Below, in pieces: positions 1-64,000 of a DNA stretch of 64,000 bases. A program made the translations under genes and the position numbers. This DNA comes from Tubiluchus corallicola (lineage: Eukaryota; Animalia; Priapulida). Below the pieces are notes generated by a model that saw only the letters and a program-made list of their open reading frames with translations, did no database searches and was not told the DNA's origin. Location of the stretch: NCBI GenBank assembly GCA_030141605.1, contig JAQGDQ010000405.1, positions 124,001 through 188,000 of the forward strand, written 5' to 3'. The stretch's first letter is position 1. Each line of letters begins with the position of its first letter.

Positions 1-540
1 CGAGTTTGCTGCATAAAAGGGCGTGATTTTGAGCACATTTCATCATTTTTCTCCTGCTAGGAGAATCTCTGCTAGTTTTCGCTGCGATTTTAGCTGCTTA
101 TTTGCTCATTTATTGCACTGTTGCCCGTTACATCTTGCTCTTGTGAGAGATCCTTTTCTGCTCTTAAATTTGTCAAGAATGCTCTCCGCAGTACAATGAG
201 TCAGTCACGACTAAGTGACCTGATGATCCTTGCAGTTGAGGCTGAGAAAACAAAGAATATGGACTTGAAGTCTGTGGTTGAGCTCTTCTGGAGTGATGTT
301 CTCGTCGATAGTTCTGCGTCGGATTCCTGACAGCTAATAAATACTTAATTAAATTTTAATTTTAAGTTTCCGTTGCTATAGCTTTAAGTTAAATGCCAGT
401 TGGGAATAAATAAATCGTTTTTCTTGCACGAAAAATACTGTGTGGGAATTCAAAATTATACGTTTTTTAAACACTCAAGTTCCTCCATTATATACAGTCG
501 CCCCCCCCCCCCCAATTGTTTTTGGTGCACGACGCCCCTG
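1..540 (+). mobile_element. hAT DNA transposon, 3' end (transposase C-terminal dimerisation domain remnant and probable right terminus)
   Basis: ORF 121-330 reads LPVTSCSCERSFSALKFVKNALRSTMSQSRLSDLMILAVE, the hAT dimerisation motif (ERSFS..LK....RSTM...RL..L). The segment ends in ...GACGCCCCTG (revcomp CAGGGGCGTC), a hAT-like terminus. Confidence 0.8.
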
Positions 541-545
541 ATTAC

Positions 546-750
546 GCTCATGTTCCTGACTATCCCGAAACACAAGGCAACGAACCAGTTCTGTAGACAT
601 GTGAAAGAGATGTGTGCTGATTGGGCAATCAGCAGAGCTTGACTGAGAATGATTAACAGTTTGGTTGACAGTAATTTCACCTAGCTGATTTTAATGCCAT
701 ACTGGTATACAATGTTCAACGATTGGGTCTTACATACACCGTTAGAAGTA
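546..750. repeat. ~205-bp dispersed repeat, copy 1 (copy 2 at 5906-6119)
   Basis: Near-identical direct copies beginning GCTCATGTTCCTGACTATCCCGAAACACAAGG and ending CCGTTAGAAGTA. They explain the duplicated ORFs 456-680 and 5831-6040. Confidence 0.85.
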
Positions 751-1151
751 TTGTTAATTATACAATGATTATACCAGAGAAGTAGTTTTTGAATATAACG
801 TACCTTCTGATTTTTTGGCTAGGTGCTTTTGATTTTTTGCTATGCATGTTTTGATTTTTGGCTGTGCACTGTGATTTTTGCTGTGCACTTCTGATTTTTT
901 CCTGCACACTTTTGTTTCTTTGGTATGCCTTTTCGATTTTTTGCTGAGTTATTGTAACTTTTTACTATGCAGTTTTGATTTTGTGTATGCACTTGTTTTT
1001 TGTGCTAAGAATAACACATTTTTGTAAAAGATATAGAAGCAATATTTAACAAGTTGTTTTTTCTGACAGTTTTTATTGGCAGTTGGTTTAAAATATAGTT
1101 ATGTTGCATTTCGAACTTTACTAAACATTAAGAAGCCAAACTTGTTTTTAG

Positions 1152-1322
1152 GCTAGACATATGGATGCTCAAGAAGTTACGTACAGTGTTTTGCCTTTCC
1201 GATCAAAATCAAATGCGTTTTTACAAATATCAATGGGTGCAGAAAGAAGGCATATGCAAACTGGTGATACTGTGACAATGTTTCTTAATTCAACTGTGCC
1301 AGTTACAAGAGTAACTTACCAG
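1152..1322 (+). CDS. CD109-like exon (MG domain; ARHMDAQ...SNAFLQI...VTYQ)
   Basis: ttttag| acceptor, CAG|gtacc donor, phase 0. Joins next exon as YQ|VSCKGSIV, resembling the A2M Y.V.SRG.IV motif. Confidence 0.8.
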
Positions 1323-4300
1323 GTACCTAACCATATAGAACTTAAACTTGATATTGTTGTGATCAGACAGAAATTGGGACTACTTGAAATTAATTAAACT
1401 GTGGCTTGTGAAAATTTTAATATTGATGCTGTAAAGTTTTGCATTATCTTTCGTAGATCTTTAAAAAGTAGGTATTTTAAAATGACAAACGACTGTTGTT
1501 CATTAACTTGAATTGCTGGAGATGCTGTCTTTCAGTAATAGAATATATTATCAATTGCAAACAAATTAAAAAATTTACCCTTAGCCCTTACACTTTTTGA
1601 AGTTACAGATATTACCTACTCATAATTTTTTAAATAACAGGTAATTAAAAATGTATGCATTTGTTAAATTTTTTACTTGTTACAGATTTTACGTAAAACA
1701 TTCATACTTTTATATATTTTCCTTCAGGTTTTAATTGAAAATTTAAAGAAAACTGGGACAATTTTTCCAAAAAAGTATAGTCAAAATATACATTTTATCG
1801 CCCATAATAACGTGAAAATATTCCTGATTGCCTAAATATCACAAAATGAGGCTAGAGATAATGTCATATTTTTTCTTAGAAATGTTTCGTGAGTGTGTTG
1901 ATATTGTTTGCAAGCAAAACTTGAATTACTGTGTTACCATGTTACTATGATGCAGATATATCATAATCAATGTGCAAATTCCAGACTGTGCAACATCAGA
2001 AGTGAAAAGTGTTCTTATGATGACATTTTGTCTATCCTTTTGTGTGTCTCATTTTGGAAATGCCCATCTAACTAAGAATGGTGAAACACATGCGGCAGCA
2101 GAAAACTAATCCCATAAATTGTAATATTCTTTATATCATTTTGTGCTAGGGTTTAAAACTGTCGTTTTCGTTTTCGTTTAAATATTAAAATAGTGGTTCC
2201 CAACCTTCTGTTGACAGCTACCCATTTCCAGAATCCTGCATAATTATCGTTCGCATTTTTTAACTTACTATTCAACAAATTATTGAACAATGAGTGATTG
2301 TTTCATTAATTCATTAATGTGATGATTGCGCCTGTTTCTCAGTGACCAGCAATACAACAGCAATCAGTATCCAAGGTAAAATGAATAGCGACATGCTTTT
2401 GGGCGGTGTGCACTGTACACAAGTGTGCAGTGTAAAACAACGTGCATTCTTGTTTTTCCCGAAAATCAAGCACTGATATACTGCATTTAGAGGGGGATGC
2501 TCAGTTTCACTTTCCAGAAGAAAATGATGTAATGAGAGACTGAGGAAACAAGACCTACCTATATACTTTTCGTGAAAACAGCATTTTTGACTAGCCCGCG
2601 ACCCCACGAAAAGTGCTTGGCGACCCCAATTGGAGTCGCAACCCCAAGGTTCGGAACCCATGTTTTAAACAGATGATTAAAACAAGTTTGGCCGAGGGAC
2701 TCAATTGAAATCGAGGTGATGGGTTAAGAAAATCTGACTCATCAATAGATGCTAAATTTGTTGTAACATATTTACTCACTGTTTCATAATGATCAGAAAT
2801 GGCATCAATGCCATCATTTAGAAAATATTTAACATATAACAATACAACACTATACATTACAAGACAATAATTAAAATACTGCATTAAAAATCAATGGCAT
2901 TTTTGAGTGTTGTGGAGACACACAAAGAGAAAAATTACTTACATGTTTCTTTTGCATTTGAGAAAATTATCAAGGTCAACCAAACACAATCTTTTGCGGA
3001 ATAATTTAACACTAGCAAAGGCCCCGCAAAAGATTTTGCATAAAAAACCACGTATAATCAATAATACGCGAAAATTATACCTAGTCCTCATTTATAACAC
3101 AAAGCCCGTAACATCCTGCCTACTTACCTAACGCAAAGCAGCAGCTTTTACTGAATTAAAGCTATAAGATTATAGACAGAGTACAATGGATGACGTCACA
3201 ACAATGGCTTTGCGTCAGCAGTTTTCTAAGCGAAAATTGCCGAAAATAGAACATCTTATTAACTCGTCGGTACTCCTCTCGGTGGACCTGTCCTAACATA
3301 TAGCCCACATCATCGTGTAGCCCCGTTCTTCCTCTTTCTGATGAGCCATATATCTCCTTCCGAGAGTCCCACCAGGCGCTGCTAGAACGTTTTTTCCGCA
3401 TGCTGTTTGGTCAAAATTTCGAAAAAATCGCGAGTTGGGTCCGGGAAAATGCCCGTTGCGGGACGCCGTGGCCCTCTCGCGAATTCTAAATAGGCCTATG
3501 ACACCCATTGCTGAACGGGCTATCTATCCATAGTCAGCAACACCCATAGCCCATTCCCGTTCTCTACATCTCAGCCGTATAACTTTTGCAAAAAACGACC
3601 GAAAAATGGCCATTCTTCGAGGTTTTTCGCCCCCGTTCCTCCCGGTGGGCCCGATTCGAAAAATAAACCATCAATGGCACGACACTCGATCAAGACCTTT
3701 CGTTTGATATACAGATCGCCGCAGATGGTGCCCTCGTCGGAGCTGTAGCCTCGAATCTTATATATATATAAATAAATATATATATATATATATATACCAA
3801 GAATATTAATATAAGAGACTAGCAAAGGCCCCGCAAAAGATTTTGCGTAAAAAACCACGTGTAATCAATAATACGCGAACATCCTACCTAGTTCTCATTT
3901 ATAACACAAAGCCCGTAACATCATGCCTACTGTTTGTTTAACTAACGCAAAGCCTGCAGCTTTTTGCTGAATTAAAGTTATAAGCAGAGTAGAGTACAAT
4001 GGATGACGTCACAACAATGCCTTTGCGTCAGCAATTTTCTAAGCGAAAATTGCCGAAAATAGAACTCCTAATTAACTCGTCGGTACTTCTCTCGGTGGAC
4101 CTGCCCTAACATATAGCCCACATCATCGTGTAGCCCTGTCCTTCCTCTTTGTAAAGAGCCCCATATCTCCTTCCTAGAGTCCCACCGGGCGACGCTAGAA
4201 CGTTTTTCCCGCATGCTGTTTGGTGAAAATTTCGAAAAAATCGCGAGTTGAGTCCAGGAAAACGCCCGTTGCGGGGCGCCCTGGCCCTCTCGCGAATTCT

Positions 4301-7300
4301 AAATAGGCCTATGACACCCATCGCTGAACGGGCTATCTATCCATAGCCAGCACCACCTTCGGCCCGTTCCAGTTCTCCGCATCTCAGCCGTATAACTTTT
4401 GCAAAAAACGGCCGAAAAATGGCCATTTTTGGAGGTTTTTCGCCTCCCGTTCCTCCCGGTGGGCCCGATTTGAAAAATAAACCCCCAATGAGACGACACT
4501 AGATCGAGACCTTTCTTTTGATATATAGATCGCCGCAAATGGTGCCCTCGTCCGGGCTGTAGCCTCGAATCTTATATATATACCAAGAATATTAATATAA
4601 GAGATTTGCTGCGGTCACAAGCAGAGAATCACCCATAGAATTTGGAAGTGAATTCTATATGTTTACAATTCAGTTTGAAAAAATTGTCCAAACTGCATTT
4701 TACTTGTTGTTTGTACAAAAAGTTACTGCCCTAGAAAAAATTATCAGCTGCCAAACCTATACTTCTTTATGAATAATTTCATATTACTTACATAGGTCAT
4801 TTTGAATTCGCTTTTCTTCTGATGACTTTATAACTTTTAGTCTGTCGGAGCATGAGACATGAGCCATACTGCTACTGTGATACATGAGACACGATGCATC
4901 TAAAAAAGAGTTTACTTGTAAAATTACTACTAAAATATCTTTGCATGCTCTCTACAACATCAATTGACATCAAGCATATTGGTCTATCACTCTGTCTATG
5001 CTGTGACATAAGCACGCTTAGCAGCATTCAAGACATCAGCTCCCATTGAATAACTTCTTTCTTTAGTAACTATTGACAAGTATTGTCCAGTCAGCGGACA
5101 AACTCATCGTGCTTTTTGATCCATTGACAAGTATTGTCCAGTCAGCGGACAAACTCATCGTGCTTTTTGATGCATAAAATTTGCAAGGCAGCAGATATTT
5201 TGACAAGAAATTGAAACTTTAAGAAGCCAAAAATCTAATTAAAATTTAAGCAGAATGTAGTGACAAAATTTCAAAGAAATACAAAATTCACGGAGTGTCT
5301 AGTAAGGTCTTTATTATAAAGGAACTTTAATACAAATGGGCAACAGAATATAATTATGAAAGTCTCTCTTGTTTTTGATATATAAAATTGAATATATGAA
5401 CACATCATGCCTGCAACATATTTTTTCTACATTTAGCTGATTGTGTGTCATTCGCAAGCTTTTATCCACTTTTTGCATTAATTTGATCGCTCTATTCTGC
5501 AGATGATCTTCCACAAATTTCATAACTCACAAGTCCCAATAGCATCTCTTAACCATGATTGTAACCAGAAAAATAGCATAAAATTGACTATTTCAATATA
5601 CGAATATTATATTGATATATAACATACATTTTGACCGCATTTGAATTAATTTGAACTGTGAAGATCTTATTGAGGTTTACAAGAACTGACCAAGAAAGAA
5701 AAAATTCTGCCTGAATGTGGATTCCTATGAGAATGCCCGCTTACCACATAATTCTGAATTAGTTCAACTCTGCCGCCAGGCCTCAACTATTGTAAATTGC
5801 AAACTAGCAGTTCCTATATCCAGCTCAAACCTACTTTATTTTTACATGCATGTTAACCCAGAAACATTTATACATGCTAACTTGGGCTTCAATATAAAGG
5901 TCCCTGCTCATGTTCCTGACTATCCCGAAACACAAGGCAACGAACCAGTTCTGTGGGCATGTGAAACAGATGCGCACTGATTGGGCAATCAGCAGAGCTT
6001 GACTGAGAATGATTAACAGTTTGGTTGACCGTAATTTCACCTAGCTGATTTTAATGCCATACTGGTATACAATGTTCAACGATTGGGTCTTACATACATT
6101 TTGTACACCGTTAGAAGTACATTTTATTATTTGTGCTAAATATTTCAAAAATCATATTAGTTATTCTGTTAGCTTTTAAGCATACTTCAATACAACCGAC
6201 ATTGCATTTTAAGTTTTGTGAAATTTTAATGGCAAAATGACAAACAACATTCACTGATTCAATTTCTTTATCCGAAATGAAATAGCTATTACGAGAGTTG
6301 TAACTGCCAATGTGAACAGCATTACAATTTGGAATAGCTATTTTTTAATTTCCACATATTTGCCAATTCAGTAATACTATCTATGCTCATTGTATATCAC
6401 ACGATCCAGATTACAAAGGTGTTGATACAACTTGACATTATCAGCAATTGTTGATGAAGAGCAAAAACGTCTTTTGTGGTACACCTGATGTGACTGTTAT
6501 ATAATCTGAACCTGAGTCTCCGATAACAACATGGCATTTTCTTTGTGTCAGAAAACAAGCTATCCATTGAACAATGAACCTTGTATACATATTTTGTATA
6601 TACACACAGGCTAATTTGTGCAAAGCTTTATACGACAAACTGTATCAAAGGTTTAGTCTAGTTATACAAAATAACTTTGATTATAAATATCTCACCGAGA
6701 CATGGCTGTCATCCAGACATTGATACTAGTGATCTAGTAATAAATGGGTACCAGCAATCACCCTTCTCTGCGGTTGCAATGCTATTCACTTGTATTTAAG
6801 GGTATTTTAGAGGCCTCAAATGAGTACACAGACTTCGCCAAACGTGAAAAATGTACTTATAATAAGTCAGTTTTTAGGCAAATTTATCTATAATTTTTGT
6901 AGCTAACGTAGAGAGTAGATTGTAGGTATTTGAATTTCAGGGCCACCCGGATGAACCAACAAATTGTAGGCCTCAATGTGTCCATGGCACCTAAAATACT
7001 TGATAAAGTTTGTACAACCAAGTTTTAACCTACTTGGAAATCATTAATTTACTGAAACAACAATCCCAGATGCAGATAAAATGTTATTGATGCAGTATTA
7101 TTTTGTCATAGAAAACTAGAAATAAGCAGAGATAAATAACTGTTGGCCAGTAGTAGCTGAAATGTTGGTCAACCTTACATGAAAGCCGGTGCAGCTCATT
7201 CATTCAAGTGAATGACACTTCTGCTGCACTTAGCAATTACAGCAAAATAATAGTTACATAGTAACAATAATTGTTTCTTTACATTTGAGACAGATAAGCG

Positions 7301-10300
7301 ATCTCTAAACTAAGTTCACTTATCTATTGAAAGTGATCTACTTACTACACAGTGAAAGAAAACATCCAGGAATACAGTAAGAACAGAGCGGATACCAATG
7401 TCTAACCCATTTATTTGATTTAGCGCCAGCATTAAAATAAATACAATTTTTATTCACTATTTGCTTAGAAAAATGTTTATAAATATAAACTATTCACATA
7501 TTAATAAATTGTCTCTCTGGCGATTTTAAATTCTGCACACAGTAATTTGTTCATATAAATTAACTGATGTAATTATAGGCACAGAAAGCCAAAAAGTCAC
7601 ACAAAACTGACTGATTTGTAATGTTGCAATGCAAAGTCATACAACCAAATTATAAGCTCTGAACTTATCAGCTCTGAATTTGGAAAACCTTTATGGCTTT
7701 TTGTTCTAATGTGCAGATAAGTTACCAGACAAAAAAAGACTACTATAAACTTTTCAAAAAAATTTTACTCATGATTTGCGACATATTTAAAATTTAGTTG
7801 GATATAAATGAATTGAAACTCAGTTGTCTTTTGTCAAATTGTCAGGGGCTTGGCACAGTGCTAATTAACTTTTTGTCATAAACTGGGGGAAAGTTCCTAA
7901 ATTTAGTGGCTCCATAAGTCAAAAGTGAATCACAGAATACTGCTTTAAGAACTTTGTTTTAATCTGCCACGTTGTATTAGGGCAGCTAATTAAGTGCACT
8001 GGTGCACCACACCTACTGTGTACCCGCTGCTTTTTTTTCATGTTGTATAGCACCGTCGATGGGCGATTCCATTTCCTGCAAAGGTAAGCGAAGTTCTCTC
8101 TCAGTGCTATCGCATGTCACGCTGTGTTTAGGTTGAGGTAGTAATTGGGAGGCAAATCGGGACAAAGGAAGGTTATGACTAAAATCTCTATTAAAAATTC
8201 TAAATTGGGAGAGTTGTAATGTCTGGTATTTATTGTAACTGACGTAGATCTAAGCTGCAATTAGGTAGTGTAATTCCACTTCAATGATGCAACCTATCAC
8301 TTGTACCAAAGCCGTACATTGTTTTAAAACCGTCCCTTACATCCTAGCTCATTAAAACACATTAATTTAGAAACGATGTAAAAGAAATGCTTACCACTCA
8401 TGCACTTCTCGCATACTGAAGTCCAACTACTGCATTACACTACATTACATTACATTACACTACTGCATTAACACTACACTGAAGTCCTATGATCGGGATA
8501 AGTATAGCAACTAAACCAATAAAAATAAGGATGCACTGGAAACTGAAATTAACGAAATGAAAATCTAAACGACATAGTAATTTATAAAGCACGTAAACTC
8601 CACGTCAATTATGACTTAGTAGACTACTACTCTGCCGCATTTACAGAACTGCAACAGTACGTATTAAACAATGGCTCAACCAAACCACATGATTCACGTT
8701 GACATGCTATTTGTGCATCATTAAAGAAACAAAAAGACACATGAAAGAATAAATAATTTGAATAAATAAAAATTCCTGGTAGATCAAGAAGATTAGTTAT
8801 CTAGATTCTAATGTTGCTTTTTATATTATGTTATATTATGCTTTAATAACATAGTAGTGTTTATTGATTTTTTTTACAGGTCAGTTGCAAAGGCAGTATT
8901 GTGACAACCAAAGAAGTGAGTATGGATGGTAGAATGCAGTCTTCTTTTGAAGTGCAAGTCACACATGAAATGGCACCGAAGTCCAACATCGTGGCCTTTT
9001 ATGTGTTGAATGATGAATTTATAGCTGATGGCCTTGAATTCGACGTTGATGGTGCTTTTAAAAATACGGTAAAACTTACATCACCTTGTGCCGTTGTTAT
9101 TGTATGTAAGAGCACTATTGGCTTCAATTGTGCCAACACTACCCTCTGTTACTTTGGTTACATCCTACTTGTGAGTTAGGCATTACTACTTGACTGTTAA
9201 CCTCTGCCCAATCTGGGCTTCCTTGTTGTAAGCCAGCTGTAACATTACCAGCTTAAGCTGTTAAGTCTGTTACTATGAAACTTCTTCACTAGTTTATTTT
9301 GCTTAAATCTGTGTGGTTTGATGTTTTATGTCAGTGATTTCACATGTACATACTGTTAAATTGTTAGTTCAATAGTTAAATATTTTTCTGTTAAATGCGA
9401 TGTGAGAAACTGATAAAGATTATCACTAGTGCTTATTTCTTACTCTTCAGAAAGCAATTAAGCTTTCGTAATTATTTTGTAGTATTAGTCACTTCTTACT
9501 TCATCTTGCAATAGTAGTGGATCAGTTTTTCTTATCTGATTCTGGCTTGCATTACCACATTTTTTTCCAGGTAATTTGGGGGCTTAATAAAGGCCACTAC
9601 TTTAATATATTACACTTACGATAGCTAAACATACTAATGGCAATTGGTATATGAATCTTACAGATTTGTAATGAGAGTAGGATTTTAAGTTGTAAAAGCT
9701 TATATTATAATGAGTGTTTAGTTTGACTTTAATGTTTAAGGTACCACAATATAAAAGCGAATACATAAGAATTTCCAAACCAGGGAAATTCAATAAATCT
9801 TATCCAACTGTATTGCTGGACAACACACTTTTAACCTGGACAGATACAGTTACTATTTACATCACATTATTATACATACGATTTAATGAATGATCTTCAC
9901 ATTCTTAGTAAACGAGGTGATTTTATTTACCGTCCTTAGGGCATATATGCCAACTTTTGATTTGGTTGTTCTGATTTAAAATGCAGACTACTTCAAACCT
10001 ATTGTCTAGGATATTACGGTTGCCAGAGTTAGTTGAATAGCTCGAAGACACATTTTCTTGATACAGCTTGGAATATGGCTATCCATAAGTTGTGGAAACT
10101 GCCCTATTGACCACACGTTTATATTTTGCCCCACATTTCTATTACCGTTCAGCAGAGCAAGCACTTTGTAAGATGATGGGTTAAATTCTGTAACCTATAA
10201 AGATAATAATAGCCCGACAATTAACTTTTTAGCCAAACATGTTATATGATGTAAACTTAACAATAGATTTCAACTTGCATAAAATTGTTATAGAAAATAA

Positions 10301-13300
10301 TGTATCTCTGAAAGATATATTTAGAATTTTTTCTGCGTTATTTCGTAAGCATGTGAAAATATGCAATTTATCTCCTAGGACGCTAGCGAAAGATTGTAGA
10401 AATTGTTTAGTAATTAGGAATTTTTATGAGAGTATCAATTGACAAAAGTGTTTGGGTATGCTGTGTCTTTTTAAATTAATTGCTTTGTCTTCTGGTGTAA
10501 TGTATGTGTAAATAATATTGTCAGTGTTCTTCTTTTTTTGTTATCAGTGTTTTATATTTATTGTATTTTTGCTGCTAACCTACTTATTTTTATAATTGAA
10601 CCAGTTATGTAAGTGTATACGTGTGTTAGAAAAGAAATAATGTTAATAATAATAATAATGCACAATAGCCTTGCTGGTAATACGCTTTCCCATTCTTAGA
10701 TCACTGTTTCATGGGATGCGGAAGTGAGAGATGCGGGAGAAAAAGTTAAAGTGCGTATCTCCACTACACCCAATTCATTTGTTGGATTTCTAACTGTCGA
10801 CAAGAGTGTTAGACTCCTAAAGGCAGATGGTGATATTACCAAAAAACGGGTGGGTACTAACTTACTAAAATTACTTTTGCAAAAAGCAAACTTTATGTGA
10901 CTGAATGTATGTGTAAGAGGTTTCTCTGACTACTTCTTAATGTTTTTGAATGGCACTGTGAGTGATTTCATGCACTTTTATGTACCTACAACACTTTAGT
11001 GGTTTTGTATTTGCAAAAAATTGTGAAACTGTCCAAATTAACTGGGCACCTGAATTCAATTTTACTGTGCTTGCACCTAATCATGAATAAGACATGTTTT
11101 GACATGCTTTTACAAATTCTGGGCATTTCCATTTATTTTCTTTTTTTAGTTTGTTATCAAAAGACTTACCCTTTCTGGCTATTATATAATTCCCGAAGTG
11201 TCTCAGTTTACTTGCATACTTCATTTTTGATTATCTTGTTAAAATGTGTGCTCATACCTTTATAGAACATAATAATTATCAGATATTCAACTTTTCGAAT
11301 ATTAGTTGTTAGCCTTATTTTATGCAACAACACCAAAATTACGTAAATAAGAGAAAACGTGCAAGCACATTTTTACCAATTTGGCTTCAAATCTTGTTTG
11401 TGAAGTGGTATTTTTGTTATGCACCATTTTAAGTGAATTCTACATTACTTAACATAATTGATTACCAGTTGTGCAACTATTTTTAAGTAGTTGTATAACC
11501 GAAACCAACGATGTAGATCAAAACAACACTGTCTTCATAATCCATCACCTAGCCATTGCAGAATGATTACTTGCCGAGTATTAAGAAGCCTTTCAAAATG
11601 CTTTTTATTTGCTGACCACTAATAATTATAAAATTAACAAGATGGCGACTGTGTATGGTGACTTGGTTTTACGCGCTCTTATTTTCTTCAGTTTGTCATC
11701 ATTAATTATTGTGCAATCATCACATACTTACATTTATGATAAAGAAGATTTGTTTCGCATCAGACATGTATGTAGTGACATGATACGTGCCAAATAAGAA
11801 ATTAAATCTGATAAGCAAATTCATCATGGATCCTGACCAGAGGCGCATCCATTCGGCTGCTCAACAACAACGGAAACGAGGTTGGAGAGGAGGTGTGTTG
11901 GCCAGATTACGTGGATGAGATTTCCGTCCAGCGTTACCAAGTATGTATTTAATGAATGTTCGTTTTCTTCGCAACAACATGGGTGAACTGCTGTGTTACA
12001 TGCACAAACAACAAGATTTTAGGGACTGCTGCATTTAAAGTATCATGGAAACTTAGCTAGATTCTACAGTGCCCGATCAAGCTATAACACCCCCGGGATT
12101 CACGCTGTTTCATTCAGATCGTATGTTTGACGTCGTACACAAGAAAAGGGTGGTGGTGTATGTATCTTAGTTAATGATGCTTGGTGTACTAACATTAAGG
12201 TTCTCTCAAAAACATGCACTCCTGAGCTGGAGACAATTTCTGTCAAGTGCCACCCCTTTTACCTGCCGAGGGAAAAATCATCACTCATACCAAGGACCTC
12301 TATAACTAAATGGACGTGTCACATGCTGCGCCACGTGACTATTGTTCTACGATTTCCGGCTAACGACAGGCGCCCAGCTTTTCAAACAGTGTTTGCCGTT
12401 TACGCGGCCACTTGAAACTAAGTGTGTGAGTTTGCTGAAATGTTTGTTGCTATGTCATGTTATTTATGTTGAACACTAGACTTTTGATTGCTACGATAAT
12501 CGTCATTATGCCTGATCGTTGTTGTGTACCAGGCTCCCAACAAGGATACGCTGGAGAAAAACGTATAGAAGGTGTTAGTTTCCATACTGTTCCAGTTGCA
12601 AACAAAACTTTGCTACAAAAATGGTGAGTAATATAATTGTCGTACATGTAACATTGTCACTGAGATTTTTCTCTGGAAACTACGAAGTGTCCTTGTAGTA
12701 AAATTAATTTATGCAGAATGTTAATTCTCAGCAGTCTGGTTATCTAATTTCTTGTACAAACTGCGTCATTGTAAGTTCAAGGCCTGTGTCGATCGGTAGT
12801 TGGTACTGTACATTTATGTAAAAAAATGGCTACTGAATGCTACGTTTATGTAAATGTATTATCTTATATATTTTTTATTTTGGTAGGATTTCACGACTTC
12901 CTCGAGAAGGCTGAAAACCAACCAAAAGCGTCGAGAATTTGTTAACTCCACTTTGTTGAGGATGATTTTGTAACAAAGTTTATTGATTCACTAGATAAAC
13001 CATATTTGAAACAGACTGCAGGGTTTTTGCAGCGTGTGAGAAATTATTGGTACATCTTAAATGTTAAAGAAAAGTACAGATGGATTAAAAATCAAACTGT
13101 TACATGGAACCCGTGGCAAGTGCTCAAGATGCAAAGCTGAAATACATTGAAGATTTTGCAGAATCATGGAAATTGTGGGACCCAGGTTTATCACGTGAAA
13201 CAGTAACTGCTGTGACTCAAACTTCACATGCTTTAATTGCTTTGTCAAACTATATCTTCTGCAATATTCCAGACTCTGAGTATTTGTTAACTGGCAACTT

Positions 13301-16300
13301 GCAGAGTGATCTTATAGAGAGACACTCTGGCTGGTATAGGCAGATGGCTGGCGGAAATTATTTTATATCTGTTCGGCAGCTTTTGCAGTCTGAAAAGAGC
13401 ATTAGGACATCTTCGCTTGTCAAATTTAATGATTTAAAAATACCTGAGATATCAAAACGATTCAGTGCTTGTAACACAAGTATCAATGATAACTGTGGAG
13501 ATCTCATACTTTCAAATATCATATTGATATTGACTTCAAGAAGATTTTTGTGGAGTAACATATTTTGTTAGTGGTTATGCTGCTAAAGTTGCAGCAAGTG
13601 GCTTGAAATGTAATGACTGCATTAGTTTTATTAAGTCTCAACAACCTCTACATGATGAGGACCTTTTTGACTTAACTACAGTTCCTGTTATAGATGCCCT
13701 TTTTTCCTCAGTAGATAAGAGGTGGTTTGTGCCGCCTAACAGAATTTCCATTTGTTGACTGTTATTATGTATGGTGCTATATACAATTTCTTCTAAAGCA
13801 GGAAAGTTTTAAAACATTTTTGTCAGCTGACTATTCCCATCTGAAGGTGTTGTCTACTGTCATTCTTGAAAAGCTGGAGTCGGAACATATGGACATTAGT
13901 AGTAGTGCCTGCAAAAGTACACATATATGCAGTAGCCTTTTGCGTAGACTAATTCTCATTTTGTCAAAACAATTTTTAAAAATATAACAAATGTTCATGC
14001 TAACGACAATATACGTCCCGCCGGAAGTTAATGCTGGTTCCGCCATCGAATTATCACAGGTGATTTTTATCACGCAAATTTAAAAACGAGACTCCCGAAT
14101 TATTGTCAACACATTAAATGTCATACAAGGAAGCACAAAATTTTAGATCGCTGTTATACAGTAAAGGATGTTTATAAAGCCTTGCAACATGCACCCCTGG
14201 GCGATGCAGACCACAACATGACCACGTGGTTCCAAAATATAAACAGCAGTTGAAGATATATAGACTGGAACATCTTCATAAATTTCTCAGAGTCAATCGA
14301 CGAATGTACTGATGTTGTTGTTGAGTATATGAAATTTTGTGAAGAGATCTGCATTCCAGCTAGGACTGTGGTACTTAAAAAGTTGTGGTTCAACGGCTCT
14401 ATTTCGTCTAAAATCCGGGTGAGACAAATAGCCCATAAATCTGGTGACCAGGAATAATACAAAATCGCGAAGTATGATCTCCGGAAATCAATCGTCTGTC
14501 AAACGGGATCTTAAAAATAAATTGGAGAGAGACTTTGTCTAATAACACTCAAGAACTTGTCAAGGACTAAATAAAATTACGAATTACAAACCCAAATCAA
14601 AAAATATTAGACGACCCAACTTTACCGGATAAGCTGAATAATTTTTATAGTTGTTTTCGTAAAGAAACGGGACCATTGGATTATTTGAACAGGTCAACTT
14701 ACAATAACACTCGGTCCCTTGTTATACAAGATGTGCAGTGAGAGTTGGCAAACTGAAAGTTAAAAAATCTGCAGGACCAGATTGTGTAACACCGCGGCAT
14801 GTGCGATACTGCTCATATCAACTTGCCTATATTTTAGTCACTTTTATAATTAGTAACTATAGACCTGTGGCTGTAACATCAATGTTAAGCAAAACACTAG
14901 AACGTTTGATCTTGCATTTCCTGAAATCTGTGTTGTTTCACCATTTTTGGACCTATTTCAATTTGCATATCGTGCTAATCGTTCAACAGATGATGCTGTA
15001 GTTCTTGTTGTCCATGATGTACTAACACACCTTGATAAATGCAATTGTTATGCCAGAATCCTTTTCGTTGATTTCAGTTCAGCTTTCAATACGATTCTGC
15101 CACTAAAATTGTATTATAAAATCACGGCACTCAACATGCCTGACTGGCTGTGTAATTTCGTACCTGAGTTCTTGACAGGGCGATCACAGATCGTCAATTA
15201 ATGGAAGCACTACCCTTTTTTCAACTTCAAAGTTGTTAATACACGAGCTCCTCAAGGGTGCGTCCTGTCTCCAATTCTATACACATTGTTTACATATGAC
15301 TGTGAAGTATCTTCCCCAAATACTATGATGGTAAAATTTGTTGATGATACAACACTGGCTGGCCTTATTTACAGTAACAACGAGACTAATTATTTTTAGG
15401 AAGTTCAAAATTTAACGTGATGGTGCTAACAGCATAATTTAGAACAGAATGTTTTAAAAACAAAAGAAATTATCGTAGATTACAGAAAAGATACTGATGG
15501 AAAAGCACCTTTGCTTATAAATAATACAGCTGTAGAAATTGTTAAAAATTTCAAATTTCTGGGAATAAAAATTTCAGATGATCTTAAATGGGAAGCTAAT
15601 GTGCTCTGTTGTAATGGCCCGCCAGCGTATGTACTTTTAAAGACAACTCAAATCATTTAACATTGTCCCTGTTGTGATGGAGAGTTTTTATCGTGCAGTA
15701 ATTCTAAGCATCTTAACAATATCTCTCACTGTTTGGTATGACGCTAACACGCAGGGAGATCACAATGCTCTTTATCAAGTTAAATCCGCCTCAAAAATTA
15801 TAGGAGTTGAACACCTGCTTATGGCATATTTGTATGAAACTATGGTTGCAAAGAGGGCGCAAATTATCATGAAAGATGAATTCCATCCAGGTAATAAATA
15901 ATTTGAAATGCTCCCCTCTGGTCGTAGATTCTGCTTAATTAGCACTAAAATCACAAGAACTTTAAATTCTTTCTGTCCCGGTGCAATTCACACCATCAAC
16001 AGTAAATTTCAGTAAATCTCCAATATTAATTCTTTATGTCACTGTACAACTGATTGAATTATTTGTGTTAATCTCCTTGTTGTTTCTATAAGTTATTGCA
16101 GTACGTAAAACCACATCAATTTCATTTTATGTATTATGCTATAATGACAATAAATTGCTTACTTACTTATGCATATGTGTGCTATAGTCATATAGTATTA
16201 TAAAGTGTTGAATGGTTTTATAAACCTAATATCCGCCATTATGCAAAGTAACATGAAACAAGGAGCCAGTAAGCGACTTTGTAACTAATGTAATTCATTC

Positions 16301-19300
16301 ACCTGGAAACGATTGCATCAGGCCTTTCTCGCAACATTCACAAACAAGCCTTGCGTTAATTTTATAGCTTATTGCATGTTGTATTTACTCAGCCAACTTT
16401 TTCATTTCAGGTTATTGATGAGTTAGCTGAGTATAGAAAGGCTTTTGACTTTAAAGGTGATGTAGACTCTGCTGGTGATGTAATTCAAGTGAGTAGAGTA
16501 AATTCGTATTTTACAACAACATACAAGACTTGTTGAATGGTTCTTTATTAAGTATAGTATATAGTAATTTATTTCAGTATGTAAAATAATTTCTTTTAAC
16601 TTTAGTCAGTTTAACTACACTACAAATTTGAAATGTTTTGTTTCCAATTTTGTTGCAGAAATTTTAAAAATTTTTTTACCTTTCCTCTCTTTTAATATGT
16701 GAGAAGAGATGTATAGTTGCCAATCTTTTCTTTACGCAGGCCACAAGATGTGTGTTTAAAATAAAGAACACCAAAAACACTTTCGTATTGAAACTAATAA
16801 TAAGCAGAAAATCAAGAAAACCAGTGTAAATAGCAAATATACATTTTGCGTGATACATACTTCATGTGACGATGAATTACAGTTTTTTGCCGTTTAAACA
16901 GTGAAATTGGATACCTTTTGCAGTTTGTAAATAAACAGCCCAAGATCGATTTTCTGTTAAGTGGGTATGAGATATCATTACTGAAAAGACTCTTATTAGG
17001 TCTAAAGCAAAGTCTAACAAGAAATAAAAACACCAATGAAGTAAACATGGCCATAAAATTCATTCTAGACGTTTTGGCTGTTCTAGCAGCCATCCTAATT
17101 CTATTTATCAAGGAAACTATTATTGCTACTGATAAGCCTGATCTTAGTACACATGGTAGTTCTATCCTGCTGTTTGTATTCTAATGTTGTTGTGTATGAC
17201 CACAGTGGACTGGCATAATTAATTAATTATTACTTAATTAACTTGTTGTTTTGCTGTTGTTGTAATAACAGTTATTATTAGCATCTGGATTATTGTGGTC
17301 TGCAGGTGTTTCTTTCATAATATTATTTTTTAAATTTTTTTTTCGAGACTTGCCTTTATTACATCTATGTCAAACTTATGGTTTCTTCAACATTCCCTGT
17401 AGGCACAGGCAACATTCATTTTTTGTGATCTCTTACTGTACAAGTGTATGGCTTCTGTAGAACTTTATTTGTTTTGTGTGTAGTTTTTATTAGTTTGATC
17501 TTGTTTGTACCATGTGATTTGTTGCTGCTTTATCTCTCATGGTGGGTTTTCATTCTGTTATTGTTTATTATTAGTATCCCAACTATGACAGCCAAAACAT
17601 GTAGAACAAATTTTATAGCTATGTTTGCTGTTTCATTGTTTTTATGATTTCTTATAATATTACTGAATATAATGTCCATTGTTAATTAGTGACAAAGCAC
17701 TTTGATATTATAAGCATAAGTTATGATACTGTATGACAGCCATAAGCAAAAACTGATGAGTGCCGACTTTTTAACTGCCTTTTTCCGATGCACCATTCCA
17801 TGCGAATTGTGCGTGCAAGCAGTGGTCTAGCATGGGCAGGGCTATTGGAGCGGCTGCCTTGGATGCAAAATTTCAATGACAATCCACACTGTACCACATG
17901 ACCAGCATCACATCACATCACATCACCCCACCCATACCATACCATTAATACCATGCCACACCACACCACCTATATTATACCACATCCACCAAACCATAAA
18001 TCATATCACCCATACCATTCCACCCCACCACACTACACCACAACACCCACACAATGCAACGCCATGTCCACCTCGCTATGCCATCTACAGCACTCTACAA
18101 CAAACCACACACTACAACATTAACCCACACTTCAGTCACCACATACACTACACCATCTAACACCATACGGTGATGATGACCCTGATCATGACGACGATGA
18201 TGACAATGAAAATTACACCACCAACAAAGACATCACAACAGCATAGGAAAACTACTCAAAACATTTTGTATTTGAGAGACTACTACTGCGAAAAGTAAAA
18301 GAAAATCATTTTTGAGTAGTTTGTAAGAAAAATATCTGTAAGAAAAATCATAACAAGATAGAGCAAACCAGTTTTGAACTTAAAAAAGAAACAAAGCAAT
18401 TAATGATAAAGCATTCATTAATAAAGACACTGAATAACAAGAAATGAACTTACATCATGGCTGTACTAATCTTGATAAATAAATGGTTTAACTGAGACGA
18501 ACAACAACAACAACAACTTTCTTAGCCAAGAACAGACTGCCAACAGACAAGGTAAATTTGCTGTGTCAGTAAAGCATGACATAAAGAAGCCAAGTCAAGA
18601 CGTACATGAATGCAGTTTAAAAGAGAGAAAGAGCATGGGGGTGCTTAAGGAATAAGTGTACACTAAAGTAAATAAGCTAAAGTCCTTCACATTGTACAAA
18701 GCTGAAATTGTATACTGTGATAAATGCTGTTAGACCCATCCACTAATGATCAATAATACATAGACATTCTATATAGTTTTTGTTTAGTGTATATCAAATG
18801 ATAATGGACTGATTGATACAACCCACATGTACAATCTGCAACACAGTAGAGTGACAGGTGATGACAATACTAACAGCCACATATTTTCAGAAAGAGAGAG
18901 ACAATAGCCATTTCAAAACTGTGCAGCACTAGGGGGGGGCAGTAAAAAAAACTTTAAAATGTGCTCTTTCCATTTCGTTTAGTGGACATCTCTCCTAACA
19001 AAGTCTTCACACCTTTATACAGCTTCTTCCTCTTTCCGAGAGTGTGTTTATTTTTTCCCAAAGTACCCAAACAGTCACACAGATCGATTTTTCTGGAGGC
19101 TGTTTCTGCAAAATTTGGGCGGATTAATCCAGGAAAACTCCCACTGCAGGCAACAGTAGGCTTGGCACGAATTCTAAATTGCCCAACTATACCCAGCATT
19201 GAACAGACTCTCCAGCCATTATCAGTACTATTTCCCGCACGTTCCTGTTATCTAGAAGTAAGATGTATAGGTTTTGCGAAAAGGGTGAAAATTGTCATTT

Positions 19301-22300
19301 TTGGAGGTATTTGGTGCCTTGTTCCTTCCGGTGGCCCTGATTGAAAAAATAAGAACTCGTTGGGACCACACTAGATCAAGAACTTTCATCTGAAATATAA
19401 ATCACCGAAAATAGTGTCGTCGTTAGAGCTACAGTCATGGCAGTTATATATATATATATGTTACAGGCAAAGTGTGAAATCGGGTAGCCTATAGAATGCC
19501 CAGGCATTTTATACAATGCCAAAACAAATCAGGTAATGTGACTAAAACAGGTCATTTTACACTTTTCCTAGGCATTATATACAATGCAAAAGTTTCTTTA
19601 GGCAAAGTATGTGTTTCTTAGATTTTAAGTATATGTTTCTTAGGCATTTTACAGAATGTTGAACAAATTTCAGTTAATATAAAATAAAACAAATGTTCAG
19701 TTGTTCTAATGCAATTTTCCTAGGCATTTACGTAATGCCAGTTTTATTTTAGGGAATATGTCAAGTTGAACCAGGCGATGCTTCAACGTACCTGCAAATT
19801 TGTTTGATTCGTTGGTTGGCTTTTTCTCCTGTCTGAGAATTCTGTTGTTCCTCTTCTATGGTGGACAGAGAGTGAAAATGAGAAAGAGATGCAAGCCTTA
19901 TAGTCTGATGTGCAGGCTACATTTCATAAAACACTGTCAAGCATGTGGTTTAATTTGTTGCACATCAAATTTCTATTAATAACCGCTTCTTTTTCCATGA
20001 CAATACCAGTCATAGCCATTTAAACTATGCACAACATGCAAAATTGTATTTATGCAAGCTCTAAGGCTTGCATCTAAGAAGACTTAAAAAAATTGACTTA
20101 ATGAATATGTGCATAGTGCTAAGCCTGTTCCTAAGCACAAACAAATTTACGAAAAAAATCGTAGGAAGTTGACTGCATTTGGCCGAGGTCTTAATTGCTA
20201 GCTATATAAAGTGATCCACCTGATTGAGCAGCATTTATGCATGCCATACAATGCCTAGGTAATGTAAAAAATATCTAGTAATGGGTGGATTGAACACAAA
20301 TTCTGTTAATTTTTTGCCAATGTCACTTCACACATTTTATGTAAATCCTAGTTATTATAAGAAACAACTAGGTACAGAGAGTGAGTAAGTCGCAGGAAAA
20401 AGATTTATTTCACACTTTTTCCAAAATGCATGTATAGGTATTATATTCTAAATTTTACACATTGCCTGTAACATATACACAAACATATACAGATAACACA
20501 ACTATGTAATAAGTAATACTTGAGCTTATAATATAATATAATGATATAATATATATTACTATATGTTGTGATACGTAGCGAGCTGCACTGTGGCACCTCT
20601 GCAGCACTTCAGTAAGTGCAACAGTTAACACACCTTCAGAGTTTCAGCATCTTAAGCATGAAAGTTACAGAAAACTGAAAGTAGTGGGTAGGATCAAAGC
20701 ATGTCGGTAAAATACGTGTGTGCTCTTGTGTGTACGCAAACTTCGACAGGCTTGAAAAGTAGCGAATGTTAAGTTTAAAAGATTCCACTCAACACCAAAT
20801 ATTAATGAATCTCGTGCACATTCATGTTGACGCGTGTTGATTTTAAACTAGTTTTTACATGGGTAGCTAAATACCTGTTACTTTATATTCAGATACATGA
20901 TTCAGATTGTGATAAGTTTTAGCAATATTCAAGAAATTTGAATCCTTTGTACTTGCAAAGAAAAGCATCCACCCAGCCAGGATGTTATTTGCAGTGTTAG
21001 CTTAGCAATAGACATCCAGTATCGTATGCGATAAAGTTTCAGAAATCATGAGAGTTGTTTCTGCCCTTATGTGGCCAGATTTCCTAATTACTAGCATTCT
21101 CAATGAGTCAGTTATGCGTGCTAGTTATTATGCATTGAATGAATTTTCACCAGTTTGCTATAGCTGTACAACTGAAACATGTTGATTTACATACATTATA
21201 GGATTCGTGGAATGGTAGCTGGCACAACAGCTGTACAAGAAGGTTCTTTAAATTTAAATTAATTAAAAGATATCGTAGAAATACAATAAGTCAAAGAACA
21301 TTGAATAGTCTAACACTATTGGCTATTGAAAGAGATTTTGACATAAACTTCAAACTGTGATGGAAAAATTTGCTTTCATTAAAAGATTTTAAATGAATTT
21401 GTGTATAATGCATTTTACTTTAATTACATTAGTATTTTTCTTAAAATACAATATATGTACTTAGGTTGAGGAAGGGGTGCCAAAGTTAAACTTACCTGGG
21501 GCGCTTGCTACCCACTCTCTACCACTTTTTACCCAAGTGAAAATTTGATATAAGTTTATGGCTTCATTTCGTGATCATTGGTATGAGTCGCTGTTTAGTG
21601 GTGCTCCAAAATAGCAAGACACATTGCCAAGTAATGTGCCATTCTTTTGTATTTAGCAGTGCATAAAAGAACCTACACTTACCATGGCCTTTTTACTACT
21701 GTAAATTATATGCACCTTGAAATTTGTGCATAAGCGTGTCCTTGCAAAATTCGCATACATTTCCAGCATGCAGTAATTTTACGTCTTACGGTATGTTGGA
21801 CATTTTATCTGTTGTTTTTATTCAAGCAAGCTGTTACCTCACAATATGTTTAATTAAATTAGTAAATATTAACATACGGTTAATTTTCAAGGACGCAGGC
21901 ATGGTTGTCATGTCAGATGCATTTGTTTATGGGTTAGACTCTGAGGAATTGATGATAACAGGGCTTGGGTCGCGAATTGGTCCAGGTAAAATGCCTCCGA
22001 TCTCATTGAGGCAAATGAAGGGAAAAAAGACAACGGCAGAAGAAAAAAGAGTAAGACATATTTTTCCGGAAACCTGGATGTGGATAAATGCTACAACAAA
22101 AGCGTAAGTGGAGGGTGTACAATATAAAGATATAAGGTTTGATTACAGCGTTATTAACTAGGCAAAAGTATTCGACTAAAAGTAAAAGCCCAGCCTCATC
22201 AACAGTTTTCCATCAAAATTTAAAGAACATATTCTGAAATATTTTGGCCTATTTTGTAAAATAATCAATGTATTTGTAATACCGTATTTTCCCGTGTATA

Positions 22301-25300
22301 AGAGACCCTTTTTTGCTCAGAATTTTCACTTTAAAAATAGGGGGTCTCTTATACATGGGAGTAAGTCTTTTCAATAAGATGCATAAATTGTGACACTAAT
22401 GATTTTAAAGAAATAAGTGCTCTACAACTGTTTTGCGTGTCGCGTTCGACTATGAAGCGGTTGTAAGCAATACAAGCATCGTGACACAGGCATTATCTCC
22501 TCGTTTTCTCTTTTCCTGTTACAGGTTTGCAGGTACGCACTTTAATATATACCAGTACTCTTTTTCTACAACACATTAACTGGTTTTATTTTGTTTTCAG
22601 TACCGCACTGAGTTGAAAAAAGTTGTACTTTACCCTCTAAAAATGTCCGTCTGAAAAAACTTTTTTCCAGAATTTTTGCCTAAAAATTGAAGGGGTCTCT
22701 TATACACAAGGGTCTCTTATACACGGGAAAATACGGTAATTAGACTAATTTACATGCAATACTTGCTTTCTCTGTCTGCAGTCAACAGTTTTCGGATCAC
22801 ACGACCGTCGGCTTGTGATATTATCGCAGGAACACTGATTGTGAGAGACTACTACTTCATGATGCCCAAAGTCAAAAAAATTCATGTTTGAGTAGCTTTA
22901 TTACGTTTTATCTGTAAAACAAATCATAACAAAATATGACTAACTAATTTGAGCAAAAAAGGAAACAAAGAAATTAATAATAAAGTGAGACTGAATAATC
23001 AAAATAAACTTACATCATGGCTCTACTACTCTTGACAAATAAATGGTTTAACTGAGACAAAACAACAACAACAACTCTCTTAGCCTAGAACAGACTGCCA
23101 ACTAGCCAGGTAAACTAGCTCTGTCAGGAGAGCATGACAGAAAGAAGCTAAGTCAGGACATACGTACATGAATGCAGTTAAAAAGGACAGTATAAGGGGG
23201 TTTACAGAATGAAAGAACACTGAAGTACAACCTAAAATCCTTCACACCGCCCCCTTAAATGCGACTTTAATTACAAGAGCATTTACCAAATTGAGTTTAC
23301 AACAGAAATTACATGTGTCCTTCAATTAAACATAATTGATTAACATGTCGTCTTAGAATGCCAGAAGCTGTCTTCAATGTTGCAAACCGCACCAAACCAT
23401 CTTCATCAGGACTGGCTACTACTACTCTGCCTAGAGCCCAGCTGCTTCGTGGAGTCTGGATGTCTTTAATTAGGACGATGTCACCTTCTTGGATGTTTTT
23501 CTTGGCTCTGTTCCATTTAGACCTTTGCTGGAGCATAACTATATATTCCTTCTTCCACCTTTGCCAAAATATGTTGGCCATATGTTGAATGTGGCGCCAT
23601 CTTCTTGAGTACACATCACAGTCGGTGAATTTTCCAGGTGGTAGAGTAGGACCATTGCGCAGTAACAGCAAGTGATTAGGAGTCAGAGGTTCGCGTCATC
23701 TGAAACTACAGAAATCGGACGACTATTAGGATATTCTCAACCTGACAAAAATATGTGTGTAATGCTTCATCATCTATGGTGTGCTTGTCCATGATAAAGG
23801 TAAGTGTTCGTTTTACACTCTTTATCAGCCGCTCCCAAACTCCTCCAGTGTGTGGAGACTGAGGAGCATTAAATCGCCATTCGATTACCTTTTTTGTAAT
23901 GCCTTGGAAATGTCCTCATTGTTCCACTGCTCGATCGATCTCTTCAGTTCACGATCTGCTCCAGTTAAATTAGTGCCACAATCAGATCGCAGCATCTTGG
24001 GTTCGCCTCTTCGACAAACAAATCTTTGGATAGCATTAATTAAGGAGTCAGTTTCCATTGTATATAGCCAACACTGCCATCTTTCTTGGATACAACTGTC
24101 CAATTCATCATCCCAAGACTTCCTGTGAAGTACAGTGGCTTCCTGAAAGAGAAGTTTTCCTCGAACAACATAGGGAGATAAGAAGCCCAGGGGATCATAC
24201 ACCGAGCATAAAATGCTCAACATTCCTCTTCTAGTGTAGGGTTTCTGCTTGAGCTTGATTTTGACATAAAAAACGTCTCTGTGCATGTCCCACTCGACTC
24301 CTAAGACTCTCTCTCTAGGTAAATTGTCGTAATGCAAATCCAAGGTTTTGACCGATTTTCCACGTTTCTCTGCTGGTATGCTTTCCAAGACTTCTTTCTT
24401 GTTGCTCAGCCATTTGGTAAGGTTGAAACCACCTTCAGCTAATAGTGAAGTCATTTGATGAACTAAGTTACAAGCAGCTTCCACAGTATCAAGTATCAAC
24501 CGACTTTAAAAAATCATCGATGTAAAAGTTCTGTTCAACAGCCTGGGTTATTTCCTTGTCGTACTTGTCTTCATTGTCAGTGACTGTGCGTCCAAGGGCA
24601 AAAGAAGAGATACTGGGAGACCATACGCCTCCAAAGAGATGAACTGTCATCCGATAAACTTTTACAGTGTCTTCCAGATTTCCGTCTCTCCAATATAAGA
24701 ATCTCAGTGGCCTGACACGGACCTGGTAAAACATGGCTTTAATATCTGCCATGACAGCGACGCCCTCCAGACGAAAGCGTATAACAACTCCTATGAGCTT
24801 GCTAGTCAAGTCAGGACCTTGCAAGACAACGTCGTTAAGTGAGACTCCATTAAACTTGGCCCTGCAGTCGAAACCAATGCGAGTTTTATCAGGCTTGTTG
24901 ACATTAAAAACTGGGAAATGAGGGATATACCATATCTTCCCCATGACGCCTGAATCTTCATCAACTTCTTCAGCATATCCACAAGTTAACAGATTGTAGT
25001 TTCTGCTGAATACTTTTTGTGCAGTTCTGGATGTTTAGAAAGTCTGATCTTCAAACTTGATAGTCTGGATTCAGCCATTGGTCGATTATCCTCCAAATTT
25101 GGATCGTGCTCCTTAAAGGGAATGGCTAATTGATAATGGTTATCAGCAGTTTTTACTATACTATTTTCCCAGATTTTTAGTGCACGCTTGTCTTGTTTTG
25201 AATGAGTTACAGTTTCATCATCGTCATTGATGCATCTCTCCAATCTCCAAAATTTTTCAACCTGTGTTGACAGTATGTGATCATTGTCTATGTCAACGTG

Positions 25301-28300
25301 AGCGTAATTGGCTATGTAACATAATGATTGGCGGCCGCCCCCTATGGGCCCATTTAAAGTCCATCCGAGTGCAGTTCTGATGGCATAAGGATCCATTGGC
25401 GAAGAACCAAGTCTCACCTCAAGAGGTGCCAAGGCAACCGGTACATCCTGTCCAATGAGAAGCATGACACAGTTAAAGTCTACATCAGGAAATGAGAGGT
25501 CACTGAGATGATCTAAAGTGGACAAATCAGTCTTTTTAACAATACTCTCTGTGAGGCTTGGAAAGGCATCTATTGCATAAACTGTATTCAGTTTAATAGC
25601 TTCTTTGGCCTCTCCACAGTTGTTGCCTCTTACTGTAAGAGAAATTTTCTCAACTGATGTAGTCTGCTTCCGACCTAATGTGGAAAGCGTCAACGATGTT
25701 TTATGTCCTTTTAGACCTAGTAGCTTCAAAAGTCTTTTACAGCAAAATGAACGATTGCTTCCCCCATCCAGAAAAGCATAAGTAGATATGGACTTTGTGC
25801 TGCCTTCAGACGTAACAGTTACGGCGACAACTGGCAAAACAATTTTTTCCTTTATAGAAAGTGCAGATGATGCACATACTGTGGCATCAGCTTCCATTGC
25901 CTCACTGGTTTGTGTGCCCTTTTGCTTGTTTGCATCTGATGGCGTCCAACTTTCCAACGCTGCATGGAGTAAGTCAGAATGCCTTCTTTTGCAATTGGCT
26001 TGATTGCATCCTTGTCTTCGACACTGCACTGCTCTATGTCTGCCTGGATTTAGACAATTGAAACAAAGATGTTTTTCCTTGACGTATTTGAGACGAGCAT
26101 CATCTGTCATTTTCTTGAATTTTCCACATGCTCTAAGATGGTGATTTTCCTTACACATCAGACATGTCTTTGAAGCTGGCTGGTCAGGTCTCTTCTCTTT
26201 ACTTGGAGTTACAACTGAAGAACTCGAATAGCTGACAAAACTGTTTACGGGATCCTTCCTGTTTTTGTAATGTTTGGCATTATCGCTGCCTCGCTTACTG
26301 ACCTTTCGAGTGTCAGACAAGCAGCCATACACAGGATGAGACATCTCTTCAGAAACTTCTTGAACAAAGTTCTTTACATCAAACATGTCAGGGTTCCTAT
26401 GTTCTAATCTTGCAGTTTGAGTAACCTTAGTCTGCCATCTGCTTTGATATTTGTATGGTAGCTTTTTGATCGCGTGCAAGATGTTTGCTTGAGTGTTAAG
26501 CTCCCCGAGACTATTCATTGACCATAGTGTCTCTATACAACTATTTAGCAGATCAGAAAAGTCACGTAATTTCTCTGGTTCACTTGGCATAATGCTTCCA
26601 AACTCTTTTAGTTTGTTTACCCAGGCTTGTGTTATGATGTAGGGCTGGCCAAAGCGTTCTGCCAACAATCGCTTAGCATGGGCATATGCAGTGTGTGGTT
26701 CCATATAGTTGCACCTTTCAATGACTTGCTTAGCCCTGCCTGTGCACAATTGTAGTAGACGACTAAACCTTGCAGACTCATCTGTAGTATAACACTCTAT
26801 GCTAGCTTCTAGTCTTCTCATAAAACGCCAGTAATGTAATGGATTGCCATCAAAAACTTCAACTTCTACTTTAGGCAAATGTAGTGTCTGGTAGATACTA
26901 TTCTGCTGTCTTTGACCTTCCATCATAAAGTTGATCATAGCATTGAGGTCAGGATTGTGTGATGTGGACGGCTCATCCATAATATTAGCTGCAAATCTGG
27001 GAGTAGAACCCTCCATATGAATATTGTTGCCGTTCGTTGGAGATGCACGATGTGGAATAAAATGTGGAGCCATTGCACTCAAGTTTCTCATCTGTCTACT
27101 GGGAGGCATATTTTCAGAGCGATTTTCATGTTTGAATTTTCGAAAATCATGCATGAGTGGTTGTACACGTGTCTGATATATATGTCTCCAAACATCTACA
27201 TAACGAGAAAAATGAGATGCTTCATGGCGACGCAGCACGTCCATATTCATCCAAGGCTTCTGCTGACCAATAAAGTGTACTACCTTGACATCTCTTTCAA
27301 ACTGGCGCATTGCAGGAATGTAACCATATCTTGCATCATCATCAACATTGACCATATTGTAAGTATATGGAAGATGTTTGTCGAAATCGCCTGCCCATTT
27401 ACGGAAAAACATATTCAGCAGTCCCTGATCACCTCCATCAAAGCTACCATTTTGACAAGCAAATGCTACTAACTGTTCATATGTTGTCACATCCGGCTTA
27501 AACACAAAAACACCAGAATTGAATAAGTCCGGCCAGCCAACATCAGGAGCTGCGGATAATTCCTGCCTCTGAAATAAATCATCTATGTTTGCCATAACCA
27601 AAGTGTCAGCATCAAGGAAAACACATTTACTAAACTGTGTAAGTTTCCAGCAATGCAGTTTCGTGAAACTCACACCCAGCTCAGGTCGTCCCAATGCACT
27701 TAGATTTCCATGATCCAAACTGTCAATGATGTCAAAGGTCTCCACCTGATCAAAAGTCTTTTGAAGAAGAGCCTTCATCTGGACAGTCACATCAGCAGAT
27801 ATCATGATTACCAACTGTCGTTGTGTGCCAGTCTGCTTCAATGAATTGGCAAGTACCAAAGCAGCTGTTGCATACTGATCGTTGGTTGCTAGCGTAACAT
27901 AAGCCTCGTCTACTGATATTCTATCACACAATGAAGACTTCTTAAACCATTCTGTCACTTTAGTTTACTTGCAACTTCGTCAACCTTAACTTTAAAACTT
28001 TTCTGGCTTGCAGTCAGTTTATGAATATCACTTCCCAAATTACTCTCATTTTCAAGCCGCTTTTGCTTCACTTTTAGTGCTTGCAGTTTTAATTCACATT
28101 CCTGAATCTTTAATTCATTGTCCTTGAGCTTGCGAGAATTCTCAGAAAGCTTCCCACCAGTTTTAAAACTCGAGCAACCACTTTTGGAAATTCTTGACCG
28201 AGTGCTTGTGGTGTGTTGCTCCCCCATGTTACCTGTAGCATGTAGCTGCTGCATGTGGCTGACTGTAGCTTCGGCCTTGAAACTACCTGTGGGGGGTGGG

Positions 28301-31300
28301 CTGTCTACTGCTGGCACATGATGAGCAATAATTCTCTCCACTAGTTCAGCTTCAATTCCACCAACTGCTAAGCCTTTCTGACGAAGTATTTCTTTTAATT
28401 GTTCTCTGGTTTTTGTTTTCAGTTCTTCTTCTGTGTATTGCTTTTCAGCCAGTTCATAAAATTTAGGCTCTGCCATTATAAACAAGCTGTGAAAAAATTT
28501 ATACTAGTCAAATAAACCAGTTACTGCTGAATCTAGGTCACGGAACTCAAACCAGGTATTGCAAATTTTCAATGTCACTGTCTGATCAACACCAGGCTTG
28601 TAGGCTGTACAGCTTGTCCTGTATAACAAATGCAGTCATCATTGCTGTCCATGTCTGACTTTGTACTCAGCTAACCTCCTCCTGTCCTGTAGTTTTCCCA
28701 ACAAGAATGGTAGAAGGATATAAAACTGTGAGAGACTATTACTTCATGATGCCCAAAGTCAAAAAAATTCATGTTTGAGTAGCTTTATTACGTTTTATCT
28801 GTAAAACAAATCATAACAAAATATGACTAACTAATTTGAGCAAAAAAGGAAACAAAGAAATTAATAATAAAGTGAGACTGAATAATCAAAATAAACTTAC
28901 ATCATGGCTCTACTACTCTTGACAAATAAATGGTTTAACTGAGACAAAACAACAACAACAACTCTCTTAGCCTAGAACAGACTGCCAACTAGCCAGGTAA
29001 ACTAGCTCTGTCAGTAGAGCATGACAGAAAGAAGCCAAGTCAAGACACATCTGAATGCAGTTAAAAGGACAGTATATGGGGGGGGTTACAGAATGAGAAC
29101 ACTTTAGTAATAAAATAACCTAAAATCCTTCACACTGATGAATTATTAGAGTAAATTTGAATGGATTATGTCATGAAGTCTTCCAAAATATTGAAAGTTG
29201 CCATTTTACTGTGATAATTGGAGCACAAGTTGGAAACAGTAGAATAAAATGTTACAGTTTGTGTTTGCCCATGAAACAATTCTGGAGAACTTAGAATTAC
29301 TGCAGTTGATTTAACAAAGTATTGTTATCAACAACATCAAAGCATTTGTGGCATTCAGTTGTCTGTGAAAGAGTAAGAGATCAAATCTCTTTTATTGTTC
29401 TATTTTGTAGTGAAAGTGGAGAAATAGTTGCTGAAATTTCAGTACCTGATACAATTACAACTTGGCTGGCTACAGCCTTTTCTATGAATGCTAACCTTGG
29501 AATTGGAATTACTGATGAAGCAGCCGCGGTAAGGGTCTGTTGAAAAATGAAACTTTTCTGTTAAATGAGATTTGCCAAATAACTTGTTTATGACTATATT
29601 AGCTGTAATTTAATTGAATTGAATTGAGTTAGGATTGCTGTTTGCTTACTTTGTGTCACTGGTTTATTGCTCATATTAATTTTACTTTTTATTTACAATA
29701 TGTGTAATAATTTTGGCAGCTGACTGTCTTCCGTCCATTCTTTATTGTACTGAACTTGCCATACTGCGTCTTCAAAGGAGACACTTTGAATATGCAAGCT
29801 GTCATCTTCAACTATATGGATGCTGACGTTGAGGTTGTTGTGACTTTAAAATTGAAAGCACCTGATGAAAATCCTGGCAAGGGTAATGGTGCTAACGGTG
29901 GCACTGACGCTAAAGGTGGCAAGGGCCAAGAAGTTGATGGCAAAGGTCAGCAGGAAATTGGCAAAGGTCAGCAGGAAGTTGGCAAAGGTCAGCAGGAAGT
30001 TGGCGAAGGTCAGCAGGAAGCTGGCAAAGGTCAGCAGGAAGTTGGCAAAGGTCAGCAGGAAGCTGGCACTGGTCAGCAGGAAGTTGGCAAAGGTGATGGT
30101 GGCACAGTTGACGGTGACCAGAAAGGTGGTGGCACAGGTGACACTGTTAAGGGGGGCAGTGGCACTCAGTTCTATGAAACTAAACAAACTGGCATTGTAA
30201 GTTCAATTTGATCATTATTATTGCCCTAAGTTTCGTGATATTTTATATTTTTTTTATGTTTGTTTTGCACTATATTGACTTCTTTTGACAGCATGTAACT
30301 TTTATAAGTGGAATTTTAATAGTATTTGCATAATTTTTATATTTTTTCATAAATTATGTATATCTAGAGCTACATTTTTAGAAGTTCATATATTTCTTAA
30401 TATAACTGTTGCTTCCACTTGGTTAAGCATGTTATAAAATAAAAATAGTATAAAACGAGTAGCCAACAAGCAAGCCGTGCTAATTGCTCCCTTTTTTTGG
30501 CGGAGCCATATTTTACATAGGAATTTCACATAGGAAGTCTGTATGATTACTGCTCTGTGAATGGCAAAGATGGAGAATTTCTTTTATCGAATGGCCTTGA
30601 CATCTGTGAATTTATTTAAGTTTTTCACATTGGAATGAAAGTCTTTGGAATATTTTCTATTTTTGGTTAGGATAGTTCGGAAACTTCCTAGAATTTTTTG
30701 AAATGCTGTTAACTAGAATTAATTATACGAATTGTGTAAGAGTGGTTGAATAAAATACAAAAATAAACTAACATACAAATCTAGATAAAAAGTGGTGAAG
30801 GAAAGACGTTTATCTTCCCGATCGGTACTGTTGAAGTTGGTTACTTGCCAATACAAGTACATGCTAGAGCGACTCCAATTGAGGATGGAGGCAAAGGCAA
30901 AGGTGATGGTGGTAAAGGCCAGGTTGACGGCAGCAAAGGCAAAGGTGATGGTGGTAAAGGCCAGGTTGACGGCAGCAAAGGCCAGTTTGATGGAGGCAAA
31001 GGCCAGTTTGAGGGTGGCGAAAACCAGTTTGAAGGAGGCAAAGGCCAGAATGAAGGAGGCAAAGGAGGCTCAATAAAAGAGAAAAAATGTGTAGATCCAC
31101 AAGTACAGGACACCGAGCCTACTATAGACCTAGCACCTGCTAGACCTGCAGAAGACGAAGTACTAAGACATCTTTTAGTCAAGGTATGATTAAAAATTAA
31201 AGTTTTTGTTAGCAATTCAGTGCGTTTTTTATTTTCTGAAACATTTAAAAATTCCATTTGTCGTGCTTTATGCTATAAAATACATAATTTTCCATTACTT

Positions 31301-34300
31301 TAAGTTAAATGTTTCTAAATTAGTTTGGAAGCACTAATGTACTTTTATCTCAGCATGCCCTACTTTTTCATTTCTTGTTAAGTCAGCTATTTCCAGAAAG
31401 TTATTTCTTTAAGAAAATTAAAGAAATATTTACTGTTGTCATGAATCTGTTTCTTCATAGAAATTTAGAATACTCAGTGATAGGCAGATTTATTTATGCA
31501 TTAGAAACTGAAAAAACCACAACACTAAAACAATGTATAGGGCCGACCCATTTAATTAATAGGCATGATTCATTTAACTGGCATGTTTGAGAGCCGTATT
31601 GCGAAAGTGAAAAATCGGGCTCCTGTACGGGGTTTGTGTGATAATCCGTAGTATCTTCATTCAAAATGCCAGTCTTCTGCAATGAAAAATAAATGTGACA
31701 ACAGCAACACCAACAACATTTCAAGCTTTGGGAATCCCACTCTTGCCGAATCCAAAGTAATAATGCAAAGTCATGGAAAGTATTTCAAAATCTGTGCAGT
31801 TAATTCTAAAAATCACGTAAATTATAGTTAATTGTGACAAATGGAGGTTTACATGGTTTAACAAGATGGTGAGAAAAACTGCACGGCTAAAACAACCGAC
31901 AAAAATTTGATAAAGCCATCAAAAAAGGCACATCACAACTCTGCCACTGGTTGTCTCTAATTTATGCATGTTGTAGATAAAACTTCGGAATTTTCAAAAT
32001 AGTTAACTTTAAACTTTATAATTTATTAATTACGTATGTAGCATTCAAAAAGTTATTTGAATAAAACAGATTTTTACTGCAGTTTCAGCTTGGGAGCTTT
32101 TAGCTAGACCACTCCATCACATTTATACATTGAATTTATGCTTCACAAGTTGCTAAGTTGGACGTTTAATGAAACAGTCTCACAAAAACACTTAACTTTG
32201 CTGAATCATACAAATCAAGAATAGATTTTTCTGTTTAAAACTAAAGACGGTTTTAATATTTAGCTGATCCTTGTTTGTACTTTTTTGCTAGGCTTAGATT
32301 TACACTTTGTTGTTTAGAATATCGGTGTCATACGAGTTGTGCCAGAGACATCTGTGCTTGTTAACCCCACCGATTCGAAAACGGAAGTTACAAAAAAACC
32401 AGGCACCGGACAAGAAATAACCACGACTGTTCCTATTGAATTGCCACCTGACATCGAAAAGTGTTGTCAGCAAATTGAAGTGCAAGTTACAGGTTAGAAA
32501 TCTTTCAACAGAGAATTGTGTGTTCGAGTTCATTTGTGTTGCAGCTTCTGTTATTACAATGTGATCTAGCATGCTCTCTACATTGGCATTATCATCATCA
32601 TAGTGATCGTCATCATTTTGTCATTATTTCTCGCCTAAAGTTTACGGAAAGAATTTCTTGTTCTCTTTTTTCTCATTCTCTCTTTTTCTCTTTCTTTCTC
32701 TCTCTCCCCCTCCCTTTCTCTCAAAAGTCAAACAGTGATGTAGATGGTATTCTCAAGGGGGGAGAATTCATATAATGTGCAGTGTATCAAAGATGACAGT
32801 TATTTAGAAACTAAAAACAATGAATACAGCAATTAAGAGCTTTAATAAAAAACTAAAAAAACTTGAAAACAAACCAATCCACAATCACGCCTTATAGTGA
32901 AGTCATAGATCTCAAGCAAAAATCCAGTGGGTCGTTTCAGTCACAGCTCAATGCACGTACATCGTTGTCATCATACAACCCAAACAAAAGCGTGCTTATT
33001 GAAAACGTCAAAGGTGTTAATATAGTCAATTCCAGCACTTCTATCAAGAAAAATTTACATAAACACTTCTCGAATGCTAAGTTTGTGATATCACACAGCC
33101 ATGAGTAAGATCCAGCTACAGTTAACAGACAGACAATCAGCAGATGATTTCATAAAAAAACTGGGACTGTACTTACTTGGGTGAGGACACCAATGTAAGG
33201 AAGCCAAAGATATGTAATATTGGCCTCGCCAGAGACTGAATCCATGTTTAACAGACAATGAAATGCAACATGATGTCAATAAGATTGAACATTTTAAACG
33301 TGAAAATGGCATGGTTCTTCTGTTAGCAAAAATTAAATTTAAATCTCATGCATGATGACTTGAAGACAGCAATTGATAGTGGCATTCCAGTTTAGTAAAT
33401 TGTATGTTAAGTAGTCAAATTTGTTACCAAGCCTACTCCAACCAGGTGCTTTAAATTGTGAAAAATTTGGGCATGTTGCAAAATGGTGCAAATGCTCTGT
33501 TACATGCACGAAATGTTCAAAGCAGCACAAATCAGAAGACTGTGATGAACTTATTCACAAATGTGTTAACTGCAACGGCGATCACGAGGCGTGGGCTAAA
33601 AAACTGTTACAATTATATTAAAAGGTGTTAACATTCGGTGACGATAGACAATGGACATGGCTAGATATAATGTATATTTCATTCAGCTTAATAAATAAAT
33701 AACAATAACATGACATGCTGTACTTACCACCCTACATAAAAGCATTGCCTGATTATTATTTAAGTGAATTGTTAATTTGTACAGTTTGTTATATTGTTTT
33801 TTGCTTTAGTTGTCATTTGGAATTTTTGCCCTGCAAATAGCTGCCTTGTATATACAAAAAAGATCTGGGACATTATGAAAGAAATCATGAATATGGAAAG
33901 AAGTTATTCTCCAATTAAATTAAATATAAGCAATAAACTTGTCTGTAATCCTGATGCAGTTGCTAATAGATAAGTTGATTATTTTACTAAAATAGGTTCT
34001 AATTTGGCTAATAATGTCAATTCTAGTGATGTCGCTAGATTCCGCTAGATGTCGATGTCAAGGATCAGCTAAATATTACATTGCTTGATGTCGATATAAA
34101 TTTGTCAATTCTTGCTTTAGTTTTTTATTTAAAATACTACCTGATATTATTCGCTACATTTAAACCCCTTTGGGTTATCTGATAAATATATACTTGTTAT
34201 TTGTACCTGATAATTTAAAAAAGCTGTAGTAGTGCTTTGTTTAAATCTGGTGATCCGACTTTAATAAATAATTATGGAACCTATTTCACTATTACCAGTC

Positions 34301-37300
34301 TTTTCTAAAATTTATGAACGTTGTGCTTATAAGCAAGTGTACAATTATTTAATTAAACATAGCATATTAAAGAAGAATGAGTTTGGCTTCAGGAAACGTT
34401 GTTCTATCGATCTTCCATTACTGACTGTTAGCGAAACAATCACTAGTGCTGTCAAACATAATTCTTTCATGGCTGCTGTATTTTGTGACTTCTCTTTTGT
34501 GAAGTCTTTGATACAGTTGATCATAAAATTATTCTTTTACGGCTCTAGAGGGGTAGCATATAAATGGCTAAACAGTTATTTACTTTATTGGACTCAGTGT
34601 GTCAGATGCAATAACTGTACATCTAATGAATTACCTGTTAATTGTGGAGCCCTGCAAGGGTCTGTTTTAGAGCCTCTTTTATTTTTAATATATATTAATA
34701 ACACAAAAAACATTTTAGTTGCCTTAGTATAGTTCAGCTTGCAGATGATACCACTCTGTTTTTTGACCTCGTAAATTTCTATTTAATTAGTATAAATAAC
34801 AGTTTCAATGATATCACCAATTGGTTTAAGGTTAATAAACTATCTTTAAATGTGTCCAAAACTAAATATATTTTGTTTTGTTCTAAAAATAAACTCATTC
34901 TTCCCCCCCCCCATATTAACTTGTATTTTCATCGTATATCTATAGAACGGGTTCAGTCTACTAAATTTCTCAGTGTAATTCTTCGCAAACATCTTGATTG
35001 GAATTTTCATATTAAAATGATTAGTTTAAAGATTGCTAAGAATGATTTCTCATATCATCAGTCATTGTTTATCTGCTTGCCATTCACAAACACTTTATTA
35101 GTTTTTAATTTTTCCCTATCTAAATTATATCAGTTGTCTTTGGCGTAGTAGGTATACAACTAATCTAAATTCTTAAGGTCCTGCCAGACAAAATTTTTCC
35201 ATCTACTTTTTAGATTAAATGAATTTGCAAATGTAAATGAATCCCTATTTAGGCAATGCAAAATTCTTTTATTGATAATATAGTGTTTCGCAATATAGCA
35301 GTCTTAGTATATAAAACTTTTATGAAATATTTATAAAAATATAAATATTTTTTTTAAAAATCTTCTAAAATTGAAGGTGAAACATTATATAATACACATT
35401 ATAATCATCATTATCTAGGTTATATTCGTACTAATATTGCCAAGCATTTTGTTAAATTTTATGAACCTCTGATTTGGAATTATCTCCCTGACTACATTAA
35501 AAATCAACATACTGTTTTCAAGAAATGTTAAAAGATTTTGTATTAGAACACGACTTTAATATATTCCACGTGTAATTATTTTTAAACTCATGTTTCAAAG
35601 TAATTAATCTAAGTAAGTGTAGAAGAAGAAGAGGAAAATAAAAAAAGTAGTAAGAAGACTTAATTTGTCACCTGTTAGGTGTGCCAGGTTGCCTCCTGTG
35701 TTGTACATTGCCCTGTTGGTTGCTATGGCTCATGAATGTAAATTCCAATGCTTATTCTATTTTAAACCTAATTCTTACATTCTTTCATTCTCCATTGTTT
35801 CACCATCTTTGTCACCATATCTTCACATTCATAATATATTAATGAATTTTGAGTCTAAATTTTTAGAAGTTTAATGAAATGGCATTGTACTTGCTGTCTA
35901 GAACAGTATCATTTAAAAAGATACACCCCAGCTATGTACATAAAATGCAACGTAAAAAGAAACTGCTGTGGGGAAGACGCCATTCTGTACTGGTAAATTA
36001 GAGTACAACCGTGCAGCCAAGCAGGTTTCGGCAGCTGTTTTTCGTTCGAACTGCGTGAGAGAATACAGAATTTTAAGCTCAAATAACAGTGTTTGTCTTT
36101 TCAAATACATTAATCGTAAGCACAATAATAAATCAGGAGTTGCCCCCTTTAAAATTTGACGGAGATATTGTCGTAGATGATGGAAGAAAGGCTTGTATTC
36201 TGTGCGATGCATTTTCAGAGAATTTTACTCTAGATAATGCGGTAGCATCAAATTTTACTCGCTGGGCGTTAGCAAATGTAGTATAAGCTTTACATCAGGC
36301 GTTGTCTGTAAAGTGCTTAAAAAGATCAATTGTAAAAATAGTCACACACCTGATGGTCTGCCCAACATTCTGTTTTCTAGCTTCGCCGGTCAATTTTACA
36401 TACCACTAGCAAACATTTTTGAATTTTCTTTTCAAACACATGCCCTGCCTAATCTTGGTCGTCTCAATATTTAAAAAAGGTGACCCTGCAGACCCCCTTA
36501 ATTATTGTCCCATTTCACTAACTTGATTAGCTTGCAAGGTGATGGAAATTTGTATTGAAAGTGAACTTTTAGATTATCTGTTATTACATGGTTTAATCTC
36601 TAAATCTCAACACGATTTGACATGAAAAACAGGTCTACATGTACAGAGTTAAATGATTGTGTTAATGATTAGTGCGAAAGTGTTGCCAAAGGTTTGCAAT
36701 TAGATGTGCGGTATAGTGTTGTTCATTCAAAGCTTTTAATCAAATTGCGGTCTTATGCTGTTTCTGGTAATCTTTTAGCATGGATCCGGGCATTTTAAGT
36801 AATCGTACCCAAAGAGTTCTCATTGATCAAGATTTTTCTCCATATATCCTAGTTATTTCTGAAACACCTCAAGGCAGTGTACCCGAACCAATTTTGTTTA
36901 TTTTATTCATTAATGATTTACCACAAGAATTAATTGCTATTAATTGTCGGCAAACCGTGTTGCGTCTGTGCATTGGCAGTGCGCTATGCTCCACTTGGGG
37001 CACGGTAATCCTCAATTACAATATATCTTGAACGGAGTTACATTGTCTGCTAACAATGGTTGTAAAGATTTAGGAATAACTGTCTGTTCAAACTTAAATT
37101 TTTCTAAATATGTTAAAGACCAAGTTGCGAAAGCCTTTCGCGTGGTAAACATGCTGTTTCACTGTTTCTCCATGAAGAACAAAAATGCCCTCAAGGCGCT
37201 TACAAAGCCTATGTTAGGCCACTGCTTAAATATTGTACGCCCGTGTGGTCTCCGCATCACATGCTATAGAGAGAGTTCAGCGATATTTTAGACGCAGGTT

Positions 37301-40300
37301 ATTTGCTCATTGTCAACTTGGTGTTTTTAACTACTTCGACAGGTTGAATATTTTAGATTTACAACCACTCGAAGTCAGACGAATAATTTTTGATCTCAAG
37401 ATGGTTTATAAATGTACCATAAATGAGTAGATTTGCCATTTGATGAGTTCATTTGTTATGCTCCTACCCGAAATTTACGTGTTCACAATTACAAATTGTT
37501 CATCAAAGATTATTCTAGATTAGCTGTATGCAAATATCAGTTTGCAAATAGAATAGTCCCTATCTGGAATGATCTTAATTATGATGTGGTAAGTGCACCA
37601 AACATTGTTATTTTCCATAGTAGACTAACAAGCTGCAATTTTTTAAGCTACTGCCACTTTAATTGTTTTATGCAAGCTATGTTTTTTTTTTCGTTTAATA
37701 GTAACATTTTTATATATATTTTTTTTATATATATTTTATCAGCCTATGTATTTGTTTTATAACTGTGATTGTTAATGTATTGCAAATTACTTTCTTTTGT
37801 ATTATCTGACTAGTAGTACATCAAATGAAAAGTCTGCATTATACATACTGTTTGGTGAATGTTGACCTATGTTTGATTGACCCTTGACCTATAGGTCAGA
37901 GATCAAAAAGTGATAAGTTTCAATTATCAAGCACATCTTACTTAAGTACTTACTGCTAAATATTTTGAAAAACATTTTTTGTAAATACGAAACAAAGGCT
38001 GTGATTAAAACTTCTTCTGTCAACAGATGTAGAAACTTATTTTTTGTTCTAATACTGTAAAATAGCAATTGCTGCGACACCGTAAAAACTAAACTTTTTT
38101 TTTCTTTAAATAGGTGATTTGGTTGGATCAGCGCTCGGTCATTTTGGCCAGTATATCGGCGTTTTTTATCCAATGGCTTGCGGCGAACAAGCAATGATCA
38201 GCATGGGCCCAAATACCTACATCACCAAATATCTGAATGTAACGAAACAACTAACAAAAGATGTTTTGGACAAGGCTATTGACCAACTTGAAGAAAGTAA
38301 TGTCACTGAATTATTCCACACAATTAGTTATATTTTAGAGTTGCATGAACATATGCTTTTGCTGTTTCAAAACTTGGTTTGTTATTTCCTCTCTATCAAT
38401 TCAGTTCAGTTTTATTTGCACGAATACATACGATGTACATTGGCAAAGCAATATATTGCACATTAAATATGACAAGAAAAATTACAATAGGCCATGTTAT
38501 TTTTCTAGACCAATATTAAGGTATGGTATACTGATACAAAAATCACTGTTACATAAAAATTGTATAATTTGGCAATGAAAAAAGAAAAAAATGAAAAAGT
38601 AGAAGGTATACCAGCTTTTTAAATGAAAGATTATAAGAATAACATATTGAAAATTGAAAATAATTGTGGTTAGAGTCTGCTGCCAAAGTGCTGATTTCTT
38701 GTTCCCTGGGGATCGGAGTTGTTGCCAAAAGTTTCTTGCATTGACTCCATTGATGAATACATTTAAATTGTAACCAGAAAGCCTACAGAAAACCTATCAA
38801 TGTTTTTGCTTGGTTAAATAATTTTCATGAAAATTTATCCAATTTATGCTTTATATAAAAAGTTTTTTTAAAAACGACAATGAAAAACAGTTTTGTAATG
38901 CTGTGCTGTTGGTGCTTGCGCTATAGGTGTCGTCATCGTTGCCACCATAATCATCATCATCATCAACATCATGATCACCACGTGAGGTGGTGGATTTGAT
39001 GTGGTGTGGTGGTGGTGTGCTATGGATGGTGTGGTGGGGTGATAGGGTGTGTGGTGTGGGTAGTGTGGTATGGAGTGGGTGGCGTGGTGTGTGGGTGGGT
39101 GTTGTGGTGCAGTGCGGTGTGATGTGGTGGAGTATTATGGTGTGGGTGGTGTGGTGTGGTATGTGGGTGGTGCGGTGCAGTGGTATGGTGTGGTGCAGTG
39201 TGGTGTGATGTGGTGGAGTTGTATGGTGTGGGTGGTGTGGTGTGTGGGTGGTGCAGTGGTATGGTGTGGTGCAGTGTGGTGGAGTGGTATGGTGTGGGTG
39301 GTGTGGTGTGGTGTGTAGGTGGTATGGTGTGGTGTGGTGGTATTGTGTGGTGCAGTGTGGCGCGATGAGGTGGAGTGGCATGGTGTGGTGCAGTGTGGTG
39401 TGATGAGGTGGAGTGGTGTGGTGTGGGTTGTGTGTTGATTTGTGCACAAAATTCTTTTTGTGGGGTTTGGCTAGTTCTATTATATTAATATTCTTGGTAT
39501 CTTAATATATATATTTATTTATATATACGATTCGAGGCTACAGCCCGGACGAGGGCACCATTTGCGGCGATCTATATATCAAACGAAAGGTCTCGATCTA
39601 GTGTCGTCTCATTGGGGGTTTATTTTTCGAATCGGGCCTACCGGGAGGAACGGGAGGCGAAAAACCTCCAAAAATGGCCATTTTTCGGCCGTTTTTTGCA
39701 AAAGTTATACGGCTGAGATGTAGAGAACGGGAACGGGTCGAGGGTGGTGCTGGGCGTGGATAGATAGCCCGTATAGCGGTGGGTGTCATAGGCCTATTTA
39801 GAGTTCCCGAGAGGGCCACGGCGTCCCGCAACGGGCGTTTTCCCGGACCCAACTCGCGATTTTTTCGAAATTTTGACCAAACAGCCTGCGGAAAAAACGT
39901 TCTAGCGGCGCCTGGTGGGACTCTCGGAAGGAGATATATAGCTCTTTGCAAAGAGGAAGGACAGGGCTACACAATGATGTGGGTTATATTTTAGGGCAGG
40001 TCCACCGAGAGGAGTATCAATGAGTTAATTAGGAGTTCTATTTTCGGCAATTTTCGCTTAGAAAACTGCTGACGCAAAGCCATTGTTCTGACGTCATCCA
40101 TTATTGCTTATAGCTTTAATTCAGCAAAAAGCTGCTTTGCGTTAGATAAACAGACATACAGTAGCTGCCTGCTGGCTTTGCGTTAGGTAAGTAGGCAGGA
40201 TGTTACGGGCTTTGTGTTATAAATGAGGACTGTGTAGGATGTTCGCGTATTATTGATTACACGTGTATTTATACGCAAAATCTTTTGCGGGGCCTTTGCT

Positions 40301-41007
40301 ATTTATTATATTATAGCACATAGTTTCAACTTTGTGAAAAATGTTTGGAATGGTTTTGTTGTAATGCTGTGCTGTTGGTGCTTGTGCTATAGGTGTCGTC
40401 ATCATTGCCACCATCATCATCATCATCATCAACATCGTGATCACCACGTGAGGTGGTGGATTTGATGTGGTGTGGTGGTGGTGTGCTATGGATGGTGTGG
40501 TGGGGTGATAGGGTGTGTGGGGTGTGGTTTGGGTAGTGTGGTATGGAGTGGGTGGCGTGGTGTGTGGGTGGGTGTTGTGGTGCAGTGTGGTGTTATGGTG
40601 TGGTGCAGTGCAGTGTGATGTGGTGGAGTATTATGATGTGGGTGATGTGGTGTGTGGGTGGTGCGGTGTGGTGTGGTGCAGTGGTATGGTGTGGTGCAGT
40701 GTGGTGTGATGTGGTGGAGTCATATGGTGTGGGTGGTGTGGTGTGGTGTGTGGGTGGTGCAGTGGTATGGTGTGGTGTTATGGCGTGGTGCTGTGTGGTG
40801 TGATGTGGTGGAGTGGTATGGTGTGGGTGGTGTGGTGGTATTGTGTGGTGCAGTGTGGTGCGATGAGGTGGAGTGGTATGGTGTGGTGCAGTGTGGTGTG
40901 ATGAGGTGGAGTGGTGTGGTGTGGGTTGTGTGTTGATTTGTGCACAAAATTCTTTTTGTGGGGTTTGGCTAGTCTATTATATTAATATTCTTGGTATGGG
41001 CTTAATA

Positions 41008-41041
<34 letters not shown>

Positions 41042-44000
41042 AGATTCGAGGCTACAACTTCGACGACGGCATCATTTGCGGCTATCTATACATCAAACGA
41101 AAGGTCTCGATCTAGTGGCGTCTCATTGGGGGTTTATTTTTCGAATCGGGCCCACCAGGAGGAACGGGGGGGGGGGCAAAAAACCTCCAAAATGGCCATT
41201 TTTCAGCCGTTTTTTGCAAAAGTTATACGGCTGAGATGTGGAGAACGGGAATGGGCTATGGGTGTTGCTGACTATGGATAGATAGCCCGTTCAGCATTGG
41301 GTGTCATAGGCATATTTAGAATTCGCGAGAGGGCCACGGCGTCCCGCAACAGGCGTTTTCCCGGACCCAACTCTCGCTTTTTTCGAAATTTTACTCAAAC
41401 AGCATGCAGAAAAAACGTTCTAGCGGCACCTGGTGGGACTTTTGGAAGGAGATATACGGCTCATCAGAAAGATCAGAAAGAAGAAGAACGGGGCTACACG
41501 ATGGTGTGGGTTATATTTTAGGACAGATCCGCCGAGAGGAGTACCGACGAGTTAATAAGGTGTTCTATTTTCGGCAGTTTTCGCTTAGAAAACTGCTGAC
41601 GCATTCCATTGTTCTGACGTCATCCATTGTACTCTGTCTATAATCTTATAGCTTTAATTCAGCAAAAAGCTGCTACAGGCTTTGCGTTAGATAAACAGAC
41701 AAACAGTAGGCAGGATGTTACGGGCTTTGTGTTATAAATGGGGACTTGGTAGGATGTTCGCGTATTATTGATTATACGTGTGTTTATACGCAAAATTTTT
41801 TGCGGGGCCTTTGCTAGTCATATATATTAATTTCTGTGGTATGGGCTTAATATATATATATATATATATATGGAACCTTCAAAAATGGCAATTTTTCGGC
41901 AGTTTTTTGCAAAACTTATACCTCTTATTTCTGGAGAATGGCAATGGGCCGGGAGTGTTGCCGGCCATGGATAGTGTTCAACGATGGGTGTAGTAGGCAT
42001 ATCTAGATTTCACGGGACTGCCATGGTGTCCCGTAACGGGCGTTTTCCCAGACCCAACTCTCAATTTTTTTGAAATTTTGGCGAAAGATTTTGGCCTGAA
42101 TAGGGGCCAAAGTCGGTGTTTTGATTTTTTTACAGCTCCTCTTAGAGCTTTCAACTAAATTTAATTTTTTCACGTGTATTTAGGTATTATGGGCTAGATA
42201 TGCTATTTTGTGCATAGATATGAGGCAAAATATGAAAATCGGGGCAATTGGCTTTATTACTCAACTCCTCTGGCAGGATTGGACTAGGATCTAGTGTTTA
42301 CGTGGATGACCCAGTATGTGTACGTCTGCATTAAGTAGTTTTCAAATAATGTGCCCGACCAAGTCACGTGACATGAACAAAAGTATCAAAATGGATCAAT
42401 AGCTAAAAAATATACAAAACTTAGAATAATAATTGTCTAATTAAACATTTGAGATAGAGACTTAAGTAATGTGGTTTGGAGACCGTGACTTTTGGTCAAA
42501 GGGCATGTGCAATAGACAGCATACAAGTATATACATTGCGAGTATACAAGTTACAGCTAACAAACACATCATGGGTAGTCGTAGTGTGCAAGAAACACCA
42601 ATATTCTGACCTTTGATCTCTGTTAGCAGAGATGGAAGAAGCTTCACTTTCTAATGCTATCAGAACCAACAGCCAATTAGTTTTTTTTGTCACTTTTAAT
42701 CATTCTATTCATATCAGCAAATCTCTACTTATTAGTATCATTTTTTCCTTTAGTTTATGCGAAAGAATTAACGTTTCAAAGATTTGATAAGTCGTTTAGC
42801 GCCTTCGGCAATCAAGATGCCCATGGCAGTGTCTGGTAAGTAGTTTACAACCAAACTTGGCACATTCTGAAATGAGTTATTTTTTCGGTAGTCAATTTAG
42901 CTTTCATGTCAGATTTTGCTGTTTTGTAATTGAAACTTCCTGATTTCTCTGTTATTTATTTGCATTTATCTTTTGCCTTGTTTTGTTTTTCTTAGGTTGA
43001 CTGCATTTGTAGTAAAAGTTTTTTGTCAAGCAAGAGCTATCATTTTCATAGATGATAAGGTTATTTCAGATGGTATAAAGTGGATGTTGGATCACCAGGA
43101 TGATATTGGCCGTTTCCCTGAAAAAGGGCATGTTTATCACTACTTGGTGCAGGTTTGTAAGTTGTTACCTTGCATCAAATTGTTCCAAAATAGGCGATTG
43201 TTCCAAAATAGTTCTTGCTGCAGTCGCTTCTTCCATCTTTCTTGTTGCAGTAATCTTGTTGCTAAGTTTCCCATAAAATGCAATGTCATTTCCCAAACTT
43301 ACCCATTATAGAATTCTGTTTGAAACCAGATTGTTCAAAAACCAAATCAGTTTTCCCCATAAGAAATAATTTAAATCGCACATATTAATTTTGGTGGTAT
43401 GTTTTATATATATATATGTACATATAAAAGATTCGAGGCTGCAGCTCTGACGACGGCACCATTTGTGGTCGAACGAAAGGTGTTGATCTAGTGTCTTATC
43501 ATTGGGAGTTTATTTTTTGAATCGGGTGCACTGAGATGAAAAGGGGGCAAAAACCCATCGAGAGTCGGATCTAGTGGCATCTGGTGGTGGGACTCTAGGA
43601 GATATATAGCTCTATATATACAGAGCTATATATATATATATATATATATACATACACACGCCATGGTCTCTTGGCTATTCAGTCATTTAAAATGTGAAAA
43701 TTAAAATTCTGCTCAAGAAAGAAAAAACATTAGAACATCTTAGTACCCTTTTGGAGTAAAATCATCAATTTTTTTAAATGTGTGCTTTTTTTGTTAGGGT
43801 TTAATTTACCGAGATGTAGACACAACTCAAGGTGCGACATTAACAGCCTATGTTACAATTGCCTTGAATGAATGTTTAAAGACCACAGTAGTATTTGACC
43901 CTGAAGACTACGAGGTACAAAATTGGCTTATCTAATTTACGTACGTGTTGTTTCTGAATAAGGGGGCTCACAGATACCTAAAAACCACCTTTGATGTAGC

Positions 44001-47000
44001 ATGTGGCTAAATGTCTGAGCTGATTATTTATGTTAATTTTATAACTGGAAAAATATTCCATTCATACATGGGTTGTATGAGTAATAAACAAGAGAGATCT
44101 AAGATACTACTTGATGGCATGTAACAACAAATTTAATAGGATTTCCAATATTCAAAAATAAACAACTGGGAACATTAATATGCAAAATTGGAAAAACTCT
44201 TCTGAATGTTGGCAGCTACCCGAATTCTGTTAAACTTTCACTACCTTTAAGTCACATTGACATTCTCAACTTAATGTTTGCATGACAGTCTCTGCGAAAC
44301 TTTTATAGACATTTTTGTAAAATGCTATTAAATATTTCTTTCCAGCATACCAACTCTTTGTTAGCTTTGTAACTATTGTGGTCCAAACTGAAAAAGTACT
44401 TGTTTACTTTAGTGTGCTGCAGTGCTTTTAACTAGATAACTTTTTGATATTGAGCAATTATTAGATCGTTTATTTGGTTTTTTAAAGCAGAATTAGCTGC
44501 AAGCCAGCTGATATACAAACCTATCATAATTGTGCTGGAAAGTTAATGATTAAGTAGAAAAACTAACTATTACTAGTATAGTAGTGCTGAAAGTCATGCT
44601 AAATGTTTGTACATTAAATGAGCTTTTTAATAGCAATCATTTACTAAGAAATGCTTATTAGATGGCTTAAAAGTATTTTAGTTGTGCACAATTCAGCTTA
44701 TAATATGAAATGCAAAAATAGACCTTAGGCAATGCATTTTTGCACATTTGCAGAAAGATTATACATAGGTCACGTACAATTGCGAGATCTGTCTTCTTGC
44801 ACAGATTTCTGGTACTAAATTGTTGGGCAAATGGATAAATGGAACATGATATTTTTACAGCAGCAGCAACAATCTGGAAATGGTGAGCAACAGTCTGGAA
44901 ATGGTCAGCAAGAATCTGGAAAGGGTGAGCAACAGTCTGGAAATGGTCAGCAAGAATCTGGAAATGGTCAACAACAGTCTGGAAATGGTCAGCAAGAGGG
45001 CCAATATGGAACACAGCAGAGTACCAGGAGTAGGATAGTGGGTGCAATTTCGCTTGCACGGCAATATTTGGAATCCCAATTAGACAATTTTGCTGATGAT
45101 CCATATGCGCTAGCTGTCACTGCTTATGCCCTTTCACTGTCAGGAAGCGACAAAACAACTCAAGCTCTAAATTATCTACAACAACTTGCCAATACTCAAG
45201 GTATGCTTTTGAAGTTATTGTTTCCTCTTTATGACAGCCATGTTTATTTTGGGGAATAAAAAAGATTTATTTATAATTTTCCTATGAATGAAAATGTCTC
45301 TTTATACATTGGATGGGTTAATTTATCTTGTTTCATGGAGAAATTCCTTGCTTAAGAATTTTGTCCAATTAACAACGATTATTAAATTTTTGTTCACTGT
45401 AGCCTGATGAAACATGTTGTTATAGTATTCAAAATATTTAAAATCAGGTGTTGTACAGCAAAAACCAGATGGTCAGCAACAGACAGAGGGGCAACAACAA
45501 CAAGGGCAGTTTGATCAACAGCTTGGTATGAACTTTAAATGTTTAATATTATTCAGTTCTACAGTGAGCATATATTGTAAGCAAATATATTTGGATGTAA
45601 TAGTGTATGTTTTTGTAATTGATTTTCAAACTTCAGGCTGTAATACATAATGAATTCATATAATATTATATATTTGCCTGCTTTATAAAGAGTGCATATG
45701 CTTGGAGTGCTTGGGAACGTTGCTATAAAGCCCAGATGTGATAATTTGAAGGCACATTTGTAATAAAGTTACTTACTGTAATGAACTAAATTTTAAGAGC
45801 GCCGCTAAGTTATACTTTATTAAGTCTTGAATATCACGAAATGCGAACATATAACCCATAAATTTTTCATCCGATGCTACTCAATGAACTTCTTCAGGAA
45901 AATAAACTAATTTTTTAACTTAGTTACTAGTGGCAAAACATTGTGTTCCTCGCACCAATTTCACTCACATTTTTCTACTCGCTTAAGTATATGGATGCTT
46001 GCTTAATACAGCTCCCTTATATCTTAAATGTTATGTATTAAAATGTTTAGGCTCAATGAGATTCTGGATAAAAGCTCACCCTGAGGGTTGGGGTCAGTAT
46101 CAATCTGTGGATGTAGAAATGACAGCTTATGTGCTGCTAACTTACGTACAACAAAATGATCTTGATAATTCACTTCCTATTGTGCGGTGGTTAATTCAGC
46201 AACAATCCAGTCTTGGCGGCTTTGTTTCTACTCAGGTAATTCTTGTATTGAGTATGTTTTCTGATGTTTAACATTCGATTTTTGCTCAAGGGTTATATGT
46301 AAGAACCTATCCAAACTACTTATATAACTTTATTGAAATTTTAAGTATATTGCTTTAATTTTTAAATTTATAGTTTTTCGATTAACAGATCTAAAAAAAT
46401 TTAAACAATGTCAGAGAATTTAGCCTAAAATTCACTAAACTTGTGTTAATGTTTGTGATCAGTAATACGACTTGAGCACTGGATAACAGTTTCTATGCTT
46501 GCTGTTGTGTGTCTTTAGTTTTACGGTTATACCTGAACTGCAGAAGCACTACTATTGTTAAGCCAATCCTCATGGTGAATGAAAAAGAAATGTCAAACTA
46601 AAGGTGTTTCGACTTGTTTTCAAGTAATCCGTGTTTTTCTCTGCTGCTTTTCTCTGAAGGCAAAAAACAAAATTTCACCCAAGGTTTTGCACAACGAATG
46701 TAAATTAAAAGAAATTTCTAGAAAATTAACATTAAAAAGCCATTATGACATCTATTCCAGGGTAGTTGGACCCATATAACTCAATTCTGTAATTTTCATT
46801 TCAAAAATAACAACGTATTATTCAAAATGGCGCTATAGACTAGAAGATAATTGTGAAAAAGGTGTTTCTATAAAGTTCTAGGGGGATTTTTTTCTAAAAG
46901 TGGGCAAGATGGCCAGTTTTTCAATGTGACCATGCTGAATCCTGGCATATAGTTCAGCAGAATCGTGAAAAATTGCTCATTGTCTAAAAGTTATGAAATG

Positions 47001-50000
47001 TAGCACAGTGCTAGAACCCGCCAAGGTAATTAATTTTGGATAAAAAATGCTCCAATATGGGCACAATTTTCAAGATGATCAATAAGATGGCTTGCTAAAA
47101 TATGTAGGATATATGCTAACTATTACAACAGATAAGATGTTGACTTTGGTGTCTAAATATAGGGTGAAGCAAGTTCTAGCAACAGCTTTAAAAAACCTAA
47201 CAACACTCTTCCATCTTCTAGGCCATTTTGAAATGGCAGCAATATTGGATGATTTTCGTTTGGCTTCATATCCAAAATAATCACATGGATGAGTTTTAGC
47301 TTTGTGCAAAGTATTTTAACTTTTAGGTGAAGTGAGCAGGTTTTTTTCACTATTCTACAAGGGAATCTATTATTTTGGGATTCAGGTCAGTTTCAAGGTG
47401 GCTGCCAAGATGGCTGCAGTAAATGTAGATCTTCAAGGTCAAGGAATCCACCTCTGGCACTAGTGCAGTGATCAGTGCCTGCCTGATATACCACTCCTCT
47501 CGTGTGCCGAACGGAGTTGTCACCAAAAAACCTTTCCTTTCTAGTGAACAAGCCTTACATGCTTTGCAAACTGACGGTGCAGGAATACAACAAAATGTTC
47601 CATCACAGACATGAGTTCAGTCAGTGGTTCTGCTGTAGTAGTGTTTCTTAAAAATACAAGTGTTAAATGCTTCTGTTATGTAGGCCAAACCATCTTTTTT
47701 TCTGTAAAAACTGAAGTCTGGCTGCAAACAGTATTAAGGTGGACTACTTAACAGAACTAGCTTTTTTCAGAATGAATGGCATTCACATTTTCGTATGGTG
47801 TAATATATGGTTTTTGTAAGCTAACAACATTGAAATCCTGACTACGATGATGTTATGGGTGTTTCTAGACATCAGAAATTGAAAACCTAACCTATATTTT
47901 GACACCTAAGTTGTGATATTAACTGCACCAACAGTTAGGATATGGCTTTCCAAATTAGCAATTACAGGCATCGATCTTGTTAACCATTTTGAAAATGGCA
48001 GCCATATTGTACAGTGTTCGATTGGCCTGATATCTAAAATTAATCACCTTGATTGATTTTAACATTGTGCAAAGCTTTGTAATTTAAACGAAAAGACTAG
48101 ATTTTTCGCCATTTTTCCCCTTGGCCATTTTGTTTTTGACTTATTAGGCTGTTTGAATTTCTTTGCATTATTCTGGGGCTAGTAGCAGCTTTTTGGATTC
48201 AAGAATATTCAGTTTATTGTTATTTGTTTGTATAATGAATCTTATAATGAAATGGTTAATGTAACTGCACGTTCGGCATTATTTCATTATCGCCTGGCAG
48301 ACATTTTGAAAACGGTAGTAATTTTTTGGATCCAACTACCCTAGAATACAGGCCACTTGGCTTTTTAATGTTAATTTTCTGTTAATGTAAATTTCTATTG
48401 ATGTTTTGTGCAAAACTTGGCAGCCAATTTTTTTTACATTTTTAACCCCATTCCGCTAATTTTATAAGCTGGCAACAGTGTTTTTCGAATTCAGCATAGT
48501 CAAATTGATAAAACTGGCCATGTTGGCTACTTTTGGAAAAAACTCTCTGAGATTCTACTTTTCTGAAAACGGCACTAGACTATATAATGTTGTGTCTCAC
48601 TGATGACCAATTGGGACCACCGGGAGAAACAGGGAACGAAAAGCCTTGAGAAATGGTGCTTTTGCTCGCTTTTTTGCAAAAAAACTTAAACTATACTTAT
48701 TTTAATGCCTATAATGGTTGTATGGCCCCATTTAATGGTACATCATAGGCATATTTAGAATTCGTGGGAAAGCTGCAACAGATGTTTTCCTGAACCCAGG
48801 TAGCTCATTTTTTCGGAAATTTTGACAGAATGCCGTGTAGGAAAAATGTTCTAGTGGCGCCTGGTGAGGAAGATTTATTTCTTTTGAAAGAAAAGGGACT
48901 AGGTTACATGCCCATGTGGGTCACTTTTTAGTACGCCTCTGCCAGGAAAATTGTCTACAAGTTGACTGGACTTTCAACTGCAGGTGATTCCCACCTGAAT
49001 AGCCTTTATTGCGACATCATTCCATTATACACGGCCCATAACTCTGCTTCAGCAAAAGCAGTTGGCTTTGCGTTAATGGTAATATGTAACAGACAGTTTT
49101 AAAGTGCAAGGATACTAAACAAACACTGTGTACAATGTCTGCGCATTATTGATATTTATGATCCGGGCGTTGGCTAGTTAAATGATCATGCAGAATTAGA
49201 AAATACAGACAAAAACATCTTGTGGTGGAGCATGCTTACAGACTCAACACAGAGTTTAGTTTCATATGAGAGACAGGACAAAATAATATCAACAGGAGAC
49301 AAAATGTGCACTATTGCGTTATTCTAGTCATTTAGTGTGTGTGTCATGCAGTGCAACAGAAGTTAATTGGCAAACTAAAATTTGACCTGCTGGCTATATT
49401 TGGCAATGAATGCCCTTGTACTAAATTACTAAGGTGTTTTTAATAGTATTTTGTTAATTTTCTTTTACATAATATTGTATGTCTATTGCATTTTACATAC
49501 TGACATTCTTTACCAAAGGAAGGTCTACGTGATGGCTAAAGAACTATTAGAAGTTAATCTTAAGTAGTAGAATTTCCTTATACCTGTCATTTTGGATAGT
49601 AAGAGCAATGCAAGGAAATTTTAGCAAAGTGTCTGAATAGCACAAAGAAAATATTTAATTTGGTAATAGTTAATTGTTGGCATAATACTGGAGACTTTGG
49701 GCTTTTTTCTTGGATTTAACAGTAAGATTGTAGTCATCATTTCACATTGGCTTGTCAGTCTATTTTCTTGTCTTATCATAATAGCACTACTCAGAGTAAT
49801 AATTAATGTTACTACTGCTGTTGATTCAGTCTTGTATTTACTGTTGTTCTGCAAAATAATTTTTTCCAGGATTCAGTAGTTGGTTTGCAAAGTCTGTCAG
49901 AATATTCTATAATGATTTCGAAAGGAGCAGCAGGTGGTCAAGAGGGCGGGGGACAGATTGATGAATATGAAGTTCAGAAACCAGTGGATCCAGATTATGA

Positions 50001-53000
50001 ATATGGAGGACAAATTGATGAAAATCAGGTAGTTGATCCAGAGGGACAAGGCATGCAATTAGGGACAGATGATCAAGAATTGGAAGTTAACATCACATCT
50101 GGCACCGATGAACAAACATTTGTTGTTGATCAAGGTAATGCATTGGATTCCCAACAATCCACGGTAAGTGAATTCTCAGTGACTTAACAAGTGCACTGTA
50201 ATGGCAGTGCACAAAATCCATTAGTTCGAGTCAAAACTCTCATACTTGGTATTCATTTTGCCAACAGATGGTGTAATTGTTGTCAAGTCTTCCGACAAAT
50301 TTGTAATTGTCATTTCTAGAAGAATTCATGAAGCATATTTTCAGTTGAATTTCTATAAACTGAATCTTTGAATAAAAGTAACCTTGTCAACACAAAATGG
50401 AATTTGAATTTGAAAGCTGTATAAATACTTGGCGGAGAAGGAATTAGGATCTGCATTCAACCGTTTCTTAAGAGTCTGCTCCATTCACAATATTCAGTAC
50501 AGTATCTTTTTGAATGTATGGGTAGGTTGGTAAGGCTACATGTGCACTAGGTTTTTTCAAAAAGTGGGTTGGCCAGGCCACGTGACAGATGAAAGTGTTA
50601 AAATGGGTTGCAATAAAATGGATTTTCTAGGTAATCAAGCATGGAGAATTCAGCAATAGCAAAATTATGATCTTGAGACAAAGATAAAGTCAGCAAAGAT
50701 TTTTCATTGTCAGCAGTACAGTTTTGGTAATGATGCAAGATCTTAGGTTTATGACTTTGTGTTATTCACTGGCTCTAGTTCAAATTCTCTATCACCGCGT
50801 GAAATAGCTATTTGAAGGCTCACAATACATTTTGACAATGAACTATTTGCTTAGAAACTGTCTAAAGACTAGAGCAGTCAAGAATCTACAAGCAAAATTC
50901 TTTTTCTCAGCAAAATTGTGAAATTGTTGGGTTAACCAGATTCAGAGATAAATTTGTGGTCTATTCATTTCAACTAATGTGGCTTAAGAGTAATATCCCA
51001 CAGTCTTTGACTTTCCTCCATTTTTTTGTACTTTATATTATAATATACTTATATATATATGTGTGTGTGTGTATATAAAATGTATATTATATAACTTACA
51101 ATTATGATTCTTTTCTTTGGTTCAATGATTCTGCAAATATCTGAGCCATATGGTCAGCTTAATTGTTGTCCACCAAAGATTCTTTGTTTGAAAAATTAAA
51201 ATGCATTTTAAAGAAAAAAGATGCAAATAGGTTTGTGCAAATTACAAAACTGGTACGAAATTGTTTTTATATTTCAGCTAACTGTCAGTGCAGTAATTGA
51301 AATAACTGCGAAAGGTGACAGGATGGGTATAATACAGGTAAAAATTGTTTATTAATTTTCATATATATATACCCTGTACCCACTGGCAAGATCCACATAA
51401 TATAATTATCATGACAGGATGAAATAAGTCTTATTATCAAAAATCATCTAGGATGTTTGGACACTGACAGTCTTTGTGGCTAAGTTCAGATTTGTGTGCT
51501 TCCATCCCCACATGATAAATCGTCTACATCCGCTGTTGCGTGGTAAATCGCCTACTTCCGTCCTTGCATGATAAATGGCCTAATACAGTAAGGCAGATAA
51601 AATCATATAGCACAGACCCATTTGAATATTTTCTCGAGCTTGTATGGTAGCTTTTTTCTTCATCTGCACACATCCGTCTTCAGGCTATTATCACCATTAT
51701 TATCTTGTGCCTCATAAACTTTTCATTATCAACATTATAGAATTTCAGCATCTAGAAGTAAATGTATGTCCATTCCAACGGCAGAAGCTGTATCTAAAAC
51801 TGCCTATCAAATTACGGCTTTTATGTCATTAACATACAACCTTAACTCGACCGCTGCATGGTCGGAGTGACAGATATTACTGTCTAAGTTTTATAATAAA
51901 CGTACACACAGTTCTGGCAGTTTACTACATGATACCTGAAATATAGTGACCCTGTTATCTAAATACCCATCTATATTGGTTGTTGACAATACATGAATTA
52001 TCATCTCAGTAAAAACTTTGGCAGCATACATGTATATATTTATACATGATTGCTTCCAAAGTGTTGTCGGCTACATGTTTTAAGTAGAAAGAAATAATTG
52101 CTGGTGACAAAAATTGGCTTGCATTTGACAAGGAAAAACAAGACAAAACCAGCCAATTTGTAAGTTGCTATTCTTTTCACAGGTATCTCAGGTGGCATGT
52201 CTGGAAAGCAAATTCGAGCCTACTTGCAAAAAAACCTTCTAGATCACTAGATTGCAAATTTATATATAGAATCTCCCCCAAAAGGTCGCATTAAATCTGC
52301 TGATATTACAGAGTCATATAGCAAACATTTATTTGAACTAATTCTTTTTTGTGTCGGCTGCACCAGAGTATTATGCACAGTGCAAAGCTTTGATATAGCT
52401 TGATTGGGTTTACAATACAATGAGGGTAAATAGTGAACTAGTCTGTCAGATATACTATATTAATCTTTGGGTACTTTTCAGTAAATCCAAGTTTTTCTTG
52501 CTCCTTGAAAACCTGAGCTTAACTCAAAACTAAGCACAATTGTCCTTTAATCGTTCACTAACGAAGTCAACTGTCCTAACAGTAAAATATAGTTTTCAGG
52601 CAACTCACAATTATTACTATGCCAAAGAAAAAACATTATAGTATCCTTGACTAAACTCAGCAGGTTTGTTGAACTGTCACAAAGCTTCATCACTATTACA
52701 AATTAATTGGCATTCTATTAAACTCAGTGCTCTAAGAACTACTTTGTTAATTTCAAAGGGTTCAGTTTTTTGTGAAATCTTCAGCTCGTTAGCTTTGATT
52801 CATTGGCAACAGTTGTCTGTCATTTTTGTCTATGTAAAAATAATCTGATCATGCATATACAGACTTTTGCAGTTTACTTGGTGTGTTTAAGTATATTCTG
52901 CATACGTATTTACAGTGATGTTTGTGAGTAAACTTTTGAGGCAGTGGAGTGGAGCGGCTAGCCCGTTAAAGTGCATGATTGGTTTCCTGATCACTCTATT

Positions 53001-55324
53001 GTCCAACACAAATGGTGCAATGTACCATTTTATTTATCACTGTAGCTATCTACATTACATTATTGTAAATTAGTTGTGTAGTGTTGGAATATATATAGTG
53101 AAATTAACTTTTTTGGGTCTGTAAGCTTTTGCTACATTTTGCATGGGTTCATGGTGTAACTGGTCTCAATAAGCACGGATTACATTATATTTCATAATTT
53201 TTGTAGGTTTCTACTCCTCACACATTGGATTTTTATGCAAAGTTACACATGAAATGCATTTGCTTACAATATGCAATGTACAGTATCGCTTGTGTGAAAT
53301 CGGCTAATGCAGAAAATTTCAACTATCCAGAGTCAACACTCTGATGCACTTTGGCTTCAAGTCTACTCCATTTTTAAGGAGGAATTGTTGTTAACAGATG
53401 AAACGACCTTAATTTGTCCTTGGCTGATCTGGAATCAATAAAATCAGGGGATCAATAAAATAGTGTGTCATGCAAGTGTACGCCAGACTAAGCTACTCAA
53501 TAGACTAAGTTGGAGTGCTTGAAAAGGGCATGTTGCTCTTAATTTTATCCAATTAAATCACATATAAATGTTTAAACAAATAGCGAGATTTTCCTGAAAA
53601 GATCACTACCTAAATTGTAATAAATTAGTTATGTGTGTGCTCAGTAGCATGAAAGTCTTATAAGACCTATTTTGAATGGTGCTGTCCTGTAGGAGTGAGT
53701 TAACTAACGTTATATTTGAACATTTGTACACGTAAGCAATCATTCGTTTTTGGATGTCGCTTTACATATTATCCAATGCCCTGCTACTGCACAATTCCGA
53801 GTAACCAGTTATACTGGAATTTTACATAGCAATGTAGTAGATTGTATAGATAAAAGCTTAAAATAAGAAAAGAAAGTAACTTAGGAAAAATAAACAGGTG
53901 TTCTAAGAAACAAAGAGACAGTATTTTGAGTAGCACGCCATGGTAGGTGATTCGATTTTTTCTACAACTATGCAGCTGAACACAGTACGTTATACAAAGT
54001 GTAGTCTTTCTTCTTCAGTTCTTCCTTTTTCATTAGCACACCAAAAGCTTAACATTTGTTTAATTTATTGTATTCAGTAAAATGATAAATAAAATGTACA
54101 CTCACTTAAACCACAAACAAAATCTTAATTTGATGTGTCTGCTATTTTCTGCATTATTTCAGTTCAACTGGAGCCTTTGCTGACATTGTTGCTAAGCCAG
54201 CAATATGTGAGCTCTAAAAATAAAAGCAGGAGAGAGAGCCTGACAGAACTGGATTGTTATAAAAACTAAAAGCAAAATAATTATATTACTAAAGTGACAG
54301 AAATCTATTAATAAGGACGAAAGTGAGATAAGTATTGATGACTACTCCAGAATTGCGTTAAAGCTATATTTAAAGTTGGGTCTATGATGAATTCCAAAAA
54401 ATTTATCCAGACACGTAACTCCGAATTCACTTACGTCAGTGTTATCTCGGCATGCTTGATGAATCCCACCAAGATATTTACATGCACACATTTCACACAT
54501 AAGTGTGATTTTACAAGTAAGTGTCATTGATAAATCTGGTCCAGTTTGATACTGGTACGTTTCTGTCAAACTACACAAACATCTCCATTTTCACTTATTT
54601 TGGACTGTAGTTTTTCACAAAGACCCAAATATAAAAAAACCACAAAGGAAGGTAAGAAAATTGGGTAATTTCAGCATAATATTAATTGGTGAGAATAATA
54701 AAGCTTTAAAGCTGTGGCCATGGAAACTATAATTGTCCAGCCATGAATACGCACATAAGTATGGAATGTGTTAGATTGCTGAGTACTCAAAGATAACACT
54801 TTCAGACGTTTCACCTTACAGCTAGTAAATCGAAAGATGCTGGTAGGATGCCTTAATACCATTAAATAACATTGGATCAGTTTAATGTTTAATTATATTA
54901 AATAGCCAAGGTTTCCAATGTAGTTTAGGGATATGAACCTGAACATTTTCATGTTCATTAAGTTTTTTTTACTAAAAATTTATGCAACTTCTTTATTGTA
55001 GATTTTGACACAGTTCATGCAGATCAATATATCCATTACATATAGTGTGACCACCAAAGTTAACACGTCTTTGTTAGAACAAGTCGAGAATCAGTTGACT
55101 AGCCAGTTTCAATCATTGGGCTCAAATCTTGATGAGGATATATTCGGAGAACAACAAGAAAACGGACAAACGAGTGAGCAGAAAGTTCGAAAGCGACGTC
55201 AGTTAGCAGCTATTCGAAGACGACGTCAGGTTCTGAAAAGAAGGCCTATATCTAGATCATTTGATCTCAAACTAACTTTACGCCGTCCCAGGGAAAAATA
55301 TTTTCAACTGCAGATTTGCGCAAA
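1152..55324 (+). CDS. CD109: CD109-like thioester-containing protein (alpha-2-macroglobulin/TEP family), partial multi-exon gene; 5' and 3' exons lie outside the window
   Basis: 19 GT-AG exons join in frame: 1152-1322, 8880-9068, 10700-10849, 16411-16488, 21892-22103, 29411-29528, 29720-30196, 30785-31183, 32318-32492, 38114-38296, 42754-42835, 42996-43152, 43798-43914, 44861-45200, 45448-45525, 46051-46235, 49870-50163, 51278-51337, 55023-55324. Motifs in A2M order: SNAFLQI, VDKSVRLL, FPETWMW, VPDTITTW, FRPFFIVLNLPY, ACGEQ, SFSAFG, WLTAFV, LTAYV, DVEMTAY, GGFVSTQDSVVGLQ, RRRR..FDL..C. Family assignment is firm; orthology to CD109 is only likely. Confidence 0.9.
2191..2662. mobile_element. 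hAT-Charlie-like non-autonomous element (MITE)
   Basis: Imperfect TIRs TAGTGGTTCCCAACCT / AGGTTCGGAACCCATG; flanks tattaaaa / ttttaaac resemble a decayed 8-bp TSD. Confidence 0.6.
3012..4604 (-). mobile_element. Head-to-tail dimer of non-autonomous Helitron family A (units 3012-3818 and 3819-4604)
   Basis: On the minus strand each unit starts TC, has a (TA)n tract and ends with hairpin GCAAAA-TC-TTTTGC then GGGGCCTTTG-CTAG. The junction is CTAG|TC and the flanks are A^T with no TSD. Confidence 0.88.
5072..5171. repeat. Tandem duplication of 49 bp (period 51)
   Basis: ATTGACAAGTATTGTCCAGTCAGCGGACAAACTCATCGTGCTTTTTGAT occurs at 5072 and 5123. Confidence 0.9.
5906..6119. repeat. ~210-bp dispersed repeat, copy 2 (copy 1 at 546-750)
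   Basis: Direct near-identical copy of 546-750. Confidence 0.85.
6300..6660 (-). mobile_element. LINE reverse transcriptase fragment (decayed)
   Basis: WIACFLTQRKCHVVI...VTSGVPQ...LLFIN resembles the non-LTR RT GVPQG region. Confidence 0.6.
8880..9068 (+). CDS. CD109-like exon (VSCKGSIV...EMAPKSNIVAFYV...FIADGLEFDVDGAFKNT)
   Basis: tttacag| acceptor, ACG|gtaaaa donor. MAP..(L)VYYV..E(I)VAD-type MG motif. Confidence 0.9.
10700..10849 (+). CDS. CD109-like exon (ITVSW...PNSFVGFLTVDKSVRLLKADGDITKKR)
   Basis: ttcttag| acceptor, CGG|gtgggt donor. Matches the PNS.VG..AVD.SV.LL motif. Not in the ORF track. Confidence 0.9.
11640..16170 (+). mobile_element. Rex1/Babar-like LINE, near full length, decayed, interrupted by a P-like element
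   Basis: Endonuclease remnants KRGWRGG, LPSMYLMNV, GGGVCILVNDAWC, CHPFYLPRE, then ITGDF.HANLK from ~14050. RT motifs QFAYRANRSTDDA, ARILFVDFSSAFNTI, APQGCVLSP.LY.LFT, KFVDDTT. 3' end CAATAAA followed by (ACTT)n. Confidence 0.88.
12291..14050 (+). mobile_element. P-element-like (THAP9-type) DNA transposon remnant nested in the LINE
   Basis: THAP domain split by an intron: MPDRCCVPG...VSFHTVP...KW|gtgagt at 12508-12624, then ...RIC*LHFVEDDF at ~12890-12970. Transposase C-terminus YLLTGNLQSDLIERHSGWYRQMAGGNYFISVRQ (ORF 13104-13571). The central transposase and right end appear deleted. Confidence 0.8.
16411..16488 (+). CDS. CD109-like exon (VIDELAEYRKAFDFKGDVDSAGDVIQ)
   Basis: tttcag| acceptor, CAA|gtgagt donor, phase 0. 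Fits the V..EL..Y linker before DAG(L)VV. Confidence 0.8.
17870..18725 (-). mobile_element. Decayed Helitron family B copy (CA-rich minisatellite body) interrupted by a solo LTR
   Basis: Reverse complement matches family B at 40303-40972 (GATGATGAC, CACCAAC, AAAACATTTT, CAAAG(C/T)TGAAA), and the match continues across the solo LTR. Confidence 0.6.
18271..18691 (-). mobile_element. Solo LTR of the same BEL/Pao family as 22840-29134
   Basis: T(T)TGAGAGACTACTACT ... CCTTCACA with internal blocks matching the BEL LTRs (AACTTACATCATGGCT, AAATGGTTTAACTGAGAC, AGAACAGACTGCCAAC). 5-bp TSD TTGTA at 18266-18270 and 18692-18696. Confidence 0.9.
18930..19458 (-). mobile_element. Diverged Helitron family A fragment
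   Basis: Colinear similarity to 3290-3770 (GTGGAC, GAATTCTAAAT, CACTAGATCAAG, GAGCTACAG), ending in (TA)n. Confidence 0.65.
19459..20473. mobile_element. Non-autonomous TIR DNA transposon inserted in a (TA)n tract
   Basis: TIRs TGTTACAGGCAAAGTGTGAAAT / TTTTACACATTGCCTGTAACA with TA on both sides; subterminal GGCATT..ATACAATGC repeats. Superfamily not determined. Confidence 0.75.
20560..21525 (+). mobile_element. hAT transposase 3' remnant
   Basis: About 21250-21340 translates KLIKRYRRNTISQRTLNSLTLLAIERDF (hAT dimerisation motif). The left boundary is uncertain. Confidence 0.55.
21892..22103 (+). CDS. CD109-like exon with bait-like region and FPETW motif
   Basis: DAGMVVMSDA...RVRHIFPETWMWINATTKA; donor GC|gtaagt, phase 2. 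Confidence 0.92.
22282..22736. mobile_element. Tc1/mariner (pogo/Tigger-like) MITE
   Basis: Perfect 28-bp TIR CCGTATTTTCCCGTGTATAAGAGACCCT with TA target duplication on both sides. Confidence 0.92.
22840..23246 (-). repeat. 3' LTR of the BEL/Pao element
   Basis: TGTGAGAGAC...CCTTCACA, next to the PPT; minus-strand AATAAA near 22900. Confidence 0.95.
23309..24985 (-). pseudogene. BEL pol remnant (RT, truncated RNase H region, integrase C-terminal half)
   Basis: Fragments 24489-24944 (RT), 23885-24499 and 23309-23671 are separated by frameshifts. An in-frame junction ...ERWQCWL|YTMETDS... at ~24064 removes RNase H and the integrase N-terminal half. Confidence 0.88.
24986..27958 (-). CDS. Glycogenin-Gag-protease fusion ORF (990 codons) of the BEL/Pao element
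   Basis: One uninterrupted frame: GT8 glycogenin (about aa 17-267), PAM2-like LSAMAPHFIP, BEL capsid region, CLMCKENHHLRAC / CFNCLNPGRHRAVQC / CNQANCKRRHSDLLH, aspartic protease AFLDGGSNRSF, and the VEKFWRLE pre-RT segment. Confidence 0.92.
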   Translation of the reverse strand: MTEWFKKSSLCDRISVDEAYVTLATNDQYATAALVLANSLKQTGTQRQLVIMISADVTVQMKALLQKTFDQVETFDIIDSLDHGNLSALGRPELGVSFTKLHCWKLTQFSKCVFLDADTLVMANIDDLFQRQELSAAPDVGWPDLFNSGVFVFKPDVTTYEQLVAFACQNGSFDGGDQGLLNMFFRKWAGDFDKHLPYTYNMVNVDDDARYGYIPAMRQFERDVKVVHFIGQQKPWMNMDVLRRHEASHFSRYVDVWRHIYQTRVQPLMHDFRKFKHENRSENMPPSRQMRNLSAMAPHFIPHRASPTNGNNIHMEGSTPRFAANIMDEPSTSHNPDLNAMINFMMEGQRQQNSIYQTLHLPKVEVEVFDGNPLHYWRFMRRLEASIECYTTDESARFSRLLQLCTGRAKQVIERCNYMEPHTAYAHAKRLLAERFGQPYIITQAWVNKLKEFGSIMPSEPEKLRDFSDLLNSCIETLWSMNSLGELNTQANILHAIKKLPYKYQSRWQTKVTQTARLEHRNPDMFDVKNFVQEVSEEMSHPVYGCLSDTRKVSKRGSDNAKHYKNRKDPVNSFVSYSSSSVVTPSKEKRPDQPASKTCLMCKENHHLRACGKFKKMTDDARLKYVKEKHLCFNCLNPGRHRAVQCRRQGCNQANCKRRHSDLLHAALESWTPSDANKQKGTQTSEAMEADATVCASSALSIKEKIVLPVVAVTVTSEGSTKSISTYAFLDGGSNRSFCCKRLLKLLGLKGHKTSLTLSTLGRKQTTSVEKISLTVRGNNCGEAKEAIKLNTVYAIDAFPSLTESIVKKTDLSTLDHLSDLSFPDVDFNCVMLLIGQDVPVALAPLEVRLGSSPMDPYAIRTALGWTLNGPIGGGRQSLCYIANYAHVDIDNDHILSTQVEKFWRLERCINDDDETVTHSKQDKRALKIWENSIVKTADNHYQLAIPFKEHDPNLEDNRPMAESRLSSLKIRLSKHPELHKKYSAETTIC
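27158..27910 (-). other. GYG1: Captured intronless glycogenin catalytic domain (glycosyltransferase family 8)
   Basis: Colinear with glycogenin-1 as I recall it: AYVTLATND.Y, RPELGVSFTKLHCW.LTQFSKCVFLDADTLV.ANIDDLF, ELSAAPD.GWPD.FNSGVFV, GSFDGGDQGLLN.FF, HLPY.YN, YGYIPA (acceptor Tyr), KVVHFIG..KPW. The symbol denotes homology, not a host locus. Confidence 0.95.
27955..28485 (-). CDS. BEL gag N-terminus: SAP-like domain plus coiled coil (separated from the rest of gag by a 1-nt frameshift)
   Basis: LKTKTREQLKEILRQKGLAVGGIEAELVERI matches the SAP consensus; ELKIQECELKLQALKVKQKRLE is coiled-coil-like. Overlaps the next ORF by 4 nt (CTAAAGTGACAG). Confidence 0.75.
   Translation of the reverse strand: MFIMAEPKFYELAEKQYTEEELKTKTREQLKEILRQKGLAVGGIEAELVERIIAHHVPAVDSPPPTGSFKAEATVSHMQQLHATGNMGEQHTTSTRSRISKSGCSSFKTGGKLSENSRKLKDNELKIQECELKLQALKVKQKRLENESNLGSDIHKLTASQKSFKVKVDEVASKLK
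28727..29134 (-). repeat. 5' LTR of the BEL/Pao element
   Basis: Direct repeat of 22840-23246, followed by TSD CTGAT. Confidence 0.95.
29411..29528 (+). CDS. CD109-like exon (ESGEIVAEISVPDTITTWLATAFSM...LGIGI)
   Basis: ttttgtag| acceptor, phase 2, matching the previous exon; PDTITTW motif; GCG|gtaagg donor. Confidence 0.92.
29720..30196 (+). CDS. CD109-like exon (MG7 start LTVFRPFFIVLNLPY...IFNY) with GKGQQE(V/A/I) heptad repeat insertion
   Basis: ggcag| acceptor, ATT|gtaagt donor; 21-bp tandem GGCAAAGGTCAGCAGGAAGTT. Confidence 0.9.
30785..31183 (+). CDS. CD109-like exon (IKSGEGKTFIFPI...LPIQVHARA...DEVLRHLLVK) with GGKGQ heptad repeat insertion
   Basis: ctag| acceptor, AAG|gtatga donor; D.V.R.LLVK motif at the end of MG7. 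Confidence 0.88.
32318..32492 (+). CDS. CD109-like exon (NIGVIRVV...IELPPDIEKCCQQIEVQVTG)
   Basis: tttag| acceptor, G|gttag donor, phase 1, joining the next exon as G-DLVGSAL. Confidence 0.8.
32790..35560 (+). mobile_element. Decayed LINE (L2/CR1 group) with ORF1 zinc knuckles and RT
   Basis: ORF1 CEKFGHVAKWC / CTKCSKQHKSEDC / CVNCNGDH. RT PISLLPVFSKIYE, FGFRK, GALQGSVLEPLLFLIYIN, ADDTTL, LSLNVSKTKYILF. Confidence 0.8.
35950..37790 (+). mobile_element. Decayed CR1-like LINE ORF2 3' half
   Basis: KKGDPADPLNYCPISLT, PQGSVPEPILFILFINDLP, KDLGI, IERVQRYFRRRL, RVHNYKL, FANRIVPIWNDL; T-rich tail. Confidence 0.8.
38114..38296 (+). CDS. CD109-like thioester exon (GDLVGSAL...PMACGEQAMISMGPNTYITKYL)
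   Basis: aatag| acceptor; CGEQ thioester core (ACGEQ at 38176-38190); A|gtaatg donor. Confidence 0.95.
38850..42090 (+). mobile_element. Composite Helitron array B-A-B-A-A' (B ~38850-39474, A 39476-40302, B 40303-40972, A 40973-41817, partial A from 41818)
   Basis: B units carry a (TGGTG)n minisatellite and end CACAAAA-TTC-TTTTTGTG-GGGTTTGG-CTAG. A units end with a CGCAAAA..TTTTGCG hairpin then GGGCCTTTG-CTA(G/T). Junctions at 40972/3 and 41817/8 are CTAG|TC. Confidence 0.85.
42754..42835 (+). CDS. CD109-like TED exon (YAKELTFQRFDKSFSAFGNQDAHGSVW)
   Basis: ctttag| acceptor, TG|gtaag donor; Y..EL.Y...DGS.SAFG motif. Confidence 0.92.
42996..43152 (+). CDS. CD109-like TED exon (LTAFVVKVF...FPEKGHVYHYLVQ) with catalytic-position His
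   Basis: cttag| acceptor completes W-LTAFV; CAG|gtttgt donor. Confidence 0.92.
43380..43620 (+). mobile_element. Helitron family A 5' fragment
   Basis: ATTAATTTTGGTGGTA-(TA)n-AAGATTCGAGGCTGCAGC..GGCACCATTTG matches the family A 5' end. Confidence 0.7.
43798..43914 (+). CDS. CD109-like TED exon (GLIYRDVD...TLTAYVTIALNE...)
   Basis: ttgttag| acceptor, GAG|gtacaa donor; LTAYV.IAL.E motif. Confidence 0.88.
44861..45200 (+). CDS. CD109-like TED exon with SGNGQQE heptad repeats, then ARQYLE...DPYALAVTAYALSL
   Basis: tttttacag|CAGCAG acceptor, G|gtatg donor; Y.LA..AYAL.L motif. Confidence 0.9.
45448..45525 (+). CDS. CD109-like 78-bp Gln-rich exon (GVVQQKPDGQQQTEGQQQQGQFDQQLG)
   Basis: aatcag| acceptor, G|gtatg donor, phase 1-1, open frame, composition like the neighbouring Q-rich repeats. 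Confidence 0.7.
46051..46235 (+). CDS. CD109-like TED exon (SMRFW...DVEMTAYVLL...IVRWLIQQQSSLGGFVSTQ)
   Basis: tttag| acceptor, CAG|gtaatt donor; canonical VE.TAY and GGF.STQ motifs. Confidence 0.95.
48580..49177 (+). mobile_element. Diverged Helitron family A copy
   Basis: Colinear with 39590-40300 (CCGGGAGAAAC, CATAGGCATATTTAGAATTC, GTTCTAGTGGCGCCTGGTG, GGCTTTGCGTT), ending GTTGGCTAG|T. Confidence 0.65.
49870..50163 (+). CDS. CD109-like exon (DSVVGLQSLSEY...) with acidic GGQIDE insert
   Basis: ttccag| acceptor completes STQ|DSVVGLQ (cf. STQDTVVALQAL); ACG|gtaagt donor. Confidence 0.9.
51278..51337 (+). CDS. CD109-like exon (LTVSAVIEITAKGDRMGIIQ)
   Basis: tttcag| acceptor, CAG|gtaaaa donor; fits the V...A.G.G...Q strand of the CUB region. 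Confidence 0.75.
55023..55324 (+). CDS. CD109-like exon with furin-type RKRR/RRRR sites and MG8 start (SFDLKL...LQICAK)
   Basis: Donor AA|gtaagt. The acceptor is 55023 or an alternative in-frame AG giving 55002. Layout Y.V...RRRR...FDL...C matches CD109. Confidence 0.85.
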
Positions 55325-56599
55325 GTAAGTACCATAATAGTTTGTTTTAGTTGTTGTATTTGTAGAGTCTTTCGAGTGTTCATCACTCTTGCTTCTAGCA
55401 TTTTTAGTCTCCACCCAGTCCATTAGTATATTTAACAACTAATCACTCATTTAAGCAAAACCAGACCTAGTATGAAAGTGTAGTTCAAAACAATTTAACC
55501 TGCAAATTAATGAAAGGGAACAATAGGAAATAAAACATTCCGGGAACTAAACAATAAGTTAAGTGAAAGAATTGCTAGCGTAGGAACCTAATTTTCCCTT
55601 CACGTCTTTGCTGTTATGCGCCTTTCACCATTCGTTAGTTAGATGAGCACTAGTGCCTACATTTCGGTTACGCACAAAGAACAGGTGCTGCACCTCTCGG
55701 TTCAAATGTTGGTTGGTTGTAAGATAGTACAAATTAGCACAGCGATAAAGTTAAAATTTAAATTTCTAAAGTTAGAATTGTCTCAGTTTTGCATATCATT
55801 TTGAATATTGTACAGTACTACTGTACTTCTGTTTTCGCTGTTGTAAGCATGTGCAACTTTTGTGCTATTTAAAATCATGTCATTTGTGACATCATCACTA
55901 GCTGCGCTCCTAGCCTATTAATTAAGTTTTTAACCTATAATTTAATTATCAAAAACACTTTGGTATTCTTACAGGTGCTAATTTGCTAAAACATATGCTT
56001 TTTACTGTACTTCAAAATAGTGTAGGAAATGGAAAGTGGAATTTAGAGCATAACTTTTCTTAGTCCAAATATTTCTAAAGCTTGTTGTAGTACACAAGTA
56101 TTTAGAGAAAAACGGTTATTTAGTCTAACAGGTCAAGTTAAGCTAAGTACAAAAATAATGTTCTAGATAATTAAACACTACTTCTAGTGTTTTTGGTTTA
56201 ATGTTTTTTTGCATATGAACAGTAAACACACTAATTACTAATACAGAAGTCCCAAGTTTCTTGCAGATTTGGATAGCCAACACGTGTAAAAAACCTTTCA
56301 GGGTTATATCATGTGCTTCTATTGAAACAAAGTTATTTGTGGCGCTAGCACAACACTTAAAAATATAAATGATTTAGTGTTCTATATATATATTTATATG
56401 TGTGTGCGTGCGTGTGTGTGTGTGTGTGTGTGTGCGTGCGTGCGTGTGTGAATTTGTTGGTTTTAGGACCGAGCTATTACAGCAAAATAGTGACTTCCCT
56501 ATACAAAACTTTATCAGTGTGTACAGAAAGCTTTCTCTTGCAACCATTCAATGTTTTGCTATTACATCCTATTTACATAATATTGGATAGCACCCTTGA

Positions 56600-57988
56600 A
56601 GTTGTTCTCTGTAGATGCATCTACTGCTGCTTGAGGAAGCTCATTCCAAGCATTAACAATTCTTTGGCTAAAAAAGAATTTTCTCAGATCCGGATTAGCC
56701 CTTTTCTTGTGTATCTGCATAATGTGGTGCCTTGATGACCTATTTGAATTCCCGGAATTCGAAAAAGTTTCCAGTCAACTTTGTCAATGCCCTTTGTGAA
56801 CTTGAATTAAATCAGTACATGCTCTTCAGTACAAATAGTAAGCGTTTGTAATTTTAGTTGATGTAAACGATCACAGTATGGCCGGGCTTGCATTCCAAAC
56901 AACATCCGAGTTGCTGTTTTCTGGACGCCTCAATCAAACGTATATATTTTACATAATGCGAGTTCCAAACCCGGCTACCATATTCCAGGATTGAGCGAAC
57001 TGTGGATTTGTAAAGTGTAATTATAATGCTTGCATGCCTGTTACATAACGTTCTGTGAATCATTCCTAGAATGGCATTTGCTTTTTTAACTTTGTTTGAA
57101 ATATGCGTTGCAGATTTCAAATCAGATGAAAGTATTATGCCTAAATCTGTTTCCTGCTGTACCTCTGTCAGCAGTGTGTTATGTAAGAAACGATCCTGTT
57201 TCAGGTTTGAAAAGCCCAAATGTAGCAATTTACATTTATTTTCATGAAATAGCATTTGCCATCCTAGTGACCAGCTATACAATTTATTTAATTATTGTTA
57301 TAGTCATAAAATGGTAATTTCCTATGCACTCACATAACTTACAATCATCAGCAAATTTTGACATTTTGCTGACTTCTCCATCATCAGTATCATTGACATA
57401 AATTAACAAAACAAGGGTTTGAGAACAGACCCCTGCGGAACCCTAGATGTTACTAGTGCAACATGAGAAGTTTTGTTTCTGACAGCCGTATGCTGTGTCA
57501 CACAGCCAGCATGCAGTAATTTACCACTTATGTCGTAGGCTTTACAATTAATCTCTCATGGGGCTTTGCAAAAATCTATGTATATTATATCATATCTACT
57601 GGTATTGCCGTGTCGAGGTTTGATGTAATATAATCATAAAATCTAACAAATTTGTAACACAAGATCTACCTTTTACAAACCCATGTTGAGTATCATTAAT
57701 TAAATTATTATCGATTAAATGCTGAAGTATATAATTGTATCTTTTATAAAATTTTCTAGAATCTTACCAACAACTGACATTAACAATATTGGTCTATAGT
57801 TATTTGTATTGTCTTTTCTGCCATCTTTGTAAATAGGCGTCACATTCCTTAAGAATACAACTTGTCAGGCCCTGGCGACTTACTTCTGTTCAATGTCGTT
57901 AATTTATCCCTCACTCTGCCAATTGTTATGTCAGCGATATAGTCTAGGACAATGTTACATCTGAAAGGCATATCTGGTATATTAGTTA
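56600..57988 (-). mobile_element. CR1-like LINE RT remnant, interrupted at 57989 by the Gypsy element
   Basis: KSPGPD, NYRPI, QHGFVKGRSCVTNL, VPQG, ADDCK, WQMLFHENKCKLLHLG, DLGIILSSDLK, LYKSTVRSILEY. Confidence 0.82.
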
Positions 57989-58710
57989 TGTGATAGCGCC
58001 CTATCTTCATGCCCTGTCGGACGTACTAGTGTACAAGCTTGACCTTTTATTTTGAATGCATGTGCAAGCCAAATAAACACTGCTTTACCTAACAATTTGT
58101 ATTCTTAACAATTCGATTAATATCAATACTAGCGAAGGCCCGCAAAAAATTTTGCATATAAATACACTTATAATCATTAATACGTGAACATCCTACACAG
58201 TCCTCATTTATAACACAAAGCCAGCAGCAGCTTTTACTGAATTAAAGTTATAAGGTTATAGACAGAGTATAATGGATGACCTCAGAACAATGGCTTTGCG
58301 TCAGCAGTTTTCTAAGCGAAAATCGTGTGAAATGGAACCTCCAATTAACTCATCACAGCTCCTCAGGAAGGAAGCGTCCTAAAATGTAGCCCACATCATC
58401 GTGTAGCCCTGTTCTTCCTCTTTCTAAAGAGCTTCCCCTTTCGAGAATTCCACCAGGCCCTGCTTTTTTCTCCAGGCTGTTTGGTCAAAATTTCGAAAAA
58501 ATCCGGAGTTGGGTCCGGGAAAACGTTTTTGCAAAACAACGACGGAAAAATGGCCATTTTGGAGGTTTTTCGACCACCCCCCTCCCCCATTCGTCGCGGT
58601 GGACCCGATTAAAAAAATAAACCCCCAATGGCAAGACACTAGATCGAGACCTTGCATTTGATATATAGATTGCCACAAATTGTGCCGCTGTCAAAGCTGT
58701 AGCTTCGAAT

Positions 58711-58748
<38 letters not shown>

Positions 58749-61700
58749 ACCGAAATTAATATATAGATGTTGCGACATTATAGTCTTGAGGTTATTTGAA
58801 CTTGAAATACTTCTTTAAGAGATGTAGCAGTTTAGTGTTGCATATCTACACTTGTGAAATTGGTTACAGGTAACCTAGTTATGTTTAGCGCATACTTATC
58901 TCTCATTGGTTATTTTAAAAATGCATAAACACAGGTGATTCCTAAAGGTCGTGGAGAAGTGAATTTCTCGATCTAGCTAGACAGTTGATACTAAAGTCTG
59001 TCCACACTGCTCAGTTCGAACATCTCTAACGAGATTAATTGAGATGTTTTGATTTATACTATTGTGGAACTTCCTCAAATGATATAAACGGAGTAGAAAC
59101 GGCTCGTTAATATGTTCAATGGAATACGGAACTTAATCTAGACTTGTATTGGCGAGACTCCCAGCAAGTTGGCAGACGGAGTCAAGCAAGCTATATCGTC
59201 ATATCACGAGGAAGCTGTGCTACCGTGTCAGTGGTGAGGCGAAGAGGTGGCGATCCGTGACGTGAGCTGCCAGCAGCTGTCGGAACTTAGTGGAATGGAA
59301 CGACGGATGGTATGGTACTGATTGATAACACATGGAATGGAATGTTGCAGATACGTTTACAATATGGAGTGATGAAACCATCATCATGGAATGGAAATGG
59401 AATAGCGACACAGTTAACACCAAGACTAGTGTTCTGACGTGGTAAACCCGGTACCGGTATGCTTGTAGCCTCATATACGCTTGTACAGTTTTGCTTTAAT
59501 GATCTGTGCACAGTTTTTTTTTAATGCGTATTATATTTGTAATTAAATAAAGCAATTGAATTTAATGCCTAGCTTCTTTAGATTAATTGAGATTGTCAAT
59601 CTGCAATTTTTCTTAAATACTACATCACAACAGTGACGACGATACACGTTAGGGAAATAACACAGAACCCATGACACGTGTTTCTGGAAAATCCGTGTTT
59701 CAGCTTATCACATCTTTAATTCGATGGTTAATAAATATCAATTTCTTTTATGAGGTGCGCTTTCGAGCCTAATTAAATAAATAGGTTCACAATCCTGACA
59801 AAAATAATCAAGAAATATATGTGCACCGTCACAAAATAGTGTCAGAATTGCTGCTCCGTGTTTAATAGTTTCTTGTTTTGTACATTACTCGTTACTGTTG
59901 AGATAGTGCGCTCGTGCGAGATAGTACAGTTGGCTAGTGCGAATAGTCTTGCTTTTGATATTTCATCAGGTGCATATAGACCTATGCTTCTACAGTGTTT
60001 GATATTCGCATGTAATTTAAATCATTATTTTGCTACCTGATATCGGCAGTTATCTTTTCTTAATTGAATTATTGACATAGAGTAAACATATCCATCGAGT
60101 AACAATCAAATTCTGTTTTTTGCTAATTCACATTCTATCTTTTTAGATCTTATTCAGTAGATTGGCACTCCTGTTCCATATTGAGTTTGGCTTCATTGCT
60201 TTATAAACCTGGGGGGAAGCCCTATAGTGCGGTCTGCTGGCACGGAATTTTGCTAAGTGTTTATGCTGCAGCCCTTACCCAAGCAGAACAGTTTTTGCGG
60301 TTTTGTAAGCAATTTTGTTTTACATTGAACAGTACGCATATTGAACTGTACGTGTGGGATTGATGGTTTGATAATTCAAGGTTACTCTCTATGCTTAATT
60401 TTAAAAGGGTCGCTCTAGTATATTAGCATTGAATTTTTCTGTATTTACCATATTAACATATAGTAGCATGGCCGAGAGGAAGTTTACCATAAGTTGGTTA
60501 ATGGACCAAACTAAAGAAGAATTGCAAGTAATCGCTAACGAGTTGTCTTTATTTAATTGATGCAAAGGAAAGGAAGGGGACTTTTTTGAACAAATTTTTT
60601 AGGCGGCTGGAGTAGTTGTGCAAAAAGTAAGTTCAGCAGAGACAGATTCAGATGGCACAGTGCTAGAAAACCCAGCTGATACAAAGGGAATTTACACCAT
60701 AGGAGGCGCTATAGATGTTGCACTTTCTGATGAATCTGGTGTGAAGAACAAACAACAACAAACTCAACCCATGCGATGGAAAAGGAGAACCTTCAGCCTA
60801 CAACTTTGTTAGCCCCAGCGGAAGATGTGCTTGCCACAACTTGGTTACCTTCCCAAGTACAAGGAACTCTCGTACTTCACCCACCTCTGTTTGACTTACC
60901 TAAGCCTGCTAGTGTTAGTCTCAACTCTCTTTCTGCTGTTGATTCATAGGTTGCAAAATCCTTTTTAATACTACAACAGCAACAGCTCAGATACGAGCAT
61001 TATAAATGGACCACAAAAGGCGAATGGTAGAATGGGTGCTTCGTTAGGTCCTGCTTTGAGCGGCAGAGCCGCTCATGCTTTCCAACAATTTGCGGCGGAA
61101 GATATACAAAACTACAGTGTCGTGCGCAAGGCATTGTTGGCAGCGTATATACTTACCCCGAGTGTATATTTGGAATGTTTCCGGGCTATGAAAAAGTTGA
61201 ACGAGTAGAATTATAAACAATTTTTTCAAAGACTTGAGAGGGGTGTTAATGATTGGTTAGAAGCCATTGAGGTTACCACATTCCAATGGCTCAGGGAGGC
61301 AATGATTATGGAACAAGGTTTATCACGCATGCCTCGTGATCTAGTAACTTGGTTACGTCGGGAGAATCCTTAGACAATTGCAGAGATGGCAGAAAGTGCT
61401 GATCGCTATGTTGCCCCCAATGCACCCATGGTGTTGGGGAAGCCAGTCGAATCTCAGCAAAAACAAAGCAAATGGGCTGGTAACCAGACCAGTCGTAATA
61501 TAGGTAAGAAAAACGCGAATGAGAAAGGCACAAGCGTAAAAATTATATGTTATACCTGCGGGAAACCTTGTCATAAAAGTACTGCTTGTAGGTCTCGCCT
61601 TTCAAATGAGTGCTCTAGCAAAACAAAAATACTAGTGGTAGGCAGTACTAATGTGAAACCGAGAAAAATGTTACTGTTTTAAAACATAGTACAAATGCTC

Positions 61701-64000
61701 AAAATTATGAGGTGCCTGAGCATACTTTGACATTTTGTTTTTCGGCAACTATTAATGGTATAACTGCCCATGGTCAGCGAGACACGGGTGCCAGCTGGGA
61801 GTTTACTAAACTCAAAACTTTTCCATCCAAACCAGTTTCTAGAAAGACCGCCACAGCAAATAACTTGCATACATAATCATGCTGCCTACTGCGACTTAGC
61901 TAAAATTGAAATTATTACACCAAACTTTTCTGGCTTTTTGATCGTTTGTGTTAAACCTGATTCGCCAATTGATTTTTTACTTTTTAATAACTATGAGTCT
62001 GTTTTGCGACCTTTTGGTAAGCAGTCAAAACATAAAGCTACTGAAATTTCAAATGCAATTAAACATTTGAAAGGTGGTTCACTGCAGCATCCATTGGAAA
62101 ATCCTGCTTATGTATTAACCTGCTCTAAAAATGCTCAGCTTAAAATTGATGAAGGATTGCAACCAGAGGTTACGGCAGCAGGTATCCTGCCCTGCTGAAC
62201 AAGTCGATAGCCTAGAGGTAGGTGACTCGCCTTTGCAAAAACGTGATTCTCTGTTGAACGTAAGCAGAGAAGAATTAAAAAGAGAGCAACAAGATAAGTC
62301 TACGTAATTTATTTGATAATGCCTCAACGGAGAAGGAAGCTTGCAAGACAGGTTGAGTCGCTGCTAAAATGTTGAGTTAAAGCGACAAAATTTGCATTTT
62401 TGTACTTAATTTCACCCGTGCAAGAAAATCAGCTTAGACACTTAACTGATGCACGAGCCTTTGGTCATCTTTTAATGCATTTTGATATAGTAGTTTAAAC
62501 TACGTTTCTTTGGCTTGTAGCCAAGCTCTACGCTCTACGTCCAATAAGTAGTCTCATAAATAGAAAATTTTACAAACATAAATGGCTTCTCTTTGATACT
62601 TTCATGTATAGTACTATTTGCTTACTTCACGACCTGTCCAGGGTTCAAGGTAATTTTGTTTTCGTGAAACTATCTACTGTAAACATTTCGCTTGACTTGA
62701 TGTGTATTTGTGTTTTGAGTTATCCTGTATAAAATGATAATTCTGATGTGTATAGTGTGAAGCGAATTGAATTCGAGGTTTATTAATTTGTATTTGTGTT
62801 TCCATCAAGTCTGGACAGTGTACTTTTTAAGATTATATTCCAAAATCTTTTGTTTGGGAAGCTTTGTGATAGCGCCCTATCGGACGTACTACTGTCCAAG
62901 CTTGACCTTTTATTTTGAATGCGTGCACAAGCCAATTAAACACTGCCTTACCTAACAATTTGTATTCTTAACAATTAGATTAATATCAATATGTTGCGAC
63001 ATTGTAGTCTTGAGTTTATTTGAACTTAAAATACTTCTTTAAGAGATGAAGCAGTTTAGTTTTGTATATGTACAGTTGTAAAATCGGTACAGGTAACCTA
63101 GTTATGTTTAGCGCATACTTGTCTCTCATTCGTTATTTTAAAAATACATAAACACAGGTGATTCCTATAGGTCGTGGAGAAGTGAATTTCTCGATCTAGC
63201 TAGACAGTTGATACTTGGTTTTTGAGCATATCGTAACGTGTGTCAGGCACGTCTAAAGTCTGTCCACACTGCTCAGTTCGAACATCTTTAACAAGATTGA
63301 GATGTTTTGATTTATACTATTGTGGAAGTTCCTCAAATGATATAAACGGAGTAGAAACGGCTCGTTAATATGTTCAATGGAATACGGAACTTAATCTAGA
63401 CTTGTATTGGCGAGACTCCCAGCAAGTTGGCAGATGGAGTCAAGCAAGCTATATCGTCGTATCACGAGGAAGCTGTAGCTACCGTGTCAGTGGTGAGGCG
63501 AAGAGGTGTCGATCTGTGACGTGAGCTGCCAGCAGCTGTCGGAACTTGGTGGAATCGAACGACGGATCGATAACACATGGAATGGAATGGAATGGAATGT
63601 TGTAGATACGTTTACAATATGGAGTGATGAAACCATCGTCATGGACTGGAAATGGAATAGCGACGCAGTTAACGCCAAGACTGGAGCTCTGACGTGGTAA
63701 ACCCGGTACCGGTATGCTTGTAGCCTCATATACACTTGTACAGTTTTGCTTTAATGATCTGTGCACAGTTTTTTTTATGTGTATCATATTTGTAATTAAA
63801 TAAAGTAATTGAATTTAATGCATAGCTTCTTCAGATTAATTGAGATTGTCAATCAGCAATTTTTCCTAAATACTACATCACAACAGTGGTGACGTTTCAC
63901 GTTAAGGAAATAATACAGAACCCATAACACGTGTTTTAGGAAAATCCGTGTTGCGGCTTATCACATCTTTGATTCGATGGTTAATAAAAATCAATTTCTT
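57989..64000 (+). mobile_element. Non-autonomous Gypsy LTR element with ~1.2-kb LTRs (5' LTR 57989-59833 including a Helitron insertion; 3' LTR 62865 to beyond window end)
   Basis: Both LTRs start TGTGATAGCGCCCTATC; the 5' LTR ends GTCACA, followed by PBS-like TAGTGTCAGAATT (59837-59849). Internal remnants: SCAN/capsid-like WLEAIEVTTFQWLREAMIMEQ, knuckle CYTCGKPCHKSTAC, protease RDTGAS (~61780). No RT or integrase seen. Confidence 0.85.
58129..58767 (-). mobile_element. Helitron family A copy inserted in the Gypsy 5' LTR
   Basis: Filled site TATCAATA|CTAG...TAGA|TGTTGCGAC versus empty site TATCAATA^TGTTGCGAC in the 3' LTR (~62991): A^T insertion with no TSD. Confidence 0.93.

Follow-up and report, generated by a model that had tools for sequence, protein, structure and literature searches.

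A glycogenin catalytic domain within the Gag of a BEL/Pao retrotransposon family, a predicted self-glucosylating module

Introduction

What LTR elements capture from their hosts is mostly fragments that decay or replace pol. A BEL/Pao element in the 64-kb stretch of DNA analysed here (the window) raises the question of what a glycogenin domain is doing inside a retrotransposon Gag, a first-pass annotation having proposed that a host glycogenin mRNA was captured into gag and kept in frame. The reading that we favour, with a confidence a little above even, is that of a BEL/Pao family with a glycogenin domain in its Gag, probably an old capture, held under purifying selection and predicted to act as a self-glucosylating module.

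Results

The element and its place among BEL/Pao elements

The element is 6295 bp (6.3 kb) long and sits antisense inside an intron of an alpha-2-macroglobulin-family gene, a placement given by further exon-like frames of this A2M/TEP gene at ~21890-22100 and 29410-29530 (translations). Its parts and a host exon are as follows.

22835..22839 (no strand): left TSD, CTGAT (sequence)
22840..23246 (-): 3′ LTR, TG...CA, 407 bp (sequence, LTR comparison)
23247..23256 (-): polypurine-tract-like 10-mer abutting the 3′ LTR (read from sequence)
23312..24067 (-): integrase remnants (core end and DUF5641) in several frames, N-terminal part deleted (DUF5641 E 5e-33; tblastn map with P0125)
24053..24992 (-): reverse transcriptase and RNase H region start (Pao Peptidase_A17), frame-broken (PF05380 E 2.8e-12; weak RVT_1 E 0.03; tblastn map with P0125)
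25355..25837 (-): aspartic protease region, approximate limits, motif FLDGGS, Asp at 25768, GT8 frame (alignment to P0121/P0123)
25964..26164 (-): three Cys/His knuckles (nucleocapsid), GT8 frame (motifs in translation)
26417..26854 (-): DUF1759 (BEL Gag capsid region), GT8 frame (Pfam E 4.1e-7)
26879..27142 (-): linker of about 88 aa, GT8 to capsid (translation)
27143..27913 (-): captured intronless glycogenin catalytic domain, GT8 (Pfam, homology, alignment, AlphaFold/Foldseek)
27958..28476 (-): Gag start with ATG at 28476, SAP (E 4.9e-5) and coiled coil, in another frame than GT8 (Pfam, sequence)
28727..29134 (-): 5′ LTR, 408 bp (sequence, LTR comparison)
29135..29139 (no strand): right TSD, CTGAT (sequence)
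29711..30208 (+): exon of the host alpha-2-macroglobulin/TEP-family gene (Pfam A2M E 5.7e-11)

The matched LTRs and CTGAT duplication reported by the first-pass annotation were both recovered: each LTR has TG...CA termini, the pair aligns with 391 matches, 10 mismatches and 15 gap columns over 416 columns, and CTGAT lies at both ends. Belpaoviridae are characterized by LTRs of 0.2-1.2 kb, a genome of 4.2-10 kb and the order PR-RT-RH-IN (PMC8742986), and the LTRs (407/408 bp), total length and 5-bp TSD of the element fit these size limits. Pol is broken and partly deleted; it is colinear with P0125 (tblastn) in PR-RT-RH-IN order and carries the Pao-type PF05380 and DUF5641, and a purine-rich 10-mer stands immediately before the 3′ LTR. 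Gag carries DUF1759 and three Cys/His knuckles, a three-knuckle pattern that we take to be a BEL nucleocapsid trait, and is 26-32% identical to BEL polyproteins. A check for a tRNA-Arg or tRNA-Gly primer-binding site, made independently of a host tRNA set, found no TGG directly after the 5′ LTR, and no tRNA gene was found within the window. A MITE neighbours the element.

The captured domain is the catalytic part of glycogenin

A stop-to-stop frame at 24989-27964 (minus strand, 992 codons) joins the intronless GT8 domain with the capsid, knuckles and protease, as had been claimed. Pfam assigned Glyco_transf_8 to aa 23-240 of this frame (E 2.5e-19) and DUF1759 to aa 371-516 (E 4.1e-7), the expected succession; the protease that was to follow found no Pfam match in the window protein, and P0121 and P0123, to which this region was aligned, themselves give weak Asp_protease_2 matches. 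Residues 18-274 matched rabbit and human glycogenin-1 (E 5e-87 to 2e-83, with rabbit at 5e-87). An AlphaFold model of the domain reached a pLDDT of 75.6 with an 18-row alignment, compared with only 33 from the single sequence, and Foldseek matched it to glycogenin structures (E 1.9e-30), as expected of a GT-A fold.

Each of the proposed glycogenin motifs is present in the frame, with TLATND at position 24, TKL at 101, DAD at 118, GGDQG at 177, YGYIPA at 213, VHF at 229 and KPW at 236. The proposed acceptor tyrosine also held, since Tyr213 pairs with residue 215 of the tagged rabbit glycogenin chain, equivalent to human Tyr195 (counted from the alignment). Residues D118, D120, K102, N149, D176, D179, Q180, Y213, H230 and K236 match columns that are 99-100% conserved. 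Among the columns at least 90% conserved in 278 glycogenin domains the element keeps 88/97, versus 6/63 variable columns, and the nine that it misses are more than 95% of real glycogenins miss (median 1). The changes include G18A and T83S (human numbering). Human T83M abolishes autoglucosylation in patients (PMC13671788, excerpt), and human Asp102 and Tyr195 are required for it (excerpts of PMC13671788 and PMC12267440). The human inter-subunit contacts W128, D160 and Y197 described in the same excerpts are retained as W144, D176 and Y215. Three residues are inserted directly ahead of the acceptor tyrosine (alignment), and no proline stands where the human protein has P238 (counted from the alignment).

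The C-terminal glycogen-synthase-binding tail is missing, as the alignment ends with the catalytic domain and the element has no counterpart of the tail motif seen in the other rows; because of this absence the captured piece is, judged by its sequence, the catalytic domain of glycogenin rather than a full glycogenin. The proposed intact domain held for the active-site residues, with Thr83 being Ser, and the missing tail is an addition to the first-pass annotation.

The window copy is a broken member of the family

In the window copy the SAP/coiled-coil start and GT8 lie in different frames, with a break near 27960, a point that the first-pass annotation did not make when it placed GT8 directly after this start. 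The pol region is likewise split over several frames, and ~395 codons are gone between RNase H and integrase. Given the SAP/GT8 frame break and the broken, deleted pol, this copy is by its sequence a dead member of the family, and the fusion is not producible from it as assembled. Programmed frameshifting as an explanation of the SAP/GT8 break was rejected, since inspection by eye showed no standard slippery heptamer and the sister contigs are not alike at this place.

Family copies were sought as contigs in the public sequencing runs X1, X2, X3 and X5, where X1 and X2 are possibly the source sample, and X1, X3 and X5 represent three samples from three studies. Junction-spanning contigs are present in X1, X3 and X5. 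An X1 contig corresponding to 27032-28098 crosses both GT8 junctions at a depth of 69.9, versus 10.3 in a flank contig, and an X3 contig crosses the 5′ junction; in X2, the depth of the GT8 contig was 1283 versus 202. GT8 contigs therefore stand at ~6-7x flank depth, contig depth being a poor measure of copy number. At the LTR ends, 7-10 contigs leave into different flanks, and no contig listed spans the entire element. Over the SAP/GT8 break the X1 and X3 contigs have one gap each relative to the window, that of X3 at the break itself, and the pol breaks in family contigs differ from those of the window, which suggests that the breaks are private to the window copy. The GT8 borders show no poly(A) run and no target duplication of their own. 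GT8 is a family trait: several copies have it, and so does a lineage about 9% diverged. A further X3 contig that matched only 27412-27445 was set aside, as it looks like the GT8 of another organism.

A diverged lineage retains the domain under selection

The diverged lineage comes from X5 (the third study), whose GT8 contigs differ from the window at 54 of 639 nt and 13 of 168 nt, with no gaps (~9% diverged). These contigs reach 42 nt beyond the GT8 start; one X5 contig continues from GT8 into a homologous, more diverged linker, and one carries ~1.36 kb where the window pol is deleted. X5 contigs give no cover over the host flanks, the linker bins, the MITE nearby or a portion of the coiled coil, an observation that proves nothing; it would fit a different host species together with faster change in the linker, and is not counted as evidence.

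Among the 40 of 67 differences that could be seen, 24 are silent and 16 are replacements, giving a dN/dS of 0.16-0.26 (binomial p 2e-7 to 1e-4; one pair, 40 sites), away from the value near 1 that the first-pass annotation had associated with a chance retrocopy. Replacements fall in 1 of 59 conserved codons and 15 of 86 others (Fisher p 0.002). A low dN/dS could also arise if misfolding of a folded insert harms Gag. Because X5 also holds a second, canonical-looking glycogenin with only ~75% DNA identity to that of the element over 119 nt (by eye), the evidence points to an old capture, provided that this second sequence is the host gene. In a quick tree of 92 rows, from which 8 chosen rows had been dropped by deduplication or length filtering, the GT8 domain was unplaced on a long branch of 1.24 changes/site, which combines change before and after capture.

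Misassembly and insertion into a single copy, two of the outcomes named at the outset as fatal, both run against these data (contigs of three studies across the junctions; raised depth, no poly(A) or TSD at the GT8 borders, low dN/dS). The proposed capture of a host glycogenin mRNA, with retention in frame under selection, is thereby supported.

No second case of the fusion among the matches listed

Protein searches from the GT8 side returned no gag Pfam in the 120 best of 987 matches or the 120 best of 2640 (202-1736 aa), and PF01501 was absent from all 6 Gag matches among proteins of 202-1736 aa, a range that a full Gag-Pol with GT8 would exceed. An HMMER scan free of length limits, made with GT8 plus capsid, yielded no fusion in the best 150 of 9088, where a fusion should have ranked first. 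None of 250 proteins compared matched both GT8 and capsid, 12 multi-stretch or long glycogenin matches held no gag Pfam, and the Atlas gave no match or plain glycogenin clusters only. No GT8-Gag fusion was found in viral contigs, metagenome contigs or phages, or in literature searches, in agreement with the earlier statement that no precedent was known. Host mRNAs are known to be captured by LTR elements; an enzyme retained in Gag for long and under selection is a rare cargo.

Discussion

The domain is a glycogenin GT8 with intact active-site residues, shares a frame with capsid, knuckles and protease, occurs in several copies and shows an excess of silent changes. Self-glucosylation is its likely use in Gag, as predicted from these residues. 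According to the model, the source would be a spliced host mRNA, probably captured long ago by template switching during reverse transcription, with GT8 placed after the SAP/coiled-coil start and ahead of the capsid, and sister copies would encode a continuous SAP-GT8-capsid Gag. The GT8 domains would pair up and bind UDP-glucose and Mn2+, as host glycogenin does, and attach a short chain of alpha-1,4-linked glucose to Tyr213. Being N-terminal to the capsid, GT8 may face outward on the particle or be freed by the element protease. With no synthase-binding tail, it would stop at a short primer chain and would not recruit glycogen synthase directly, leaving a short sugar tag and not a glycogen granule. 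As the likeliest benefit we would guess docking: Gag or its particles would attach to glycogen particles of the host, or to proteins that bind glycogen, in germline cytoplasm rich in it. More tentatively, we can picture a transposing BEL/Pao lineage in which a glycogenin taken from the host does work within Gag, the capsid precursor self-glucosylating and tapping host glycogen metabolism so as to enter the germline or persist there, and which has kept the domain across diverged lineages and possibly host species.

It is also conceivable, though we think it unlikely, that the fold serves as a scaffold which dimerises Gag, binds sugar or glycogen, or simply folds well in the polyprotein, with transferase activity weak or lost. 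The nine altered conserved columns and the insertion beside the acceptor tyrosine would suit a scaffold, as would human GYG2, which has the same catalytic residues and barely autoglucosylates (PMC12267440, excerpt); moreover, changed columns 77, 90, 147 and 158 lie in X5-covered intervals and look fixed in the family, because they are not among the X5 replacements shown. However, surface catalytic residues dispensable for the fold (K102, D176, D179, Q180, Y213, H230 and K236) have been retained, while variable columns have turned over.

Less probable again is a host-directed effector, in which the domain, lacking its tail, would leave Gag untagged and act on the host, either by pairing with host glycogenin or by glucosylating a different protein, so that glycogen synthesis is diverted or a defence blunted. 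The clean absence of the synthase-binding tail is in keeping with this, changes near the acceptor arm could shift substrate choice, non-productive glycogenin partners suppress glycogen synthesis (PMC12267440, excerpt), and baculoviruses possess a separate GT8 gene, p13, whose function is unclear (PMC4133818, excerpt); yet the acceptor tyrosine and its neighbour have been kept.

A neutral passenger, namely an LTR-mediated retrocopy in frame by chance and copied along, its conserved residues those of the host gene at capture, is improbable and already disfavoured. Young LTR retrocopies are often in frame (14/17 in Drosophila), although 14/21 older ones had lost function (both from the excerpt of PMC5131818). 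The family is small, but lineages ~9% apart show no gaps over 639 nt, a dN/dS of 0.16-0.26 and replacements that avoid conserved columns, and the ~75% identity to the second glycogenin of X5 argues for an old capture, if that is the host gene. An assembly chimera or one-off retrocopy, for which the several frame breaks of the window copy and the want of a listed contig spanning the whole element might be cited, is highly improbable given junction contigs in three samples of three studies at family-level depth and GT8 borders without poly(A) or duplication.

If the self-glucosylating module is active, it would represent a self-glycosylating retroviral-type structural protein that does not need the secretory pathway, and it would tie transposon biology directly to glycogen metabolism. 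As a natural tail-less variant, it offers a handle on the role of the glycogenin catalytic domain without glycogen synthase. The main claim is cheap to test because the 257-aa domain can be assayed alone by standard glycogenin methods. In contrast to the usual captured fragments, an entire enzyme domain has been retained in Gag, with active-site residues intact, measurable selection and the pol regions of the family still present.

Comparison with known systems

The window element resembles Belpaoviridae (PMC8742986) in LTR size, gag-pol layout, PR-RT-RH-IN order and Pao-specific Pfam families; in that profile env is the sole extra gene named, whereas this family adds an enzyme of ~257 aa in Gag. 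Like the animal LTR-mediated retrocopies in the excerpt of Tan et al. 2016 (PMC5131818), a few of which have KA/KS of 0.15-0.26, it holds spliced host mRNA in an LTR element on the sense strand and in frame, and the piece is an intronless host coding stretch without its own poly(A) or TSD. Those retrocopies, as far as the excerpt describes them, are young and chimeric, with discontinuous LTR elements on either side, whereas here a whole catalytic domain lies inside gag, capsid, protease and pol (X5 contigs) are kept, and GT8 is common to diverged lineages with no close database donor.

The domain shares with glycogenin-1 (PDB 1LL2, 3T7M; PMC12267440, excerpt) the fold, the DAD motif, the catalytic and acceptor residues and ~52-55% identity across the catalytic domain; unlike glycogenin-1, it has no C-terminal tail, is fused on both sides, and has 9 conserved columns changed and a 3-residue acceptor-arm insertion. 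Baculovirus p13 is also a viral gene for a predicted family-8 glycosyltransferase (PMC4133818, excerpt), and is likened here by GT8 family only, being encoded on its own by a large DNA virus, unfused to a structural polyprotein. BEL elements are among the Repbase transposable elements with host matches (PMC3597677, excerpt), where the PF01501 count in supplement file 3 is 0. Finally, the GDSL esterase, DEDDy nuclease and dUTPase of bdelloid retroelements (PMC5408684, excerpt) are accessory enzymes that were also gained and kept; there the esterase and nuclease are separate ORF3 genes, whereas the GT8 described here lies inside Gag.

Element structure

The retrotransposon lies antisense within an intron of an alpha-2-macroglobulin/TEP-family gene, and its main parts are as follows.

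22840-29134, minus strand: LTR element bounded by paired LTRs
22840-23246 and 28727-29134, minus strand: the LTRs, with TG...CA ends
24989-27964, minus strand: long frame of 992 codons with GT8, DUF1759, knuckles and protease motif

The matched LTRs and CTGAT target-site duplication reported by the first-pass annotation were recovered, with CTGAT on either side of the element, and a purine-rich run directly adjoins the 3′ LTR. Pfam placed Glyco_transf_8 at aa 23-240 of the 992-codon frame (E 2.5e-19) and the BEL Gag domain DUF1759 at aa 371-516; the same frame carries three Cys/His knuckles and a protease motif, confirming that the glycogenin domain shares a frame with BEL capsid, knuckles and protease. 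The downstream pol pieces are colinear with a full BEL polyprotein, including Peptidase_A17 and DUF5641. In LTRs, purine-rich run, Gag and pol order the layout agrees with the ICTV Belpaoviridae profile, which supplied the layout criteria (PMC8742986); immediately downstream of the 5′ LTR, where a primer-binding site is expected, no TGG start is seen.

The domain had also been placed directly after the SAP/coiled-coil Gag start. That start is present (ATG 28476), but its frame, which ends at 27958, is not that of GT8. The pol is split over several frames, and a stretch of ~395 codons is missing from it after RNase H and before integrase. Because of these breaks, the window copy is dead.

Aligned over 416 columns, the two LTRs show 10 mismatches and 15 gap columns. 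These differences are unevenly spread (23050-23246 versus 28940-29134): one end has 2 in 300 nt and the other has most of them, a pattern suggesting that two family members recombined, and not that the LTRs simply aged. A more ancient relative of this LTR (18273-18691; 76% identity over 431 columns), with no matching internal sequence within the window, is probably a solo LTR. Adjoining the 3′ LTR is a MITE-like element (~22280-22740) whose terminal inverted repeats are long and whose depth is thousands of times that of the flank in the sequencing runs X1-X3. The host gene (29870-31075, 44870-45000) has exons with long 21-nt repeats after the A2M domain, encoding Gly/Lys/Gln-rich, GKGQQEV-like sequence. 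Another dispersed repeat of ~800-1500 bp occurs in several copies and both orientations (3000-4600, 39450-42100, 58100-58750), some adjoining CACCA-rich simple repeats. Remnants of other mobile elements lie at 13089-13571 and 34268-34732; the first has a frame without a Pfam match that is transposase-like by eye, the second a reverse transcriptase fragment (RVT_1, E 7.6e-6), probably LINE-type.

The capture is shared by the family

Five public runs from three studies contain the element stretch or part of it, and four were compared contig by contig with the window; X1 and X2 derive from the same sample, which may be the window's source. One X1 contig (27032-28098) crosses both GT8 junctions with 6 differences and one gap, and an X3 contig crosses the 5′ junction, which answers the concern over misassembly. 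Between 7 and 10 contigs run from LTR ends into unlike flanks. Depth was 69.9 for the junction-spanning X1 contig versus 10.3 for a host-flank contig, and 1283 versus 202 for the X2 GT8 contig; this ratio of ~6-7 is a rough hint, contig depth being no copy number. A retrocopy confined to one copy is countered by GT8 in the family contigs. A separate LINE-made insertion was rejected, since the element contains no A-run of at least 7 and the longest repeat common to both GT8 borders is 8 nt. We are highly confident that a genuine capture is shared across the family.

The single indel of the X3 contig falls at the SAP/GT8 break, and at the pol breaks, too, family contigs show indels, so the frame breaks look private to the window copy, although each contig covers only part of an element. 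At ~24066 an X3 contig reaches 27 letters across the pol deletion point, short of the 31 that define a bridging contig; this hints at a deleted, non-autonomous subfamily beyond the window copy.

Probable selection on the domain

X5, a run from the third study, holds element contigs ~88-93% identical to the window over SAP, gag and pol; at the site of the window's pol deletion, one of them carries a further ~1.36 kb. The GT8 contigs of this run differ from the window at 54 positions over 639 nt and at 13 over 168 nt, with no gaps; one reaches 42 nt beyond the GT8 start, and another continues from GT8 into what by eye is the linker seen in the window, longer by a single codon. Selection was estimated from 40 of these 67 differences, with site-count intervals inferred from the alignment rows used. 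They fall 12/5/23 by codon position 1/2/3, 24 being silent and 16 replacements, giving for this one pair of lineages a dN/dS between 0.16, when no transition bias is assumed, and 0.26, at kappa 8, with binomial p values from 2e-7 to 1e-4. Replacements affected 1/59 conserved codons versus 15/86 others (Fisher p 0.002). Decay after insertion in the window copy would push dN/dS towards 1. The domain is very probably under amino-acid selection, in support of the proposal that it was kept in frame; selection on folding inside Gag is a possible source of the low ratio.

Identity and origin

The captured domain is a glycogenin. Over residues 18-274, the matches to glycogenin-1 of rabbit and human have E 5e-87 to 2e-83, the next GT8 structure reaching only E 4e-28, and an alignment-based structure model (pLDDT 75.6) matched glycogenin structures at E 1.9e-30. 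Counted from the alignment, D118/D120, K102, N149, D176, D179, Q180, Y213, H230 and K236 correspond to human D102/D104, K86, N133, D160, D163, Q164, Y195, H212 and K218. All ten match columns 99-100% conserved among 278 glycogenin domains, and the motif assignment, acceptor tyrosine included, holds. Over the domain as a whole, highly conserved columns are kept at 88/97, variable columns at 6/63. On the other side, the 9 misses, including G18A and T83S, exceed those of 95% of real glycogenins (median 1), and a three-residue insertion lies ahead of the acceptor tyrosine. The alignment also lacks the C-terminal synthase-binding tail. We take D104, K86, N133, D160, D163, Q164, H212 and K218 to have functional roles in human glycogenin. 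Autoglucosylation needs Asp102 and Tyr195 (PMC13671788, PMC12267440).

Among the matches listed, protein searches found none more than ~57% identical along the entire domain, or more than 61% along part of it, and a quick tree left it unplaced among animal glycogenins (branch 1.24). X5 contig 13 (window 27603-27661) carries a second glycogenin-like sequence with canonical residues, which by eye shares ~75% DNA identity with that of the element along 119 nt. It may be the host gene or belong to an older subfamily; in the former case, the capture would be old. By eye, GRPELSVTFT precedes its Lys and LILQNIDDLF follows DAD. Being intronless, sense and in frame, the domain supports the proposed capture of a host glycogenin mRNA into gag and fits template-switch capture (PMC5131818).

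Proposed function

N-terminal Gag domains face outward, and glycogenin alone makes short chains. We propose, at slightly better than even chances, that the GT8 module, N-terminal to the capsid, would self-glucosylate Gag, placing on it a short alpha-1,4-glucose tag. Most plausibly the tag would serve to dock Gag, or the particles, in germline cytoplasm rich in glycogen, a purpose that is a guess. A scaffold with weak or no activity is unlikely, yet the strongest competitor. A decoy or transferase directed at the host is less probable again, and a neutral passenger, set beside the dN/dS found here, is improbable. An artefact, with both junctions crossed by a contig, is very improbable. 

Comparison with known systems

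No GT8-Gag fusion was found among the matches listed in three word-based protein searches reaching proteins up to 1736 aa, or among the best 150 of a length-free scan, where a fusion should rank first. Titles and abstract starts outside subscription journals and Repbase held no such element, either for glycogenin, GT8 or glycosyltransferase with retrotransposon, gag, LTR or BEL Pao, or among the matches listed for LTR gene capture; nor does PF01501 occur in supplement file 3 of PMC3597677, which surveyed TEs for host fragments. There are precedents: rotifer LTR elements have also captured enzymes (PMC5408684), LTR retrocopies include constrained examples (PMC5131818), and baculovirus p13 is a predicted GT8 encoded by a stand-alone gene (PMC4133818). 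Capture of env is described in PMC3118150. What distinguishes the present element is a whole enzyme domain, its chemistry predicted from sequence to be intact, that is very probably under selection.
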